A stretch of 64,000 bases of DNA, taken from positions 25,276-89,275 of the forward strand of contig NZ_SMKW01000009.1 in the NCBI RefSeq assembly GCF_004348985.1, in the 5' to 3' direction. The notes beneath the pieces were generated by a model. It did no database searches and was not told the DNA's origin. It saw only the letters and a list, made by a program, of their open reading frames with translations. Shown here one piece after another: positions 1-64,000 of the stretch. Source of the stretch: Saccharopolyspora elongata (GTDB lineage Bacteria > Actinomycetota > Actinomycetes > Mycobacteriales > Pseudonocardiaceae). Positions within the stretch are counted from its first letter, which is position 1; each line of letters begins with the position of its first letter. The position numbers and the translations under genes were made by a program.

Positions 1-1263
1 CAGGACGCCGATGGACACCAGCACGAACGCGAACAGGGTGCCGATGTTGGTCATCTCGGCGAGCACGTTGATCGGCGTCAGCGAGGCGATGGCCGCCACC
101 ACGATCCCGGTGATCACGGTGATCCGGTACGGCGTGCGGAACTTCGGGTGCACCTTGGCGAACCACACCGGCAGCAGGCCGTCCCGGCTCATCGCGAACC
201 CGACCCGGGCCTGCCCCAGCATCAGGATCAGGATCACCGTGGTCAGGCCGGCGATCGCGCCGAGCGAGACGAGTCCGGCCGCCCACGGCGCGCCGATCGC
301 CTGGAACGCGGTGGCCATCGGCGCCGCGGTGTTCAGCTGGTCGTACTTGACGACGCCGGTCATCACCAGCGACACCAGCACGTACAGGATCGAGCAGACG
401 GCCAGCGAACCGAGGATGCCGATCGGCATGTCGCGCTGCGGCTTGCGGGTCTCCTCCGCGCCGCTGGCGACGATGTCGAAGCCGATGTAGGCGAAGAACA
501 CCAGTGCCGCGCCCGCCACCAGGCCACTCAGTCCGAACGACCCGGTCTGCCCGAAGAACGCGTTGACCAGCGGTTCGTCCAGCGGTGCCGCCACGGCGCC
601 GGGCTCCGGCGGCTGGTGCGGCGGGATGAACGGGCTCCAGTTGGACGCCTTGACGAAGAACGCGCCGAAGATGATGAAGAACAGCACCACGACGAGCTTG
701 ATCGCCACGACCACGTTGGTCACCGCGGCGCTGAGCCGGATGCCGACCACCAGGACGACGGTGAGGATCAGGGCGATGATCGCGGCGGGCAGGTTCACCA
801 CGCCGCCGGCGCCCGGCGCGGCGGTCAACGCCGCCGGCAACCCCATGCCGATCGACTCGAGCGCCGCGACGAAGTACCTGGACCAGCCGACGGACACGGT
901 GGACGCGCCGAGGACGAACTCCAGCATCAGGTCCCAGCCGATGATCCAGGCCAGGAATTCGCCCATCGACGCGTAGGAGAACGTGTACGCCGAGCCGGCC
1001 ACCGGCACGACAGACGCGAACTCGGCGTAGCAGAGCGCGGCCAGGCCGCACGCGATTCCGGAGATGACGAACGAGATCGCGATGCCGGGCCCGGCATCGG
1101 TGGCCGCGGCGACGCCGGTCAGCACGAAGATGCCGGTGCCGATGATCGCGCCGATGCCGATGCCCAGCAGATCGACCGCGCGCAGCACGCGGCGCAGGCG
1201 AAATTCCGGGGCCTCGGCATCTCGGATGGATTGTTCGACCGATTTGACACGCATGATTGACAT
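1..1263 (-). CDS. Amino acid permease (APC family), 3' end beyond window start
   Basis: Reverse-strand translation from the ATG at 1263 reads MSIMRVKSVEQSIRDAEAPEFRLRRVLRAVDLLGIGIGAIIGTGIFVLTGVAAA..., with multiple TM segments typical of APC amino-acid transporters. The + strand ORF 148..1260 is an antisense shadow. Confidence 0.8.
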   Translation of the reverse strand, partial: MSIMRVKSVEQSIRDAEAPEFRLRRVLRAVDLLGIGIGAIIGTGIFVLTGVAAATDAGPGIAISFVISGIACGLAALCYAEFASVVPVAGSAYTFSYASMGEFLAWIIGWDLMLEFVLGASTVSVGWSRYFVAALESIGMGLPAALTAAPGAGGVVNLPAAIIALILTVVLVVGIRLSAAVTNVVVAIKLVVVLFFIIFGAFFVKASNWSPFIPPHQPPEPGAVAAPLDEPLVNAFFGQTGSFGLSGLVAGAALVFFAYIGFDIVASGAEETRKPQRDMPIGILGSLAVCSILYVLVSLVMTGVVKYDQLNTAAPMATAFQAIGAPWAAGLVSLGAIAGLTTVILILMLGQARVGFAMSRDGLLPVWFAKVHPKFRTPYRITVITGIVVAAIASLTPINVLAEMTNIGTLFAFVLVSIGVL

Positions 1264-1468
1264 GGGTGGCCCTCCTCACCCAGGTGCCCGGGCGGACCGT
1301 CGGCCCGCTCGCGCCGCAGCGGCGTACTGAAGACAGGATTGTGGCTCAGGTCACTCCCGGCAAGATGATCCGGCTCATCGTGAGGCGGCCGTGATCAGGG
1401 CGGCCGCGGCGGCGCGAGCGCAGCTGCCGGTCCGCTGAGCCGGGCCGCGGCTCAGCGGACCGGCGGTG

Positions 1469-2483
1469 TCAGGCGATCCGCACGCCGCGGGTGAGCCCGC
1501 GCACCGGCGTGCGCAGCCGGTTCGCGCTCAGCCACAGCGCACCGGCCCCGAGCAGCAAGTTGAACCCGAGCCCGTAGGGCCACACGGCCGGGCTCGTCGC
1601 CAAGGCATCCGTGTCGTAGGTGTCCTGCTCCACCCGCATGCTGCGCGCCATCAGCCCGATGGTGCTCAGCGGATCCATCTCGACGATCGGTTCCTCCTCG
1701 CCGGTGCGCGGGTTGATCCGGCTCGGCGGGGCGGGCGCGGCGTCGCCGAGCACGATGAACGGGTTCGGTGCCATCAGCCACCAGACGTACTTCGGCTGCG
1801 GCACGTCGTAGGTGGAGGGCTCCATGCCGGAGGCGGCTTGCTCGCTGGTCGGCGTGTACGTCTTCTCCGTCATCGTCAGCGGCAGGGATAGCCCGAAGAC
1901 GATCACCGTGCCCACGGTCAGGGCGAACACCAGCAGGTAGGACATCAGCGTCGAGGTGATCCCGCGCGCGAACAGCGCCGAAAGGCCCTGCGCCATCGCG
2001 CAGATCACGCCGATCAGCAGCGCGACGATCGCGAGCACCGCGAGCGCGCGCAACGGCCCGACGCCGCCCTCGAACAGCGCCCACACGACGAACGGCAGCG
2101 TCAGCCCGAGGAAGACCAGCCCGGTGATCCAGGCGGCCGCGAACTTGCCCAGCGTGATCTCCCACGCCGACAGCGGCGTCGCCTGCACCGTGGCGAGGGT
2201 GCCGCGCTCGCGGTCGCCGTTGATCGACTGCGCCGTCAGGGCGGGCGCCACCAGCAGCGCCAGCGCGAGCACGAACAGCATCACGCCGCCGAACAGCGGG
2301 ATGCCGGTGTAGTCGGCGGCGATGCCGGAGTCCTCGCGCACGATCGCCACGGAGTACCTGAGCAGGGCGGCGAAGCCCGCGACGACGACGAACCACGCGG
2401 CCAGCAGCCACCGCCACCGGCCGGTGCGCAGGCGCACCCGGAACTCCTGCTTGGCCACGATCTTGATGCCGCTCAAGGTCATC
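1469..2483 (-). CDS. ABC-2 family transporter permease
   Basis: C-terminal ~335 aa of ORF 1469..3835, starting MTLSGIKIVAKQEFRVRLRTGRW..., polytopic membrane protein. Its ATG at 2483 overlaps the ATPase stop (ATGA). Confidence 0.8.
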
Positions 2484-3393
2484 GGCGCTCCTCGGTGTAG
2501 GCCAGGTAGGCGGACTCCAGGTGGTTGCCGGTCGGGGCGAAGCTCGACACCTGCACGCCGTCGGCGACCAGCCGCGCGAGCAGTTCCGCCGCGGCCTGCT
2601 CGGAAGTCACCTGCACGTCGACCCCGGCGGCATGGGCGGCGTGCTCGATCCCGTGCCGCTCCAACGCGGCGGGCAGGTCGCCGGAGAGCGCGCGCACCCG
2701 CCACACCGCGCGATGATCGAGCTCGTCCATCCGGTGCTGGCCGGCGGTCCGGCCGCCGTTGACGAACACGACCCGCTCCGCGACCTCGGACAGCTCGCTG
2801 AGGATGTGGCTGGACACCAGCACCGCGGTGCCTTCCGCCGCCTGGGCGCGCAGCAGGTCGCGGAGCTCGACGCGGGAACGCGGATCGAGGCCCGACGCGG
2901 GCTCGTCGAGCAACAGCACCGACGGCCGGTGCACGAGCGCGCGGGCGACCGCGAGGCGCTGCTTCTGCCCGCGCGAGAGCACGTGCACCGGTTGGTCGGC
3001 GAACTCCGCCAGGCGCACCAGTTCGAGCAGCTCGGCCAACCGGGTCCGCGCGTCGGCGGCCGGGAGGCGGTAGGCGGTCGCGAAGAAGTCCAGGTACTCG
3101 CGGGCGGTCAACTGGTCGTACACGCCGAAGACGTCCGGCATCCAGCCGAGCCGCCGGCGCACCGCCAGCGGATCCGCCACCGGGTCCAGGCCGGCCACCC
3201 GCAGCTCGCCCGAGTCGGGCGCCAGCAGGGTGGCCAGCATCAACAGCAATGTCGTCTTGCCCGCGCCGTTCGGTCCGACGAGCGCGGTCACCTCGCCGTA
3301 GGGAACGTCGAGGTCCAGCCCGCGCACGGCTTCCACCGCACCGAATCTGCGCCGCACGTCCCTGGCTAGGACTGCATGGTCCTGCGTAGCCAT
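2479..3393 (-). CDS. ABC transporter ATP-binding protein
   Basis: Walker A GPNGAGKTT, signature LSRGQKQRL and Walker B LLLDEP. Translationally coupled to the downstream permease. Confidence 0.9.
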   Translation of the reverse strand: MATQDHAVLARDVRRRFGAVEAVRGLDLDVPYGEVTALVGPNGAGKTTLLLMLATLLAPDSGELRVAGLDPVADPLAVRRRLGWMPDVFGVYDQLTAREYLDFFATAYRLPAADARTRLAELLELVRLAEFADQPVHVLSRGQKQRLAVARALVHRPSVLLLDEPASGLDPRSRVELRDLLRAQAAEGTAVLVSSHILSELSEVAERVVFVNGGRTAGQHRMDELDHRAVWRVRALSGDLPAALERHGIEHAAHAAGVDVQVTSEQAAAELLARLVADGVQVSSFAPTGNHLESAYLAYTEERR

Positions 3394-3471
3394 CGTGGCA
3401 CTCCTGGTTGTGGATCTTGCGTCCGTAGGACGCGGCGGAGTGCGTTCGGGTTGCGTGCGATCGGTCGCGGA

Positions 3472-3894
3472 TCAGGCCTGGCGGGTCGACCGGTCGTCGC
3501 TCCACTGCGCGTCGAGCGCGTCGAGCGCCGAGGTCTTGGTCTCCTGGTCGACGGACTTGGCGGCATCCATCGAGGGCTGGAGCAGCGTGTCCGACGGCGG
3601 GGCCGCCACGGGTTCGAGATCGGGCCGGGTGCGCTCGCGGGGCGGCAGCGGGATCCGCGGCCGCGACTCCAGCGGCGGTCGCGACGGCTGCCGCGGCGGC
3701 GCGGCCGGCTGGTCGGCGCTGATGTAGAGGGATTCCAGGATCAGCACGATGACCCCGACGGCGAGCGCGCCGGTCCCCAGCCACAGGCCGCTCGGGTCGT
3801 CGCCGAACCACCACAGCCCGCCCGCGATGCCGCACGCGGCACCGGCCGCGATAGCCAGCAGATGGAACAGCAGGTGGACGGTGTAACCCCTCAC
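3472..3894 (-). CDS. Hypothetical membrane protein with proline-rich C-terminus
   Basis: GTG start at 3894 preceded by GGAGG. Two predicted TM helices (LLFHLLAIAAGAACGIAGGLWWF, LGTGALAVGVIVLIL), then a Pro-rich tail. Confidence 0.45.
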   Translation of the reverse strand: MRGYTVHLLFHLLAIAAGAACGIAGGLWWFGDDPSGLWLGTGALAVGVIVLILESLYISADQPAAPPRQPSRPPLESRPRIPLPPRERTRPDLEPVAAPPSDTLLQPSMDAAKSVDQETKTSALDALDAQWSDDRSTRQA

Positions 3895-4309
3895 GACCCG
3901 ATTACCTCCCCTGAAATCGCGGCCCGTCGACGATCCCGGTGCGAACAGCGGGCTGCTGTGGAACACGCGCGCCGATCGCGGCGGGTTGCCCGGCGCCGCG
4001 CCTTCTCGGCGGCCGGGTGCCGGCGGTGGCCGGACCGTTTTCGATGGTAGCTCCGGTTCCGCGCGTTTTGCCCGATCAAGAACTGTCCGCCCGATCACGC
4101 CGAGCCCGCCGTCCGGCGAACCGGCGAACCTGATCACTTTTCACCTGTTCGGGCGAGTGGGGCCGTTCACGCCCAGCGGTCATGAACGTCCCGAATTACG
4201 GTGAATCTCCAAGGGCCACAGCGAAAACGGCATTGGTGCGGTGCCTTTCGCGTCGACGGCAAGAGTCGCTAGAACCGGTGGCCCGCTGCGTCGTGGGGGG
4301 GTGGTGCCG

Positions 4310-4714
4310 GTGATCAATTCGCTGGCAGGGTTCGCGTTGGCTGCCTCGATCGGCATCGGAGCGATCATCGGCTCGCTGATCACGATGTCCTGGGTGGAGC
4401 GCAAGATGCTCGGTTCCGGCGTGCCGCGCCGCGAGACCGCGCGGGGCCGGCATCGCGAGACCGGCAGACTCGTCGCCGAGTACCGGCAGCAGCGAGCGGC
4501 GCCGGGCGGGCGACCCCGGCGCAACGCCCTCGCCGCCGCGTTCGCAGTGGTCCTCGCGGTGCTCCGGACGTCCGCCGAGGCGGTCCGCGGCCGGGCCGCA
4601 GCACCTGCCGGCGGTCCCGGCGCGATGCGTCGCCCCGGGCCCCGGCACTCCTTCGACCGGCCTACAGGACCCGGAAGTCGGCGAAGTCGAATCCTGGCGA
4701 AACAACGCAGCTGA
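4310..4714 (+). CDS. Hypothetical small membrane protein (weak call)
   Basis: ORF 4241..4714. A G-run Shine-Dalgarno-like sequence precedes GTG codons at 4301-4312. One hydrophobic segment. No recognisable domain. Confidence 0.25.
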   Translation: MINSLAGFALAASIGIGAIIGSLITMSWVERKMLGSGVPRRETARGRHRETGRLVAEYRQQRAAPGGRPRRNALAAAFAVVLAVLRTSAEAVRGRAAAPAGGPGAMRRPGPRHSFDRPTGPGSRRSRILAKQRS

Positions 4715-5441
4715 CCAGCGTCTCGGCCGTCGCGGCGGCCTGTGCGCACTGCCAGGTGCCGGCGGGGACCACGGCCTGCGGCGCCTGCCCGGCGCCCGCG
4801 CCGAGCACCAACCGCTCGGGCTCGTCGACCGGGCGCGGCCCGTCGCCACCGAGGCAGAGGGTCAGCGGCCCGCCCCGGTGCCACAGCCACAGCTCGTCGG
4901 AAGCGACCGTGTGCCAGGCGGACAACTGGCCGGGCGGCAGCAGGAAGTAGATCATCGTCGCGCTCGACCGGGTGCCGCCGTTGTGCTCGATCCGGACCGG
5001 TCCGGCCCAGGTCTGCCGGTACCAGCCGCCCTCCGGGTGCGGCAGCAGGTCGAACTCCTCGGCGGTCCGGCTGCGCGTCTCCAGGCTCAGGTAGCGCCCC
5101 GCCGCGTCGCGCCGGGCGTAGCGGACGCCGATCACCGCCTCCCGCTCCAGCGGCCCGTAGACATGCGGGAACAGCGCATCCGCCGGCGTGCCCGCCGGGG
5201 GCGCCGGATTCGGCTCCTCCCAGCGCACCGGCGCCGACAGCTTCGCGGGGTCCAGCTCCAGTGCCACCATCGGTTCGGTCGTTTCGCGGTACAGGGTGTT
5301 CGCCACCGCGAGCGTGGTGCGCTCGTCCGGCGAGCAGTGCACGAAGCCCTCGGTCTCGAGGCTGGCGGATCTGACGGGGGAGTTCCGGTCGGCGTGGAAG
5401 GTTTTCAGCGGCAGCAGGTGCAGCAGCGTCGATCCAGTCAC
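4662..5441 (-). CDS. DUF952-like domain fused to DUF985-type cupin domain protein
   Basis: GTG start after GGAGAG. The N-terminal half (FVHCSPDE...LFPHVYGPL) resembles DUF952. The C-terminal half (LLPHPEGGWYRQTW...) resembles the DUF985 cupin family. Confidence 0.6.
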   Translation of the reverse strand: MTGSTLLHLLPLKTFHADRNSPVRSASLETEGFVHCSPDERTTLAVANTLYRETTEPMVALELDPAKLSAPVRWEEPNPAPPAGTPADALFPHVYGPLEREAVIGVRYARRDAAGRYLSLETRSRTAEEFDLLPHPEGGWYRQTWAGPVRIEHNGGTRSSATMIYFLLPPGQLSAWHTVASDELWLWHRGGPLTLCLGGDGPRPVDEPERLVLGAGAGQAPQAVVPAGTWQCAQAAATAETLVSCVVSPGFDFADFRVL

Positions 5442-5682
5442 ACCGACAGTCTCTCCTGATCGAAACGGCCGACGCGATCGAGTCCCGCCCGCCCTGGCGC
5501 GGGGTAGGCCGGACGAGTTACTCCGTCGTGACCAGCTGAACGCGCAAATGGGGCACTGAGACGGCTTCGGTCTGGATGTGAATTCGGCCTTGACGAGAGT
5601 AGAGACGCACATCACAGTCGTACCAACCGGTCGGTCTGAAAAAGATCTTGGTCTCCAGCCATCAAGTCAAGGGAGTCTGTCG

Positions 5683-7029
5683 ATGACTGCGAGTGACCCG
5701 ACGACGCACGCCAGCAGGACCCCCAAGAAGCTGATGATCGCGGCGCTGATCGCCAGCTCCATCGAGTGGTACGACTTCTTCATCTACGCTACGGCCGCGG
5801 CCCTGGTCTTCGGCCACCTGTTCTTCCCCGGCGCCAGCCCGCTGATCGGCGTCCTGCTGTCCTTCGCGACGTTCTGGGCGGGCTTCATCGCCCGGCCCGT
5901 CGGCGGCCTGATCTTCGGGCACCTCGGCGACAAGATCGGCCGCAAGCCGGCCGTGGTGACCTGCCTGATCATGATGGGCACGGCGACGTTCCTGATCGGC
6001 GTCCTGCCCGGCGCGGACTCCATCGGCGTGTTCGCGCCGATCCTGCTGGTGACGCTGCGGTTCCTGCAGGGCATCGCGGTCGGCGGGCAGTGGGGCGGCA
6101 TCGTCCTGCTGCTCACCGAGAACGCCGGCCGCGGCCGGCGCGGGATGGCGGGCACCTTCGGGCAGATGGGCGTGCCGTTCGGCGTGATCCTCGGCAACAT
6201 CACGTTCCTCGCGGTCGGCGCGGCGCTGAGCCCCGAGGCCTTCCAGGCGTGGGGCTGGCGGATCCCGTTCCTGGCCAGCGCGGTGCTGGCGCCGGTCGTG
6301 CTGTACATCCAGATGAAGATCGAGGACACCCCGGTGTTCCAGGAGCTGAAGGAGCGCAAGGAGAAGGCGGACGCGGAGGTCGTCAAGGCGCCGCTGATGG
6401 AGGTGCTGCGCACCAGCAAGCGGACCGTGCTGCTGGGCGCGGGCCTGCTGTTCGCCACCAACTCGATCTTCTACATCAGCATCTCGGGCCTGCTCGACTA
6501 CGGCACCCGCGAGCTGGGCATGCCGCGCCAGTCGCTGCTGGCGGTGACGCTGGTGTCGTCGGCGGTCGGCATCGTCGTGATCTTCGCCAGCGGCGCGCTG
6601 TCGGACCGCTGGGGCAGGCGCCCGCTGATCGTGGCCGGTGCGGTCCTGCTGGCGGTGTGGGCGTTCCCGTTCTTCTGGCTGGTCGACACCGCGTCGATCG
6701 CCGGGGTGGCGATCGCGGCGACGGTGGGCAGCATCGGGTCGAGCCTGACCTACGGGCCGCTGGCGGCGTACCTGAGCGAGCTGTTCGCCCCGCGCGTCCG
6801 GTACTCGGGTGCGTCGCTGGCCTACCAGCTGGCGGCGATCCTGGTCAGCGGCGGCACGCCGTTCATCATGACCGCCCTGCTGGCGGCCACCGGCAGCTCG
6901 GCGTCGGTGTCGGTGTACCTGCTGCTGATGGGCCTGTGCACGCTCGGTTCGGTGCTGCTGTTGCGCGAGACCCACAAGGCCGGTTCGGCGGAGCCCCAGC
7001 ACGCCCGCGAAGCGGTGGCGGAAGCCTAG
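5683..7029 (+). CDS. MFS transporter, metabolite:H+ symporter (ProP/shikimate transporter-like)
   Basis: ATG at 5683 after AAGGGAG. 12-TM MFS architecture with a conserved GHLGDKIGRK loop motif. Confidence 0.85.
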   Translation: MTASDPTTHASRTPKKLMIAALIASSIEWYDFFIYATAAALVFGHLFFPGASPLIGVLLSFATFWAGFIARPVGGLIFGHLGDKIGRKPAVVTCLIMMGTATFLIGVLPGADSIGVFAPILLVTLRFLQGIAVGGQWGGIVLLLTENAGRGRRGMAGTFGQMGVPFGVILGNITFLAVGAALSPEAFQAWGWRIPFLASAVLAPVVLYIQMKIEDTPVFQELKERKEKADAEVVKAPLMEVLRTSKRTVLLGAGLLFATNSIFYISISGLLDYGTRELGMPRQSLLAVTLVSSAVGIVVIFASGALSDRWGRRPLIVAGAVLLAVWAFPFFWLVDTASIAGVAIAATVGSIGSSLTYGPLAAYLSELFAPRVRYSGASLAYQLAAILVSGGTPFIMTALLAATGSSASVSVYLLLMGLCTLGSVLLLRETHKAGSAEPQHAREAVAEA

Positions 7030-7112
7030 GTCTCGCCTGGTCAGGCCCCGTGAGCACTTTGGGTTGCCATGGCAGCACAAAGTGCTCACGGGCATTCACC
7101 TGCGGAAACGTC

Positions 7113-7673
7113 CTAGTCGGGGTCGACGTCGAGGAGCCCGGCGATGTCGCGGAACGCTTTGGCGGGATCCCGGTCGCGCGCCGCCGCCGGGAGGTTGCCG
7201 GTCAGGCAGAGCGTCGCGAAGCCGTGCGCGATGGACCACGCCGCGAGCGCGGCCCGGTCGGCTTCGGCGTCGTCGAGCGTCGCGGGCAGGCCCGCCCGCA
7301 GGGCGTCCCAGGCCCGGGCCTTCGCGGCGAGCAGGTCGGGATCGTCGAGGTGGCACCGGTCCGGTTGGTGCATCACCTCGAAGTGGCTCGGGTGCGCCAC
7401 CGCGAAGCCGACGTAGCGGGCGCCGAGCTCGATCAGCGCCAGGTCGTCGGCCAGGGCTTCCGCGAGCAGTCGGTAGCCTTCCGCGGCCAGCGCGGTGAAC
7501 AGCCCGGCCTTGTCCTTGAAGTGGTGCCGCGGCGCGGCGTGCGAAACGCCGGCGCGCCGGGCCAGGTCCCGGAGGCTCAGCTGCGCCGGGCCGTTCTCGG
7601 CGATCATCTCGACCGCCGCGTCCAGCAGGGTCTGGCGGAGATCTCCGTGATGGTAGGGCCGCTCCGTGCTCAT
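7113..7673 (-). CDS. TetR family transcriptional regulator
   Basis: N-terminal HTH (LRQTLLDAAVEMIAENGPAQLSLRDLARRAGVSHAAPRHHF), about 187 aa. Confidence 0.85.
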   Translation of the reverse strand: MSTERPYHHGDLRQTLLDAAVEMIAENGPAQLSLRDLARRAGVSHAAPRHHFKDKAGLFTALAAEGYRLLAEALADDLALIELGARYVGFAVAHPSHFEVMHQPDRCHLDDPDLLAAKARAWDALRAGLPATLDDAEADRAALAAWSIAHGFATLCLTGNLPAAARDRDPAKAFRDIAGLLDVDPD

Positions 7674-7680
7674 GCGCCCA

Positions 7681-7828
7681 TCTTGCCATTGACAAGATGA
7701 GGATCTTCCCCGCAGTTTCAATTCAAACTGCGGACCTCCGGCGTGTCGGACCCCGACACGCCGGAGGCTGTGGACAACTCCCGCAATTTCAATGGAAATC
7801 AGAGGTTCGATTTCCATTGAAATTGCGG
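7681..7828. promoter_or_regulatory. Cluster of operator-like palindromes upstream of tetR
   Basis: Imperfect palindrome TCTTGCCATTGACAAGA (7681-7697). Near-perfect palindrome CCGCAGTTTCAATTCAAACTGCGG (7709-7733). Perfect 20-nt inverted repeat CCGCAATTTCAATGGAAATC/GATTTCCATTGAAATTGCGG (7781-7828) sharing the motif GCA.TTTCAAT. Confidence 0.4.
7738..7764 (-). terminator. GC-rich hairpin downstream of LLM gene
   Basis: CCGGCGTGTCGG-ACCC-CGACACGCCGG is a perfect 12-bp stem. No obvious T-tract follows, so it may be a factor-independent terminator or an attenuator. Confidence 0.3.
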
Positions 7829-7836
7829 AACCCCGC

Positions 7837-8883
7837 TCAGGCGTCGGTGGCGAGTTGCTTGACCTGCTCGATGAGCTTGGCCCGGCCGGCCGCATCGCCC
7901 GCCAGCGGCGTCACGTTGAGGGTCGTGACGCCCGATTCCTTCAGCGCCGCCAGCCGCTCCTTGACGTGGCTCGCGGTGCCGACCAGCGAGGTCTTCTCCA
8001 GCAGCTCGCGGGGCACCGCCGCGGCGGCCTCCTCCTTCTTGCCGCTGAGGTAGAGGTCCTGGATCAGCTCCGCCTCGGCCTCGAAGCCGTAGCGGCGGGC
8101 CAGGTTGTTGTAGAAGTTCTTGCCCTTCGCGCCCATCCCGCCGACGTAGAGCGCCACGTGCGGCCGCGCGAAGTCCAGCAGGTCGTCGAGCCCCTCGCCG
8201 ATGGCCAGCGGCGCCTGGGCGACCACGTCCAGCGGCGGCAGCGACGCGTCGCGCTTCGCCTTGCCCGCCGCCAGCGGCTCGCCCCACACCTCGGCCGCCC
8301 GCTCCGGCAGGTAGAAGATCGGCTCCCAGGCCTCGGCGATCTCGGCGACCAGCTCGACGTTCTTCGGCCCGATCGCGGCGATCATGATCGGGATCCGGTC
8401 GCGCACCGGGTGGTTGATGATCTTCAGCGGCTTGCCCAGTCCGGTGCCCTGGTCTGCGGGCAGCGGGATGCTGTAGTGCTTGCCCTCGTGCTGGACCTTC
8501 TCGCGGCGCCAGACCTGGCGGCAGATGTCGACGATCTCGCGGGTCCGGCCCAGCGGCGCGTGGTAGGGCACCCCGTGGAAGCCCTCGATGACCTGCGGCC
8601 CGGACGCGCCGATGCCCAGGGTGAACCGGCCGTCGGAGACGAAGTCCAGGCCCGCCGCGGTCATCGCGGTCAGCGTCGGCGTGCGGGTGTAGATCTGCAG
8701 GATGCCGGAGGCGATCTCCAGGCGTTCGGTGCGGGCGGCGATGAAGCCCATCTGGCTGACCGCGTCGAACGAGTACGCCTCCGGGACGTACACGATGTCC
8801 AGTCCGGCCTTCTCGTAGGTGGCCAGGTCGTCGACGGTTTCTTTGAACCCTCCGCTGTAGTTCAGCGGCATCCCGATGCGCAT
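7837..8883 (-). CDS. LLM-class (luciferase-like) F420-dependent oxidoreductase
   Basis: MRIGMPLNYSGGF... with a TIM-barrel LLM signature. About 348 aa. Confidence 0.85.
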   Translation of the reverse strand: MRIGMPLNYSGGFKETVDDLATYEKAGLDIVYVPEAYSFDAVSQMGFIAARTERLEIASGILQIYTRTPTLTAMTAAGLDFVSDGRFTLGIGASGPQVIEGFHGVPYHAPLGRTREIVDICRQVWRREKVQHEGKHYSIPLPADQGTGLGKPLKIINHPVRDRIPIMIAAIGPKNVELVAEIAEAWEPIFYLPERAAEVWGEPLAAGKAKRDASLPPLDVVAQAPLAIGEGLDDLLDFARPHVALYVGGMGAKGKNFYNNLARRYGFEAEAELIQDLYLSGKKEEAAAAVPRELLEKTSLVGTASHVKERLAALKESGVTTLNVTPLAGDAAGRAKLIEQVKQLATDA

Positions 8884-9135
8884 CGGCCGAACCCTTCCGG
8901 TCTGTGGCGAGCGGCGATGCCGGGGCGTCGGCCACGCCGCCGAGGTAGTCCAGAGGCTACCGCCGGGTAAGTCGCGCCGGGAGACGGCGCCCGGCCCCGA
9001 GAATGTGACACAACTCTCAAGAAAACCTTGGCGTGGCGGGATTTTCGACCGAAATGACCCCGACAATGGGAGCATGCCGCCAATTACCTCCACCACGCCG
9101 AGCCGCGAGCCGCGTGGTGCGCGGACGGTCGCGGC

Positions 9136-10101
9136 ATGAAATTGGCTCTGCTGGACATCGGGTCCACCGCTGCGCGCCTGGAAATCGTCGACCTCGACCG
9201 GTCCCGGATGCCGCGCGCCGACTGGAGCGCGAAGGCCCGGACCAGGCTCGCCGAGCACACCGGGGCGGACGGCCTGGTCACCGAGCTGGGCGTCGAGCAC
9301 GCGGAGCGGGCGGTGCGGCACTGCGTGAACGCGGCCATCGACGAGAAACCCGACGCGCTGATCGCGTACGGGACCTCGGCGGTGCGGGACGCGGTCAACG
9401 GCGCGGAGCTGCGGCAGCGGCTTAGCGAGGCGGCGGGGGTGCGCATCGGCGTGCTCAGCCCGCGCGACGAGGCCGCCGTCACCTATCACGCCGCCCGCCG
9501 CTGGCACGGCCGCTGCGGCACCGTCCTGACCATGGTGGACATCGGCGGCGGCACCATAGACGTGGCCACCGGCACCGGCGGCGAACCCGCCGACGTGGTC
9601 TCGCTGCCGTTCGGCGCGGCCCGGCTGACCAGGCAGTACCTGCCGGACGATCCGCCGACGCCGCAGCAGGTCGACGAGCTGGTCGCGGCGGTCCGCGGCA
9701 CCATCCCGGGCTCGCTGCGCACCTTCGCCGACCGCGACCTCGGACATCCGGTGGCGCTGAGCAAGGTGCTGCGGCAGCTGGCCGTGCTCACCGAGAGCTC
9801 GCCGGGCCGGATGGCCCGCCACCCCGACCGGCTGCTCCGCGCCAAGCTGCGCCCCTGGATCCCGCGGCTCGCGGAGCTGGGCCAGAAGCAGCGGGCGGCG
9901 CTGCCCGGCGTGTCGCGCAGCCGCGCCCGCCGCATCCTGGCCGGGGCCATCGTCGCCGAGCTGATCCTGCGCACCATCGGCGTGGACGAGCTGGAGATCT
10001 GCCCCTGGGGCCTGCGAGAAGGCCTGGTCTTCCGGTTCGCCGAAGCGCACGACGACACCGACGGCGACGCGCTCCGGTTGATGGCGACCCTCTTCAGCTG
10101 A
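9136..10101 (+). CDS. Ppx/GppA family phosphatase (exopolyphosphatase-like)
   Basis: N-terminal MKLALLDIGSTAARLEIVDL with the actin-like ATPase fold motifs of Ppx/GppA. 321 aa. Confidence 0.85.
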   Translation: MKLALLDIGSTAARLEIVDLDRSRMPRADWSAKARTRLAEHTGADGLVTELGVEHAERAVRHCVNAAIDEKPDALIAYGTSAVRDAVNGAELRQRLSEAAGVRIGVLSPRDEAAVTYHAARRWHGRCGTVLTMVDIGGGTIDVATGTGGEPADVVSLPFGAARLTRQYLPDDPPTPQQVDELVAAVRGTIPGSLRTFADRDLGHPVALSKVLRQLAVLTESSPGRMARHPDRLLRAKLRPWIPRLAELGQKQRAALPGVSRSRARRILAGAIVAELILRTIGVDELEICPWGLREGLVFRFAEAHDDTDGDALRLMATLFS

Positions 10102-10155
10102 ACCGGAGATCACAACGCCGCGCGAGCGCCCGACTCCCGGACACCGGTAGCGTCG

Positions 10156-10587
10156 ATGATGTTCGTGGCGGAAGCCGGCAGGAAGGGGCGCGTCGTGGCA
10201 ACGCTGCTGTACATCCTGATCACCATGGTCGCGGTGTGGATCACCACCGCGCTGCCCGGCATCACGCTGGAGGGTGAGGACACCACGGCGAAGATCCTCA
10301 CGCTGCTGGCGGTGTCGGTGATCTTCGGCATCGTCAACGTGGTGCTCAAGCCGGTCGCGAAGACGCTGGGCTGCCTGCTCTACCTGCTGACGCTCGGGCT
10401 GTTCGGCCTGGTGGTCAACGCGCTGCTGTTCTGGCTGACCAGCTACCTGGCCGGCGAGCTGCGGCTGCCGTTCCACGTCGACGGCTTCTGGTCGGCGTTC
10501 TGGGGCGCGCTGATCGTCACGATCGTCAGCAGCGCCCTCGCCGGCATCGTGCGCCGCACCACCCGGCCCCAGGTCGAAGAGCGCTGA
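10156..10587 (+). CDS. Phage holin family protein (4-TMS holin superfamily IV-like membrane protein)
   Basis: Four hydrophobic helices and the characteristic LKPVAKTLGCLLYLLTLGLFGLVVNALLFWLT...VDGFWSAFWGALIVTIVS pattern. A GTG at 10195 after GGAAGGGG is an alternative start. Confidence 0.65.
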   Translation: MMFVAEAGRKGRVVATLLYILITMVAVWITTALPGITLEGEDTTAKILTLLAVSVIFGIVNVVLKPVAKTLGCLLYLLTLGLFGLVVNALLFWLTSYLAGELRLPFHVDGFWSAFWGALIVTIVSSALAGIVRRTTRPQVEER

Positions 10588-10680
10588 CACCCGTCGATCC
10601 CGGCCAAAACGCCACGAAGCGGGCAGCGCCCCGGATATCCTGCCGCCCACAGGGGATCTTGATGGACCACGGAGCCGGCG

Positions 10681-11421
10681 ATGCGATGCAGCCTGCGGGA
10701 GTTCGGCGGCCTGCTGCGCGATCACGCGGTCGGGCCGGAGGTCGAGGCGTTCCTGATCGCGCGGCCGCAGACCGCCGACGAGCCGCCGGACGGCCCCTGG
10801 GGCGAGCTGGCCGCGAACCTGGTGCGCGCATCGGTGTTCGGATTCGCGCAGGTCAACGTCCCCGGTGAGGCCGAGCTGCGCGCCGTCGTGGCGGTCGGCA
10901 ACGGACACGCGGCGCGGGTGCTGGTGCAGGACGGGTCGGTGACCGCGAAGAAGGTCCGTCCCGATGCGCCGTGGCCGGCGCTGGTGGGCTGCCTGCCGGA
11001 CCGCGAACCGGCCGAGGGCTGCGAGGTCACCGTGCCGACCCGCGTGCTGGCCGAGGCGCGCGCCGACGCCGAGCAGCGCGGAGATCGCCAGGTGGACTGG
11101 CTGGCCTACGAGCTCAAGCGCCGCCGCGTGCCGCCGGAAGACGCGCAGGCCATCGGCGACCTGCTGCGGCGCGCGGACGGGATGACCGCCCATCTGACGG
11201 TCGGCTTGCGGGTCGCCTCCGGTGCGGTGCGCAGCGGGCCGTTCGGGATCGAGGTGCACCACGCGCCGTCCGGCCGCGCCGCCGTGATCCCGGAGTCGCC
11301 GGACGACACGTTCACCGTGGTCGCCCCGGCGGGCGCCTACCTGCTCGGCAAGACCCTCCAGGAGTACGTCGAAGACCTGTGGGAAGGCACCAGCGAGCGC
11401 ACCCAGCCCCTGCCCCGCTGA
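10681..11421 (+). CDS. Hypothetical protein
   Basis: 246-aa ORF with coding-like codon usage and no motif I can name with confidence. Confidence 0.5.
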   Translation: MRCSLREFGGLLRDHAVGPEVEAFLIARPQTADEPPDGPWGELAANLVRASVFGFAQVNVPGEAELRAVVAVGNGHAARVLVQDGSVTAKKVRPDAPWPALVGCLPDREPAEGCEVTVPTRVLAEARADAEQRGDRQVDWLAYELKRRRVPPEDAQAIGDLLRRADGMTAHLTVGLRVASGAVRSGPFGIEVHHAPSGRAAVIPESPDDTFTVVAPAGAYLLGKTLQEYVEDLWEGTSERTQPLPR

Positions 11422-11478
11422 CCCTGTCCACTGTGGAGGGCGGCGGCCGGGGATAGCCTGGCTTCGGAAGACCGTCCG

Positions 11479-12216
11479 ATGGGAAAGAAGGCCGACGTGG
11501 AGTTGCTGCTGCTGTCCAGTTCGATGAAGCACGGCACGGGTTTCCTCGAACACGCCATGCCGGCCGTGACCGAGCTGCTGGCCGGTCGCGGGCGGCTGCT
11601 GTTCGTCCCGTTCGCCAAGCGCGACCACGACGGCTACACGGCGACGGTGCAGGCCGCGGTCGCGCCGCTGGGCATCACCGTCGACGGCCTCCACCGGGCC
11701 GACGACCCGGTGGCGGCGGTGCGCGAGGCCGAGGCCGTGTTCATCGGCGGCGGGAACACCTTCCGCCTGCTGTCCACGCTGCACCGGCTCGGTCTGGTCA
11801 CCGCGCTGCGCGAGGCCGTGCGCGGCGGCACGCCGTACATGGGCGCGAGTGCGGGCACCAACATGGCCTGCCCCAGCCTGCGGACCAGCAACGACATGCC
11901 GATCGTCGAGCCACCGTCGTTCGAGGCGATCGGGCTGGTGCCGTTCCAGATCAACCCGCACTACCTGGACCCCGACCCGGGCAGCACGCACATGGGCGAG
12001 ACCCGCGAGCAGCGGATCGCGGAGTTCCTGGAGGACAACGACGTGCCCGTGCTGGGCCTCCGGGAAGGCGCCTGGCTGCGGGTCCGCGGTGAGCACGCCG
12101 AGCTCGGCGGCAGCACCGGCGCGCGGCTGTTCACCCGCGGCGCGGAGCCCCGCGAGCTCGGGCCCGGCGACGACGCCACGTTCCTGCTCCGCACCGAGCC
12201 GCACTACGACGCCTGA
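11479..12216 (+). CDS. pepE: Dipeptidase E (peptidase family S51)
   Basis: FIGGGNTFRLL and GASAGTNMACP motifs of S51 PepE. Confidence 0.8.
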   Translation: MGKKADVELLLLSSSMKHGTGFLEHAMPAVTELLAGRGRLLFVPFAKRDHDGYTATVQAAVAPLGITVDGLHRADDPVAAVREAEAVFIGGGNTFRLLSTLHRLGLVTALREAVRGGTPYMGASAGTNMACPSLRTSNDMPIVEPPSFEAIGLVPFQINPHYLDPDPGSTHMGETREQRIAEFLEDNDVPVLGLREGAWLRVRGEHAELGGSTGARLFTRGAEPRELGPGDDATFLLRTEPHYDA

Positions 12217-12343
12217 CCGCGGCAACGGTGATGAAACGTTTCCGTGTTTTCATGATCACCCTGTGCTAGTGTTCAGCCGCGCGACCGCCCGCGCTGGTGC
12301 GGAAGCGGGCTGGTCGCAGGGCGGTTCGACATAGCGGAGCACT

Positions 12344-14494
12344 GTGACGCGGACGAGCAGTTCGGGTAGTGACTACAGGACGATCCGGGCCCGCCTGACG
12401 CGCATCGGCGTGGTGCCGAGCGTGATCCTGCTGGCCCTCTGGCTCGGGTTCTCGTCGCTGACCGTGTACGACGGCTACAGCGCGAGGGTGATCGCGGTCG
12501 GGGTGAAGAACGCCTCGATCCCGGCGGTGAACAGCCTGGCGGCCCTGCAGAAGGAGCGCCAGCTGGCGATGGAGCGGCTCAGCCGCCCGGACATCGACCC
12601 GGCCGCGCTGATCGCGCAACGCGCGAGGACCGACACGGCCGTCGGCGAGATGCGCGCCAACCTCGGGCAGCTCGCCGAGGAGGCGCCGTCGCGGATCGCG
12701 ACCCGGGCGCGCGACCTCGACGCGCTGCTGGTCCAGCTGCCGCACCAGCGCGCCCGAGCGGATGCCGGGAACTCGTCGCGGGCGGAGACCTTCCGCTTCT
12801 ACAACCGGCTGCTCGACGCCGGCGTGAACCTGTTCGACACCCAGTCGCGGGTGACGCCGGACCTGGCCGTCAGCCAGGCCGCCCTGGTGGCGACCGACGT
12901 GTTCCGCGCCGCCGACCAGATGTCCCAGGCCGCATCGCTGGGCGGTGCCGCGCTGGTCGGCGGTGAGTTCAACACCGAGGACCACCTGTCCTTCTCCGCC
13001 CTGGTCGGCGCCTACCACTCCAGGATGGAAACCGCGGTGCCCGCCGCCGCGCCGAACACGATCGAGCTGTACCGGCGACTCATCGCCAGCCCCGACTGGC
13101 AGCGCCTGGTCGGCTTCGAGAACGCGCTCGTCGAGCATCCGCCGCAGCGCAGCGGGACGTTCGCCGTCGACGAGGAGGAGTGGCGGCAGTCCACCAACGC
13201 GGTCGCCGAGGCCCTGGTCGACATCGCCATCGAGCAGGCCAAGACGACCTCCGACCTCGGCCTGGAGAACGGGACCGACCGGTTCGTCCAGGTGATCGCG
13301 GGCAGCCTCGCGGCGCTGCTGGCCGTTCTGGTCGGCATCGTGCTCGCCGCGCGCAACGCCCGGAGGCTGGTCGACCGGACGCTGGTGACCAGGCTGGCGA
13401 AGCTGCGCGACGACACGCTGCGGCTGGCCAGCGGGCGGTTGCCCGACATCATGTCCAGGCTCAAGCGCGGCGAGCAGATCGACGTCGAGACCGAGCTCTC
13501 CCCGCTGGAGCACGGCAACGACGAGATCGGGCAGGTGGCGGAGGCCTTCAACACCGCGCACCACACCGCGGTCGCCGCGGCGGTGCGGGAGAACCAGGCG
13601 AAGGCCGGCATCAACAAGGTCTTCCTGGGCATCGCCCACCGGAACCAGGGGCTGGTGCACCGCCAGTTCAAGGTGCTCGACGAGTTGGCGAGAGGCGAGG
13701 AGCACCCGCAGCGGCAGGACGCGCTGCTGCGGCTCGACCACCTCGCCACCCGGGCCCGCCGCAACGCGGAGAACCTGATCATCCTGGCCGGCGAGCAGCC
13801 GGGGCGGCAGTGGCGAAAGCCGGTGCGGCTGGCGGACGTGGTGGGCGCGGCGGTTGCCGAAACCGAGCTCTACGACCGGATCCGGATTCATCCGATGCCT
13901 GACGTGTCGCTGGTGGGTGCGCCGGTGGGCGACGTGATCCACCTGCTGGCGGAGCTGATGGACAACGCCACGTCGTTCTCCTCGCCGCGCTCGGAAGTCC
14001 AGGTGTACGGCAGCAATGAGCGCCGCGGCGTGCTGGTGCGGATCGAGGACGAAGGACTGGGAATGCGCCCGGCGGACCGGGACGACGCCAACGTGCGGCT
14101 GTCGACGCCACCGCGGTTCGAGGACATCACGTTGCGCGGCGATCCCCGGCTCGGGCTGTTCGTGGTGGCGCAGCTCGCCGCGCGCCGCGGCATCAAGGTC
14201 GTCCTGCAAGAGGCCGCCGAGAACGGCACGGTGGCGACGGTTCTCCTGCCGACCGAAATCCTGGCGACCGAGCCGATGTTCGACACCAGGACGGATTTCA
14301 CCCGCCCGGCGGAATGGGAGGAAGTCGAACCGAGATTGCCGACCCCGCCGCGAATTCGCCCGGATGCCCGTAATTCGGAGCCGGGTGACGGCGATTCCGG
14401 GCGCGCCGGGCACTCGTCGGAGCGAAGCCGTGGCAACATGGCCGCTTTCCAACGCGGCACGCGCGCAGCGCGGCGGGCGGAGGAACCGGAATGA
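12344..14494 (+). CDS. cvnA: Conservon-type sensor histidine kinase with nitrate/nitrite-sensing (NIT) domain and HAMP
   Basis: N-terminal TM. Long NIT-like helical sensor, second TM, HAMP, then a histidine-kinase ATPase core (LAELMDNATSF, GLGLFVV). Immediately followed by a roadblock/LC7 gene, as in cvn operons. Confidence 0.8.
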   Translation: MTRTSSSGSDYRTIRARLTRIGVVPSVILLALWLGFSSLTVYDGYSARVIAVGVKNASIPAVNSLAALQKERQLAMERLSRPDIDPAALIAQRARTDTAVGEMRANLGQLAEEAPSRIATRARDLDALLVQLPHQRARADAGNSSRAETFRFYNRLLDAGVNLFDTQSRVTPDLAVSQAALVATDVFRAADQMSQAASLGGAALVGGEFNTEDHLSFSALVGAYHSRMETAVPAAAPNTIELYRRLIASPDWQRLVGFENALVEHPPQRSGTFAVDEEEWRQSTNAVAEALVDIAIEQAKTTSDLGLENGTDRFVQVIAGSLAALLAVLVGIVLAARNARRLVDRTLVTRLAKLRDDTLRLASGRLPDIMSRLKRGEQIDVETELSPLEHGNDEIGQVAEAFNTAHHTAVAAAVRENQAKAGINKVFLGIAHRNQGLVHRQFKVLDELARGEEHPQRQDALLRLDHLATRARRNAENLIILAGEQPGRQWRKPVRLADVVGAAVAETELYDRIRIHPMPDVSLVGAPVGDVIHLLAELMDNATSFSSPRSEVQVYGSNERRGVLVRIEDEGLGMRPADRDDANVRLSTPPRFEDITLRGDPRLGLFVVAQLAARRGIKVVLQEAAENGTVATVLLPTEILATEPMFDTRTDFTRPAEWEEVEPRLPTPPRIRPDARNSEPGDGDSGRAGHSSERSRGNMAAFQRGTRAARRAEEPE

Positions 14495-14524
14495 CCGGTC
14501 CGGCGACGAAGGGGAAATGCGCGG

Positions 14525-14950
14525 ATGACCGACAGGATCGGCCCCGATGGTGAGCTGAACTGGCTGCTGGACGACCTGGTGGCCCGGGTGGTGGGAGCCC
14601 GCGACGGAGTGGTGCTCTCGGCGGACGGCCTGCTGATGGCCCGCTCGGCGGGACTGTCCACAGCGGACGCGGAGCACTTGGCGGCGATGGCCGCGACCTT
14701 CCAAAGCCTGGCGAAGGAAACGGGAAGGCATTTCGGCGGCGGCGGAGTCCGGCAAACGCTGGTGGAGCTGGACCACGCGTTCGTCTTCATAACGGCAGCG
14801 GGCGCCGGAGCATGCCTAGCGGTACTGGGAGAAGAAGAAGCGGACGTGGGAACGATCGCCTACGAGATGAACCTCCTGGTGATCAGGGTGGGCAATTACC
14901 TGAGCTCGGCCCCAAGAGCAGAAGTCCCAACCCAACAACAAAGGCCCTGA
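14525..14950 (+). CDS. cvnB: Roadblock/LC7 domain protein
   Basis: 141 aa with the typical NWLLDDLV...GVVLSADGLLMA...AAMAATFQSLAKETG roadblock pattern. Confidence 0.8.
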   Translation: MTDRIGPDGELNWLLDDLVARVVGARDGVVLSADGLLMARSAGLSTADAEHLAAMAATFQSLAKETGRHFGGGGVRQTLVELDHAFVFITAAGAGACLAVLGEEEADVGTIAYEMNLLVIRVGNYLSSAPRAEVPTQQQRP

Positions 14951-15302
14951 AAAACCCCACAAACCCCAGGGACCCCAGAAAACCCAAGAACCCCAACAAT
15001 TCAAACAGAGGGAACAGCGCCCCACTCCAAAACTGAGGCGCCAACGGACTCCTTCAACCCAAGCGCCCCATGCGCATAGTCCAGCCCCGAAGGGGCGAAG
15101 ACGAGCCCACCGAACCAGCCCGCCACCAAGGCACCCAACACGCTCCACACCGGCTGCCAAGGTGCCCGATGCGCTCCAGGTAGATGCGAAGCGGCAGAAC
15201 GGAGGGCTGGTCGGAAACCAGGCCGGGAACGGCTCCCGACGCAAGGAGCCAAAGAAACGGGCCACCGCACCGTGGGGGGCGTGGGGGGTTCGACCCCCCA
15301 CA

Positions 15303-15350
15303 GCAAAAACCGAGTGAGCCCCGTCTACGCATTCGGTAGACAGGGCTCAC
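15303..15350 (-). terminator. Rho-independent terminator, probably ancestral tRNA-Val terminator retained at island boundary
   Basis: Minus-strand hairpin GTGAGCCCTGTCTAC-CGAATGC-GTAGACGGGGCTCAC followed by a TTTTT run (AAAAA on the plus strand at 15305-15309). It sits immediately downstream of the tRNA-Val 3' fragment, copy A. Confidence 0.5.
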
Positions 15351-15363
15351 CCGGCGAACTCGG

Positions 15364-15406
15364 TGGGCGATACTGGGATCGAACCAGTGACCTCTTCGGT
15401 GTGAAC
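15364..15406 (-). repeat. Direct repeat copy A: 43-nt 3' fragment of tRNA-Val(CAC), putative outer att site
   Basis: Identical to 58743-58785, the 3' end of the intact tRNA-Val. No 5' half is present. Confidence 0.75.
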
Positions 15407-16432
15407 TATGCCCGCCACCTCGCGCTGACCTGCGAAAACAAGATTTCGCAGGTCAGCGCGGATTCGTTCAATGCGGTTGAGATCCGTTCACCGCAGTTCA
15501 GCGCACAGCGCTGCTCCCCGTTTGCTCCCCACCCTGCTCCCCGCCATGACCATCACATGTCTTTCCTCACACTGATTCAATTCCTACATGGTTGGCGACA
15601 CCTCCACGGGGCGCGGAGAGCACCCGATGCTGACGACGCACCTGGCCGCGCTCGCCGGCAAAGTCGATCAAGGAAGTGGGTTCCGCGCCGATTCTGCCTG
15701 GCATCGGTCGGTAAATCCGCAGGTCAAAGGTAGGTAGGTCGACCCATCTGTCGGGGCAACGTTCGTGATCTTCTTGACCCATCTCCTGGTTCAACTTTGG
15801 TGGCCCGCGCCAGCATGCCAGCCCACACGACCTGATCCTGTGCTGCGGCAGGATCTTCGCCTACGCCCCGTCCGATGCCAACTAGCCGCCAGGACGCAGA
15901 TGGAAAGGGCGTCGACGACGTCCGCCCGATCCGCGACGACATCGACCGCCGCGTCGGCGCCCTCTCGCCGGACTCGTGCCCGAGGCGGCGAAGTGAGAGC
16001 GATGTCCGCAACGTGATCATCGTGGGTCGGCGCTCTGATCCACTGCCCAAGTCCGTGCCTGGTGTCCGCGGCCATCGTGGACACCAGGCACGGAGGCTGT
16101 TCAGTGAAACCAGGATCCGGTTCTGCTTAATTTTCAGCCGTCAAACCGCCCGGGCTCTGCTGGGTCTGCCTCACGCCAGTAGCGCCGCCGGTTCCCACTT
16201 CACCAAGAAACTCCGCCAGGCCGGTATCTGGAAGCCCGCGTTCATCGCGCTCACCCAACTCGCCTCCAAAACACCCTGAATGGAGCAAGCTTGCCTCCGA
16301 ACGGTGCGATGTGCCGAAATGTCCTTGCTCTCTGCCCGTTATGGCTTTGATACTTACAGTCACGATGATCCAGGTGCTGAGACCCACGGGCGAGTGGCCC
16401 CTTGCCCGGGTTTACCTTTTCCGCACGAACGA

Positions 16433-17674
16433 ATGGGGATACCTGTGACCTCTGTCGAACCGTCGAAGCCGCTCACGATCCTCAATGGTCCCGTGCCGCA
16501 CGGGGTACCCAAACCGCCGGATAAGCGGTTTATCGTGTTTGGTCAGGATTGGCTCACGATGCAGACGTACATCAAGCAAGCACTCGCGCTGCCCATCAAC
16601 AAGGCGGACTGGGAGAAGGATTACGGCGGTTTCCCGGAACAGGAGAACGAAATCAAGAAGGTCCTGAGCGCCATGAAAAACGTCCAGGACCTGTGTCCAG
16701 ATTTTGGCGATCCCGACATGATCCGGAAAAAGATAATTAGCGACGGAGCTTACCTTACGGGCAAGACTCCGCCCGCTGAGATATACGGGCACATCATTTG
16801 GCTTTCCACGCAGGTCAGCAATACCGCGGGCACGTTCAAGTATACCTTCGAAAGCCTGAAGGATGTGCTCAGCACAGGAACGGAAAAGCAGCGGGCCGAC
16901 AACCTGCGGTTGATCCTCGGCGGCAGTGGAGGCCTGCTCTCCGAAGCCGAGAAGGAAAAGAAGAAGGTTGCCGAGCTCAGCCAGAAACTGGCCAAGTTCG
17001 ATCAGAAGATCACCGAGGCGAACAACGAAGTCGCCATCTACACGAGTTCTTCGTCCAAGATCCTCACGGCGGCGAACAAGAAGATCGGAGCCCTCGAGAC
17101 GGACGTCAAAAACCTGCACACGGCTGCGGACAAGGCGTACGAGGAGTGGCGCAAGTACACCATTGTCGCGGTCAGCACCTCGGTCGGGATCACGGTGATC
17201 AGCCTGGGGCTTCTTGCCTCGGTCGGATGGGCGTTTGGTATTGGGTTCGGGATCGCCGCGATCAAGGCGCGGAAGCTCTACAATCAGATGCTCGACCAAA
17301 TCAAGGACAAAGAGGTTGATATTCAGAAGAAGACCCGACTGGTCACCGATCTGACCGGCCTGAACTCCTCCATTCCGTCGATCGGGGATTCGCTGACTCG
17401 TTTCAAGAACAACCTGCAGGAGATCGAGGGGGTGTGGACCGACATCGCCGGCAAACTTGGCTACATCTGCTCGAACTACCAGGACAAGGACCTCGCCAAC
17501 CTTGCGTGGGTCCAGCAGTCCCTGAAGATCCTCGATGCCCAGCACAAGTGGGCCGAGATCCAGACGGCGGCTCAGGAGTTCACCCAACGGTCCCTCGTCA
17601 CCTTCTCTCCGGTCGGCAAATGGGGCAACAAGCTCACCGAGGAGCACCAGCAGGCCCACGCACTGGCGATCTGA
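16433..17674 (+). CDS. ClyA/Hbl/Nhe-family alpha-helical pore-forming toxin-like protein, component with hydrophobic hairpin
   Basis: Long coiled-coil-like sequence with a central ~35-aa hydrophobic stretch (IVAVSTSVGITVISLGLLASVGWAFGIGFGIAAI), as in the beta-tongue/helical hairpin of ClyA-family toxins. Low GC. The start is uncertain: 16319 and 16559 are alternatives. Confidence 0.55.
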   Translation: MGIPVTSVEPSKPLTILNGPVPHGVPKPPDKRFIVFGQDWLTMQTYIKQALALPINKADWEKDYGGFPEQENEIKKVLSAMKNVQDLCPDFGDPDMIRKKIISDGAYLTGKTPPAEIYGHIIWLSTQVSNTAGTFKYTFESLKDVLSTGTEKQRADNLRLILGGSGGLLSEAEKEKKKVAELSQKLAKFDQKITEANNEVAIYTSSSSKILTAANKKIGALETDVKNLHTAADKAYEEWRKYTIVAVSTSVGITVISLGLLASVGWAFGIGFGIAAIKARKLYNQMLDQIKDKEVDIQKKTRLVTDLTGLNSSIPSIGDSLTRFKNNLQEIEGVWTDIAGKLGYICSNYQDKDLANLAWVQQSLKILDAQHKWAEIQTAAQEFTQRSLVTFSPVGKWGNKLTEEHQQAHALAI

Positions 17675-17727
17675 AACGCGACCGGGCGCATTTGCCACGC
17701 ACCGAGCATGACCAAGGAGGCGTCGAC

Positions 17728-20133
17728 ATGCCCAACTGGGATGTGCTAACGAAGAAGACCGCCGCGTTGACGTTCAGCGAAGTGACCAAATCCGACGGCA
17801 ACCAGAAAGAGGTCACCGTCAGCGGGCTGCGGGTGCGCCTGTCGGAAATCGGTGCCTGTACGCAACTGATGTCCGTGTTCGCCGACACCCTCGTCGTCGA
17901 CTATCCCACTTTCGACGCTCCTGGTGTTGTGGTGGTCGCCCGGTCGCTGGACCTCTCGGCACTGAGCGGCTCGGCCCTGCCTCTGAGGGTGCCTGCCGGC
18001 CATGGCCCCAACGTGGCACAGTTCCTCATCGGCGGCACCGTCGGCGGCGACTTCCGTATCAATACGGAGAACGTGACCAGCGGCGCAAAGACCGTGCCGG
18101 TCGGGATGACCCCGCTGAAAGCCGCCCTGCACCAGGTCGCCCACGACGGCACGATCACGCAGGACATCAACTCCGGTGCCAAGGACATCGCGGACTTGAC
18201 CGGTCGTCCCTGGGCCCTGGGCAGCCTGAAGGCAAGCGTCACCGCCGCGGGATCCTTAATGGACACCGGCATTCCCGCGGACACCGCACTCGCTCGCTCG
18301 ATGCTGGCCTGGGTTGTCGCGTGCATTCAACAGGCTGGCCAAACCTGTTTCAGCAGTGCCACCGTGGCCGAACTGGCTACTGTCGGACGACAGGCCGCAG
18401 CCCTGCTCGCCACACTCGACGTCGCATCCGGCGCCCGCTACGTGCCCGTCCTGCCAGGGGCCTTCTACAAAGACAAAACCACGGCTCTGCTTGGCGTCCT
18501 GGGCGGTTATCAAGCCGATCTCAATACCCTGTCCACCGCGCAGGAAACTTCGAAGGCCCTGAAAAGGGTCGCCGGGACACTCGCCGCTAATGCCAAGACC
18601 GAGACCGACCCGCTGACCGTCCGGCTGCACAGCATCACGTCGAACGTCGACCATCTCAAGGCCGACCTCACCACCTTGACCGGTCAGCTCGACACCCAGT
18701 ACAACCGGGCCCACACCGCGTTCACGGTCATGCGCGCCAAAATTGCCCTGCAAGACGTGCAGAACTTCGTAGACGCCTACTTCGGCGCGGTCATCGCAGT
18801 CGTCAAAGTAGGTGTGGGGGCGGCCCAGGCCGTCGAGGACCCGACGAAGGTCTCGGAAGTCGCCCACGGACTCTACGACGCGGCGGACAAGGCATACACG
18901 GCGATTGGCCAGATCCCGGAAGACCAACCCGGCGACGACGAACTACTCCAGGCGACCCGCACGCTACTGCGTACCCAACAACGCATTATCGCTTCCTTCG
19001 AATCCGCGACCACGCTGTGGAACGCCCAGGACAACGAAACCATCGGCGCGTCCCCCCGGCCACTGACGGAGTCCGACCAGCAGTTCGCGGCCGATCCGAC
19101 CGTGGCGTGGGATGTGTACCTGACACGGGCGCAGGCAGCCCTGGACACCATCAAGCAGCGGATCGGCCAATCCCACGCCGAGGAGGCGCAACAGGCGGCG
19201 AACAACTACTGGGCCGAGTTGATGATCTTCGGGCGGTATGGCAAGGCTCTCGCGGTCACGGCGAACGCCTATGCCGCCCAGCTCGCCGAGGCCAGTATGG
19301 TGCGCGCCCAGATCAAGGCGACGAACGAAGTGGCCGATCGCTGGAAGGCTCTGGAGCAGACCTGCCGCACCGACAAGGAGCGGCAGGCCCTACTCATGGG
19401 GATACTGCAGACCCGGGTGGACACCGTCAAACGGTCGCTGCACGTGGCGTGGACCTACTATCGCGACGCGTACTTCTATCTTTACTTTGCCCAGCCACCA
19501 GCGATCGATCTCGACGCGCCTATCTCAGATATCCGGCGCCAACTGGCTGCGATGACCGACTGGGTCGAGCGAGCGATCAGCCAGAGCGGTAACAAAGTCC
19601 AGTTGCCCGGAAGAGACGCGACGATCAGCCTTGATCTGCCGATCATCCACGCGGACACCGCACACCAGTCGGCAGCCGGCGTCATCGCCGCCACGCTCGC
19701 CCAAGACCCCACGAACAAGATGTGGACGCTGAGCTGGACCGTGCCGATGGGCGCACCGCTGCTCGCGCAGCAGCTTCCGGACAACGGCAATGTCGCAATC
19801 TGGGTGACCTCAGCCGAGTTCTTTGTGGACGACGTGACTCCGAACCCCGCGGGCAGGGTCATCGTCGAGGTGGCGACCTCCGGCTGCTACCAGAACGGAT
19901 TCGGGCCGGCCGAGTCACACACCTTTGTCGCCAAGGGGATCACTGGGACCTACGCCTACAAGCAGGAGGGGAAGCAGGTCTACTCGCCGTGGGAGATCGG
20001 CAGAGACGTCTACATGACACCGACGTTATTCACACAGTGGACCATGACCTTCGACCAGAACGGTGGGAATCCACAGCGGGCGACGAAGCTGCGTCTGAAC
20101 TTCCACGTCGACTACCAGAAGAAGCCACATTAA
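17728..20133 (+). CDS. Large (~800 aa) mostly helical protein with C-terminal beta-rich domain, toxin-operon partner
   Basis: Strong Shine-Dalgarno AAGGAGG 8 nt before the ATG. Co-oriented and tightly spaced with flanking toxin-like genes. No enzymatic motif recognised. Confidence 0.6.
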   Translation: MPNWDVLTKKTAALTFSEVTKSDGNQKEVTVSGLRVRLSEIGACTQLMSVFADTLVVDYPTFDAPGVVVVARSLDLSALSGSALPLRVPAGHGPNVAQFLIGGTVGGDFRINTENVTSGAKTVPVGMTPLKAALHQVAHDGTITQDINSGAKDIADLTGRPWALGSLKASVTAAGSLMDTGIPADTALARSMLAWVVACIQQAGQTCFSSATVAELATVGRQAAALLATLDVASGARYVPVLPGAFYKDKTTALLGVLGGYQADLNTLSTAQETSKALKRVAGTLAANAKTETDPLTVRLHSITSNVDHLKADLTTLTGQLDTQYNRAHTAFTVMRAKIALQDVQNFVDAYFGAVIAVVKVGVGAAQAVEDPTKVSEVAHGLYDAADKAYTAIGQIPEDQPGDDELLQATRTLLRTQQRIIASFESATTLWNAQDNETIGASPRPLTESDQQFAADPTVAWDVYLTRAQAALDTIKQRIGQSHAEEAQQAANNYWAELMIFGRYGKALAVTANAYAAQLAEASMVRAQIKATNEVADRWKALEQTCRTDKERQALLMGILQTRVDTVKRSLHVAWTYYRDAYFYLYFAQPPAIDLDAPISDIRRQLAAMTDWVERAISQSGNKVQLPGRDATISLDLPIIHADTAHQSAAGVIAATLAQDPTNKMWTLSWTVPMGAPLLAQQLPDNGNVAIWVTSAEFFVDDVTPNPAGRVIVEVATSGCYQNGFGPAESHTFVAKGITGTYAYKQEGKQVYSPWEIGRDVYMTPTLFTQWTMTFDQNGGNPQRATKLRLNFHVDYQKKPH

Positions 20134-20161
20134 GCGCGGCGAACCACCACGGGAGCGCACG

Positions 20162-30135: not shown

Positions 30136-31125
30136 ATGTGGGCTGGGGGACGGTCCCAGCAAACCGGGGTTGACGAGGATGTAGATTCGTCGTTCTTTGT
30201 CTCCTATTCCCACGAGGATGCGCATTACGTGACGCGCCTCGTTGACCACCTGCGAGGTTTTGGGCTTCCGCTTTGGTTCGACGGTCATTTGGCGTGGGGT
30301 AGTCAGTTCACCCGGGAGATACGTCAACGGCTCTCGCGTGCCCTGGGGATCATCGTGGTCATGTCGCCGGGCGCTGACCAGTCTGAGTGGGTAGAGCGTG
30401 AAATCCTCGAAGGTCAACGACATGATCGTCTCTTCTTGCCGATCCTGCTGAGTGGGGAACGACTGTTCCTGCTTGCCAGCAGCAACTACTTCGATGCGCG
30501 GGACGGTTCATTTCCTGGTGAGCGGGAGATCCAGGAGCTCCAACGCATCCGAGACGCGAAGCCCGGCTTTGTGCCTCGGCAGTCGCCGCTGGACATCCCC
30601 GCTGGAAAACCCGCGCCTCGCACCACACGTGTTCCTGCTCAGATCTCCCTGCGGAAGCTCTCAACATTCCTCGCCGATGGCCAGCTCGAACATGCCGACA
30701 TCCTGACGACCTCACTGCTTCTCGAGTCGGTGAATCGCATCGACCACGGGTGGATGCGCAGAACGGACGGGAAAACGATTTCTGCTGGTCTGCTGCACGA
30801 TGTGGACGACCTCTGGTCCAGGTTTTCCGGCGGACAGCATGGATTTCGGGCGCAACTAGCGCTACACCGAGTCCCTCCGCCGGGCGCGCCAGAGGGACGC
30901 CAGCGGGACTTTTCCGCGTTGGCACTTTCCCTCGGTTGGAAGAGTGCCCAGCGTGACACTATGCCGAGATATGGTGATTTCATCGCCCGTCCGGAGTTCC
31001 CAGCCGGCTTCTTTCCGACCCTGCGCAACCCGCAGCTCGAACAGAATCAAAGCTGGCATGACCACTGGATGGAAACCGTGATGGCAGTTCAGTTGCAGCT
31101 TCGCGCGACGAAAGGGTGGAAATAA
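30136..31125 (+). CDS. TIR domain protein with C-terminal domain of unknown function
   Basis: FFVSYSHEDAHYV...LPLWFDGH...IIVVMSPGADQSEWVEREI is a bacterial TIR (TIR_2-like) pattern including the conserved Glu. The C-terminal ~190 aa are unassigned. Confidence 0.8.
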   Translation: MWAGGRSQQTGVDEDVDSSFFVSYSHEDAHYVTRLVDHLRGFGLPLWFDGHLAWGSQFTREIRQRLSRALGIIVVMSPGADQSEWVEREILEGQRHDRLFLPILLSGERLFLLASSNYFDARDGSFPGEREIQELQRIRDAKPGFVPRQSPLDIPAGKPAPRTTRVPAQISLRKLSTFLADGQLEHADILTTSLLLESVNRIDHGWMRRTDGKTISAGLLHDVDDLWSRFSGGQHGFRAQLALHRVPPPGAPEGRQRDFSALALSLGWKSAQRDTMPRYGDFIARPEFPAGFFPTLRNPQLEQNQSWHDHWMETVMAVQLQLRATKGWK

Positions 31126-32873
31126 CGGTGCTAACGACAGTGGTCGTGCTTTCTGTGTTTCTCCTCATCGGGCTGTTAGCGTTCGTGGTTAAAAGCATTG
31201 GCCGGGTGCCGACCGGCCATGTTGGCCTTGTCTATCGCACGTTCGGACGGCGCCACCCGGACGATCGCTTCAGGGTGCGCGTGCATGGCAGTCCCGGCCC
31301 CCAAGCCGCGATTCTTGAGGCCGATCACATCTACTTCCTTCCTTTCCTCATCTACAAAGTCACCTACGCGCCCCAGACATACGTGCCGCCAGGAACGATC
31401 GGCGTCGTCCGGGCGAAAGAGGGCGCTACTCCGCAAGACCGGCCGCTTTGCCGACACGTCGAGTGCGATCAGTTCCAGGACGGCCACAAATTCCTCACGA
31501 ACGGCGGCCAGGCGGGAAAGCAACCGGCCATCCTCCGGGGCGGGGCGTCCTACGATATCAACCCCTGGATCTTCGATGTGATCACGGTCGACAACATCGG
31601 TGAAGGTCGCTACGGGCTCACCGCCGAAGACCTGAGGGAGATCACTGTTCCGGAAGGTGAGACGGGTGTGGTGATCGCGCTCGACGGCAACCCGCCCGGC
31701 GAGGAGGGCGGCGTAGTCGGCCGGCGGGTCCCCGGACACCAGAGCTTCGAGTATCCCTGGAAGTTTCTTGCCAATGGCGGCCAGCGTGGCGCACAAGCGG
31801 AAACGCTGAGCCATGGCGGTCTGTATGCGATCAATCCATGGTTCGCGCGGATCGTGCTCATCCCGACCCGCAATCTCACCCTGGAATGGACGCGGAAAGA
31901 GGACAAACCACGAAGCAACTTCGATGCGGCGCTCGACAAGATTGTCATCAACGTCGAAGGCCACCGGCTAAGTTCGAGAATGTCGCAGATCATTCGGATT
32001 CCGGCCAAGGCGGCACCGCAGCTCGTCGGCCTCTTCGGCGAGCATGAAAGCGATGCGTTCGGCGTGAGCGGCGCATCGGACCCGACCCCAGTGCAGCGGT
32101 TCGTCGAAGGAGTGCTCGGTCGCACCGTTGAGGGGTATTTCCACAGCACCGCAGCCGACTACCGAGTTCTTGATTTCCTCGGCAACCACAACGAGGTGCG
32201 TCTAGAACTTGAGGGACGGGTGCGTGACGACCTCGCCGAATGGGATGTGGAAGCGGTCCGTACGACGCTGGGCGAATTCGAGCCGGAAGGTACTGACATC
32301 GACCGGTTTCGGCAGAAAATTCAGCAAGAACGTGATCGTCAGCACTACCTTGAACACCGTGAGAAAAACGTTCAGATGGAAGCGAAAATTGAAGAGGTGT
32401 TGATCGCGATTGAGCGAAATCGAGGCAAGGTCGCGACCGCTGAACTGGAGGACGAAATCAGGCTGCTGGGCGTGGACCATGTCGCGTTCGCGCGCTTCCT
32501 GGACCGACTAGCGGAGATGGACGTGCCCGAGTTCGTCGGAAGCGATTCAAGCGCGCAAAACATGCCTTTGCCCGCTGCCCTTAACCTGATCAATAAGTAC
32601 CTTGCCGGGCCTGGCAGGGAGCCCGGGGCGACCTCGCCACGGGAGTTGGACCCGGCGCGCGGTTCCCGATCTGATCACCAGCTATCGCCGCAGCCCGCTG
32701 ACGACGATTCTGCCACCGCGACAACGGAACGGGTGAGCCGAGTTCGCGGCACCATGCGATCCACTGTGGATGGTGAGGCCTACTCGGCCGACCCCGAGAA
32801 CGGGCAAACCCCGAAGATTAACCGCGTACGCGGAACGGGAAAATCGCATCAGCCCGAGAACGACGATGCGTAA
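31116..32873 (+). CDS. SPFH/band-7 (flotillin-like) membrane protein
   Basis: N-terminal TM helix, then an SPFH-like core (GRVPTGHVGLVYRTFG...PFLIYKV...). It contains an internal tandem repeat FLTNGGQAGKQ...YDINPW / FLANGGQRGAQ...YAINPW and a C-terminal coiled coil. The GTG start overlaps the TIR gene's last codons. Confidence 0.7.
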   Translation: MEITVLTTVVVLSVFLLIGLLAFVVKSIGRVPTGHVGLVYRTFGRRHPDDRFRVRVHGSPGPQAAILEADHIYFLPFLIYKVTYAPQTYVPPGTIGVVRAKEGATPQDRPLCRHVECDQFQDGHKFLTNGGQAGKQPAILRGGASYDINPWIFDVITVDNIGEGRYGLTAEDLREITVPEGETGVVIALDGNPPGEEGGVVGRRVPGHQSFEYPWKFLANGGQRGAQAETLSHGGLYAINPWFARIVLIPTRNLTLEWTRKEDKPRSNFDAALDKIVINVEGHRLSSRMSQIIRIPAKAAPQLVGLFGEHESDAFGVSGASDPTPVQRFVEGVLGRTVEGYFHSTAADYRVLDFLGNHNEVRLELEGRVRDDLAEWDVEAVRTTLGEFEPEGTDIDRFRQKIQQERDRQHYLEHREKNVQMEAKIEEVLIAIERNRGKVATAELEDEIRLLGVDHVAFARFLDRLAEMDVPEFVGSDSSAQNMPLPAALNLINKYLAGPGREPGATSPRELDPARGSRSDHQLSPQPADDDSATATTERVSRVRGTMRSTVDGEAYSADPENGQTPKINRVRGTGKSHQPENDDA

Positions 32874-32911
32874 CGAGGGCGCTCACGACGGCGGGAGATG
32901 AGGCAACGACC

Positions 32912-33949
32912 TTGGTGCGAATCCAAGCAGTTGGCACGCCACAAAGCGCAGTATGGAGCCACGGTCGTCCAGGCTTGTTCGCCATGGGCGTGTGGACGGA
33001 AAGAAAAGCCGGAAGCGGTGAGGACGCCGAGCCACTCTTGCTCCACGACTGGTCGCACAATGCGGGCCTCGCGGCGGTATTCGATGGCGCGGGTGGCGCC
33101 GGGGCAGCCAGCGCCGGACACTCGGCGCAGGGCGTCGAGCGCAGTCACGCATGGGTGGCGGCGCGTGCAGCACGCGGGCTGACGGAAGAGTGGTTCGTTA
33201 CGACCGGCCAGCACGGTGTCCAAGACCATGCGGCTTCACTGGAGCAGCATCTCGCCGAGCGGCTCGGCGAAGTGCGTGGCGCCAGCCGAAGCAGGATCGC
33301 CGGGTCTATGCGGCGGGATTTGCCGACGACCGTGGCGGCGTTGCGTTACGAGGTGCATCCCGACAGGGTCGTGTGGCAAGTGTTGTGGGCCGGGGACTCC
33401 CGTTGCTACCTGCTTGACTCCGAACACGGCCTGCAGCAGGTCAGTCGCGACGACGCCGAGTCGGGTGATGCACTGGTGCTGCTGACCGAGGACCCACCGA
33501 TGACCAACATGGTGTCCGCGAACCGCCGATTCACAATCCACGCCGCTCCCGGTCACGCGGCGATCCCCTGTCTGCTCGTGTGCGCCACGGATGGCTTCTT
33601 CGGTTACCTGAACACGCCGGCCGAGTTCGAGTTCCTGCTGCTCGACACGATGGCGAACGCCGCTGACTTAACAGATTGGAGCACGCTCCTGACACAAACG
33701 GTGAGTTCCTACACCGGCGACGACGCATCGCTTGCACTGGTAGCGCTGGGATTCGACGATTTCGATCAGTTGCGCGCCGATTTCGAGTGGCGCAGATCGG
33801 CGCTTCAGGCCGAACACATCGAGCCCACCAGACGAGCATCGGACGGGGACCGGGAATCGTTCGTCGCCGCGAGAATGGAATCCTGGAAGCTCTACCGCGG
33901 GTCCTACGAGCAGCGGATGCCGCGGCAGCACGGGCAGGAACGTCCGTGA
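32912..33949 (+). CDS. PP2C-family Ser/Thr protein phosphatase
   Basis: Motifs AVFDGAGGAG, WAGDSRCYLL and CATDGFF. The start is uncertain: TTG/GTG at 32912-32915 or ATG at 32984. Confidence 0.8.
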   Translation: MVRIQAVGTPQSAVWSHGRPGLFAMGVWTERKAGSGEDAEPLLLHDWSHNAGLAAVFDGAGGAGAASAGHSAQGVERSHAWVAARAARGLTEEWFVTTGQHGVQDHAASLEQHLAERLGEVRGASRSRIAGSMRRDLPTTVAALRYEVHPDRVVWQVLWAGDSRCYLLDSEHGLQQVSRDDAESGDALVLLTEDPPMTNMVSANRRFTIHAAPGHAAIPCLLVCATDGFFGYLNTPAEFEFLLLDTMANAADLTDWSTLLTQTVSSYTGDDASLALVALGFDDFDQLRADFEWRRSALQAEHIEPTRRASDGDRESFVAARMESWKLYRGSYEQRMPRQHGQERP

Positions 33950-35007
33950 AGAAAGGCGACGTCATCGGCGACTACCACATCACCAGCAAACCCACGAACA
34001 CCGATGCGGGTAAATGCTTGTGGGCGTTCGCGGAAAAGGACGGCCAGGAGTTCTTCATCAAGGAGTTCCTCGACCCGAAGCGCCCTCGGGAAAATTTCAT
34101 GGGAAGCCCGGAGGCCAAACGTGCGATCGTCGCGCAATGCGAGGAATTCGAGGAGCGGCACTGGTCGGTTATCGAACTCCTCGACCCGGAGGACCTCGAT
34201 GCTGGGAACCTGGTCACCGCAGTCGATTTCTTCTTCGAGGGAAGCCGCTACTACAAGGTCACCAGGCGGCTGCATCTGGCGGACCTGGCGGACCCACACC
34301 TGCTCACGCCGTACCAGAAGAGCGTGCTGCTCGGCACCCTGGCCGACAGTCTGCGGCTGCTGCATCGCAAGGGCATCGTGCACGGCGACCTCAAGCCGCA
34401 GAACGTGCTGCTGCACCAACCGCCGGGCAGTGACCTCTTTACTGCCAAGCTGATCGACTTCGACGACGCCTACATGTCCGGAGCCCCGCCCGAGCGCACG
34501 GTGATCGGCGGGGACGCGCTATATGGGGCACCGGAGTGGATACGGTATGTGCAAGCCGACCCTGAAATCGGACCTGAACAGCTGGTCACCGCCGTCGACA
34601 TGTTCGCATTCGGCCTGATGGCGCACACCTACCTCACCGGCGCACTGCCCGGCTACGACAAGCGGCACGGCTCTCCAGCCGAGGCGGTCAACGCGGGAGA
34701 CGTGCTCGAGTTCGACGACCGGCTGAGTCCGGCACTGCTGCACACCTTGCGCGCGTTGTTACGCGCCGACCCGGGCTCCAGACCGCACATCGCCGATGTC
34801 CAGGACCTGTTGGAACAACAGGAGCAACTCGCGCTGCGAACAAATCCCCCTGCGCCGGAGGACGATTACCGAGTGAAGGTCGGGCGGCTGCAGATCAACT
34901 TCGGCGGTGGGAAAGAGCCCCCAAGCCCTTCGAGCGGTACCCAGTCGCGCGTCCGCATCAATTTGGACGGGCGCAATCCTGAAGGCCGAGACGAGCAAAG
35001 GAGATAA
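33946..35007 (+). CDS. Ser/Thr protein kinase
   Basis: VAIK-type Lys (FFIKEF), catalytic loop HGDLKPQN, DFD, GAPEW. The GTG start overlaps the phosphatase stop (GTGA). Confidence 0.85.
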   Translation: MKKGDVIGDYHITSKPTNTDAGKCLWAFAEKDGQEFFIKEFLDPKRPRENFMGSPEAKRAIVAQCEEFEERHWSVIELLDPEDLDAGNLVTAVDFFFEGSRYYKVTRRLHLADLADPHLLTPYQKSVLLGTLADSLRLLHRKGIVHGDLKPQNVLLHQPPGSDLFTAKLIDFDDAYMSGAPPERTVIGGDALYGAPEWIRYVQADPEIGPEQLVTAVDMFAFGLMAHTYLTGALPGYDKRHGSPAEAVNAGDVLEFDDRLSPALLHTLRALLRADPGSRPHIADVQDLLEQQEQLALRTNPPAPEDDYRVKVGRLQINFGGGKEPPSPSSGTQSRVRINLDGRNPEGRDEQRR

Positions 35008-35010
35008 ACG

Positions 35011-35718
35011 TTGACCGGGAGCGGCCCGAATAACAACAACCTGAAGTATGCCGTGGACATCGTGTTGTGCATCGACGTGACCGGCAGCATGGGACCCACC
35101 TTGGATCAGGTCAAGGAAAACGCCTTGTCCTTCCACCAGCAGCTCAGCTCGGTGATGGAGGACAAGGGACGCAGCATCAGCCAGTTGCGGCTGAAGGTCA
35201 TCGCGTTCCGAGACTTCGCCGACAGTCCGGACAACGCCATCGAGCAGACCGGTTTCCTGACCTTCCCCGAACAAGCCCACGATTTTGATACGTTCGTGCG
35301 TGGCCTGCGCGCATCGGGTGGGGGAGACGCGCCAGAATCAGGCATGGAGGCGCTGGCCCTCGCGATGGCGTCCGACTGGGAGCAGGGACTCGACCGGCGG
35401 CGCCACGTGATCGTGGTGTTCACCGATGCCCCCGCGCACCCTCTCGGCTCACCGGACCAGATACGGGCGCGCACCTATCCGCAGTCTATTCCGCGCTCGA
35501 TGGCCGAGGCATTCGATCAGTGGGGTTTCGCGCACAGCCAGAAGGCGATCATGGAGAACTCCTCCAAGCGACTGCTGCTTTTCGCCCCGGAAACCCAACC
35601 TTGGGTCGACATCTCCGAGAGCTGGAACAACACGCTGTTCTTGCCGTCTAAGGCGGGAGAGGGCGTTCATGAGTGGGAGATGGACGAGATCATCAACACC
35701 ATTGCCCACAGTCTCTGA
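35011..35718 (+). CDS. von Willebrand factor type A domain protein (TerY-like)
   Basis: MIDAS motif DIVLCIDVTGSM. TTG start 3 nt after the kinase stop, with GGAGA upstream. Confidence 0.8.
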   Translation: MTGSGPNNNNLKYAVDIVLCIDVTGSMGPTLDQVKENALSFHQQLSSVMEDKGRSISQLRLKVIAFRDFADSPDNAIEQTGFLTFPEQAHDFDTFVRGLRASGGGDAPESGMEALALAMASDWEQGLDRRRHVIVVFTDAPAHPLGSPDQIRARTYPQSIPRSMAEAFDQWGFAHSQKAIMENSSKRLLLFAPETQPWVDISESWNNTLFLPSKAGEGVHEWEMDEIINTIAHSL

Positions 35719-35731
35719 CAAGGCGGTGCGA

Positions 35732-36419
35732 GATGTGGCGGCGACCCAGAAACCGGAAGAGACACCCGCAAAGGGTGCGGGCGAGCTGGGGTCCGGATTC
35801 CTCAAATGAGTTCGAGTCGCGCTGGTACGACGAGCGCGGTCGCCCCACGGGCCACGTGCGGGTGGTGGACTGGGACGAGCGGTTCGATGCCCCAGATCGT
35901 GTGGCCTTCCTTGTGGAAGGTCACGGCGTAATACTGCAATTGCGAGCGGGCCGGATCAAAATCCACGAGACTCAGAAACAGCGAAGAAGCATTCGGCTGA
36001 ATCTTCCGATCGAATCGTGTGTCTCCGCGAATGTTCAAGAGCGCAGGACGTCAGACGGATCGGTTGTGCTCCGGTTCGACCTCCGGGCAAAGATCGGGGC
36101 GTCCTGGCCAGAGCCGATGTCCGTCTCTCTGCTCTTTCCGGCTGAATGCCGACCGCAGCTTTCCCACCTCGTTGATCAGTTACATGAGTCGGATCGAGTC
36201 GAACCTGTCGGACCCGCGGCAGCGCAGGTAAGCGAACCACCGCCGCCCGCGAATGAGGTACCGCCGGGCCGTGTTGATGAGGAACGCAAGTCGCCGACGT
36301 TCCGGCAGCTATCCGTCGTCGGGGTTCCAGACACCGAGGAATGGTTGAGCTTTCATCCGTTACCGAGCAGCGCCGACGTTTTCGCGTTCAAACCGCCTCG
36401 CGGGACTGGAAGAAGGTAG
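35732..36419 (+). CDS. Hypothetical protein with highly basic N-terminus
   Basis: 229-aa ORF in the same operon, no recognisable domain. Confidence 0.45.
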
Positions 36420-36431
36420 GCGGGAGAGCAC

Positions 36432-37346
36432 ATGTCCGACCAGGTGTGGGTCTGCGACGGCTGCAACACTAACAACGCCGCCGAGGCCGCGGTCTGCCGC
36501 CGGTGTAAGCGCGAACCGGGCAGCACGACGTCCACGGAAGTCCGGCTGGCATCCGACGAGGCCGTGACGCCCCGTCGACAGGACACGGAGCCACCGGATA
36601 CCTCGACGCCCTCGTTGTCCCGGCCGGACGAATCCGCGACGCCCCTCTCACGGGTTCGGGTCAGCAGCCCGGATTCGTCCCCCGCCTCCAGGTCAGGCTC
36701 CGCACCGGAGGACATGCCTCGCGAAACGGAGAGTTCCGCACCGGTGGAGTCCTCTCGGCCGTCCCGACGTGATCGGAGAACGCTGGCGGTGGTCGGCGTG
36801 CTGATCGTTCTGGTAATCGCCGGCCTTATTGCCCTTCTAGCCAGCCTCAGCCTAGCCAGCCTCAGCGTGGCAACGAACGAGAACCACTCAGGCCCCACGT
36901 CAACCGTGCCAACCTCGTCTTTCACTTTCCCGCCCAGCGCCTCCGCTTGGAGCGCCTACGGCGGGCTCGACGCGGAATCCTTCGACTGGCAGTCCGGGGG
37001 CATCGCCGTCAACCAAGATGGCTACATCGGCCCGCTCTCCCGCGGAGACTCCATTCGCTTCACGAACGTCGATTTCGGTTCGGTGCCGGCGACAGAGGTT
37101 TCAGCCCAGCTGTGGACCTGGGTCGGTGACGGGGTGAATGCGAAGATCGACGTCCGACTCGATGGCCCGGAGGGCAAGCTGATCGGCAAGATCAATGTGT
37201 CGCCCGAGAAGCGGCGGGAATGGAAGAATGTGCCGGTCAAACTCGTAAATGGCCCCGTGACGGGCAAGCACACCGTGTACCTGACCTTCGTCGCAGACAA
37301 GCCCGAGGACTTCATGTACCTCAACTGGATCCAGTTCCACCGCTGA
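36432..37346 (+). CDS. Zinc-ribbon / single-TM / carbohydrate-binding-module-like protein
   Basis: N-terminal double CxxC (VCDGCNTNN...CRRCK), Ser/Pro-rich linker, TM helix (LAVVGVLIVLVIAGLIALLASL). C-terminal beta-sandwich resembling CBM6/CBM35 (FTNVDFG...YLNWIQF). Confidence 0.6.
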   Translation: MSDQVWVCDGCNTNNAAEAAVCRRCKREPGSTTSTEVRLASDEAVTPRRQDTEPPDTSTPSLSRPDESATPLSRVRVSSPDSSPASRSGSAPEDMPRETESSAPVESSRPSRRDRRTLAVVGVLIVLVIAGLIALLASLSLASLSVATNENHSGPTSTVPTSSFTFPPSASAWSAYGGLDAESFDWQSGGIAVNQDGYIGPLSRGDSIRFTNVDFGSVPATEVSAQLWTWVGDGVNAKIDVRLDGPEGKLIGKINVSPEKRREWKNVPVKLVNGPVTGKHTVYLTFVADKPEDFMYLNWIQFHR

Positions 37347-37469
37347 CCGCGCCATAAACCGTCCACAATGGAACAGCCCTTCCGGGCCATTCCGGCCGGG
37401 CAGATAAGTGAAGTGACTTCGCCCCCCCGCGGTGTGGCGGCATACTGTGATCAAGATCAGATGAGGCGG

Positions 37470-37674
37470 TGGTGGCGCTGGCCGGTCAGGGAAGTCGGGC
37501 GGACGAAGAGCCCAGCTGGGACTCGGTGGGTGTCGCTGCCGGCCAGCATCGCCACGGCCTACGAGACCTTGATGCAGTCGCACGATAGCCCGTGGGTGTT
37601 CTGTACCCCGGACCGGGCGCCGCTGCGCCGGTCGAATTTCCGGCAACACTGCTGGCGTCCCGACTTGGGCCAGG
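37470..37674 (+). pseudogene. Tyrosine integrase internal fragment, truncated by IS insertion
   Basis: TKSPAGTRWVSLPASIATAYETL...PLRRSNFRQHCWRPDLGQV aligns with PKTPASVRAVHLPPFLVDLLTEH...LHRRSNFRRRFWLPALAGD of the intact integrase (58150-58360). The catalytic C-terminus is missing. Confidence 0.5.
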
Positions 37675-38290
37675 TTAGTGCGTACTTGTTCGGGTGCGGA
37701 TGGCGTCGAGGACCTGTTGGACGTCGTTGGATAGCGGGTCGGCTGCGGTGACGACGTGTTCACCGGCCTGGATCTGGATGGTGCGGTAGCGGCGGACCGT
37801 TTTGACGAACTTCTTGATCGACCAGCCGGTGGTGTCCTCGATCCAGCGGGAGACGGCCAGGGCGGCGAACACGATCGTGAGGGGCTTCGATCGAGTCTTT
37901 GGTGCGGTGGACATCGGGCGGGCGGCCAGGTCTGACTTGGCCATCCGGAAGCTCTTTTCGACCTGAAACAGCTGGTGGTAGGCGTCGATGACCTTCTCCG
38001 GGGTGGGCTCGGCGATGTTGGTGACGTAGCCCTTGATCCCGGCCAGCGCACGGGCCTTGGCCTCCAGCTCCCGGTTGACCGTCTTCGTTGCGTTGTCCAG
38101 CTTGACGAACCGGTTGCGCTTGACCGCGGTCTTGCCCGCGACGGCCTGCTCGGCCTTGGCTCGTCGATTCCCTTGAGCGTCCGGCGGGCCCGGTCGTGTT
38201 TGTATTGGTAGTAACGTACCTGGTCACGGCGCTTGTCGCGGCGCCCGGCAGGCAGGGCGTGTGCAAAGTTGATCTGTTCGGTTTAGGTTG
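37675..38290 (-). mobile_element. IS4-superfamily (IS1634-like) transposase remnant, frameshifted
   Basis: AVKRNRFVKLDNATKTVNRELEAKARALAGIKGYVTNIAE...YHQLFQVEKSFRMAKSDL (Y..RW.IE..F...K motif) in one frame. The upstream part (DKRRDQVRYYQYKH...) is in another frame. Confidence 0.55.
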
Positions 38291-38299
38291 TTTCGGGCA

Positions 38300-38575
38300 G
38301 TAGGTTCAGGAGTCGTTCGGGCCTGCGGTTGCCGGCGCGGAGTGCGGGGCGGATGTGGGTGGCTCCGTGCTGGCGGTGCAGGGTGATCGCGGTGTTGCGG
38401 AGGATGGCGAAGTTCTGGGGTGCGTTGCCGGTGCGGGCACGGTGGCGGTCTTCGTCGAAGGCGACGTCACGGATCAGGTGCAGGCGGTTCTCGATCGCCC
38501 AATGGCCCTGGATGAGTTCCGCCAGGTCAGCTGGGGTGGCGGCGGTGGGTGGCAGATCGGTCAGATAGCAGGCTG
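38300..38575 (-). mobile_element. ISAs1-family transposase C-terminal remnant
   Basis: ELIQGHWAIENRLHLIRDVAFDEDRHRARTGNAPQNFAILRNTAITLL matches the conserved HW.IEN.LHW.LDVTF.ED..R.R.G C-terminus of ISAs1/H-repeat transposases. An in-frame stop lies upstream. Confidence 0.55.
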
Positions 38576-39115
38576 TCTCGATGCTGGCGGGCTAACTTTC
38601 GGCCGGCGCCAGCGCCGGATCCGGAGTGCCTGCCGGGCATTCAGCAACTCCGGCCGCAGACCCTCGTCCAAGGCAAGGACTTTCAGGCTCCTGGTCTCAG
38701 CACGCCCGTGCCCGCGGCCGCGATTCTGCTCACCGAGGCGAGTGTCGTTCCAGCGCACGGTTTGAGACCAACGGAGTTCAAGCCGCGCGGTGCGAGAACG
38801 TCCTGCTGCAGCGCGTTCACCTGCCGGAGTAGTTCCCCGAGCAGATTCGAGGGTAGTTCTGCCTGCACGTCGACCGCCTGCACCTGCTCGGTGCCACCAT
38901 CCACCCGCCAGCGCTCGCCGCCGGCCTCAAGCCGACGTGGATGTCCGTCGCGGAGCGCTGCGACCTGTGCCTGCGGCTGGATCTCCCGCGCCACGACCTT
39001 GGCGCCGACGCCTACGCCCGGACGGGTCTCCTCGTCGCCGATCATCTGCGTACGCTGGAGCCCGGCATCACTGTACGGGTACGAGTACGCGGCAGTAGGT
39101 TCGTGCGCGTGCACA

Positions 39116-40123
39116 TCACCGAACAACAGCCGGATTCGGCGCAGTGGCGGCATTGTTGGGCGGTACTGGGACGCTGCGGTGCAAGGCACGCCAGTCGGTT
39201 GGCGTGTAGCCCAGGGCGTTGCGGAAACGGCGGGAGAAGTGCGATGCGTCGACGAACCCGCAGGCGCGGGCCACCGCGGCGATGGTGAGGTTCGGCTGCG
39301 CGAGCAGGCGTCGCTGAGCGATTTCTAGTCGCAGCTGCATGATTGTTTCGTTGAGGGAAAGCGGTTGGGACTGCCACAGCTGGAACAGCTTGCGGACCGA
39401 AATTGCGTGAGCTGCAGCGATCTGGTCAGGGTTGACGTCCGGGTCGGCGGCGTGCATGCGCACGTAGAGCGTGACCCGGCCCAGGAGATGGTCGTGGACA
39501 GCGGCGCGGCGTTGGTAATCGTCCTGTGATGTGCTGGCCACCAGTCCCTTCAGCAGGGTTACGGTCGCCTCAGCGGTGGCCTCACGGGCCTGGTGGCTGG
39601 TCAGCAGCGGGGCGTAAGTGGCCAGGGAAGCCAGGTGATCGTGGACCACGCCGTACAGGGGGCTGGTCGCGAGACGGTGGTCGGCCGAGCGGATGGTCTC
39701 CACGCTCGCTTCCAGTTGGGAACGCTCGACCTGGATGCTAAAGCCCGCGCCGGTGCCCTGACAGCGGTAATTGAATGCAGCGTTCAGATCCGTGAGGAAG
39801 AGGTTGCCGCGACGCAACGGTCGGTGGTAACCGTGGTGTTCGTAGTAGCCGGGCGCGCCGTCGAACAGGACGAACGCGATCCGGTCTGGTCCGGTCCGGT
39901 TCCGGTGTTCCTCGGTACGTTCGTGCACGGCACTGGTGTTGACGGTATGTACCAGCGTGACATTGCGGTGCAGTTGGGTCCCAGCTACACGGGCTTGAAT
40001 GGACGCCGGGTGCTCGGTGAGGAAGCGGACCCGGGTTGGTGATACGGCATTGGCGAACGCGGCCTCGAAAGCCGCGGCGCGATCCTTCGGGGCGAATTGC
40101 CCAGCGTCGAAGAGGATTTTCAT
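39116..40123 (-). CDS. AraC family transcriptional regulator
   Basis: ATG after GGAGAC. C-terminal AraC HTH (IAAVARACGFVDASHFSRRFRNALGYTPTDWR). Confidence 0.8.
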   Translation of the reverse strand: MKILFDAGQFAPKDRAAAFEAAFANAVSPTRVRFLTEHPASIQARVAGTQLHRNVTLVHTVNTSAVHERTEEHRNRTGPDRIAFVLFDGAPGYYEHHGYHRPLRRGNLFLTDLNAAFNYRCQGTGAGFSIQVERSQLEASVETIRSADHRLATSPLYGVVHDHLASLATYAPLLTSHQAREATAEATVTLLKGLVASTSQDDYQRRAAVHDHLLGRVTLYVRMHAADPDVNPDQIAAAHAISVRKLFQLWQSQPLSLNETIMQLRLEIAQRRLLAQPNLTIAAVARACGFVDASHFSRRFRNALGYTPTDWRALHRSVPVPPNNAATAPNPAVVR

Positions 40124-40261
40124 GTGGCAGTCTCCATTAGGCGCAGCAATCGGCAGCTGCTGCGGATGCCTCCCAGCTTCGACCGAAACCCTACGGGCGC
40201 GCGGCGCGCAGAGCGATACTTTGTGCACGCTCCGGGTCTCGGCAGAGTCACCCAGCTTGGG

Positions 40262-41233
40262 TCAGGTGGTGATGTGGAGGGCTGCGTGCAGTGTGGTGGT
40301 GGCTTGGTTGATGGCGGCATCGGCGGCGTAGGTTTCGCGTAGGGCGTTGAGCATCACGAAGTCGTGGATGATGCCCTGGTAACGCGTGGCGGTCACCGGG
40401 ACGCCGGCCTGACGCAGCTTGTTGGCGTATGCCTCGCTCTCGTCGCGGAGCACGTCGGCCTCGCCGGTGATGACCAGCGCCGGCGGCAGGTTCTTGAGTT
40501 GCTCGACGCTTGCGCGCAGCGGGCTCGCAGTGATCTCCGCTCGCTGCGCGGGGTCGGTGGTGTACTGATCCCAGAACCAGTATATGGCGTCGCGGCGCAG
40601 GAAGTAGCCCTCGGCGAATTCGTGGTACGAGTCGGTATCGAAGGCGGTGTCGGTGACCGGGTAGAACAGCACCTGTTGCACCAGCGGCACGTCGCCGCGC
40701 TCCTTTGCCATGAGCGTCAGGGCAGCGGACATGTTGCCGCCCACCGAGTCGCCGGCGACGGCGATGCGGGTGGCGTCCAGATCTTTGCTCGCGCCGTCGG
40801 TGACGATCCAGCGGGCGACGGTGTAGTTCTGCTCGATGGCGACGGGGTAGCGGGCCTCGGGGGAGCGGTCGTACTCGGGGAAGACCACAGCCGCATTGGC
40901 GCCGACGGCGAGTTCGCGGACCAGCCGGTCGTGGGTGTGGGCGTTGCCGAACACCCAACCGGCGCCGTGGAGGTAGATGATCACCGGGAGGACACCGGTG
41001 GCCCCGGCGGGCTTGACAATGCGGGCCTCCACCGATCCGGTCGGGCCGCCGTCGACGGTGATCCATTCGTCGTCGACCGCGGGCTTGGCGATGTCGCTGG
41101 ACTGGACGTCGTCGACGGTCTTGTGGCCGTCGACCGGGCCGAGGTCGAACAGAAACGGCGGCTTGGCAGTCGCAGCCGCGAACTCGGCGGCGGCCGGTTC
41201 GAGCACCGGTGGCATCGGAACGTACTCAGACAT
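40262..41233 (-). CDS. Alpha/beta hydrolase (esterase/lipase, HSL-like)
   Basis: HGAGWVFG oxyanion motif and GDSVGG nucleophile elbow. Confidence 0.85.
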   Translation of the reverse strand: MSEYVPMPPVLEPAAAEFAAATAKPPFLFDLGPVDGHKTVDDVQSSDIAKPAVDDEWITVDGGPTGSVEARIVKPAGATGVLPVIIYLHGAGWVFGNAHTHDRLVRELAVGANAAVVFPEYDRSPEARYPVAIEQNYTVARWIVTDGASKDLDATRIAVAGDSVGGNMSAALTLMAKERGDVPLVQQVLFYPVTDTAFDTDSYHEFAEGYFLRRDAIYWFWDQYTTDPAQRAEITASPLRASVEQLKNLPPALVITGEADVLRDESEAYANKLRQAGVPVTATRYQGIIHDFVMLNALRETYAADAAINQATTTLHAALHITT

Positions 41234-41879
41234 GATTGCGACTCCTCATCTGGGTGCGGATGACGATGTTCGGTTGACCGGGTGAGCTGCCGCCCGGAAG
41301 AACTGGCCTAGCAGGGCGCTGGCCTCAACCCCGGGCGCGGTGGCACCCGGACACAGGTCCGGAAGATGCGCGACATGGCCCTGGATGGTCTCGGAGGCTA
41401 GCGGCGGGACGCCGCATCCTCCATCCGCGAATGAATCGTTTGCACGCCCAGCTTTTCAAAGACCGCAGAGAACCGGGTGTGCTGAACGTGCACGTCCTAA
41501 GTCCAAGAACGCAAACATCGGTGCACAACCCGCCGAAACGGACCTTCGACAGGCTCGCTTCGCCCGAGGGGTCGCACAAGCACACGCGGCGTAGGCCGGT
41601 GCGCCCCAGGTCTGCCCAGACTTTGTCAACCAAACCCTGAGCAGACCCGGATTGCTCGTCGGCCTGCAGATGAAGCAGTTCATCCTCGCGCTGGACGTAG
41701 CTGAGATCTACACGGCCAGTGGCGGGGTGATGGCTATCCCGCCGCCTTAGCCTGGAGTCCCGTGGAGCATGGCCTAACGGCGGACTCTTCGTGGTGCGAA
41801 GCTGTGGATGATCCATCCCTTCACCACCGCCCGCCTCGCCACCTAGCGACAGCTGTCGCTGAGGGCGCGCTGCGCACCG

Positions 41880-42060
41880 GGGAATTGACACCCGCATGCG
41901 CCGGGCCGACGCGATCAGCACCCCGAATGGTCAGCAGGGCAGGGAACGATCCCCGCGTGCGTGGGGCCGACGAAGCCGAGAACATCGCCGACGACCGTCC
42001 GGTAGAACCATCCCCGCAATGCGCGGGGCCGACTGCCCCGCAGGTAGACGTCATTCTTGG
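41880..42060. repeat. Three tandem imperfect direct repeats (~60-bp period) upstream of ECF sigma operon
   Basis: GGAATTGACACCCGCATGCGCCGGGCCGAC / AGGGAACGATCCCCGCGTGCGTGGGGCCGAC / GGTAGAACCATCCCCGCAATGCGCGGGGCCGAC. Each unit is GGAAY-like, then ~18 nt, then CCGAC, reminiscent of an ECF-type -35/-10 arrangement. Confidence 0.5.
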
Positions 42061-42149
42061 CGCGAATTTTGGTCGAGGCTGTGACATCTGGCCTCCGTCG
42101 GTCATATCCAGATGACAGCGGAATAACGACCGACGAACGGACGCCAGTC

Positions 42150-42398
42150 ATGATCTTGATGGGTTTTCTGGCCAACGCGCCGTGGCCAGTAGGGCTCGCA
42201 GCGGCGATGCTGCTGGCACTGGCCATCGAGCGATCACGAAGAAAAACCTACAAATCGGTCCTCTCCAACACCCCTGATGGAACCCTGCTGATTGACAAGT
42301 CCCGACGTGGCCGGGCACTCATCATCGTGCGCGTGTCCGATTCCCGCCTCGGCGAGGGTGAACTGGCCAAGGCGGAGAGAGATGCCTGTAAACGATGA
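42150..42398 (+). CDS. Hypothetical small membrane protein (weak call)
   Basis: 82-aa ORF with one TM helix. Its stop overlaps the ECF sigma start. Confidence 0.3.
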   Translation: MILMGFLANAPWPVGLAAAMLLALAIERSRRKTYKSVLSNTPDGTLLIDKSRRGRALIIVRVSDSRLGEGELAKAERDACKR

Positions 42399-42972
42399 AG
42401 ACCTACGGCGTGACTTCGAGGCGTTCATGAAGGAGAACGACAGAGAACTGGCGTCCGTTGCGAGGCGGTACGCCGGTTTTAGCGGGCTGCCGGAGGCCGC
42501 CGGGAAGGACATCGCTCAAGACGCCCTGTGCATCGCGTGGGGAGCTTGGGAAAAGGAACTGGCCGGTGCGGATTGCGGACGGCGCCTAGCCTTCGTGTAC
42601 GTCGCGATGAGCTATAAGGCTCGGGAGGAACAGCGATCTCGGCGCCGTGCCGGCGAACTCCACGATCCCTCGGACATGGTGAACCTTGAGGAAAAAGAGG
42701 CAAGCTACGAGGACCGTCACCTAGCGCGTAGCGCCTTGCGTGTTCTCGCCGACGCGATGGCAGAACTGCCGGATGAGGAGCGGTTGATCCTTGACCTTGC
42801 GATCGCGTGTGTGCCGCGTGGCCAGATCGCCGCTCAACTTGGCCTGACCGGCACCAACGTTACGACAAAGCTTCACCGAGCCCGGGAGAAGCTCCGCCGA
42901 TCCATTGGCCCTGACGTGCTCGCTGAACTGGGCATCGGGCGCGTCAGGAACCCGACGGGAGGTGCGCAATGA
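42385..42972 (+). CDS. ECF-type RNA polymerase sigma-70 factor
   Basis: Region 2 (DIAQDALCIAWGAW) and region 4 HTH (LPDEERLILDLAIACVPRGQIAAQLGLTGTNVTTKLHRAREKLR). ATG after GGAGAGAG. Confidence 0.8.
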   Translation, partial: PVNDEDLRRDFEAFMKENDRELASVARRYAGFSGLPEAAGKDIAQDALCIAWGAWEKELAGADCGRRLAFVYVAMSYKAREEQRSRRRAGELHDPSDMVNLEEKEASYEDRHLARSALRVLADAMAELPDEERLILDLAIACVPRGQIAAQLGLTGTNVTTKLHRAREKLRRSIGPDVLAELGIGRVRNPTGGAQ

Positions 42973-43805
42973 CCACCGACGACGACCGGATGGCGAGCCC
43001 TGCCTCGGCGGCCGGGCCAGAGATTCCCGTAGTGACCGGAGATGCCGACATCGACCGGCTCTTGTCCGCCGCCGGTCGGCACCTGGATGCCACCGCCACA
43101 ATGACGTCGATAGACCCAGCCGAGGTCATCGACCGAATCTTCCACGATGACAGGGCCCGCGAAACCCGAAACTCCGCGCCTACGGTCGACCTGACCGCAC
43201 TGCAGGATGACGACGCATTACTCGACGCTCTCGGTGGGACTAACCCCGATGTGTCCATGCCGACCGAGTCCACGTGTCCGAGCCTGGAGTCGCTGCTGGT
43301 CGCCTGGCGGCAGGATGCCGACGCGGTGCCAATCGGCGATCTGGTCGACACTGACGCCGCGGCCACAGCGATCGTCGCGGGAAACCGCCCGCAGCGCAGG
43401 CGTGGTCGCCGTCATCTGGTTCCGGTGGCCACCGCCGCCGTCGTTCTGATGATCTCCTTCACCGGTGTCGGCGTGGCCGCTCGCGATGCGCAGCCCGGCG
43501 ACATGCTGTGGGGCGTGGCCCAGGTTCTCTACGCCGACCACACCCGCGCGGTGGTTGCCGCGAGCTCGGCTCGCGAGGACCTGAACACCGCCGAGGGCGC
43601 GCTCGAGAACGGCAACCGCAACGCCGCCGAGGCAGCGCTGCGTTCCGCGCAGGAGCAGATGCGGGGCGTCGACGACGAGCACGGGCTGTCCGACCTGAGG
43701 GCCGCGTACGCCTCGCTGACAGCGCGAATCGACGACAACGAACACCTGTCGAACATGCCGAGCTCCCCCACGCACCCGACCGCCCCGCCTACTCCGGAGG
43801 GCTGA
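42969..43805 (+). CDS. Putative anti-sigma factor (single-pass membrane protein)
   Basis: ATGA overlap with the sigma gene. Central TM (LVPVATAAVVLMISFTGVGVAA), Pro-rich C-terminus. Confidence 0.6.
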   Translation: MTTDDDRMASPASAAGPEIPVVTGDADIDRLLSAAGRHLDATATMTSIDPAEVIDRIFHDDRARETRNSAPTVDLTALQDDDALLDALGGTNPDVSMPTESTCPSLESLLVAWRQDADAVPIGDLVDTDAAATAIVAGNRPQRRRGRRHLVPVATAAVVLMISFTGVGVAARDAQPGDMLWGVAQVLYADHTRAVVAASSAREDLNTAEGALENGNRNAAEAALRSAQEQMRGVDDEHGLSDLRAAYASLTARIDDNEHLSNMPSSPTHPTAPPTPEG

Positions 43806-43944
43806 GCCGCGCGCCGCGCGGCCCAGCCAATCCCGATCGCAAGAAACTGAACGGCTCTGCTACTTCGACCAACTCCCGGAGGCTGGTCTGTCGTATCGAG
43901 ACCTCGTCATGCAGCAGGGGTCGGTCGCGTCGAGCTCGTGACTG

Positions 43945-43972
43945 TTAACCGAAGGGTTACTGGTTCGAGTCC
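43945..43972. repeat. 27-28-bp direct repeat, left copy (TTAACCGAAGGGTTACTGGTTCGAGTC)
   Basis: Exact second copy at 56646-56672. Contains a tRNA T-arm-like GGTTCGAGTC but no acceptor stem. Confidence 0.6.
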
Positions 43973-44178
43973 CGCGAGGTCCGAAGGGCTGTGATTGGCG
44001 CGTCTTGTCGAGGCCGGGCGGTCTGTTCACCCGTTGTCCGCCAATCACGGCCGTGATGGGGCCAGGTGCGGCCCGCACCTTCACTTGGGTAACCCGCTTC
44101 GATCGCGCGTGTGCCGGTGTCACAGTGTCAAAGGGGTGCCGCGTCCGATCGGTCGCGGCACCCCTTTGGCGGTCGGGT

Positions 44179-44892
44179 TTACATTCCGGTGGCGAGCTGG
44201 GGGTAGACGGCTTCGAGCGGGGCGGAGAGGCCTGCCTTGGCCTGCACGGAGGTCTCGTCGGCGAGGACTTCGTGCTCGCCGGCCTCGGTCGTGTCGAGCA
44301 CCTTGGTGACGAGGACCGCGGGGTCGAGCTTCGGGTCGGTGGTGCTGGCGGCCATGGCGGTGTCGACCCAGCCGACGTGCACCCCGACGACCTGGACACC
44401 GGCGGGCTGCAGCTCGAGCCGCAGGGAGTTCGTCGCGGACCACAGGGCAGCCTTGGTGGCCGAGTAGATCCCGGCGACGGCGTACCAGGACAGGGCGGAG
44501 TGGATGTCGATGATCGCCGTGTTCCCGCCCTTGGCCGACAGGACCGGGGCGTAGGCGCGGGCGAGGAACAGCGGGCCGAGGAAGTTGGTCTCGACGTTGC
44601 GGCGGATCTCCTCGTCGGTGTGGGTGAGGATGCCCGGGCTGGTCACGGTTGCGCCGGCGTTGTTGATCAGCACCGTTACATCCCCTGCGGCCTCGACGGC
44701 GGCCTGGATGGAGGCCGGGTCGGTGACGTCGAGGGGGAGGGGCACGATGCGCTCGTCTTCCCATTCGCGGGGGTTGCGGGCCGTGGCGTAGACCTTGGCG
44801 GCGCCGCGGGCGAGGGCTTCGCGGACGAAGCGGGTGCCGATGCCGCCGTTCGCGCCGGTGACGAGGACGACGGCTCCGTCGAGTGAGGTCAT
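44179..44892 (-). CDS. SDR family oxidoreductase
   Basis: VLVTGANGGIGTRFV Rossmann motif, with catalytic YxxxK region (YSATKAAL). Confidence 0.85.
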   Translation of the reverse strand: MTSLDGAVVLVTGANGGIGTRFVREALARGAAKVYATARNPREWEDERIVPLPLDVTDPASIQAAVEAAGDVTVLINNAGATVTSPGILTHTDEEIRRNVETNFLGPLFLARAYAPVLSAKGGNTAIIDIHSALSWYAVAGIYSATKAALWSATNSLRLELQPAGVQVVGVHVGWVDTAMAASTTDPKLDPAVLVTKVLDTTEAGEHEVLADETSVQAKAGLSAPLEAVYPQLATGM

Positions 44893-44929
44893 GATGCGTG
44901 ATTCCTGTTCGCTCTGAGATCGGTGGACG

Positions 44930-46009
44930 TCAGGTGTGGGTGAGGGTCGGGTAGTCGGTGTACCCGTTCGCGCCACCGGTGTAGAGGGTGGCCAGGTCGA
45001 GGTCGTTGAACGGGGCGTCGGTGCGCAGCCGCTCCACGATGTCGGGGTTTGAGAGGGCGAACCGGCCCAGCGGGGCGATGTCGGCGAGGCCGGCGTCGAC
45101 GTCCGCTGTGATGCCGTCGCGCTCGCGTCCGTATCGGACGACGAGTACTGCCGTCGGCCACGCCTCACGGAAGGAGGTCAGCAGCTCGTCGTCGCCGATG
45201 TGGTGCACGTGCAGGTAGACCAGGTTCAGCTTTGCGAGCTCGCCGACGAGGTAGCGGTACTGGGCTCGCACGGCCTCTGCGTCGCCCTCGTCGAGACCGC
45301 CGAGTGGGAACGCCGGGGAGATGCGGATGCCGGTGCGGTCCGCGCCGATCTCCTCTGCGACGGCCCTTGCGACCTCGATGACGAACCGAGCCCGGTTCTC
45401 GATCGATCCGCCGTATTCGTCGGTGCGATGGTTGGCGTTGGGGGCCAGGAACTGGTGCAGCAGGTACCCGTTGGCGGCGTGGATCTCCACCCCGTCCGCG
45501 CCGGCGGCGATCGCGGAGGCTGCTGCGTGGCGGAACTCGCCGATCACGTCCTGGATCTCCGAGGTGCTCAGTTCGCGCGGAACTGGGGTTTTCTTCGAGC
45601 CCTCGACGGTGAACATGTCTTGCTCGGCTGAGATTGCCGACGGGGCGACCGGCTGCCGGTGGTGCGGGGTGTGGTCCGGGTGGGAGATGCGGCCGACGTG
45701 CATGAGCTGGATGAACAGGTGCCCTCCCTTCTCGTGCACCGCATCGGCGACCTTTGTCCACCCGGCGACGTGCTGGGGCGTGTAGATGCCGGGGGTGGCC
45801 GGATACCCCTGCCCGTCCTCCGAGGGCTGCGTACCTTCCGTGATCAGTAGTCCCAGCGAGGCCCGCTGGCTGTAGTACTCGGCTGCGAGATCCCCGGGGG
45901 TGCCATCGGGGTTGGCACGGTTACGGGTCATGGGAGCCAGCGCGAGCCGGTGCGGAAGCTCGATCCGGCCGAGCGTGAACGGCTGCCACAGAGAAGACAG
46001 GGAGGTCAT
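44930..46009 (-). CDS. Old Yellow Enzyme family NADH:flavin oxidoreductase (alkene reductase)
   Basis: LAPMTRNRA..., HAANGYLLHQFL and GGSIENRARF motifs. ATG after GGAGG. Confidence 0.85.
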   Translation of the reverse strand: MTSLSSLWQPFTLGRIELPHRLALAPMTRNRANPDGTPGDLAAEYYSQRASLGLLITEGTQPSEDGQGYPATPGIYTPQHVAGWTKVADAVHEKGGHLFIQLMHVGRISHPDHTPHHRQPVAPSAISAEQDMFTVEGSKKTPVPRELSTSEIQDVIGEFRHAAASAIAAGADGVEIHAANGYLLHQFLAPNANHRTDEYGGSIENRARFVIEVARAVAEEIGADRTGIRISPAFPLGGLDEGDAEAVRAQYRYLVGELAKLNLVYLHVHHIGDDELLTSFREAWPTAVLVVRYGRERDGITADVDAGLADIAPLGRFALSNPDIVERLRTDAPFNDLDLATLYTGGANGYTDYPTLTHT

Positions 46010-46173
46010 GACGGGTGAGGTTCCTTTCCAACGAACGGATCGCCACTGCCTCCGATGCGCGACCGGGTGGTCTCGTACCGGCGTGGGAGTATGAGCCGAG
46101 GCACTTCCGAGCCCAGACAACAGTGACTACACTCAGAACTGAGCCTAGTCGTATTTTATTCCGGGGATGACCG

Positions 46174-46776
46174 ATGTCAGTAGCGTCACAGCCGCTCGGG
46201 CGACGCGAGCGGAACAAGCAGGCCAAGCTCGAGCGCATCACCGCGGCTGCTAGCGAGCTGTTCGCGGAGCACGGTGTGGACGAGGTCACCACGCAGCAGA
46301 TTGCCGACGCGGCGGACATCGGTACCGGCACCCTGTTCCTGTACGCCAAGACCAAGGGCGAACTGCTCCTGCTCGTGCAGAACGCCCATTACGCCACGGC
46401 GCTGGAACGCGGGCGCACCGCCGCAGCGGAAGAGACGAGTGCGGTGGATGCGGTGGTGGCGCTTCTGGCTCCGGTGGTGGAGTGCAACCGTGTCCAGGTT
46501 GATAATGGCCGCACCTACCTGCGGGAGATGGTCTTCGGCGACCCCACCGAACCCCACCACGCCGAAGCGCTCGCCATCGTGGGGCAGACAGAGGAGGCGA
46601 CGGCCGGCATCCTCACCCAGCACGCGGGGTTGGCAGAGGCGGAAGCGTCGACGCTGGCGCGGGTGATCTCGGCCATCATGTTCCTGGGCCTTGCGGCGAG
46701 CGTGAACGTGGATTCCAGTATCGAGGAAATCCTCGCGAGCATCCGCACCCAGGTCGCGGCGATCCTTCCGCGCTGA
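46174..46776 (+). CDS. TetR family transcriptional regulator
   Basis: HTH ITAAASELFAEHGVDEVTTQQIADAADIGTGTLFLYAKTK. Divergent from the OYE gene. Confidence 0.85.
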   Translation: MSVASQPLGRRERNKQAKLERITAAASELFAEHGVDEVTTQQIADAADIGTGTLFLYAKTKGELLLLVQNAHYATALERGRTAAAEETSAVDAVVALLAPVVECNRVQVDNGRTYLREMVFGDPTEPHHAEALAIVGQTEEATAGILTQHAGLAEAEASTLARVISAIMFLGLAASVNVDSSIEEILASIRTQVAAILPR

Positions 46777-46816
46777 CTCCGACTGCGCACCCGCCACGGC
46801 AGGCCGTCGGGTGGTC

Positions 46817-47308
46817 TCACGTGGACGCGGCCTCGGCGGCGTTCGTGCGGACGAAGGCCACTTCCGTGTCGGGGACGATCCTGCCGTGCGGATCGAGCAG
46901 GCCGGCACGGACGCGTTCGCGCGTATCGGTAGTGACTGGAAGCACGCGCGGCTCCTTCCTCTGGCGCACGTGTGCTTCGCCCCACTGCTGCATGGCGACC
47001 ATGACGACCTTCAACTCCTCGCCAGCCGGGGTGAGGTCGTAGGCGTCGCGCGAGCGCTGACCGGGCTCCCGATACGGGCTCTTCTGCAGCACGCCGTGCT
47101 CGACCAGCGCGGACAGCCGTGCACTGAGGACGTCGGAGGCGATACCGAGCCGCTCACGGAACTGCGCGAACGTCCGCGTGCTGAGGAACGCCTCCCGGAC
47201 GATCAGGAAGCTCCAGGAGTCGCTGAGCACTCCCAGGCTCCGAACGATGGCGCACGGATTCTCCAGCGCACGCGCGAGCGTCGGCGACTGTCGGGGCATA
47301 CCTGCCAT
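46817..47308 (-). CDS. HxlR family (winged-helix) transcriptional regulator
   Basis: CAIVRSLGVLSDSWSFLIVREAFLSTRTFAQFRERLGIASDVLSARLSALVEHGVL. Confidence 0.75.
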   Translation of the reverse strand: MAGMPRQSPTLARALENPCAIVRSLGVLSDSWSFLIVREAFLSTRTFAQFRERLGIASDVLSARLSALVEHGVLQKSPYREPGQRSRDAYDLTPAGEELKVVMVAMQQWGEAHVRQRKEPRVLPVTTDTRERVRAGLLDPHGRIVPDTEVAFVRTNAAEAAST

Positions 47309-47341
47309 CCTCCTCGGCGCGCCTGTTCTCCCGGTGCCAGG

Positions 47342-47749
47342 TCAGGCGGGTGTCTGGTCGAAGTCGGGGGCGAGTTGCAGTTCGCCGCGGCCGAAGGAGA
47401 AGTTCTCCTTCGGAACCGGTATCAGCGCGACGAACACGTCGTCCCCGGCGATCCCGAGCGCCGCGGTGGCCTTGCTGCAGATCGCACGGACCAGGGCACG
47501 CTTGTCCGACAGCGGGCGCTCCGCGGTGAACAGCACCGTGATGATCACCGCGTCGCCGCTGCGCTCCATCCCCATGTACTCCGGGTCCAGGAGCAGCTCG
47601 TCCGGCCTGTGACCGGTGATCGTGACGAACTGGTCCTCCGCCGGGATGCCGAGCGCCTCCTGCAGCGCCTCCGGCAACGCTTGCCCGAGGGCGCGCTTCT
47701 GCTCGGGCGAGAACCTGCCCGCCGGGACGTGCACCTGGAACACCGGCAT
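47342..47749 (-). CDS. Tautomerase superfamily protein (4-oxalocrotonate tautomerase-like, tandem)
   Basis: MPVFQVHV, with Pro1 at the N-terminus. About 135 aa. Confidence 0.7.
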   Translation of the reverse strand: MPVFQVHVPAGRFSPEQKRALGQALPEALQEALGIPAEDQFVTITGHRPDELLLDPEYMGMERSGDAVIITVLFTAERPLSDKRALVRAICSKATAALGIAGDDVFVALIPVPKENFSFGRGELQLAPDFDQTPA

Positions 47750-47878
47750 CCGGCGCTCCTCTCCACGCCTCAAGGGCGCATATTATGTGCTGGATTGTCA
47801 TAACCAACCTAGCATCGGTAGGGTCGATGCCTCCAGGATTCCGGGCGGTATCCCGCCCGCGACGGACGGGAACGACGC

Positions 47879-48934
47879 ATGCGCTACACCACGTTCGGAC
47901 GCCGCACCGGGCTGCGGATATCCGAGTACGCCCTCGGCACGGGGAACTTCGGCACCGGGTGGGGAGCCGGCACAGAACGCGACGAGGCGAAGGCGATCTT
48001 CGACCGGTTCGTGGAAGCGGGCGGGAACTTCATCGACACCGCCGACACCTACCAGGCCGGCCAGTCCGAGCAGCTCGTGGGAGAGTTCATCCACGCCGAC
48101 CGTGACGATCTGGTGCTGGCGTCGAAGTTCACCGTCGGCTCGAGCCCGGACCGGCAGCTGTCCCGCACCGGAAACGCCCGCAAGAACCTCCGCATCTCCG
48201 TCGAGGAGAGCCTGACCCGGCTGGACACCGACTACATCGACGTGCTCTGGGTGCACTACCCCGACGCCCTCACACCGATCGACGAACTCCTGCGAGGGCT
48301 GGACGATCTGGTGACGCAGGGCAAGATCCTCCACGCCGCGTTCTCCAACTTCCCCGCCTGGCGCATCTCCCGTGCGTCGCTGCTGGCGGACGTGTCGGGG
48401 TGGACGCCAGTGGCGGGCATCCAGGTCGAATACAGCCTCGTCGAGCGCACCGCCGAACGCGAACTGCTGCCCATGGCCGAAGCGCTCGGCCTCGGCGTCG
48501 CCCTCTGGTCCCCTCTGGGCGGTGGACTGCTCACCGGCAAGTACCGGCAGAGCCGGGAGGGGCGATTGACAGACTGGGGCAACCTGGTGCACACCGAGAC
48601 CGATGCGCAGAAGACCGCGATCGTTGACGCCGTGATCGAGGTCGCCGAGCAGGTGGGCCACACGCCCGCGCAGGTCGCCACCGCCTGGGTGCGGGAGCGC
48701 ACCCGGCGACTGGTCACCCCGGGGGTGCCGATCATCGGTCCCCGCCGTCTCACGCAGCTCGACGATTATCTCGCCGCCCTCACTCTCGACCTGACGGGCG
48801 AGCAGTACGACCGGCTCGACGAGATCAGCACCATCGACCTCGGCATCCCGCACCAGGCCAACGCGAAAGCACTGAACGGCCTGCAAGGCGGCCTCGCGGA
48901 GTCGTTCGACGTGCCCGTGATCCCGGTGGCGTGA
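47879..48934 (+). CDS. Aldo/keto reductase
   Basis: MRYTTFGRRTGLRISEYALGTGNFG...IDTADTY AKR signature. Confidence 0.85.
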   Translation: MRYTTFGRRTGLRISEYALGTGNFGTGWGAGTERDEAKAIFDRFVEAGGNFIDTADTYQAGQSEQLVGEFIHADRDDLVLASKFTVGSSPDRQLSRTGNARKNLRISVEESLTRLDTDYIDVLWVHYPDALTPIDELLRGLDDLVTQGKILHAAFSNFPAWRISRASLLADVSGWTPVAGIQVEYSLVERTAERELLPMAEALGLGVALWSPLGGGLLTGKYRQSREGRLTDWGNLVHTETDAQKTAIVDAVIEVAEQVGHTPAQVATAWVRERTRRLVTPGVPIIGPRRLTQLDDYLAALTLDLTGEQYDRLDEISTIDLGIPHQANAKALNGLQGGLAESFDVPVIPVA

Positions 48935-48941
48935 GGCGATC

Positions 48942-64000: not shown

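Follow-up and report, generated by a model that had tools for sequence, protein, structure and literature searches.

TerY-P systems combine a vWA, a PP2C phosphatase and a Ser/Thr kinase (STK) in a triad to which the role of a phosphorylation switch is ascribed by prediction (Anantharaman, Iyer & Aravind 2012, summarized in PMC11090510). These triads were first tied to tellurite/stress loci, attach to other conflict modules, e.g., CoCoNuTs, and proved to protect against phage, having been tested as a stand-alone defence by Gao et al. 2020 (summarized in PMC11090510). An actinobacterial theme of a kinase, a PP2C and a stand-alone vWA beside GAP1-N2 GTPase-centric systems is presented in the available passages of Kaur, Burroughs, Iyer & Aravind 2020 (PMC7159879), where the vWA is predicted to serve in regulated assembly and peptide interactions. 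Meanwhile, cyanobacterial conflict proteins in which a TIR, caspase, kinase or NACHT domain is joined to GUN4 are covered by passages of PMC7159879, PMC8195603 and 10.1101/2022.07.19.500537, which hold the GUN4 of conflict systems to be a cyanobacteria-specific sensor of chlorophyll precursors.

The locus analyzed here occupies positions 30136-37346 of the window, namely the whole 64,000-nt stretch of Saccharopolyspora elongata DNA under study. The ORF calls agreed with the preliminary description that seven co-directional genes lie there on the + strand, in the order TIR_2+GUN4, SPFH, PP2C-like, Ser/Thr kinase, MIDAS vWA, PH/PTB-like and Zn-ribbon–TM–CBM6. The comparison of these sequences with other genomes indicated that the operon is a joining of two cassettes, each conserved separately in actinomycetes. 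The genes and the neighboring features are as follows.

30136..31125, + strand: TIR–GUN4 protein (TIR_2 at residues 20-131, GUN4-like domain at residues 169-298)
31116..32873, + strand: SPFH/Band 7 protein, predicted to be membrane-anchored (Band_7 2.8e-11, Pfam)
32912..33949, + strand: PP2C-like Ser/Thr phosphatase (precomputed PP2C_2 matches, Stp1 profile, motifs)
33946..35007, + strand: Ser/Thr kinase of the HGD (non-RD) type (Pkinase 2.8e-19, Pfam; start taken from the GTGA overlap)
35011..35718, + strand: stand-alone vWA with a DxTxS MIDAS motif (VWA_4 5.5e-11, Pfam)
35733..36419, + strand: gene 6, the "basic protein" (PH/PTB-like N-terminal domain, Pro-rich linker, C-terminal motif)
36432..37346, + strand: ZnR–TM–CBM6 protein (CBM_6 1.2e-17, Zn_ribbon_RanBP 0.004, Pfam)
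38286..38582, - strand: degenerate IS4-family transposase fragment of 99 aa with a DDE_Tnp_1 C-terminus, 3' of the operon
26485..41887, no strand assigned: shared 15.4-kb block carrying the operon (blastn of contig L081 against the window, 98.6% identical)

Overlaps or gaps of no more than 13 nt had been proposed throughout the cluster. This held for the TIR/SPFH junction (a 10-nt overlap with the SPFH GTG start at 31116, or a 2-nt gap with the start at 31128), for the GTGA shared by the PP2C and STK genes at 33946-33949, and for the 3-nt gap between STK and vWA; the vWA is followed by gene 6 after 14 nt, and gene 6 by the ZnR gene after 12 nt. It did not hold between SPFH and PP2C, where the gap of at least 38 nt is the widest in the cluster. 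No terminator-like site was found inside this gap of the window.

The GC content of the operon is 0.60-0.65 as compared with 0.69-0.73 at 1-14 kb of the window, in keeping with the low-GC island noted earlier. Contig L081, which belongs to Saccharopolyspora shandongensis, carries the 15.4-kb block between flanks differing from those of the window, and an ISL3 transposase adjoins the outer edge of the block there. The full seven-gene composition was seen only in the window and in this 98.6%-identical relative. Of the integrase fragment and IS debris reported beside the operon, the latter was recovered as the IS4-type DDE_Tnp_1 piece, which shows 99% identity to a 99-aa product called on L081 (tblastn); the integrase fragment, placed at 37368-37751, was not confirmed, having no Pfam match at E ≤ 1 and no phage match. 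Because the block is shared with another species between differing flanks and is accompanied by IS debris and a lower GC content, the operon appears to be horizontally mobile.

The preliminary description recognized a PP2C–STK–vWA triad, which indeed proved to be conserved, and assigned it to the TerY-P type. The neighboring vWA, PP2C and STK genes and the presence of a Zn ribbon within the system do resemble TerY-P. However, the order in the window is PP2C–STK–vWA; the kinase lacks a C-terminal ZnR or OB fold, the ZnR belonging to a TM receptor encoded apart from the kinase or, in sister loci, to the head gene; and the conserved set is larger, with a PH/PTB-like adaptor, the ZnR–TM receptor and a head gene of the STAND or SPFH type. 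The tblastn search with the vWA against enterobacterial plasmid sequences, a collection that we expect to include ter-operon plasmids, gave no match at E ≤ 1e-3, and neither PADLOC nor NCBIfam yielded a match to the vWA or to TerY-P. The composition of the triad is thus TerY-P-like, but the gene order, the unfused kinase and the negative plasmid and PADLOC searches do not justify filing it under TerY-P. That the locus is a bona fide TerY-P system (Anantharaman 2012, Gao 2020) with accessory genes thus seems highly improbable, in spite of the presence of all three genes and of the canonical vWA–PP2C–STK order in low-GC relatives with a vWA about 48% identical.

The triad of the GAP1-N2-linked theme, as presented in the passages of PMC7159879, is homologous to that of the window. 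In locus L083, the order is nSTAND3–partner–PP2C–STK–vWA–small protein–ZnR protein–GAP1, and its triad shares 43-68% identity with that of the window. In contrast to this theme, the window has neither GAP1 nor a STAND NTPase and carries the TIR–GUN4/SPFH pair at the head; a triad linked to SPFH or TIR–GUN4 was not found in those passages.

The Pfam scan placed TIR_2, Band_7, Pkinase, VWA_4 and CBM_6 above their thresholds, as the earlier domain assignments had implied, but PP2C did not pass, no match being obtained with the window protein. Nevertheless, PP2C_2 matches are precomputed for the identical gene as well as for orthologues, the PP2C profile searched against the PDB matched Stp1 of S. 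aureus (5f1m, E 8e-4), the NCBIfam Stp1 model matched weakly, and the metal-binding motifs ED, DGxGG, GDSR, TDG and DD are intact and invariant. The kinase has DFD and APE motifs, and its best PADLOC/NCBIfam matches, mad6/MAD6, lie far below the cut-off. The vWA, for which 1215 homologues were found and metagenome loci also compared, is 60-78% identical among actinomycete genera and about 48% identical to low-GC bacteria. Its conservation is far above that usual for arms-race genes.

The first gene had been described as a TIR protein, which the TIR_2 match (3.9e-17, 63 bits against a Pfam cut-off of 28) upheld, but the fused GUN4 domain (9.3e-14, Pfam) had been overlooked. The phmmer searches of the PDB matched the TIR half to bacterial TIR proteins 7uxr, 4lzp and 3h16 and the GUN4 half to GUN4 structures 1z3x and 4ykb. 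The catalytic Glu expected in WVEREI is present as E89, the canonical TIR Glu, in line with the corresponding residue in bacterial TIR structures. Across the family, this position is Glu in 32/74 members and Met in 34/74, so NADase chemistry may not be the common denominator of TIR–GUN4 proteins; their GUN4 half is the best-conserved portion of the family alignment. The ThsB_TIR and SAVED_TIR models matched the window TIR weakly, and one PADLOC PD-T4-6 kinase model matched the GUN4 region (7e-8). As in Thoeris and related TIR defences (ThsB, TIR-SAVED, TIR-STING), the canonical Glu is present and a non-TIR partner completes a cassette of two genes. Unlike in them, ThsA (SIR2/SLOG or Macro), SAVED and STING are absent, an SPFH scaffold serves as the partner, the TIR carries a GUN4 fusion, and half of its family lacks the canonical Glu. 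The fusion of an effector domain to a GUN4 sensor is also a feature of the cyanobacterial proteins, whereas GUN4 here occurs widely among non-photosynthetic actinomycetes, in every case with SPFH as its partner.

The SPFH protein has a TM helix at its N-terminus, then beta-rich repeats in duplicate (the repeat is visible in tblastn) and the SPFH domain, and ends with a long helix followed by a disordered tail. Its AF2 model has a pLDDT of 70 overall and >80 for residues 1-260. In the Foldseek search, the matches to prohibitin, HflK/C, erlin, stomatin and flotillin range from 6e-10 to 3e-4, and major vault protein is aligned across 555-574 columns (7e-9). By this succession of elements, the modeled protein looks like a vault/flotillin-type cage former. 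The predicted fold is that of the SPFH cages (HflK/C–FtsH, QmcA–YbbJ, flotillin, prohibitin, stomatin) and major vault protein, with vault-like N-terminal repeats, an SPFH "shoulder" and a long helix in the model. As in hflKC–ftsH and qmcA–ybbJ, the SPFH gene adjoins that of a client or partner and its product is predicted to be membrane-anchored. The partner is, however, TIR–GUN4 and not a protease or NfeD. The family also differs from those cages in swapping partners in immune style: a NACHT gene upstream, X–GUN4 without TIR, and SPFH–CHAT and SPFH–kinase fusions were found. Such swapping is typical of conflict systems.

In the other actinomycete genomes, TIR–GUN4 lies directly 5' of SPFH at 76/80 loci, an adjacency that supports a true functional pair and agrees with the pairing of TIR and flotillin-like proteins suggested earlier. 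The distribution of the pair is patchy and its genomic context non-syntenic, and no third conserved gene stands beside it across the compared loci. The idea of seven genes as one conserved unit was not sustained: no triad occurs within 10 kb of the pair at any of the 80 loci, and the nearest relatives of the window pair (L171 and L177, 74% and 61% SPFH identity) are stand-alone. A description of a TIR+SPFH system was not found in the searchable literature, and no PADLOC model matched the SPFH, vWA or PH-like proteins; the claim that no named system has this composition thus stood for PADLOC and the literature searched.

The PP2C–STK–vWA–PH-like–ZnR cassette is widespread in actinomycetes. Where enough upstream sequence was available, it was headed by (TIR)–STAND NTPase–partner at 14/17 loci, and a TIR unlike that of the window heads 5/8 STAND-type operons that extend far enough. 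Downstream of the triad lies a PH-like gene or a ZnR protein. Relatives of the triad are plasmid-borne and adjoin a resolvase or transposase. Since each cassette occurs alone, the triads being mostly headed by STAND and not SPFH, the locus could hold two independent systems side by side in a variable island without functional coupling; unrelated defence systems do cluster in islands. We regard this as a serious rival, possible though rather doubtful. An autonomous TIR–GUN4/SPFH pair would then precede, on the same strand and perhaps with read-through, a triad that has lost its STAND head. The stand-alone state of L171 and L177 and the wide SPFH–PP2C gap speak for such independence.

The junction itself speaks against it. 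SPFH takes the STAND slot, immediately 5' of PP2C, in four lineages only: the window (counted together with the near-identical L081), S. gloriosae and two assembled contigs. The flanking genes differ among these lineages and the head gene is of two kinds, TIR–GUN4 being the head in the window type only. The spacing at the other junctions is an 8-nt overlap (L082), 28 nt (L173) and 34 nt (L176). Triads with neither STAND nor SPFH upstream are rare (2/17, one of a different architecture). The window PP2C and STK are 66% and 63% identical to those of another SPFH-linked locus, as against 43-57% for STAND-linked ones, and the window subclade of the SPFH tree is sister to the triad-linked clade. 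Taken together, the recurrence in four lineages, the missing terminator, the PP2C/STK kinship and the tree fit a single origin of the junction. The TIR heading 5/8 STAND-type operons and SPFH lying 5' of PP2C in four lineages support a recurring association of the triad with effectors of the TIR type.

The last protein contains, in order, a RanBP-type Zn ribbon, a Pro/Ser-rich linker, one TM helix and CBM6. It looks like a receptor, in which the Zn ribbon is predicted to be cytoplasmic and CBM6 extracytoplasmic because an RRDRR stretch precedes the TM helix. Orthologous ZnR-linker-TM proteins have other C-terminal domains at L083, L089, L115, L116 and L118.

The reading that we favor, tentatively and with slightly less than even confidence, is that the two cassettes make up a composite conflict operon, horizontally mobile, in which a phospho-switch gates a scaffolded TIR effector. 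Its role would probably be anti-phage or abortive infection, and a bacterial immune system is plausible from the gene content. Cassette A would comprise the cytoplasmic TIR–GUN4 and the membrane-anchored SPFH. Cassette B would be the switch, made up of an active-looking non-RD kinase, PP2C, the MIDAS vWA, the PH/PTB-like adaptor and the ZnR–TM receptor, whose ectodomain varies among relatives and is CBM6 in the window. SPFH takes the usual (TIR)–STAND NTPase–partner head slot in one Saccharopolyspora-centered lineage. An envelope or infection cue would be sensed by the receptor and the kinase; phosphorylation, reset by PP2C, would alter vWA/PH-adaptor-mediated assembly on the SPFH scaffold; and TIR–GUN4, thereby released or oligomerized, would hydrolyze NAD+ or produce a nucleotide signal, leading to growth arrest. 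GUN4 may supply a small-molecule (tetrapyrrole-like) input. The domain identities, the folds, the intact motifs and the linkage counts are observed; each step of this mechanism, control of the TIR by the triad included, and the role in defence are inferred.

STK/PP2C pairs and SPFH scaffolds also have housekeeping roles in bacteria. The operon might accordingly serve filamentous actinomycetes in non-immune signaling, as part of a pathway for envelope, cell-wall or tetrapyrrole/redox stress, which we consider unlikely. The carbohydrate-binding receptor, STK/PP2C and the SPFH scaffold would then regulate physiology or development, with TIR and GUN4 as adaptor and ligand-binding parts and not a suicide effector, a division of roles that we find unlikely too. 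The very strong vWA conservation, the Glu missing in half of the TIR family, the well-conserved GUN4 half, the predicted extracytoplasmic CBM6 and the first link of TerY-P triads to tellurite/stress loci (PMC11090510) would suit such a pathway. It fits poorly with the patchy, non-syntenic distribution, the association of the cluster with TIR, STAND, NACHT, CHAT, GAP1 and SLATT genes, the plasmid, IS element and resolvase links, the varying receptor ectodomain and the GC content below that of the flanks.

It should be added that gene 6, which has a conserved C-terminal peptide motif (LPxLxVxxAPDxxDWxxFRP), is not called on the 98.6%-identical contig L081 as publicly annotated, yet it is real and conserved across loci.

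Seven genes, all on the + strand, occupy positions 30136-37346 of the window in high-GC actinomycete DNA. They are listed below, with the evidence used for their identification and with a transposase fragment lying downstream of them.

Genes of the cluster and the neighbouring transposase fragment
30136-31125, + strand: gene 1, TIR_2 and GUN4 domains (Pfam 3.9e-17 and 9.3e-14)
31116-32873, + strand: gene 2, SPFH/Band_7 protein (Pfam 2.8e-11)
32912-33949, + strand: gene 3, PP2C-like phosphatase (PP2C_2 precomputed matches, PDB profile, NCBIfam, motifs)
33946-35007, + strand: gene 4, Ser/Thr kinase (Pkinase 2.8e-19)
35011-35718, + strand: gene 5, vWA protein (VWA_4 5.5e-11)
35733-36419, + strand: gene 6, protein without a family match (homologues downstream of the vWA gene in relatives)
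36432-37346, + strand: gene 7, RanBP-type Zn ribbon (ZnR), TM helix, and CBM_6 (CBM_6 1.2e-17)
38286-38582, - strand: fragment of an IS4-type transposase (sequence match)

The preliminary description of seven co-directional genes was essentially correct apart from three corrections. The SPFH–PP2C junction, which it had included among gaps of 13 nt or less, is a gap of 38 nt. The GUN4 domain of gene 1 had been overlooked, and the integrase fragment placed at 37368-37751 was not confirmed, since neither a Pfam scan at E<=1 nor a tblastn against phages gave a match there. The SPFH–PP2C gap, of at least 38 nt, is the sole loose junction, the others being tight; a terminator-like site was sought in it and none was found. 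The domain assignments were recovered by Pfam for TIR_2, Band_7, Pkinase, and VWA_4, but not at significance for PP2C.

In the TIR half of gene 1, E89 of the WVEREI motif aligns on the conserved Glu of the bacterial TIR structures 7uxr, 4lzp, and 4c7m. The conserved catalytic Glu in a W-x-x-x-E helix motif, a feature of TIR NADases, is present in the window protein. Among 74 family members (from loci L001-L080), the canonical position is occupied by Glu in 32 and by Met in 34; at E92, three residues or one helical turn past E89, 68 members have Glu. The ThsB_TIR model matched the window TIR marginally (23.1 bits, cut-off 21.2). Thoeris was rejected, as no ThsA-like gene (SIR2-SLOG or TM-Macro) was found in the cluster or in the 80 related loci. 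The best-conserved part of the protein in the alignment of the 74 sequences is the GUN4 half, which exceeds the TIR half. GUN4 fusions are regarded as cyanobacteria-specific in the relevant passages of conflict-system papers (PMC7159879, PMC8195603, 10.1101/2022.07.19.500537).

The SPFH protein, which has a 100% identical counterpart in Saccharopolyspora elongata, matched Band_7 with 44 bits against a cut-off of 23.6. Its sequence and AF2 model show the features of the SPFH/Band 7 superfamily, namely a membrane anchor and an SPFH domain with an oligomerising helix after it. The model, confident over residues 1-260, consists of a TM helix, duplicated beta-rich repeats, the SPFH domain, and a long helix. 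The N-terminal hydrophobic helix covers residues 2-27, and the positive charges after it suggest that the bulk of the protein is cytoplasmic. Using Foldseek, the model was matched to prohibitin, HflK/C, erlin, stomatin, and flotillin, and over its whole length to the major vault protein (555-574 columns, E 7e-9). A profile search of the PDB returned PH stomatin alone, at 0.005. Our literature search found no paper joining SPFH with TIR or with anti-phage defence. That the locus is instead a non-immune envelope or tetrapyrrole signalling module seems to us quite unlikely.

To follow the pair across genomes, relatives of the SPFH protein were sought in one genome per species. This yielded 90 relatives, all from actinomycetes or actinomycete MAGs, and 80 of these loci were retrieved together with flanks of 10 kb. 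In 76 of the 80, SPFH is immediately preceded on the same strand by a TIR–GUN4 homologue. Clustering of the neighbouring ORFs gave only two conserved families, TIR–GUN4 and SPFH, plus an antisense shadow ORF. Since no further neighbour family is conserved, the pair moves through otherwise unrelated contexts, and it is an autonomous, widespread cassette. The partners are occasionally exchanged: locus L076 (6730-9897) has a NACHT NTPase gene upstream of SPFH in place of TIR–GUN4, and the GUN4 proteins of L061 and L075 bear other N-terminal domains. SPFH-family proteins are also fused to a CHAT (caspase-like) protease (P0066) or to a protein kinase (P0105, P0116). Beside one stand-alone pair, in L177, a SLATT_1/SLATT_3/DUF4231 gene (3194-4084, - strand) is convergent to it; SLATT domains are linked to conflict systems.

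The seven-gene unit did not recur as a conserved neighbourhood: triad homologues stood beside SPFH in none of the 80 loci, and no PP2C, vWA, gene-6, or ZnR/CBM homologue lay within 10 kb of it. These counts favour the reading that two independent systems merely lie side by side in the window, whereas the recurrent SPFH–PP2C junctions described below weigh against it; we consider this reading rather unlikely.

The PP2C, kinase, and vWA genes are contiguous at 32912-35718. Pfam and NCBIfam scans of the PP2C protein gave no significant match. Its identity is supported by precomputed PP2C_2 matches on the identical gene and on orthologues, by a profile match to S. aureus Stp1 in the PDB, and by a weak NCBIfam match to Stp1; its metal-binding motifs are invariant. 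The 353-aa kinase lacks Cys pairs, and Pfam found no domain in it beyond Pkinase. Over 1,200 homologues of the vWA protein were recovered, and its DxTxS MIDAS motif is intact. Its degree of conservation is unusual: identity is 60-78% among actinomycete genera and ~48% to low-GC bacteria (gut and other metagenomes), and the protein is 100% identical to one of S. shandongensis. Its profile had no match in the PDB, and the protein matched no NCBIfam or PADLOC model.

The order PP2C–STK–vWA was found in the window and in all high-GC relatives. In the actinomycete loci, the triad is followed by a gene-6 homologue or a small protein, after which comes a ZnR–linker–TM protein whose ectodomain varies. 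The order is vWA–PP2C–STK in 35 low-GC relatives and on a Herpetosiphon plasmid, and a Calothrix plasmid carries vWA–kinase. In the one low-GC locus examined (L141, a human-gut metagenome contig), the gene after the triad (13078-14496) starts with two RanBP-type Zn ribbons. As read from its sequence without HMM, the same gene continues with a GNAT acetyltransferase-like region and ends in helical repeats. In different phyla, a Zn-ribbon protein seems always to accompany this triad family.

The genes upstream of the triad were counted in the 17 non-redundant loci that had 1.5 kb or more of sequence there. An nSTAND3-like NTPase (700-800 aa) with a 340-440-aa partner was present in 14 of them and SPFH in one. 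Five of the eight STAND loci with sufficient sequence begin with a gene for a small TIR protein that has no relation to TIR–GUN4. The triad thus belongs to a second, separately conserved cassette. Whatever the coupling in the window, the (TIR)–STAND–partner–PP2C–STK–vWA–PH–ZnR operon is a second candidate system family for screening in Streptomyces and relatives, next to the TIR–GUN4/SPFH pair, which is present in at least 76 species.

The triad had been likened to TerY-P. In the definition given in PMC11090510, TerY-P has the order vWA(TerY)–PP2C–STK, and its kinase carries a C-terminal fusion, which is a Zn ribbon in the 2012 definition and an OB fold in the tested Gao 2020 systems. The window shares the adjacent vWA, PP2C, and Ser/Thr kinase genes, but their order is PP2C–STK–vWA, and the kinase bears no ZnR or OB fusion, the ZnR being on the separate protein at 36432-37346. 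In the low-GC relatives, likewise, the ZnR is on the next gene and not on the kinase. Judged from these sequences, the triad is TerY-P-like by composition and departs from the definition in gene order and in the absence of a ZnR/OB-fused kinase. A bona fide TerY-P system with accessories, to which the shared composition would point, is accordingly a highly improbable reading. When the vWA protein was compared by tblastn with a set of 72,556 plasmids, which probably includes ter-operon plasmids, it matched 15 records and none of these was enterobacterial; a distant kinship with TerY may nonetheless exist.

The proposed PADLOC check, applied to the seven proteins, the low-GC triad relatives, and the flanking genes, returned only generic TIR and kinase matches. 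No model matched the SPFH, vWA, or PH-like (gene 6) proteins, and version 2.0.0, which may lack TerY-P models, had no match for the vWA or PP2C of the window or of the low-GC triads. A classical Ter (tellurite) locus was rejected, as there were no TerZABCDE-type genes among the scanned proteins. An actinobacterial theme of kinase, PP2C, and stand-alone vWA beside GAP1-N2 is described by Kaur et al. 2020 (PMC7159879), and the nSTAND3-headed locus L083 exemplifies it. The window triad is homologous to the triad beside GAP1 in L083. The window ORFs scanned at 22999-41233 included no GAP1 gene.

Gene 6 is a real gene, as its homologues follow the vWA gene in many loci. An exhaustive HMMER search gave 29 cluster representatives; a word-indexed search returned the query alone. 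The family has an N-terminal domain of ~140 aa, a Pro-rich linker, and the conserved C-terminal motif LPxLxVxxAPDxxDWxxFRP. This acidic-aromatic peptide is plausible as a ligand of the MIDAS vWA protein. The ZnR proteins of orthologous loci share a layout of a ZnR (predicted to be cytoplasmic), a Pro-rich linker, and one TM helix. Their outer domains vary by locus, and CBM6 occurs in the window alone among the orthologues read.

SPFH immediately precedes PP2C in four lineages.

SPFH–PP2C junctions
Window and L081 (S. elongata and S. shandongensis): 38-nt gap
L082 (S. gloriosae): 8-nt overlap
L173 (assembled sequencing-run contig): 28-nt gap
L176 (MAG contig): 34-nt gap

In L082, L173, and L176, the head gene upstream of SPFH encodes not TIR–GUN4 but a protein of ~374 aa (g374), whose C-terminus is a Zn ribbon of the same kind as in the ZnR proteins. 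The downstream ZnR receptor is absent in L082 and L173, and the L176 contig stops inside the vWA gene. L082 and L173 have a downstream sigma-70 gene in common, and the flanks of both are unlike those of the window. The window PP2C and STK are nearest to those of L082 (66% and 63%, as against 43-57% for the STAND-linked ones). In a crude NJ tree, the three g374-linked SPFHs form one clade, whose sister group consists of the window, L171, and L177, the latter two being stand-alone pairs with SPFH identities to the window of 74% and 61%. This pattern agrees with an SPFH–triad junction that arose once, with subsequent head-gene exchange and loss. The adjacency could also have come from repeated juxtaposition or recombination; a breakpoint within SPFH, sought by segment-wise identity to explain the mixed affinities of the window, was not visible. 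Some 8-10 kb downstream of the SPFH–triad operon of S. gloriosae (CP059557), positions 18796-20708 of L082 carry an AAA_16–TIR gene as well as a distinct TIR–GUN4 gene running off the locus, and this region therefore holds several TIR genes.

The locus joins two candidate systems, both of them widespread and uncharacterised, in a fusion that is rare and lineage-restricted. It is best placed among known kinds, namely TIR effectors, TerY-P-like switches, and SPFH scaffolds. The preliminary interpretation, in which the triad controls a TIR effector scaffolded by SPFH, is partly supported. Our leading reading, held at a little under an even chance, is a composite conflict operon, with the SPFH/TIR–GUN4 module sitting in the slot held in related operons by STAND/TIR modules. 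The switch of kinase, phosphatase, vWA, PH adaptor, and receptor would gate this module. If the coupling is real, it joins a TIR effector to a membrane cage of SPFH/vault-like type and to a eukaryote-like Ser/Thr phospho-switch fed from a surface receptor, three elements unconnected before in bacterial immunity. It would also give SPFH proteins a defined client in actinomycetes and GUN4 a role outside photosynthetic organisms, and would provide a tractable example of TerY-P-like triads gating effectors. A bolder proposal, which we regard as doubtful, is that TIR–GUN4 and a vault-like membrane-anchored SPFH cage form an unrecognised immune module widespread in actinomycetes, with SPFH sequestering or licensing TIR, and that in Saccharopolyspora it is wired to the TerY-P-like switch, a PH-like adaptor, and a carbohydrate-binding TM receptor. 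Immunity would then be triggered at the cell surface via Ser/Thr phosphorylation and executed on the SPFH scaffold.

The GC content of the cluster is 0.60-0.65, as against 0.69-0.73 at 1-14 kb. The block in which the cluster lies (26485-41887, 15.4 kb) shares 98.6% identity with the S. shandongensis contig JBEYTC010000026, and the flanks differ on both sides. An ISL3 transposase lies just past the right end of the block in that contig, and the left breakpoint is within a DUF6880 gene. The DUF6880 protein (26191-27279, - strand), upstream of the operon in the shared block, weakly matched (5e-8) the PADLOC candidate PDC-S62. Just 5' of the TIR gene, a 137-aa ORF (29624-30037, + strand) had a very weak nucleoside 2-deoxyribosyltransferase match (E 0.14); the near-identical public contig has no gene call for this ORF, which may be what is left of a gene. 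In the lowest-GC part of the window (0.58-0.64), four or five consecutive ORFs on the + strand (134, 464, 899, 329, and 334 aa; 15875-22095) had no significant Pfam or PADLOC match and may be further uncharacterised island cargo. The N-terminus of a prolyl-oligopeptidase (Peptidase_S9) ORF at 22999-24864 (- strand) matches DDE_Tnp_1_assoc, a sign that the start of the Peptidase_S9 gene may be fused to, or overlap, a transposase-associated remnant. Far from the operon, four tRNA genes lie at 58742-61048, namely Val-CAC (- strand) and a Gly-GCC, Cys-GCA, and Val-GAC cluster (+ strand).

Follow-up and report, generated by a model that had tools for sequence, protein, structure and literature searches.

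TIR enzymes play a central part in the immunity of bacteria, plants and animals, and how they are switched on is a key question. This question is raised by a gene of Saccharopolyspora elongata located in the window (the whole 64,000-nt stretch of DNA that was analysed), which encodes a TIR domain followed by a C-terminal half in which the preliminary description had recognised no motif. The switch of this TIR appears to be a GUN4-like domain that is tied to an SPFH membrane scaffold encoded by the next gene, a combination found in neither PADLOC nor the searchable literature. The two genes (Table 1) are read here, with a probability of roughly 0.55, as a self-contained, horizontally mobile conflict module composed of an effector-GUN4 protein and an SPFH scaffold, the mechanism of which we infer.

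Table 1. Coordinates of the TIR-GUN4 gene, the SPFH partner gene and their features in the window
Feature	Position	Strand	Basis
TIR-GUN4 gene	30136..31125	+	ORF list; 329 aa plus TAA stop
TIR domain (aa 20-131)	30193..30528	+	Pfam TIR_2 match
E89 codon, predicted catalytic glutamate (W85-V-E-R-E89-I)	30400..30402	+	alignment with BtTir and BtpA; homologue conservation
Linker, low-confidence and poorly conserved (aa ~140-166)	30553..30633	+	AF2 pLDDT; alignment
GUN4-like domain (aa ~167-325)	30634..31110	+	Pfam GUN4 match
FFPTLRNPQLE motif (aa 292-302)	31009..31041	+	equivalent of the GUN4 alpha6/alpha7 porphyrin-binding loop
SPFH/Band_7 partner gene	31128..32873	+	581 aa from GTG 31128 (NCBI annotation; P0121 100% identical)
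N-terminal transmembrane helix of the SPFH partner (aa 2-27 of the 585-aa ORF)	31119..31196	+	AF2 helix; hydrophobic sequence
Tandem beta-rich repeats ahead of the SPFH core (aa 90-158, 178-249)	31383..31862	+	BLASTP; AF2
SPFH/Band_7 core	31776..32366	+	Pfam Band_7 at aa 221-417
Long helix, coiled-coil 'wall' helix typical of SPFH cages (aa 394-451)	32295..32468	+	AF2 secondary structure
C-terminal tail of the SPFH partner, disordered and variable	32604..32870	+	pLDDT <50 at aa 497-585; alignment unconserved

The TIR-GUN4 open reading frame extends from an ATG at 30136 to a TAA at 31123-31125, and a GGGGG Shine-Dalgarno-like run is present 7 nt 5' of the start. The encoded protein has a full-length counterpart of 100% identity in NCBI, from Saccharopolyspora shandongensis, and a protein search identified more than 160 homologues with a patchy distribution. 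Its AF2 model has a pLDDT of 87.9 and a pTM of 0.85. The N-terminal domain matches Pfam TIR_2 (PF13676) at aa 20-131 (63.3 bits against a cutoff of 28, E = 3.9e-17) and is predicted to adopt the flavodoxin-like TIR fold. In sequence alignment, W85 and E89 fall on the W and E of the TIR chains of BtTir (7uxr) and BtpA (4lzp), forming a W-x-x-x-E motif with the glutamate at the start of helix C; E89 is presumably equivalent to SARM1 E642 (WVHKEI). Among 45 homologues, W47 is present in all, E89 in 44, W85 in 43, S23 and Y24 in 42 each and F21 in 41. The preliminary description had reported N-terminal TIR hallmarks with an intact catalytic-glutamate context, a view that depended on a TIR (flavodoxin-like) fold and on the conserved Glu; both parts are borne out by the Pfam match, the alignments and the predicted structure. 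In PADLOC, the protein matches best to the TIR that belongs to SAVED-TIR CBASS effectors (E = 4e-12). The TIR is probably of the NAD-cleaving type, and NADase activity is predicted from the sequence.

The C-terminal half is, on sequence grounds, a divergent GUN4-like domain. It matches Pfam GUN4 (PF05419) at aa 169-298 (52.2 bits against a gathering cutoff of 29.2, E = 9.3e-14), which overturns the earlier statement that no motif could be recognised there. Solved GUN4 structures are also matched by the family profile (PDB chains; E = 9e-10 for 1z3x to 4e-5), and the 'cupped hand' fold of the GUN4 core is predicted for this domain. The C-terminal domain of about 190 aa delimited previously is real in its core, the GUN4 part of about 160 aa, and its remaining part is a low-confidence linker of about 25 aa, with pLDDT per block of 57-67 at aa 141-160 in the AF2 model and with variable and gapped columns in the alignment. 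A GUN4-profile search of a set of 5.8 billion proteins yielded only fragments of the same family.

The downstream gene encodes an SPFH/Band_7 protein. Its longest open reading frame (585 aa) starts at GTG 31116 and overlaps the end of the TIR-GUN4 gene by 10 nt, whereas the annotated start leaves a gap of 2 nt. A GAAAGGG Shine-Dalgarno-like run for the SPFH gene is located at 31110-31116, and 4-nt gene overlaps are found in several homologous loci (e.g., L003, L006, L043 and L044). Because this run lies within the end of the upstream gene and the gap or overlap is tiny, the two genes look translationally coupled. Pfam detects only Band_7 in the partner (44.2 bits against a cutoff of 23.6, E = 2.8e-11), and NCBIfam and PADLOC detect nothing. 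The N-terminal helix is hydrophobic, is modelled with a pLDDT of 89-96 and is present in the aligned SPFH homologues, which supports its assignment as a membrane anchor. It is followed in the AF2 model by a beta-rich region (aa 28-294), the two repeats of which are 40% identical to each other over 72 aa (BLASTP, E = 1e-12), and then by an SPFH fold and a long helix.

Foldseek matched the partner to prohibitin, erlin, stomatin, HflK/C and flotillin (E = 8e-9 to 3e-4) at identities of 10-15%, and the helix at aa 394-451 lies inside the stretch matched to cage-forming SPFH proteins, with which the partner shares the transmembrane anchor, the SPFH core and the long wall helix. In the same search the order of beta repeats, SPFH core and helix was aligned with major vault protein (MVP) over about 565 columns. 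The C-terminal end of some SPFH relatives bears a CHAT domain or a kinase C-lobe. The CHAT-bearing relatives fit a cytoplasmic scaffold that carries effectors; the idea that the SPFH-'kinase' fusions are active kinases was toned down, since only the kinase C-lobe (profile positions 160-259) was found. The charged residues flanking the transmembrane helix, together with the fusions to cytoplasmic-type domains, suggest that the partner lies on the cytoplasmic face of the membrane.

The association of the two genes was followed in 40 loci carrying the same GUN4 subfamily as TIR-GUN4. A transmembrane-anchored SPFH/Band_7 gene is located downstream in 35 of the 35 loci that have at least 500 nt of 3' sequence, and its start lies between -18 and +210 nt from the stop codon of the GUN4 gene; in the other 5 of the 40 loci, which gave no SPFH match, the sequence ends within 96 nt or less. 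Since the search for most loci used patterns derived from the TIR-GUN4 alignment, the sample is phylogenetically narrow (Actinomycetota-like). All remaining flanking genes vary from locus to locus, and do so even in the closest relative (73% identity). The N-terminal part of the GUN4 protein also differs. An SPFH gene accompanies a caspase-GUN4 protein (L010), a Pkinase-GUN4 protein (L044), a Trypsin-VMAP-M8-TIR-GUN4 protein (P0265 at L043), two TIR-TIR-GUN4 proteins (L008 and L048) and a 320-aa domain without known match fused to GUN4 (L040). In the set of the 50 closest representatives, GUN4 is joined at its N-terminal side to TIR (23), caspase (6) or kinase (5), and also to SEFIR, CHAT and trypsin.

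The GUN4-like domain is thus the constant element paired with SPFH while the N-terminal effector swaps, and this comparison supports the earlier suggestion that the C-terminal half is a sensing or partner-binding domain. The pairwise identity matrices of GUN4 and SPFH co-vary across 26 loci (Spearman 0.81, Mantel p = 5e-4), a pattern that two genes inherited together would show in any case and that does not prove contact. A description of the GUN4-SPFH pairing was found in neither the literature nor PADLOC, and the SPFH gene matches no PADLOC model; the pair suggests that actinobacteria have a conflict module of two genes that has not been described before.

In the proposed mechanism, the first gene encodes a cytoplasmic effector in which the TIR domain would cleave NAD+ and the GUN4-like domain would act as the regulatory or adaptor part. 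The second gene encodes a membrane-anchored SPFH protein of the flotillin/prohibitin kind, with vault-like beta repeats and a long coiled-coil helix. The predicted assembly of this protein is a large ring or cage at the cytoplasmic membrane face. Through its GUN4-like domain the effector would be coupled to this scaffold, either by direct docking or through a shared ligand, and the coupling would keep the effector latent. Upon a trigger, the TIR domains would assemble and consume NAD+, which would lead to growth stop or cell death (abortive infection or programmed cell death). The trigger may be membrane or infection stress that the SPFH assembly perceives, or a tetrapyrrole-like ligand in the GUN4 pocket. 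If this reading is true, the locus belongs to a further, modular family of conflict systems whose TIR, caspase, kinase and trypsin effectors have an adaptor and a scaffold in common, and bacterial SPFH/flotillin-like proteins gain a concrete immune function. Non-photosynthetic actinomycetes would then also have turned the GUN4 fold, which is regarded as specific to oxygenic phototrophs, to a new use as a regulatory module.

The second of these triggers can also be read as the whole switch. In such an account, binding of a porphyrin, haem or bilin by the GUN4-like domain would turn the TIR NADase on or off allosterically with the intracellular tetrapyrrole level, and SPFH would only localise the complex at the membrane. 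Coproporphyrin III is an intermediate of the haem pathway in Actinobacteria and is for this reason a candidate ligand. Tetrapyrrole gating extends the Kaur/Aravind proposal for cyanobacterial GUN4 fusions, in which allosteric tetrapyrrole sensing was put forward for GUN4-effector fusions (PMC7159879), and it is compatible with the effector-GUN4 and SPFH module. It agrees with the conserved GUN4 fold and core and with the association of porphyrin-bound GUN4 with membranes in plants (PMC2757182).

The loops of the domain bear on this account in both directions. The alpha6/alpha7 loop of GUN4 has a porphyrin-binding role, and Arg214 of SynGUN4 is essential for porphyrin binding (PMC1084334). The two functional loops of GUN4 correspond to the best-conserved parts of the GUN4-like domain: in the HMMER alignment to 1y6i, P294 and L296 correspond to SynGUN4 P208 and L210, W206 pairs with SynGUN4 W129, and P294 (45/45), R297, N298, P299 and E302 are invariant among the 45 sequences, position 296 being L in 39 and M in 4. 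Other residues count against the account. The local alignment ends at L210/L296, and by ungapped extension the position of Arg214 is occupied by Q300, with the invariant R297 three residues before it; the loop tryptophans W189 and W198 are replaced. The caspase-GUN4 relative does not conserve the RNP motif or W206 but keeps the SPFH link. The hosts are non-photosynthetic, and tetrapyrrole gating alone leaves the invariant SPFH linkage unexplained. Tetrapyrrole gating is regarded as possible, though on balance unlikely.

A bolder form of the scaffold reading starts from the likeness of the partner to cages. SPFH and vault proteins have known clients, as in HflK/C-FtsH, the prohibitin-m-AAA protease, stomatin-NfeD and MVP with PARP4, and an SPFH gene beside an enzyme that may be confined would follow an analogous operon logic. 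The SPFH protein would form a vault- or flotillin-like cage at the inner membrane face, and GUN4 would be a cargo tag, possibly ligand-gated, by which toxic effectors are loaded inside or on the surface of the cage. Infection or membrane damage would open the cage or cluster its contents and so unleash them. The client would differ from those of known cages, being a GUN4-tagged TIR, caspase or kinase effector rather than an AAA+ or NfeD protease, and the oligomer itself is predicted. Confinement of this kind is a doubtful, speculative option, and equally so is the list of cargo effectors that belongs to it (TIR NADase, caspase or CHAT proteases, trypsin and kinases). If true, it would constitute a new 'caged-effector' class of immunity or programmed cell death in multicellular actinobacteria and a new role for SPFH scaffolds and, outside photosynthesis, for the GUN4 fold.

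GUN4 domains have been described in other conflict systems. They have been called cyanobacteria-specific and occur in vWA-MoxR/VMAP, iSTAND and TRADD-N systems, often with EAD adaptors, where the cyanobacterial GUN4 domain was put forward as a regulatory domain that senses small molecules (Kaur, Burroughs, Iyer & Aravind 2020, PMC7159879; 2021, PMC8195603). The cyanobacterial effector-GUN4 fusions in these papers show the same joining of GUN4 with TIR, caspase, trypsin or kinase in a single polypeptide, but an SPFH partner is not mentioned. The actinobacterial subfamily scores 30-52 bits against Pfam GUN4, whereas the cyanobacterial type scores more than 140 bits. Unlike the cyanobacterial GUN4 conflict systems, TIR-GUN4 carries neither an EAD nor a VMAP region, and a MoxR ATPase is absent nearby. 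Unlike in the actinobacterial subfamily, an SPFH neighbour is missing at three GUN4 loci on cyanobacterial plasmids; the contigs of the cyanobacterial-type proteins P0314 and P0336 are too short to show neighbours. The P0265 relative carries a Trypsin and a VMAP-M8 middle region ahead of TIR-GUN4, yet SPFH follows. Lacking a VMAP-M or EAD region and a MoxR gene nearby, the locus does not belong to the VMAP/vWA-MoxR ternary systems; the vWA gene downstream in the window is not conserved with the module.

Canonical GUN4 is a Mg-chelatase cofactor (Synechocystis Sll0558, Arabidopsis GUN4), whereas the present domain is fused to a TIR in a non-photosynthetic actinomycete, differs in the Arg214 position and in several loop tryptophans, and bears the FFPTLRNPQLE motif that is specific to this subfamily. 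The TIR NADases BtpA, AbTir, BtTir, TIR-SAVED and ThsB, and also SARM1, have the same TIR fold and W-x-x-x-E motif, but here a GUN4-like domain takes the regulatory place filled elsewhere by SAVED, STING, SLOG, ARM or NLR modules, and an SPFH scaffold takes that of a cyclase, Argonaute or ThsA partner. Positions 308-423 of PDLC04062, the PADLOC model of PD-T4-6, were aligned to the GUN4-like domain (E = 7e-8), so that kinase-GUN4 proteins are already inside a defence-annotation family. PD-T4-6 is a single-gene Ser/Thr-kinase anti-phage system; the effector here is a TIR, and the PADLOC model has no SPFH partner.

Signalling of the Thoeris kind, in which the TIR would sense infection and make an NAD-derived signal and SPFH would be the signal-activated effector (e.g., by membrane disruption), is improbable. 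The two-gene layout with a membrane protein and the weak ThsB_TIR Pfam match (23.1 bits against a cutoff of 21.2, far under the TIR_2 score), together with PADLOC ThsB matches at E = 2e-4 to 5e-3, are in its favour. However, caspase, kinase or trypsin can stand in for the N-terminal domain with GUN4 and SPFH retained, as for a generic effector and not a dedicated signal synthase. No nucleotide-sensor domain (SLOG, Macro, SAVED or CARF) is recognised in the SPFH partner by Pfam, PADLOC or NCBIfam, and models of ThsA, SIR2, SLOG and Macro found no match among 10 neighbouring proteins. Membership of Thoeris was rejected, there being no ThsA nearby and the effector being swappable.

The surroundings of the module vary, and some are of the conflict type, in favour of the module reading. 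One locus (L006) adjoins Wadjet-type genes (DUF2397, DUF2398 and SbcC), another (L043) has a KAP NTPase and Trypco1 near, and a third (L003) has SUKH immunity genes near; enrichment in defence islands is only suggested, because several loci (L004, L009) are set among ordinary metabolic genes. A housekeeping or developmental membrane-microdomain module with the TIR as a mere protein-protein scaffold would suit the latter loci, the mostly housekeeping role of SPFH scaffolds and the lack of phage or virus association, but is very unlikely given the conserved catalytic Glu and Trp, the patchy distribution, unrelated flanks and megaplasmid copies, the decayed alleles and the alternative N-termini (caspase, CHAT, trypsin, kinase and SEFIR), which are the usual conflict repertoire (PMC7159879).

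A phage or prophage origin is without support: 50,697 phage genomes and IMG/VR gave no match, and matches to PHROGs were weak and generic only. Rfam detected no RNA element in 24000-38500, and no tRNA is nearby. A single operon with the downstream genes (weak-PP2C-like, kinase, vWA, unknown and CBM6; TerY-P-like) was rejected because these genes are absent beside TIR-GUN4/SPFH at other loci, including the 73%-identical relative, and the TerY-P models of PADLOC did not match them in the window.

Five loci (L032-L036) carry decayed alleles, which are usual for dispensable conflict genes. They were considered as a genuine minimal variant composed of TIR and a short SPFH, and this was rejected: they are deletion remnants in which the TIR frame enters the middle of the SPFH gene out of frame, with three different junctions. 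Tolerance of such deletion alleles suggests that GUN4/SPFH activate rather than restrain the TIR. A conflict-type context is also seen in the window, where the TIR-GUN4/SPFH pair is located in a lower-GC stretch with a transposase remnant, and at L048. The L048 copy is carried on a megaplasmid of Streptomyces clavuligerus, which makes this species a tractable test organism.

The TIR-GUN4 gene, whose ATG lies 7 nt 3' of a GGGGG run, encodes a product that is identical over its full length (100%) to the NCBI entry "toll/interleukin-1 receptor domain-containing protein" of Saccharopolyspora shandongensis. More than 160 homologues were found at E <= 1e-3, mainly in Actinomycetota, with hosts including Streptomyces, Lentzea, Frankia, Sphaerisporangium, Streptosporangium, Cryptosporangium and Pseudonocardiaceae. 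It is a real conserved gene and not a chance ORF of a 65-70% GC genome. Residues 20-131 match Pfam TIR_2 (E 3.9e-17), and TIR structures including BtTir (7uxr), AbTir, BtpA, PdTIR and SARM1 were matched by phmmer and a 45-sequence family profile. W85 and E89 in the motif SEWVEREI align with the Trp and the Glu four residues later of solved bacterial TIR NADases; in enzymatic TIRs the residue aligned with E89 is the one that serves as catalytic Glu (SARM1 WVHKE642I, BtpA E217). Among 45 homologues, E89 and E87 are each conserved in 44, W85 in 43 and E92 in all, and the beta-A motif (F21, S23, Y24, D28) is kept in 41-44. The preliminary description of a TIR protein with a catalytic Glu therefore holds, both the TIR fold and the conserved Glu having been checked and found.

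The same description recognised no motif in the C-terminal half, a statement that is incorrect for the fold because GUN4 is matched both in Pfam and among PDB structures. Pfam GUN4 (PF05419) was detected at aa 169-298 (E 9.3e-14; 52 bits, gathering cutoff 29), and the family profile matches the GUN4 proteins of T. elongatus (1z3x, E 9e-10), Arabidopsis (7e2r), Chlamydomonas (4ykb) and Synechocystis (1y6i; SynGUN4). The gene and its TIR domain were thus correctly described, and the supposedly uncharacterised domain is GUN4-like, which removes part of its mystery. The domain belongs to a divergent GUN4 subfamily, which scores 30-52 bits with Pfam GUN4, whereas cyanobacterial multi-GUN4 proteins score >140 bits.

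Related loci were gathered by exact-protein look-ups, a genome scan and a metagenome scan, and were scored with purpose-built HMMs for the TIR, GUN4 and SPFH parts. This yielded 40 loci of the GUN4 subfamily (~32 independent after de-duplication). An SPFH gene starts -18 to +210 nt from the stop of the GUN4 gene in all 35 loci with at least 500 nt downstream; the five loci without an SPFH match end <=96 nt downstream. All other flanking genes vary, even at the closest relative (L042, 73% identical), and therefore the unit is a two-gene cassette of TIR-GUN4 and SPFH. Pairwise identity matrices of GUN4 and SPFH from 26 loci are strongly correlated (Spearman 0.81, Mantel p 5e-4), so that the two diversify together, as is expected of linked genes and is no proof of contact. 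At three cyanobacterial plasmid GUN4-domain loci, a small sample with incomplete plasmid annotation, no SPFH neighbour was present; on that small sample, coupling to SPFH thus seems to be particular to this subfamily. The suggestion that the C-terminal half serves in partner binding or sensing is supported by the linkage with SPFH; the preliminary interpretation as a whole, catalytic-Glu TIR included, is partly supported.

The SPFH gene begins 2 nt past the stop codon of TIR-GUN4 or, from the alternative GTG, shares 10 nt with that gene, and a GAAAGGG Shine-Dalgarno-like run lies within the 3' end of the TIR-GUN4 gene. The AF2 model of its product (pLDDT 82) shows the regions listed in the table. 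The beta region contains a tandem repeat (aa 90-158 and 178-249; 40% identity over 72 aa, E 1e-12). In long-form partners (e.g., L008 and L031) the repeat region of the SPFH HMM is matched twice, which suggests an extra repeat. In Foldseek searches the model matched SPFH proteins that form cages, namely prohibitin, erlin, stomatin, HflK/C and flotillin (E 8e-9 to 3e-4), and the whole model aligned with the eukaryotic major vault protein over ~565 columns (E 4e-8). Most of the protein is inferred to lie in the cytoplasm, because basic residues follow the transmembrane helix, fusions to domains of cytoplasmic type occur in some relatives and TIR-GUN4 has no signal peptide. Within the same SPFH clade, P0186, a protein of 1016 aa from a metagenome contig, ends in a CHAT protease domain that is complete, and a Trypco2 gene comes after it; P0225 and P0236 carry a kinase C-lobe segment alone after the SPFH part.

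The N-terminal effector is exchangeable, GUN4 and SPFH being constant (see table). Loci L043 and L044 are unbiased for SPFH because they were picked from a GUN4-only search. With the GUN4 domain as query, phmmer found 354 matches among 1.84 billion representatives. Pfam GUN4 was matched by 49 of the closest 50, whose N-terminal domains include TIR (23), caspase (6), protein kinase (5) and one each of SEFIR, CHAT, trypsin, BTAD and AAA_35. The extra stand-alone TIR gene of TIR-TIR-GUN4 loci is either convergent downstream of SPFH or overlapping upstream (S. clavuligerus megaplasmid).

Features of the cassette, its surroundings and homologous loci (L-numbers; positions refer to the window unless a locus or aa is given)
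Feature	Position	Strand	Remarks
TIR-GUN4 ORF	30136-31125	+	329 aa; ATG start, TAA stop 31123-25
SPFH/Band_7 partner	GTG 31128 (NCBI) or GTG 31116, to 32873	+	Pfam E 2.8e-11
SPFH N-terminal transmembrane helix	aa 2-27		AF2 model
SPFH beta-rich region	aa 28-294		AF2 model
SPFH alpha/beta core			AF2 model
SPFH long helix	aa 394-451		AF2 model; 58 residues
SPFH disordered tail			AF2 model
SPFH tandem repeat units	31383-31589 and 31647-31862
L010			caspase-GUN4, then SPFH
L044			Pkinase-GUN4, then SPFH
L043			Trypco1, then Trypsin-VMAP-M8-TIR-GUN4, then SPFH
L040	4020-8814		475-aa protein (unassigned ~320-aa N-terminal domain fused to GUN4), SPFH, then DUF4407 membrane protein (Pfam E 1e-60); cNMP-binding Crp-type regulator upstream
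L008, L031 and L048 (L048 on the S. clavuligerus megaplasmid)			TIR-TIR-GUN4, often with stand-alone TIR gene, then SPFH
Stand-alone TIR, L008	11391-12011	-
Stand-alone TIR, L031	~8112-8324	-
Stand-alone TIR, L048	6940-7497	+
Deletion alleles	L032 689-2243; L033 1814-2745; L035 12-1062
Five genes directly 3' of SPFH	32912-37346	+
vWA protein (third)	35011-35718	+
Zn-ribbon + TM + CBM6 protein (fifth)	36432-37346	+
Genes 5' of TIR-GUN4	27327-28837; 26191-27279; 28926-29396	+; -; -	two overlapping ORFs (115 aa, 388 aa, no family match); DUF6880 protein; UPF0158 protein
Prolyl-oligopeptidase (S9) ORF	22999-24864	-	reads through N-terminal DDE_Tnp_1_assoc transposase-associated segment

The evidence best supports a modular conflict system. 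In it, an effector held latent, here a TIR with predicted NAD+-cleaving activity, would carry a GUN4-like regulatory or adaptor domain with a functional tie to a membrane SPFH scaffold; activation would lead to TIR assembly and NAD+ loss, and growth would stop or the cell would die. In HflK/C-FtsH and stomatin-NfeD, for example, an SPFH cage confines or regulates its client enzyme, and PARP4 is carried in vaults; by analogy with these, a scaffolded or caged effector would be a natural model. Three distinct deletions in five metagenome contigs (L032, L033/34, L035/36) join the end of an intact TIR (aa ~125-138) out of frame to mid-SPFH (model positions 180, 291 and 280), with loss of GUN4 and the N-terminal half of SPFH. 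Because these decayed alleles keep the TIR, they give a weak hint that TIR alone is tolerated and that activation, rather than restraint only, requires GUN4 and SPFH.

Gating of the TIR by a tetrapyrrole, an idea proposed by Kaur and Aravind for cyanobacterial GUN4 fusions (PMC7159879), is plausible and compatible with the scaffolded effector. The porphyrin site of SynGUN4 comprises the alpha2/alpha3 and alpha6/alpha7 loops and the "greasy palm", and Arg214 is essential for binding (PMC1084334). In the alignment, W206, W268, P294 and L296 correspond to Trp129 (alpha2/alpha3 loop), Trp183, Pro208 and Leu210, respectively. Conservation in the family peaks in the alpha6/alpha7-loop equivalent, FFPTLRNPQLE, where P294, R297, N298, P299 and E302 are invariant in 45 homologues. 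A conserved pocket function is likely; porphyrin is at most a candidate ligand. The loop residues Trp189 and Trp198 are replaced, and Arg214, which would fall on Q300 by ungapped extension only, is not conserved at its position, the invariant R297 lying three residues earlier. Tetrapyrrole gating is also opposed by a caspase-GUN4 relative that lacks the RNP motif and W206 but retains the SPFH link. Thoeris-like signalling from the TIR to an SPFH effector is argued against by the swapping of effectors between loci and by the SPFH partner, in which Pfam, PADLOC and NCBIfam revealed no nucleotide-sensor domain. The conserved catalytic motif and the conflict-type effector repertoire make a housekeeping scaffold unlikely.

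The case for a conflict role of the pair is circumstantial. It is based on the effector repertoire and patchy distribution, the presence nearby of, for example, Wadjet-type genes, KAP NTPase with Trypco1 and SUKH immunity genes, megaplasmid carriage, and the lower-GC stretch with a transposase remnant in the window; against it, several loci sit amid metabolic genes. Fusions of GUN4 to TIR, caspase, trypsin or kinase were noted earlier and called cyanobacteria-specific components of NTPase-centred systems (PMC7159879, PMC8195603, bioRxiv 2022.07.19.500537). In full-text literature searches, neither an SPFH link to TIR or anti-phage/phage defense nor a description of the actinobacterial GUN4 subfamily (Streptomyces, phage contexts) was found, and no PADLOC or NCBIfam model matched the SPFH gene. 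The PADLOC model PDLC04062 (PD-T4-6) has a GUN4-like C-terminal region. Like known TIR effectors, TIR-GUN4 has a regulatory domain, but it differs in that its obligate SPFH partner is previously unreported and its effector slot is modular. With GUN4 and SPFH invariantly coupled and the effectors swappable, the system is concrete and testable, and it seems not to have been described before.

The genes 3' of SPFH encode, in order, a 345-aa protein with a weak PP2C signal (NCBIfam E 0.006) and no Pfam or PDB match, a Ser/Thr kinase (Pkinase E 3e-19; PADLOC mad6, MkoA and PD-T4-6 matches), the vWA protein, a 248-aa protein of unassigned family and the CBM6 protein. This cluster recalls the TerY-P vWA/phosphatase/kinase triad, although TerY-P models gave no match, and it may be a separate conflict system because it is not conserved beside TIR-GUN4/SPFH at other loci. 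On the 5' side, the 740-nt gap between the UPF0158 and TIR genes contains only one 137-aa ORF, without matches. The large ORFs at 16280-22095 gave no match in Pfam. The GC content is 0.58-0.65 over ~15-22 kb and 25-38 kb, compared with ~0.70 at 1-14 kb; together with the transposase-associated segment, this suggests that ~15-38 kb of the window is horizontally acquired, rearranged DNA.
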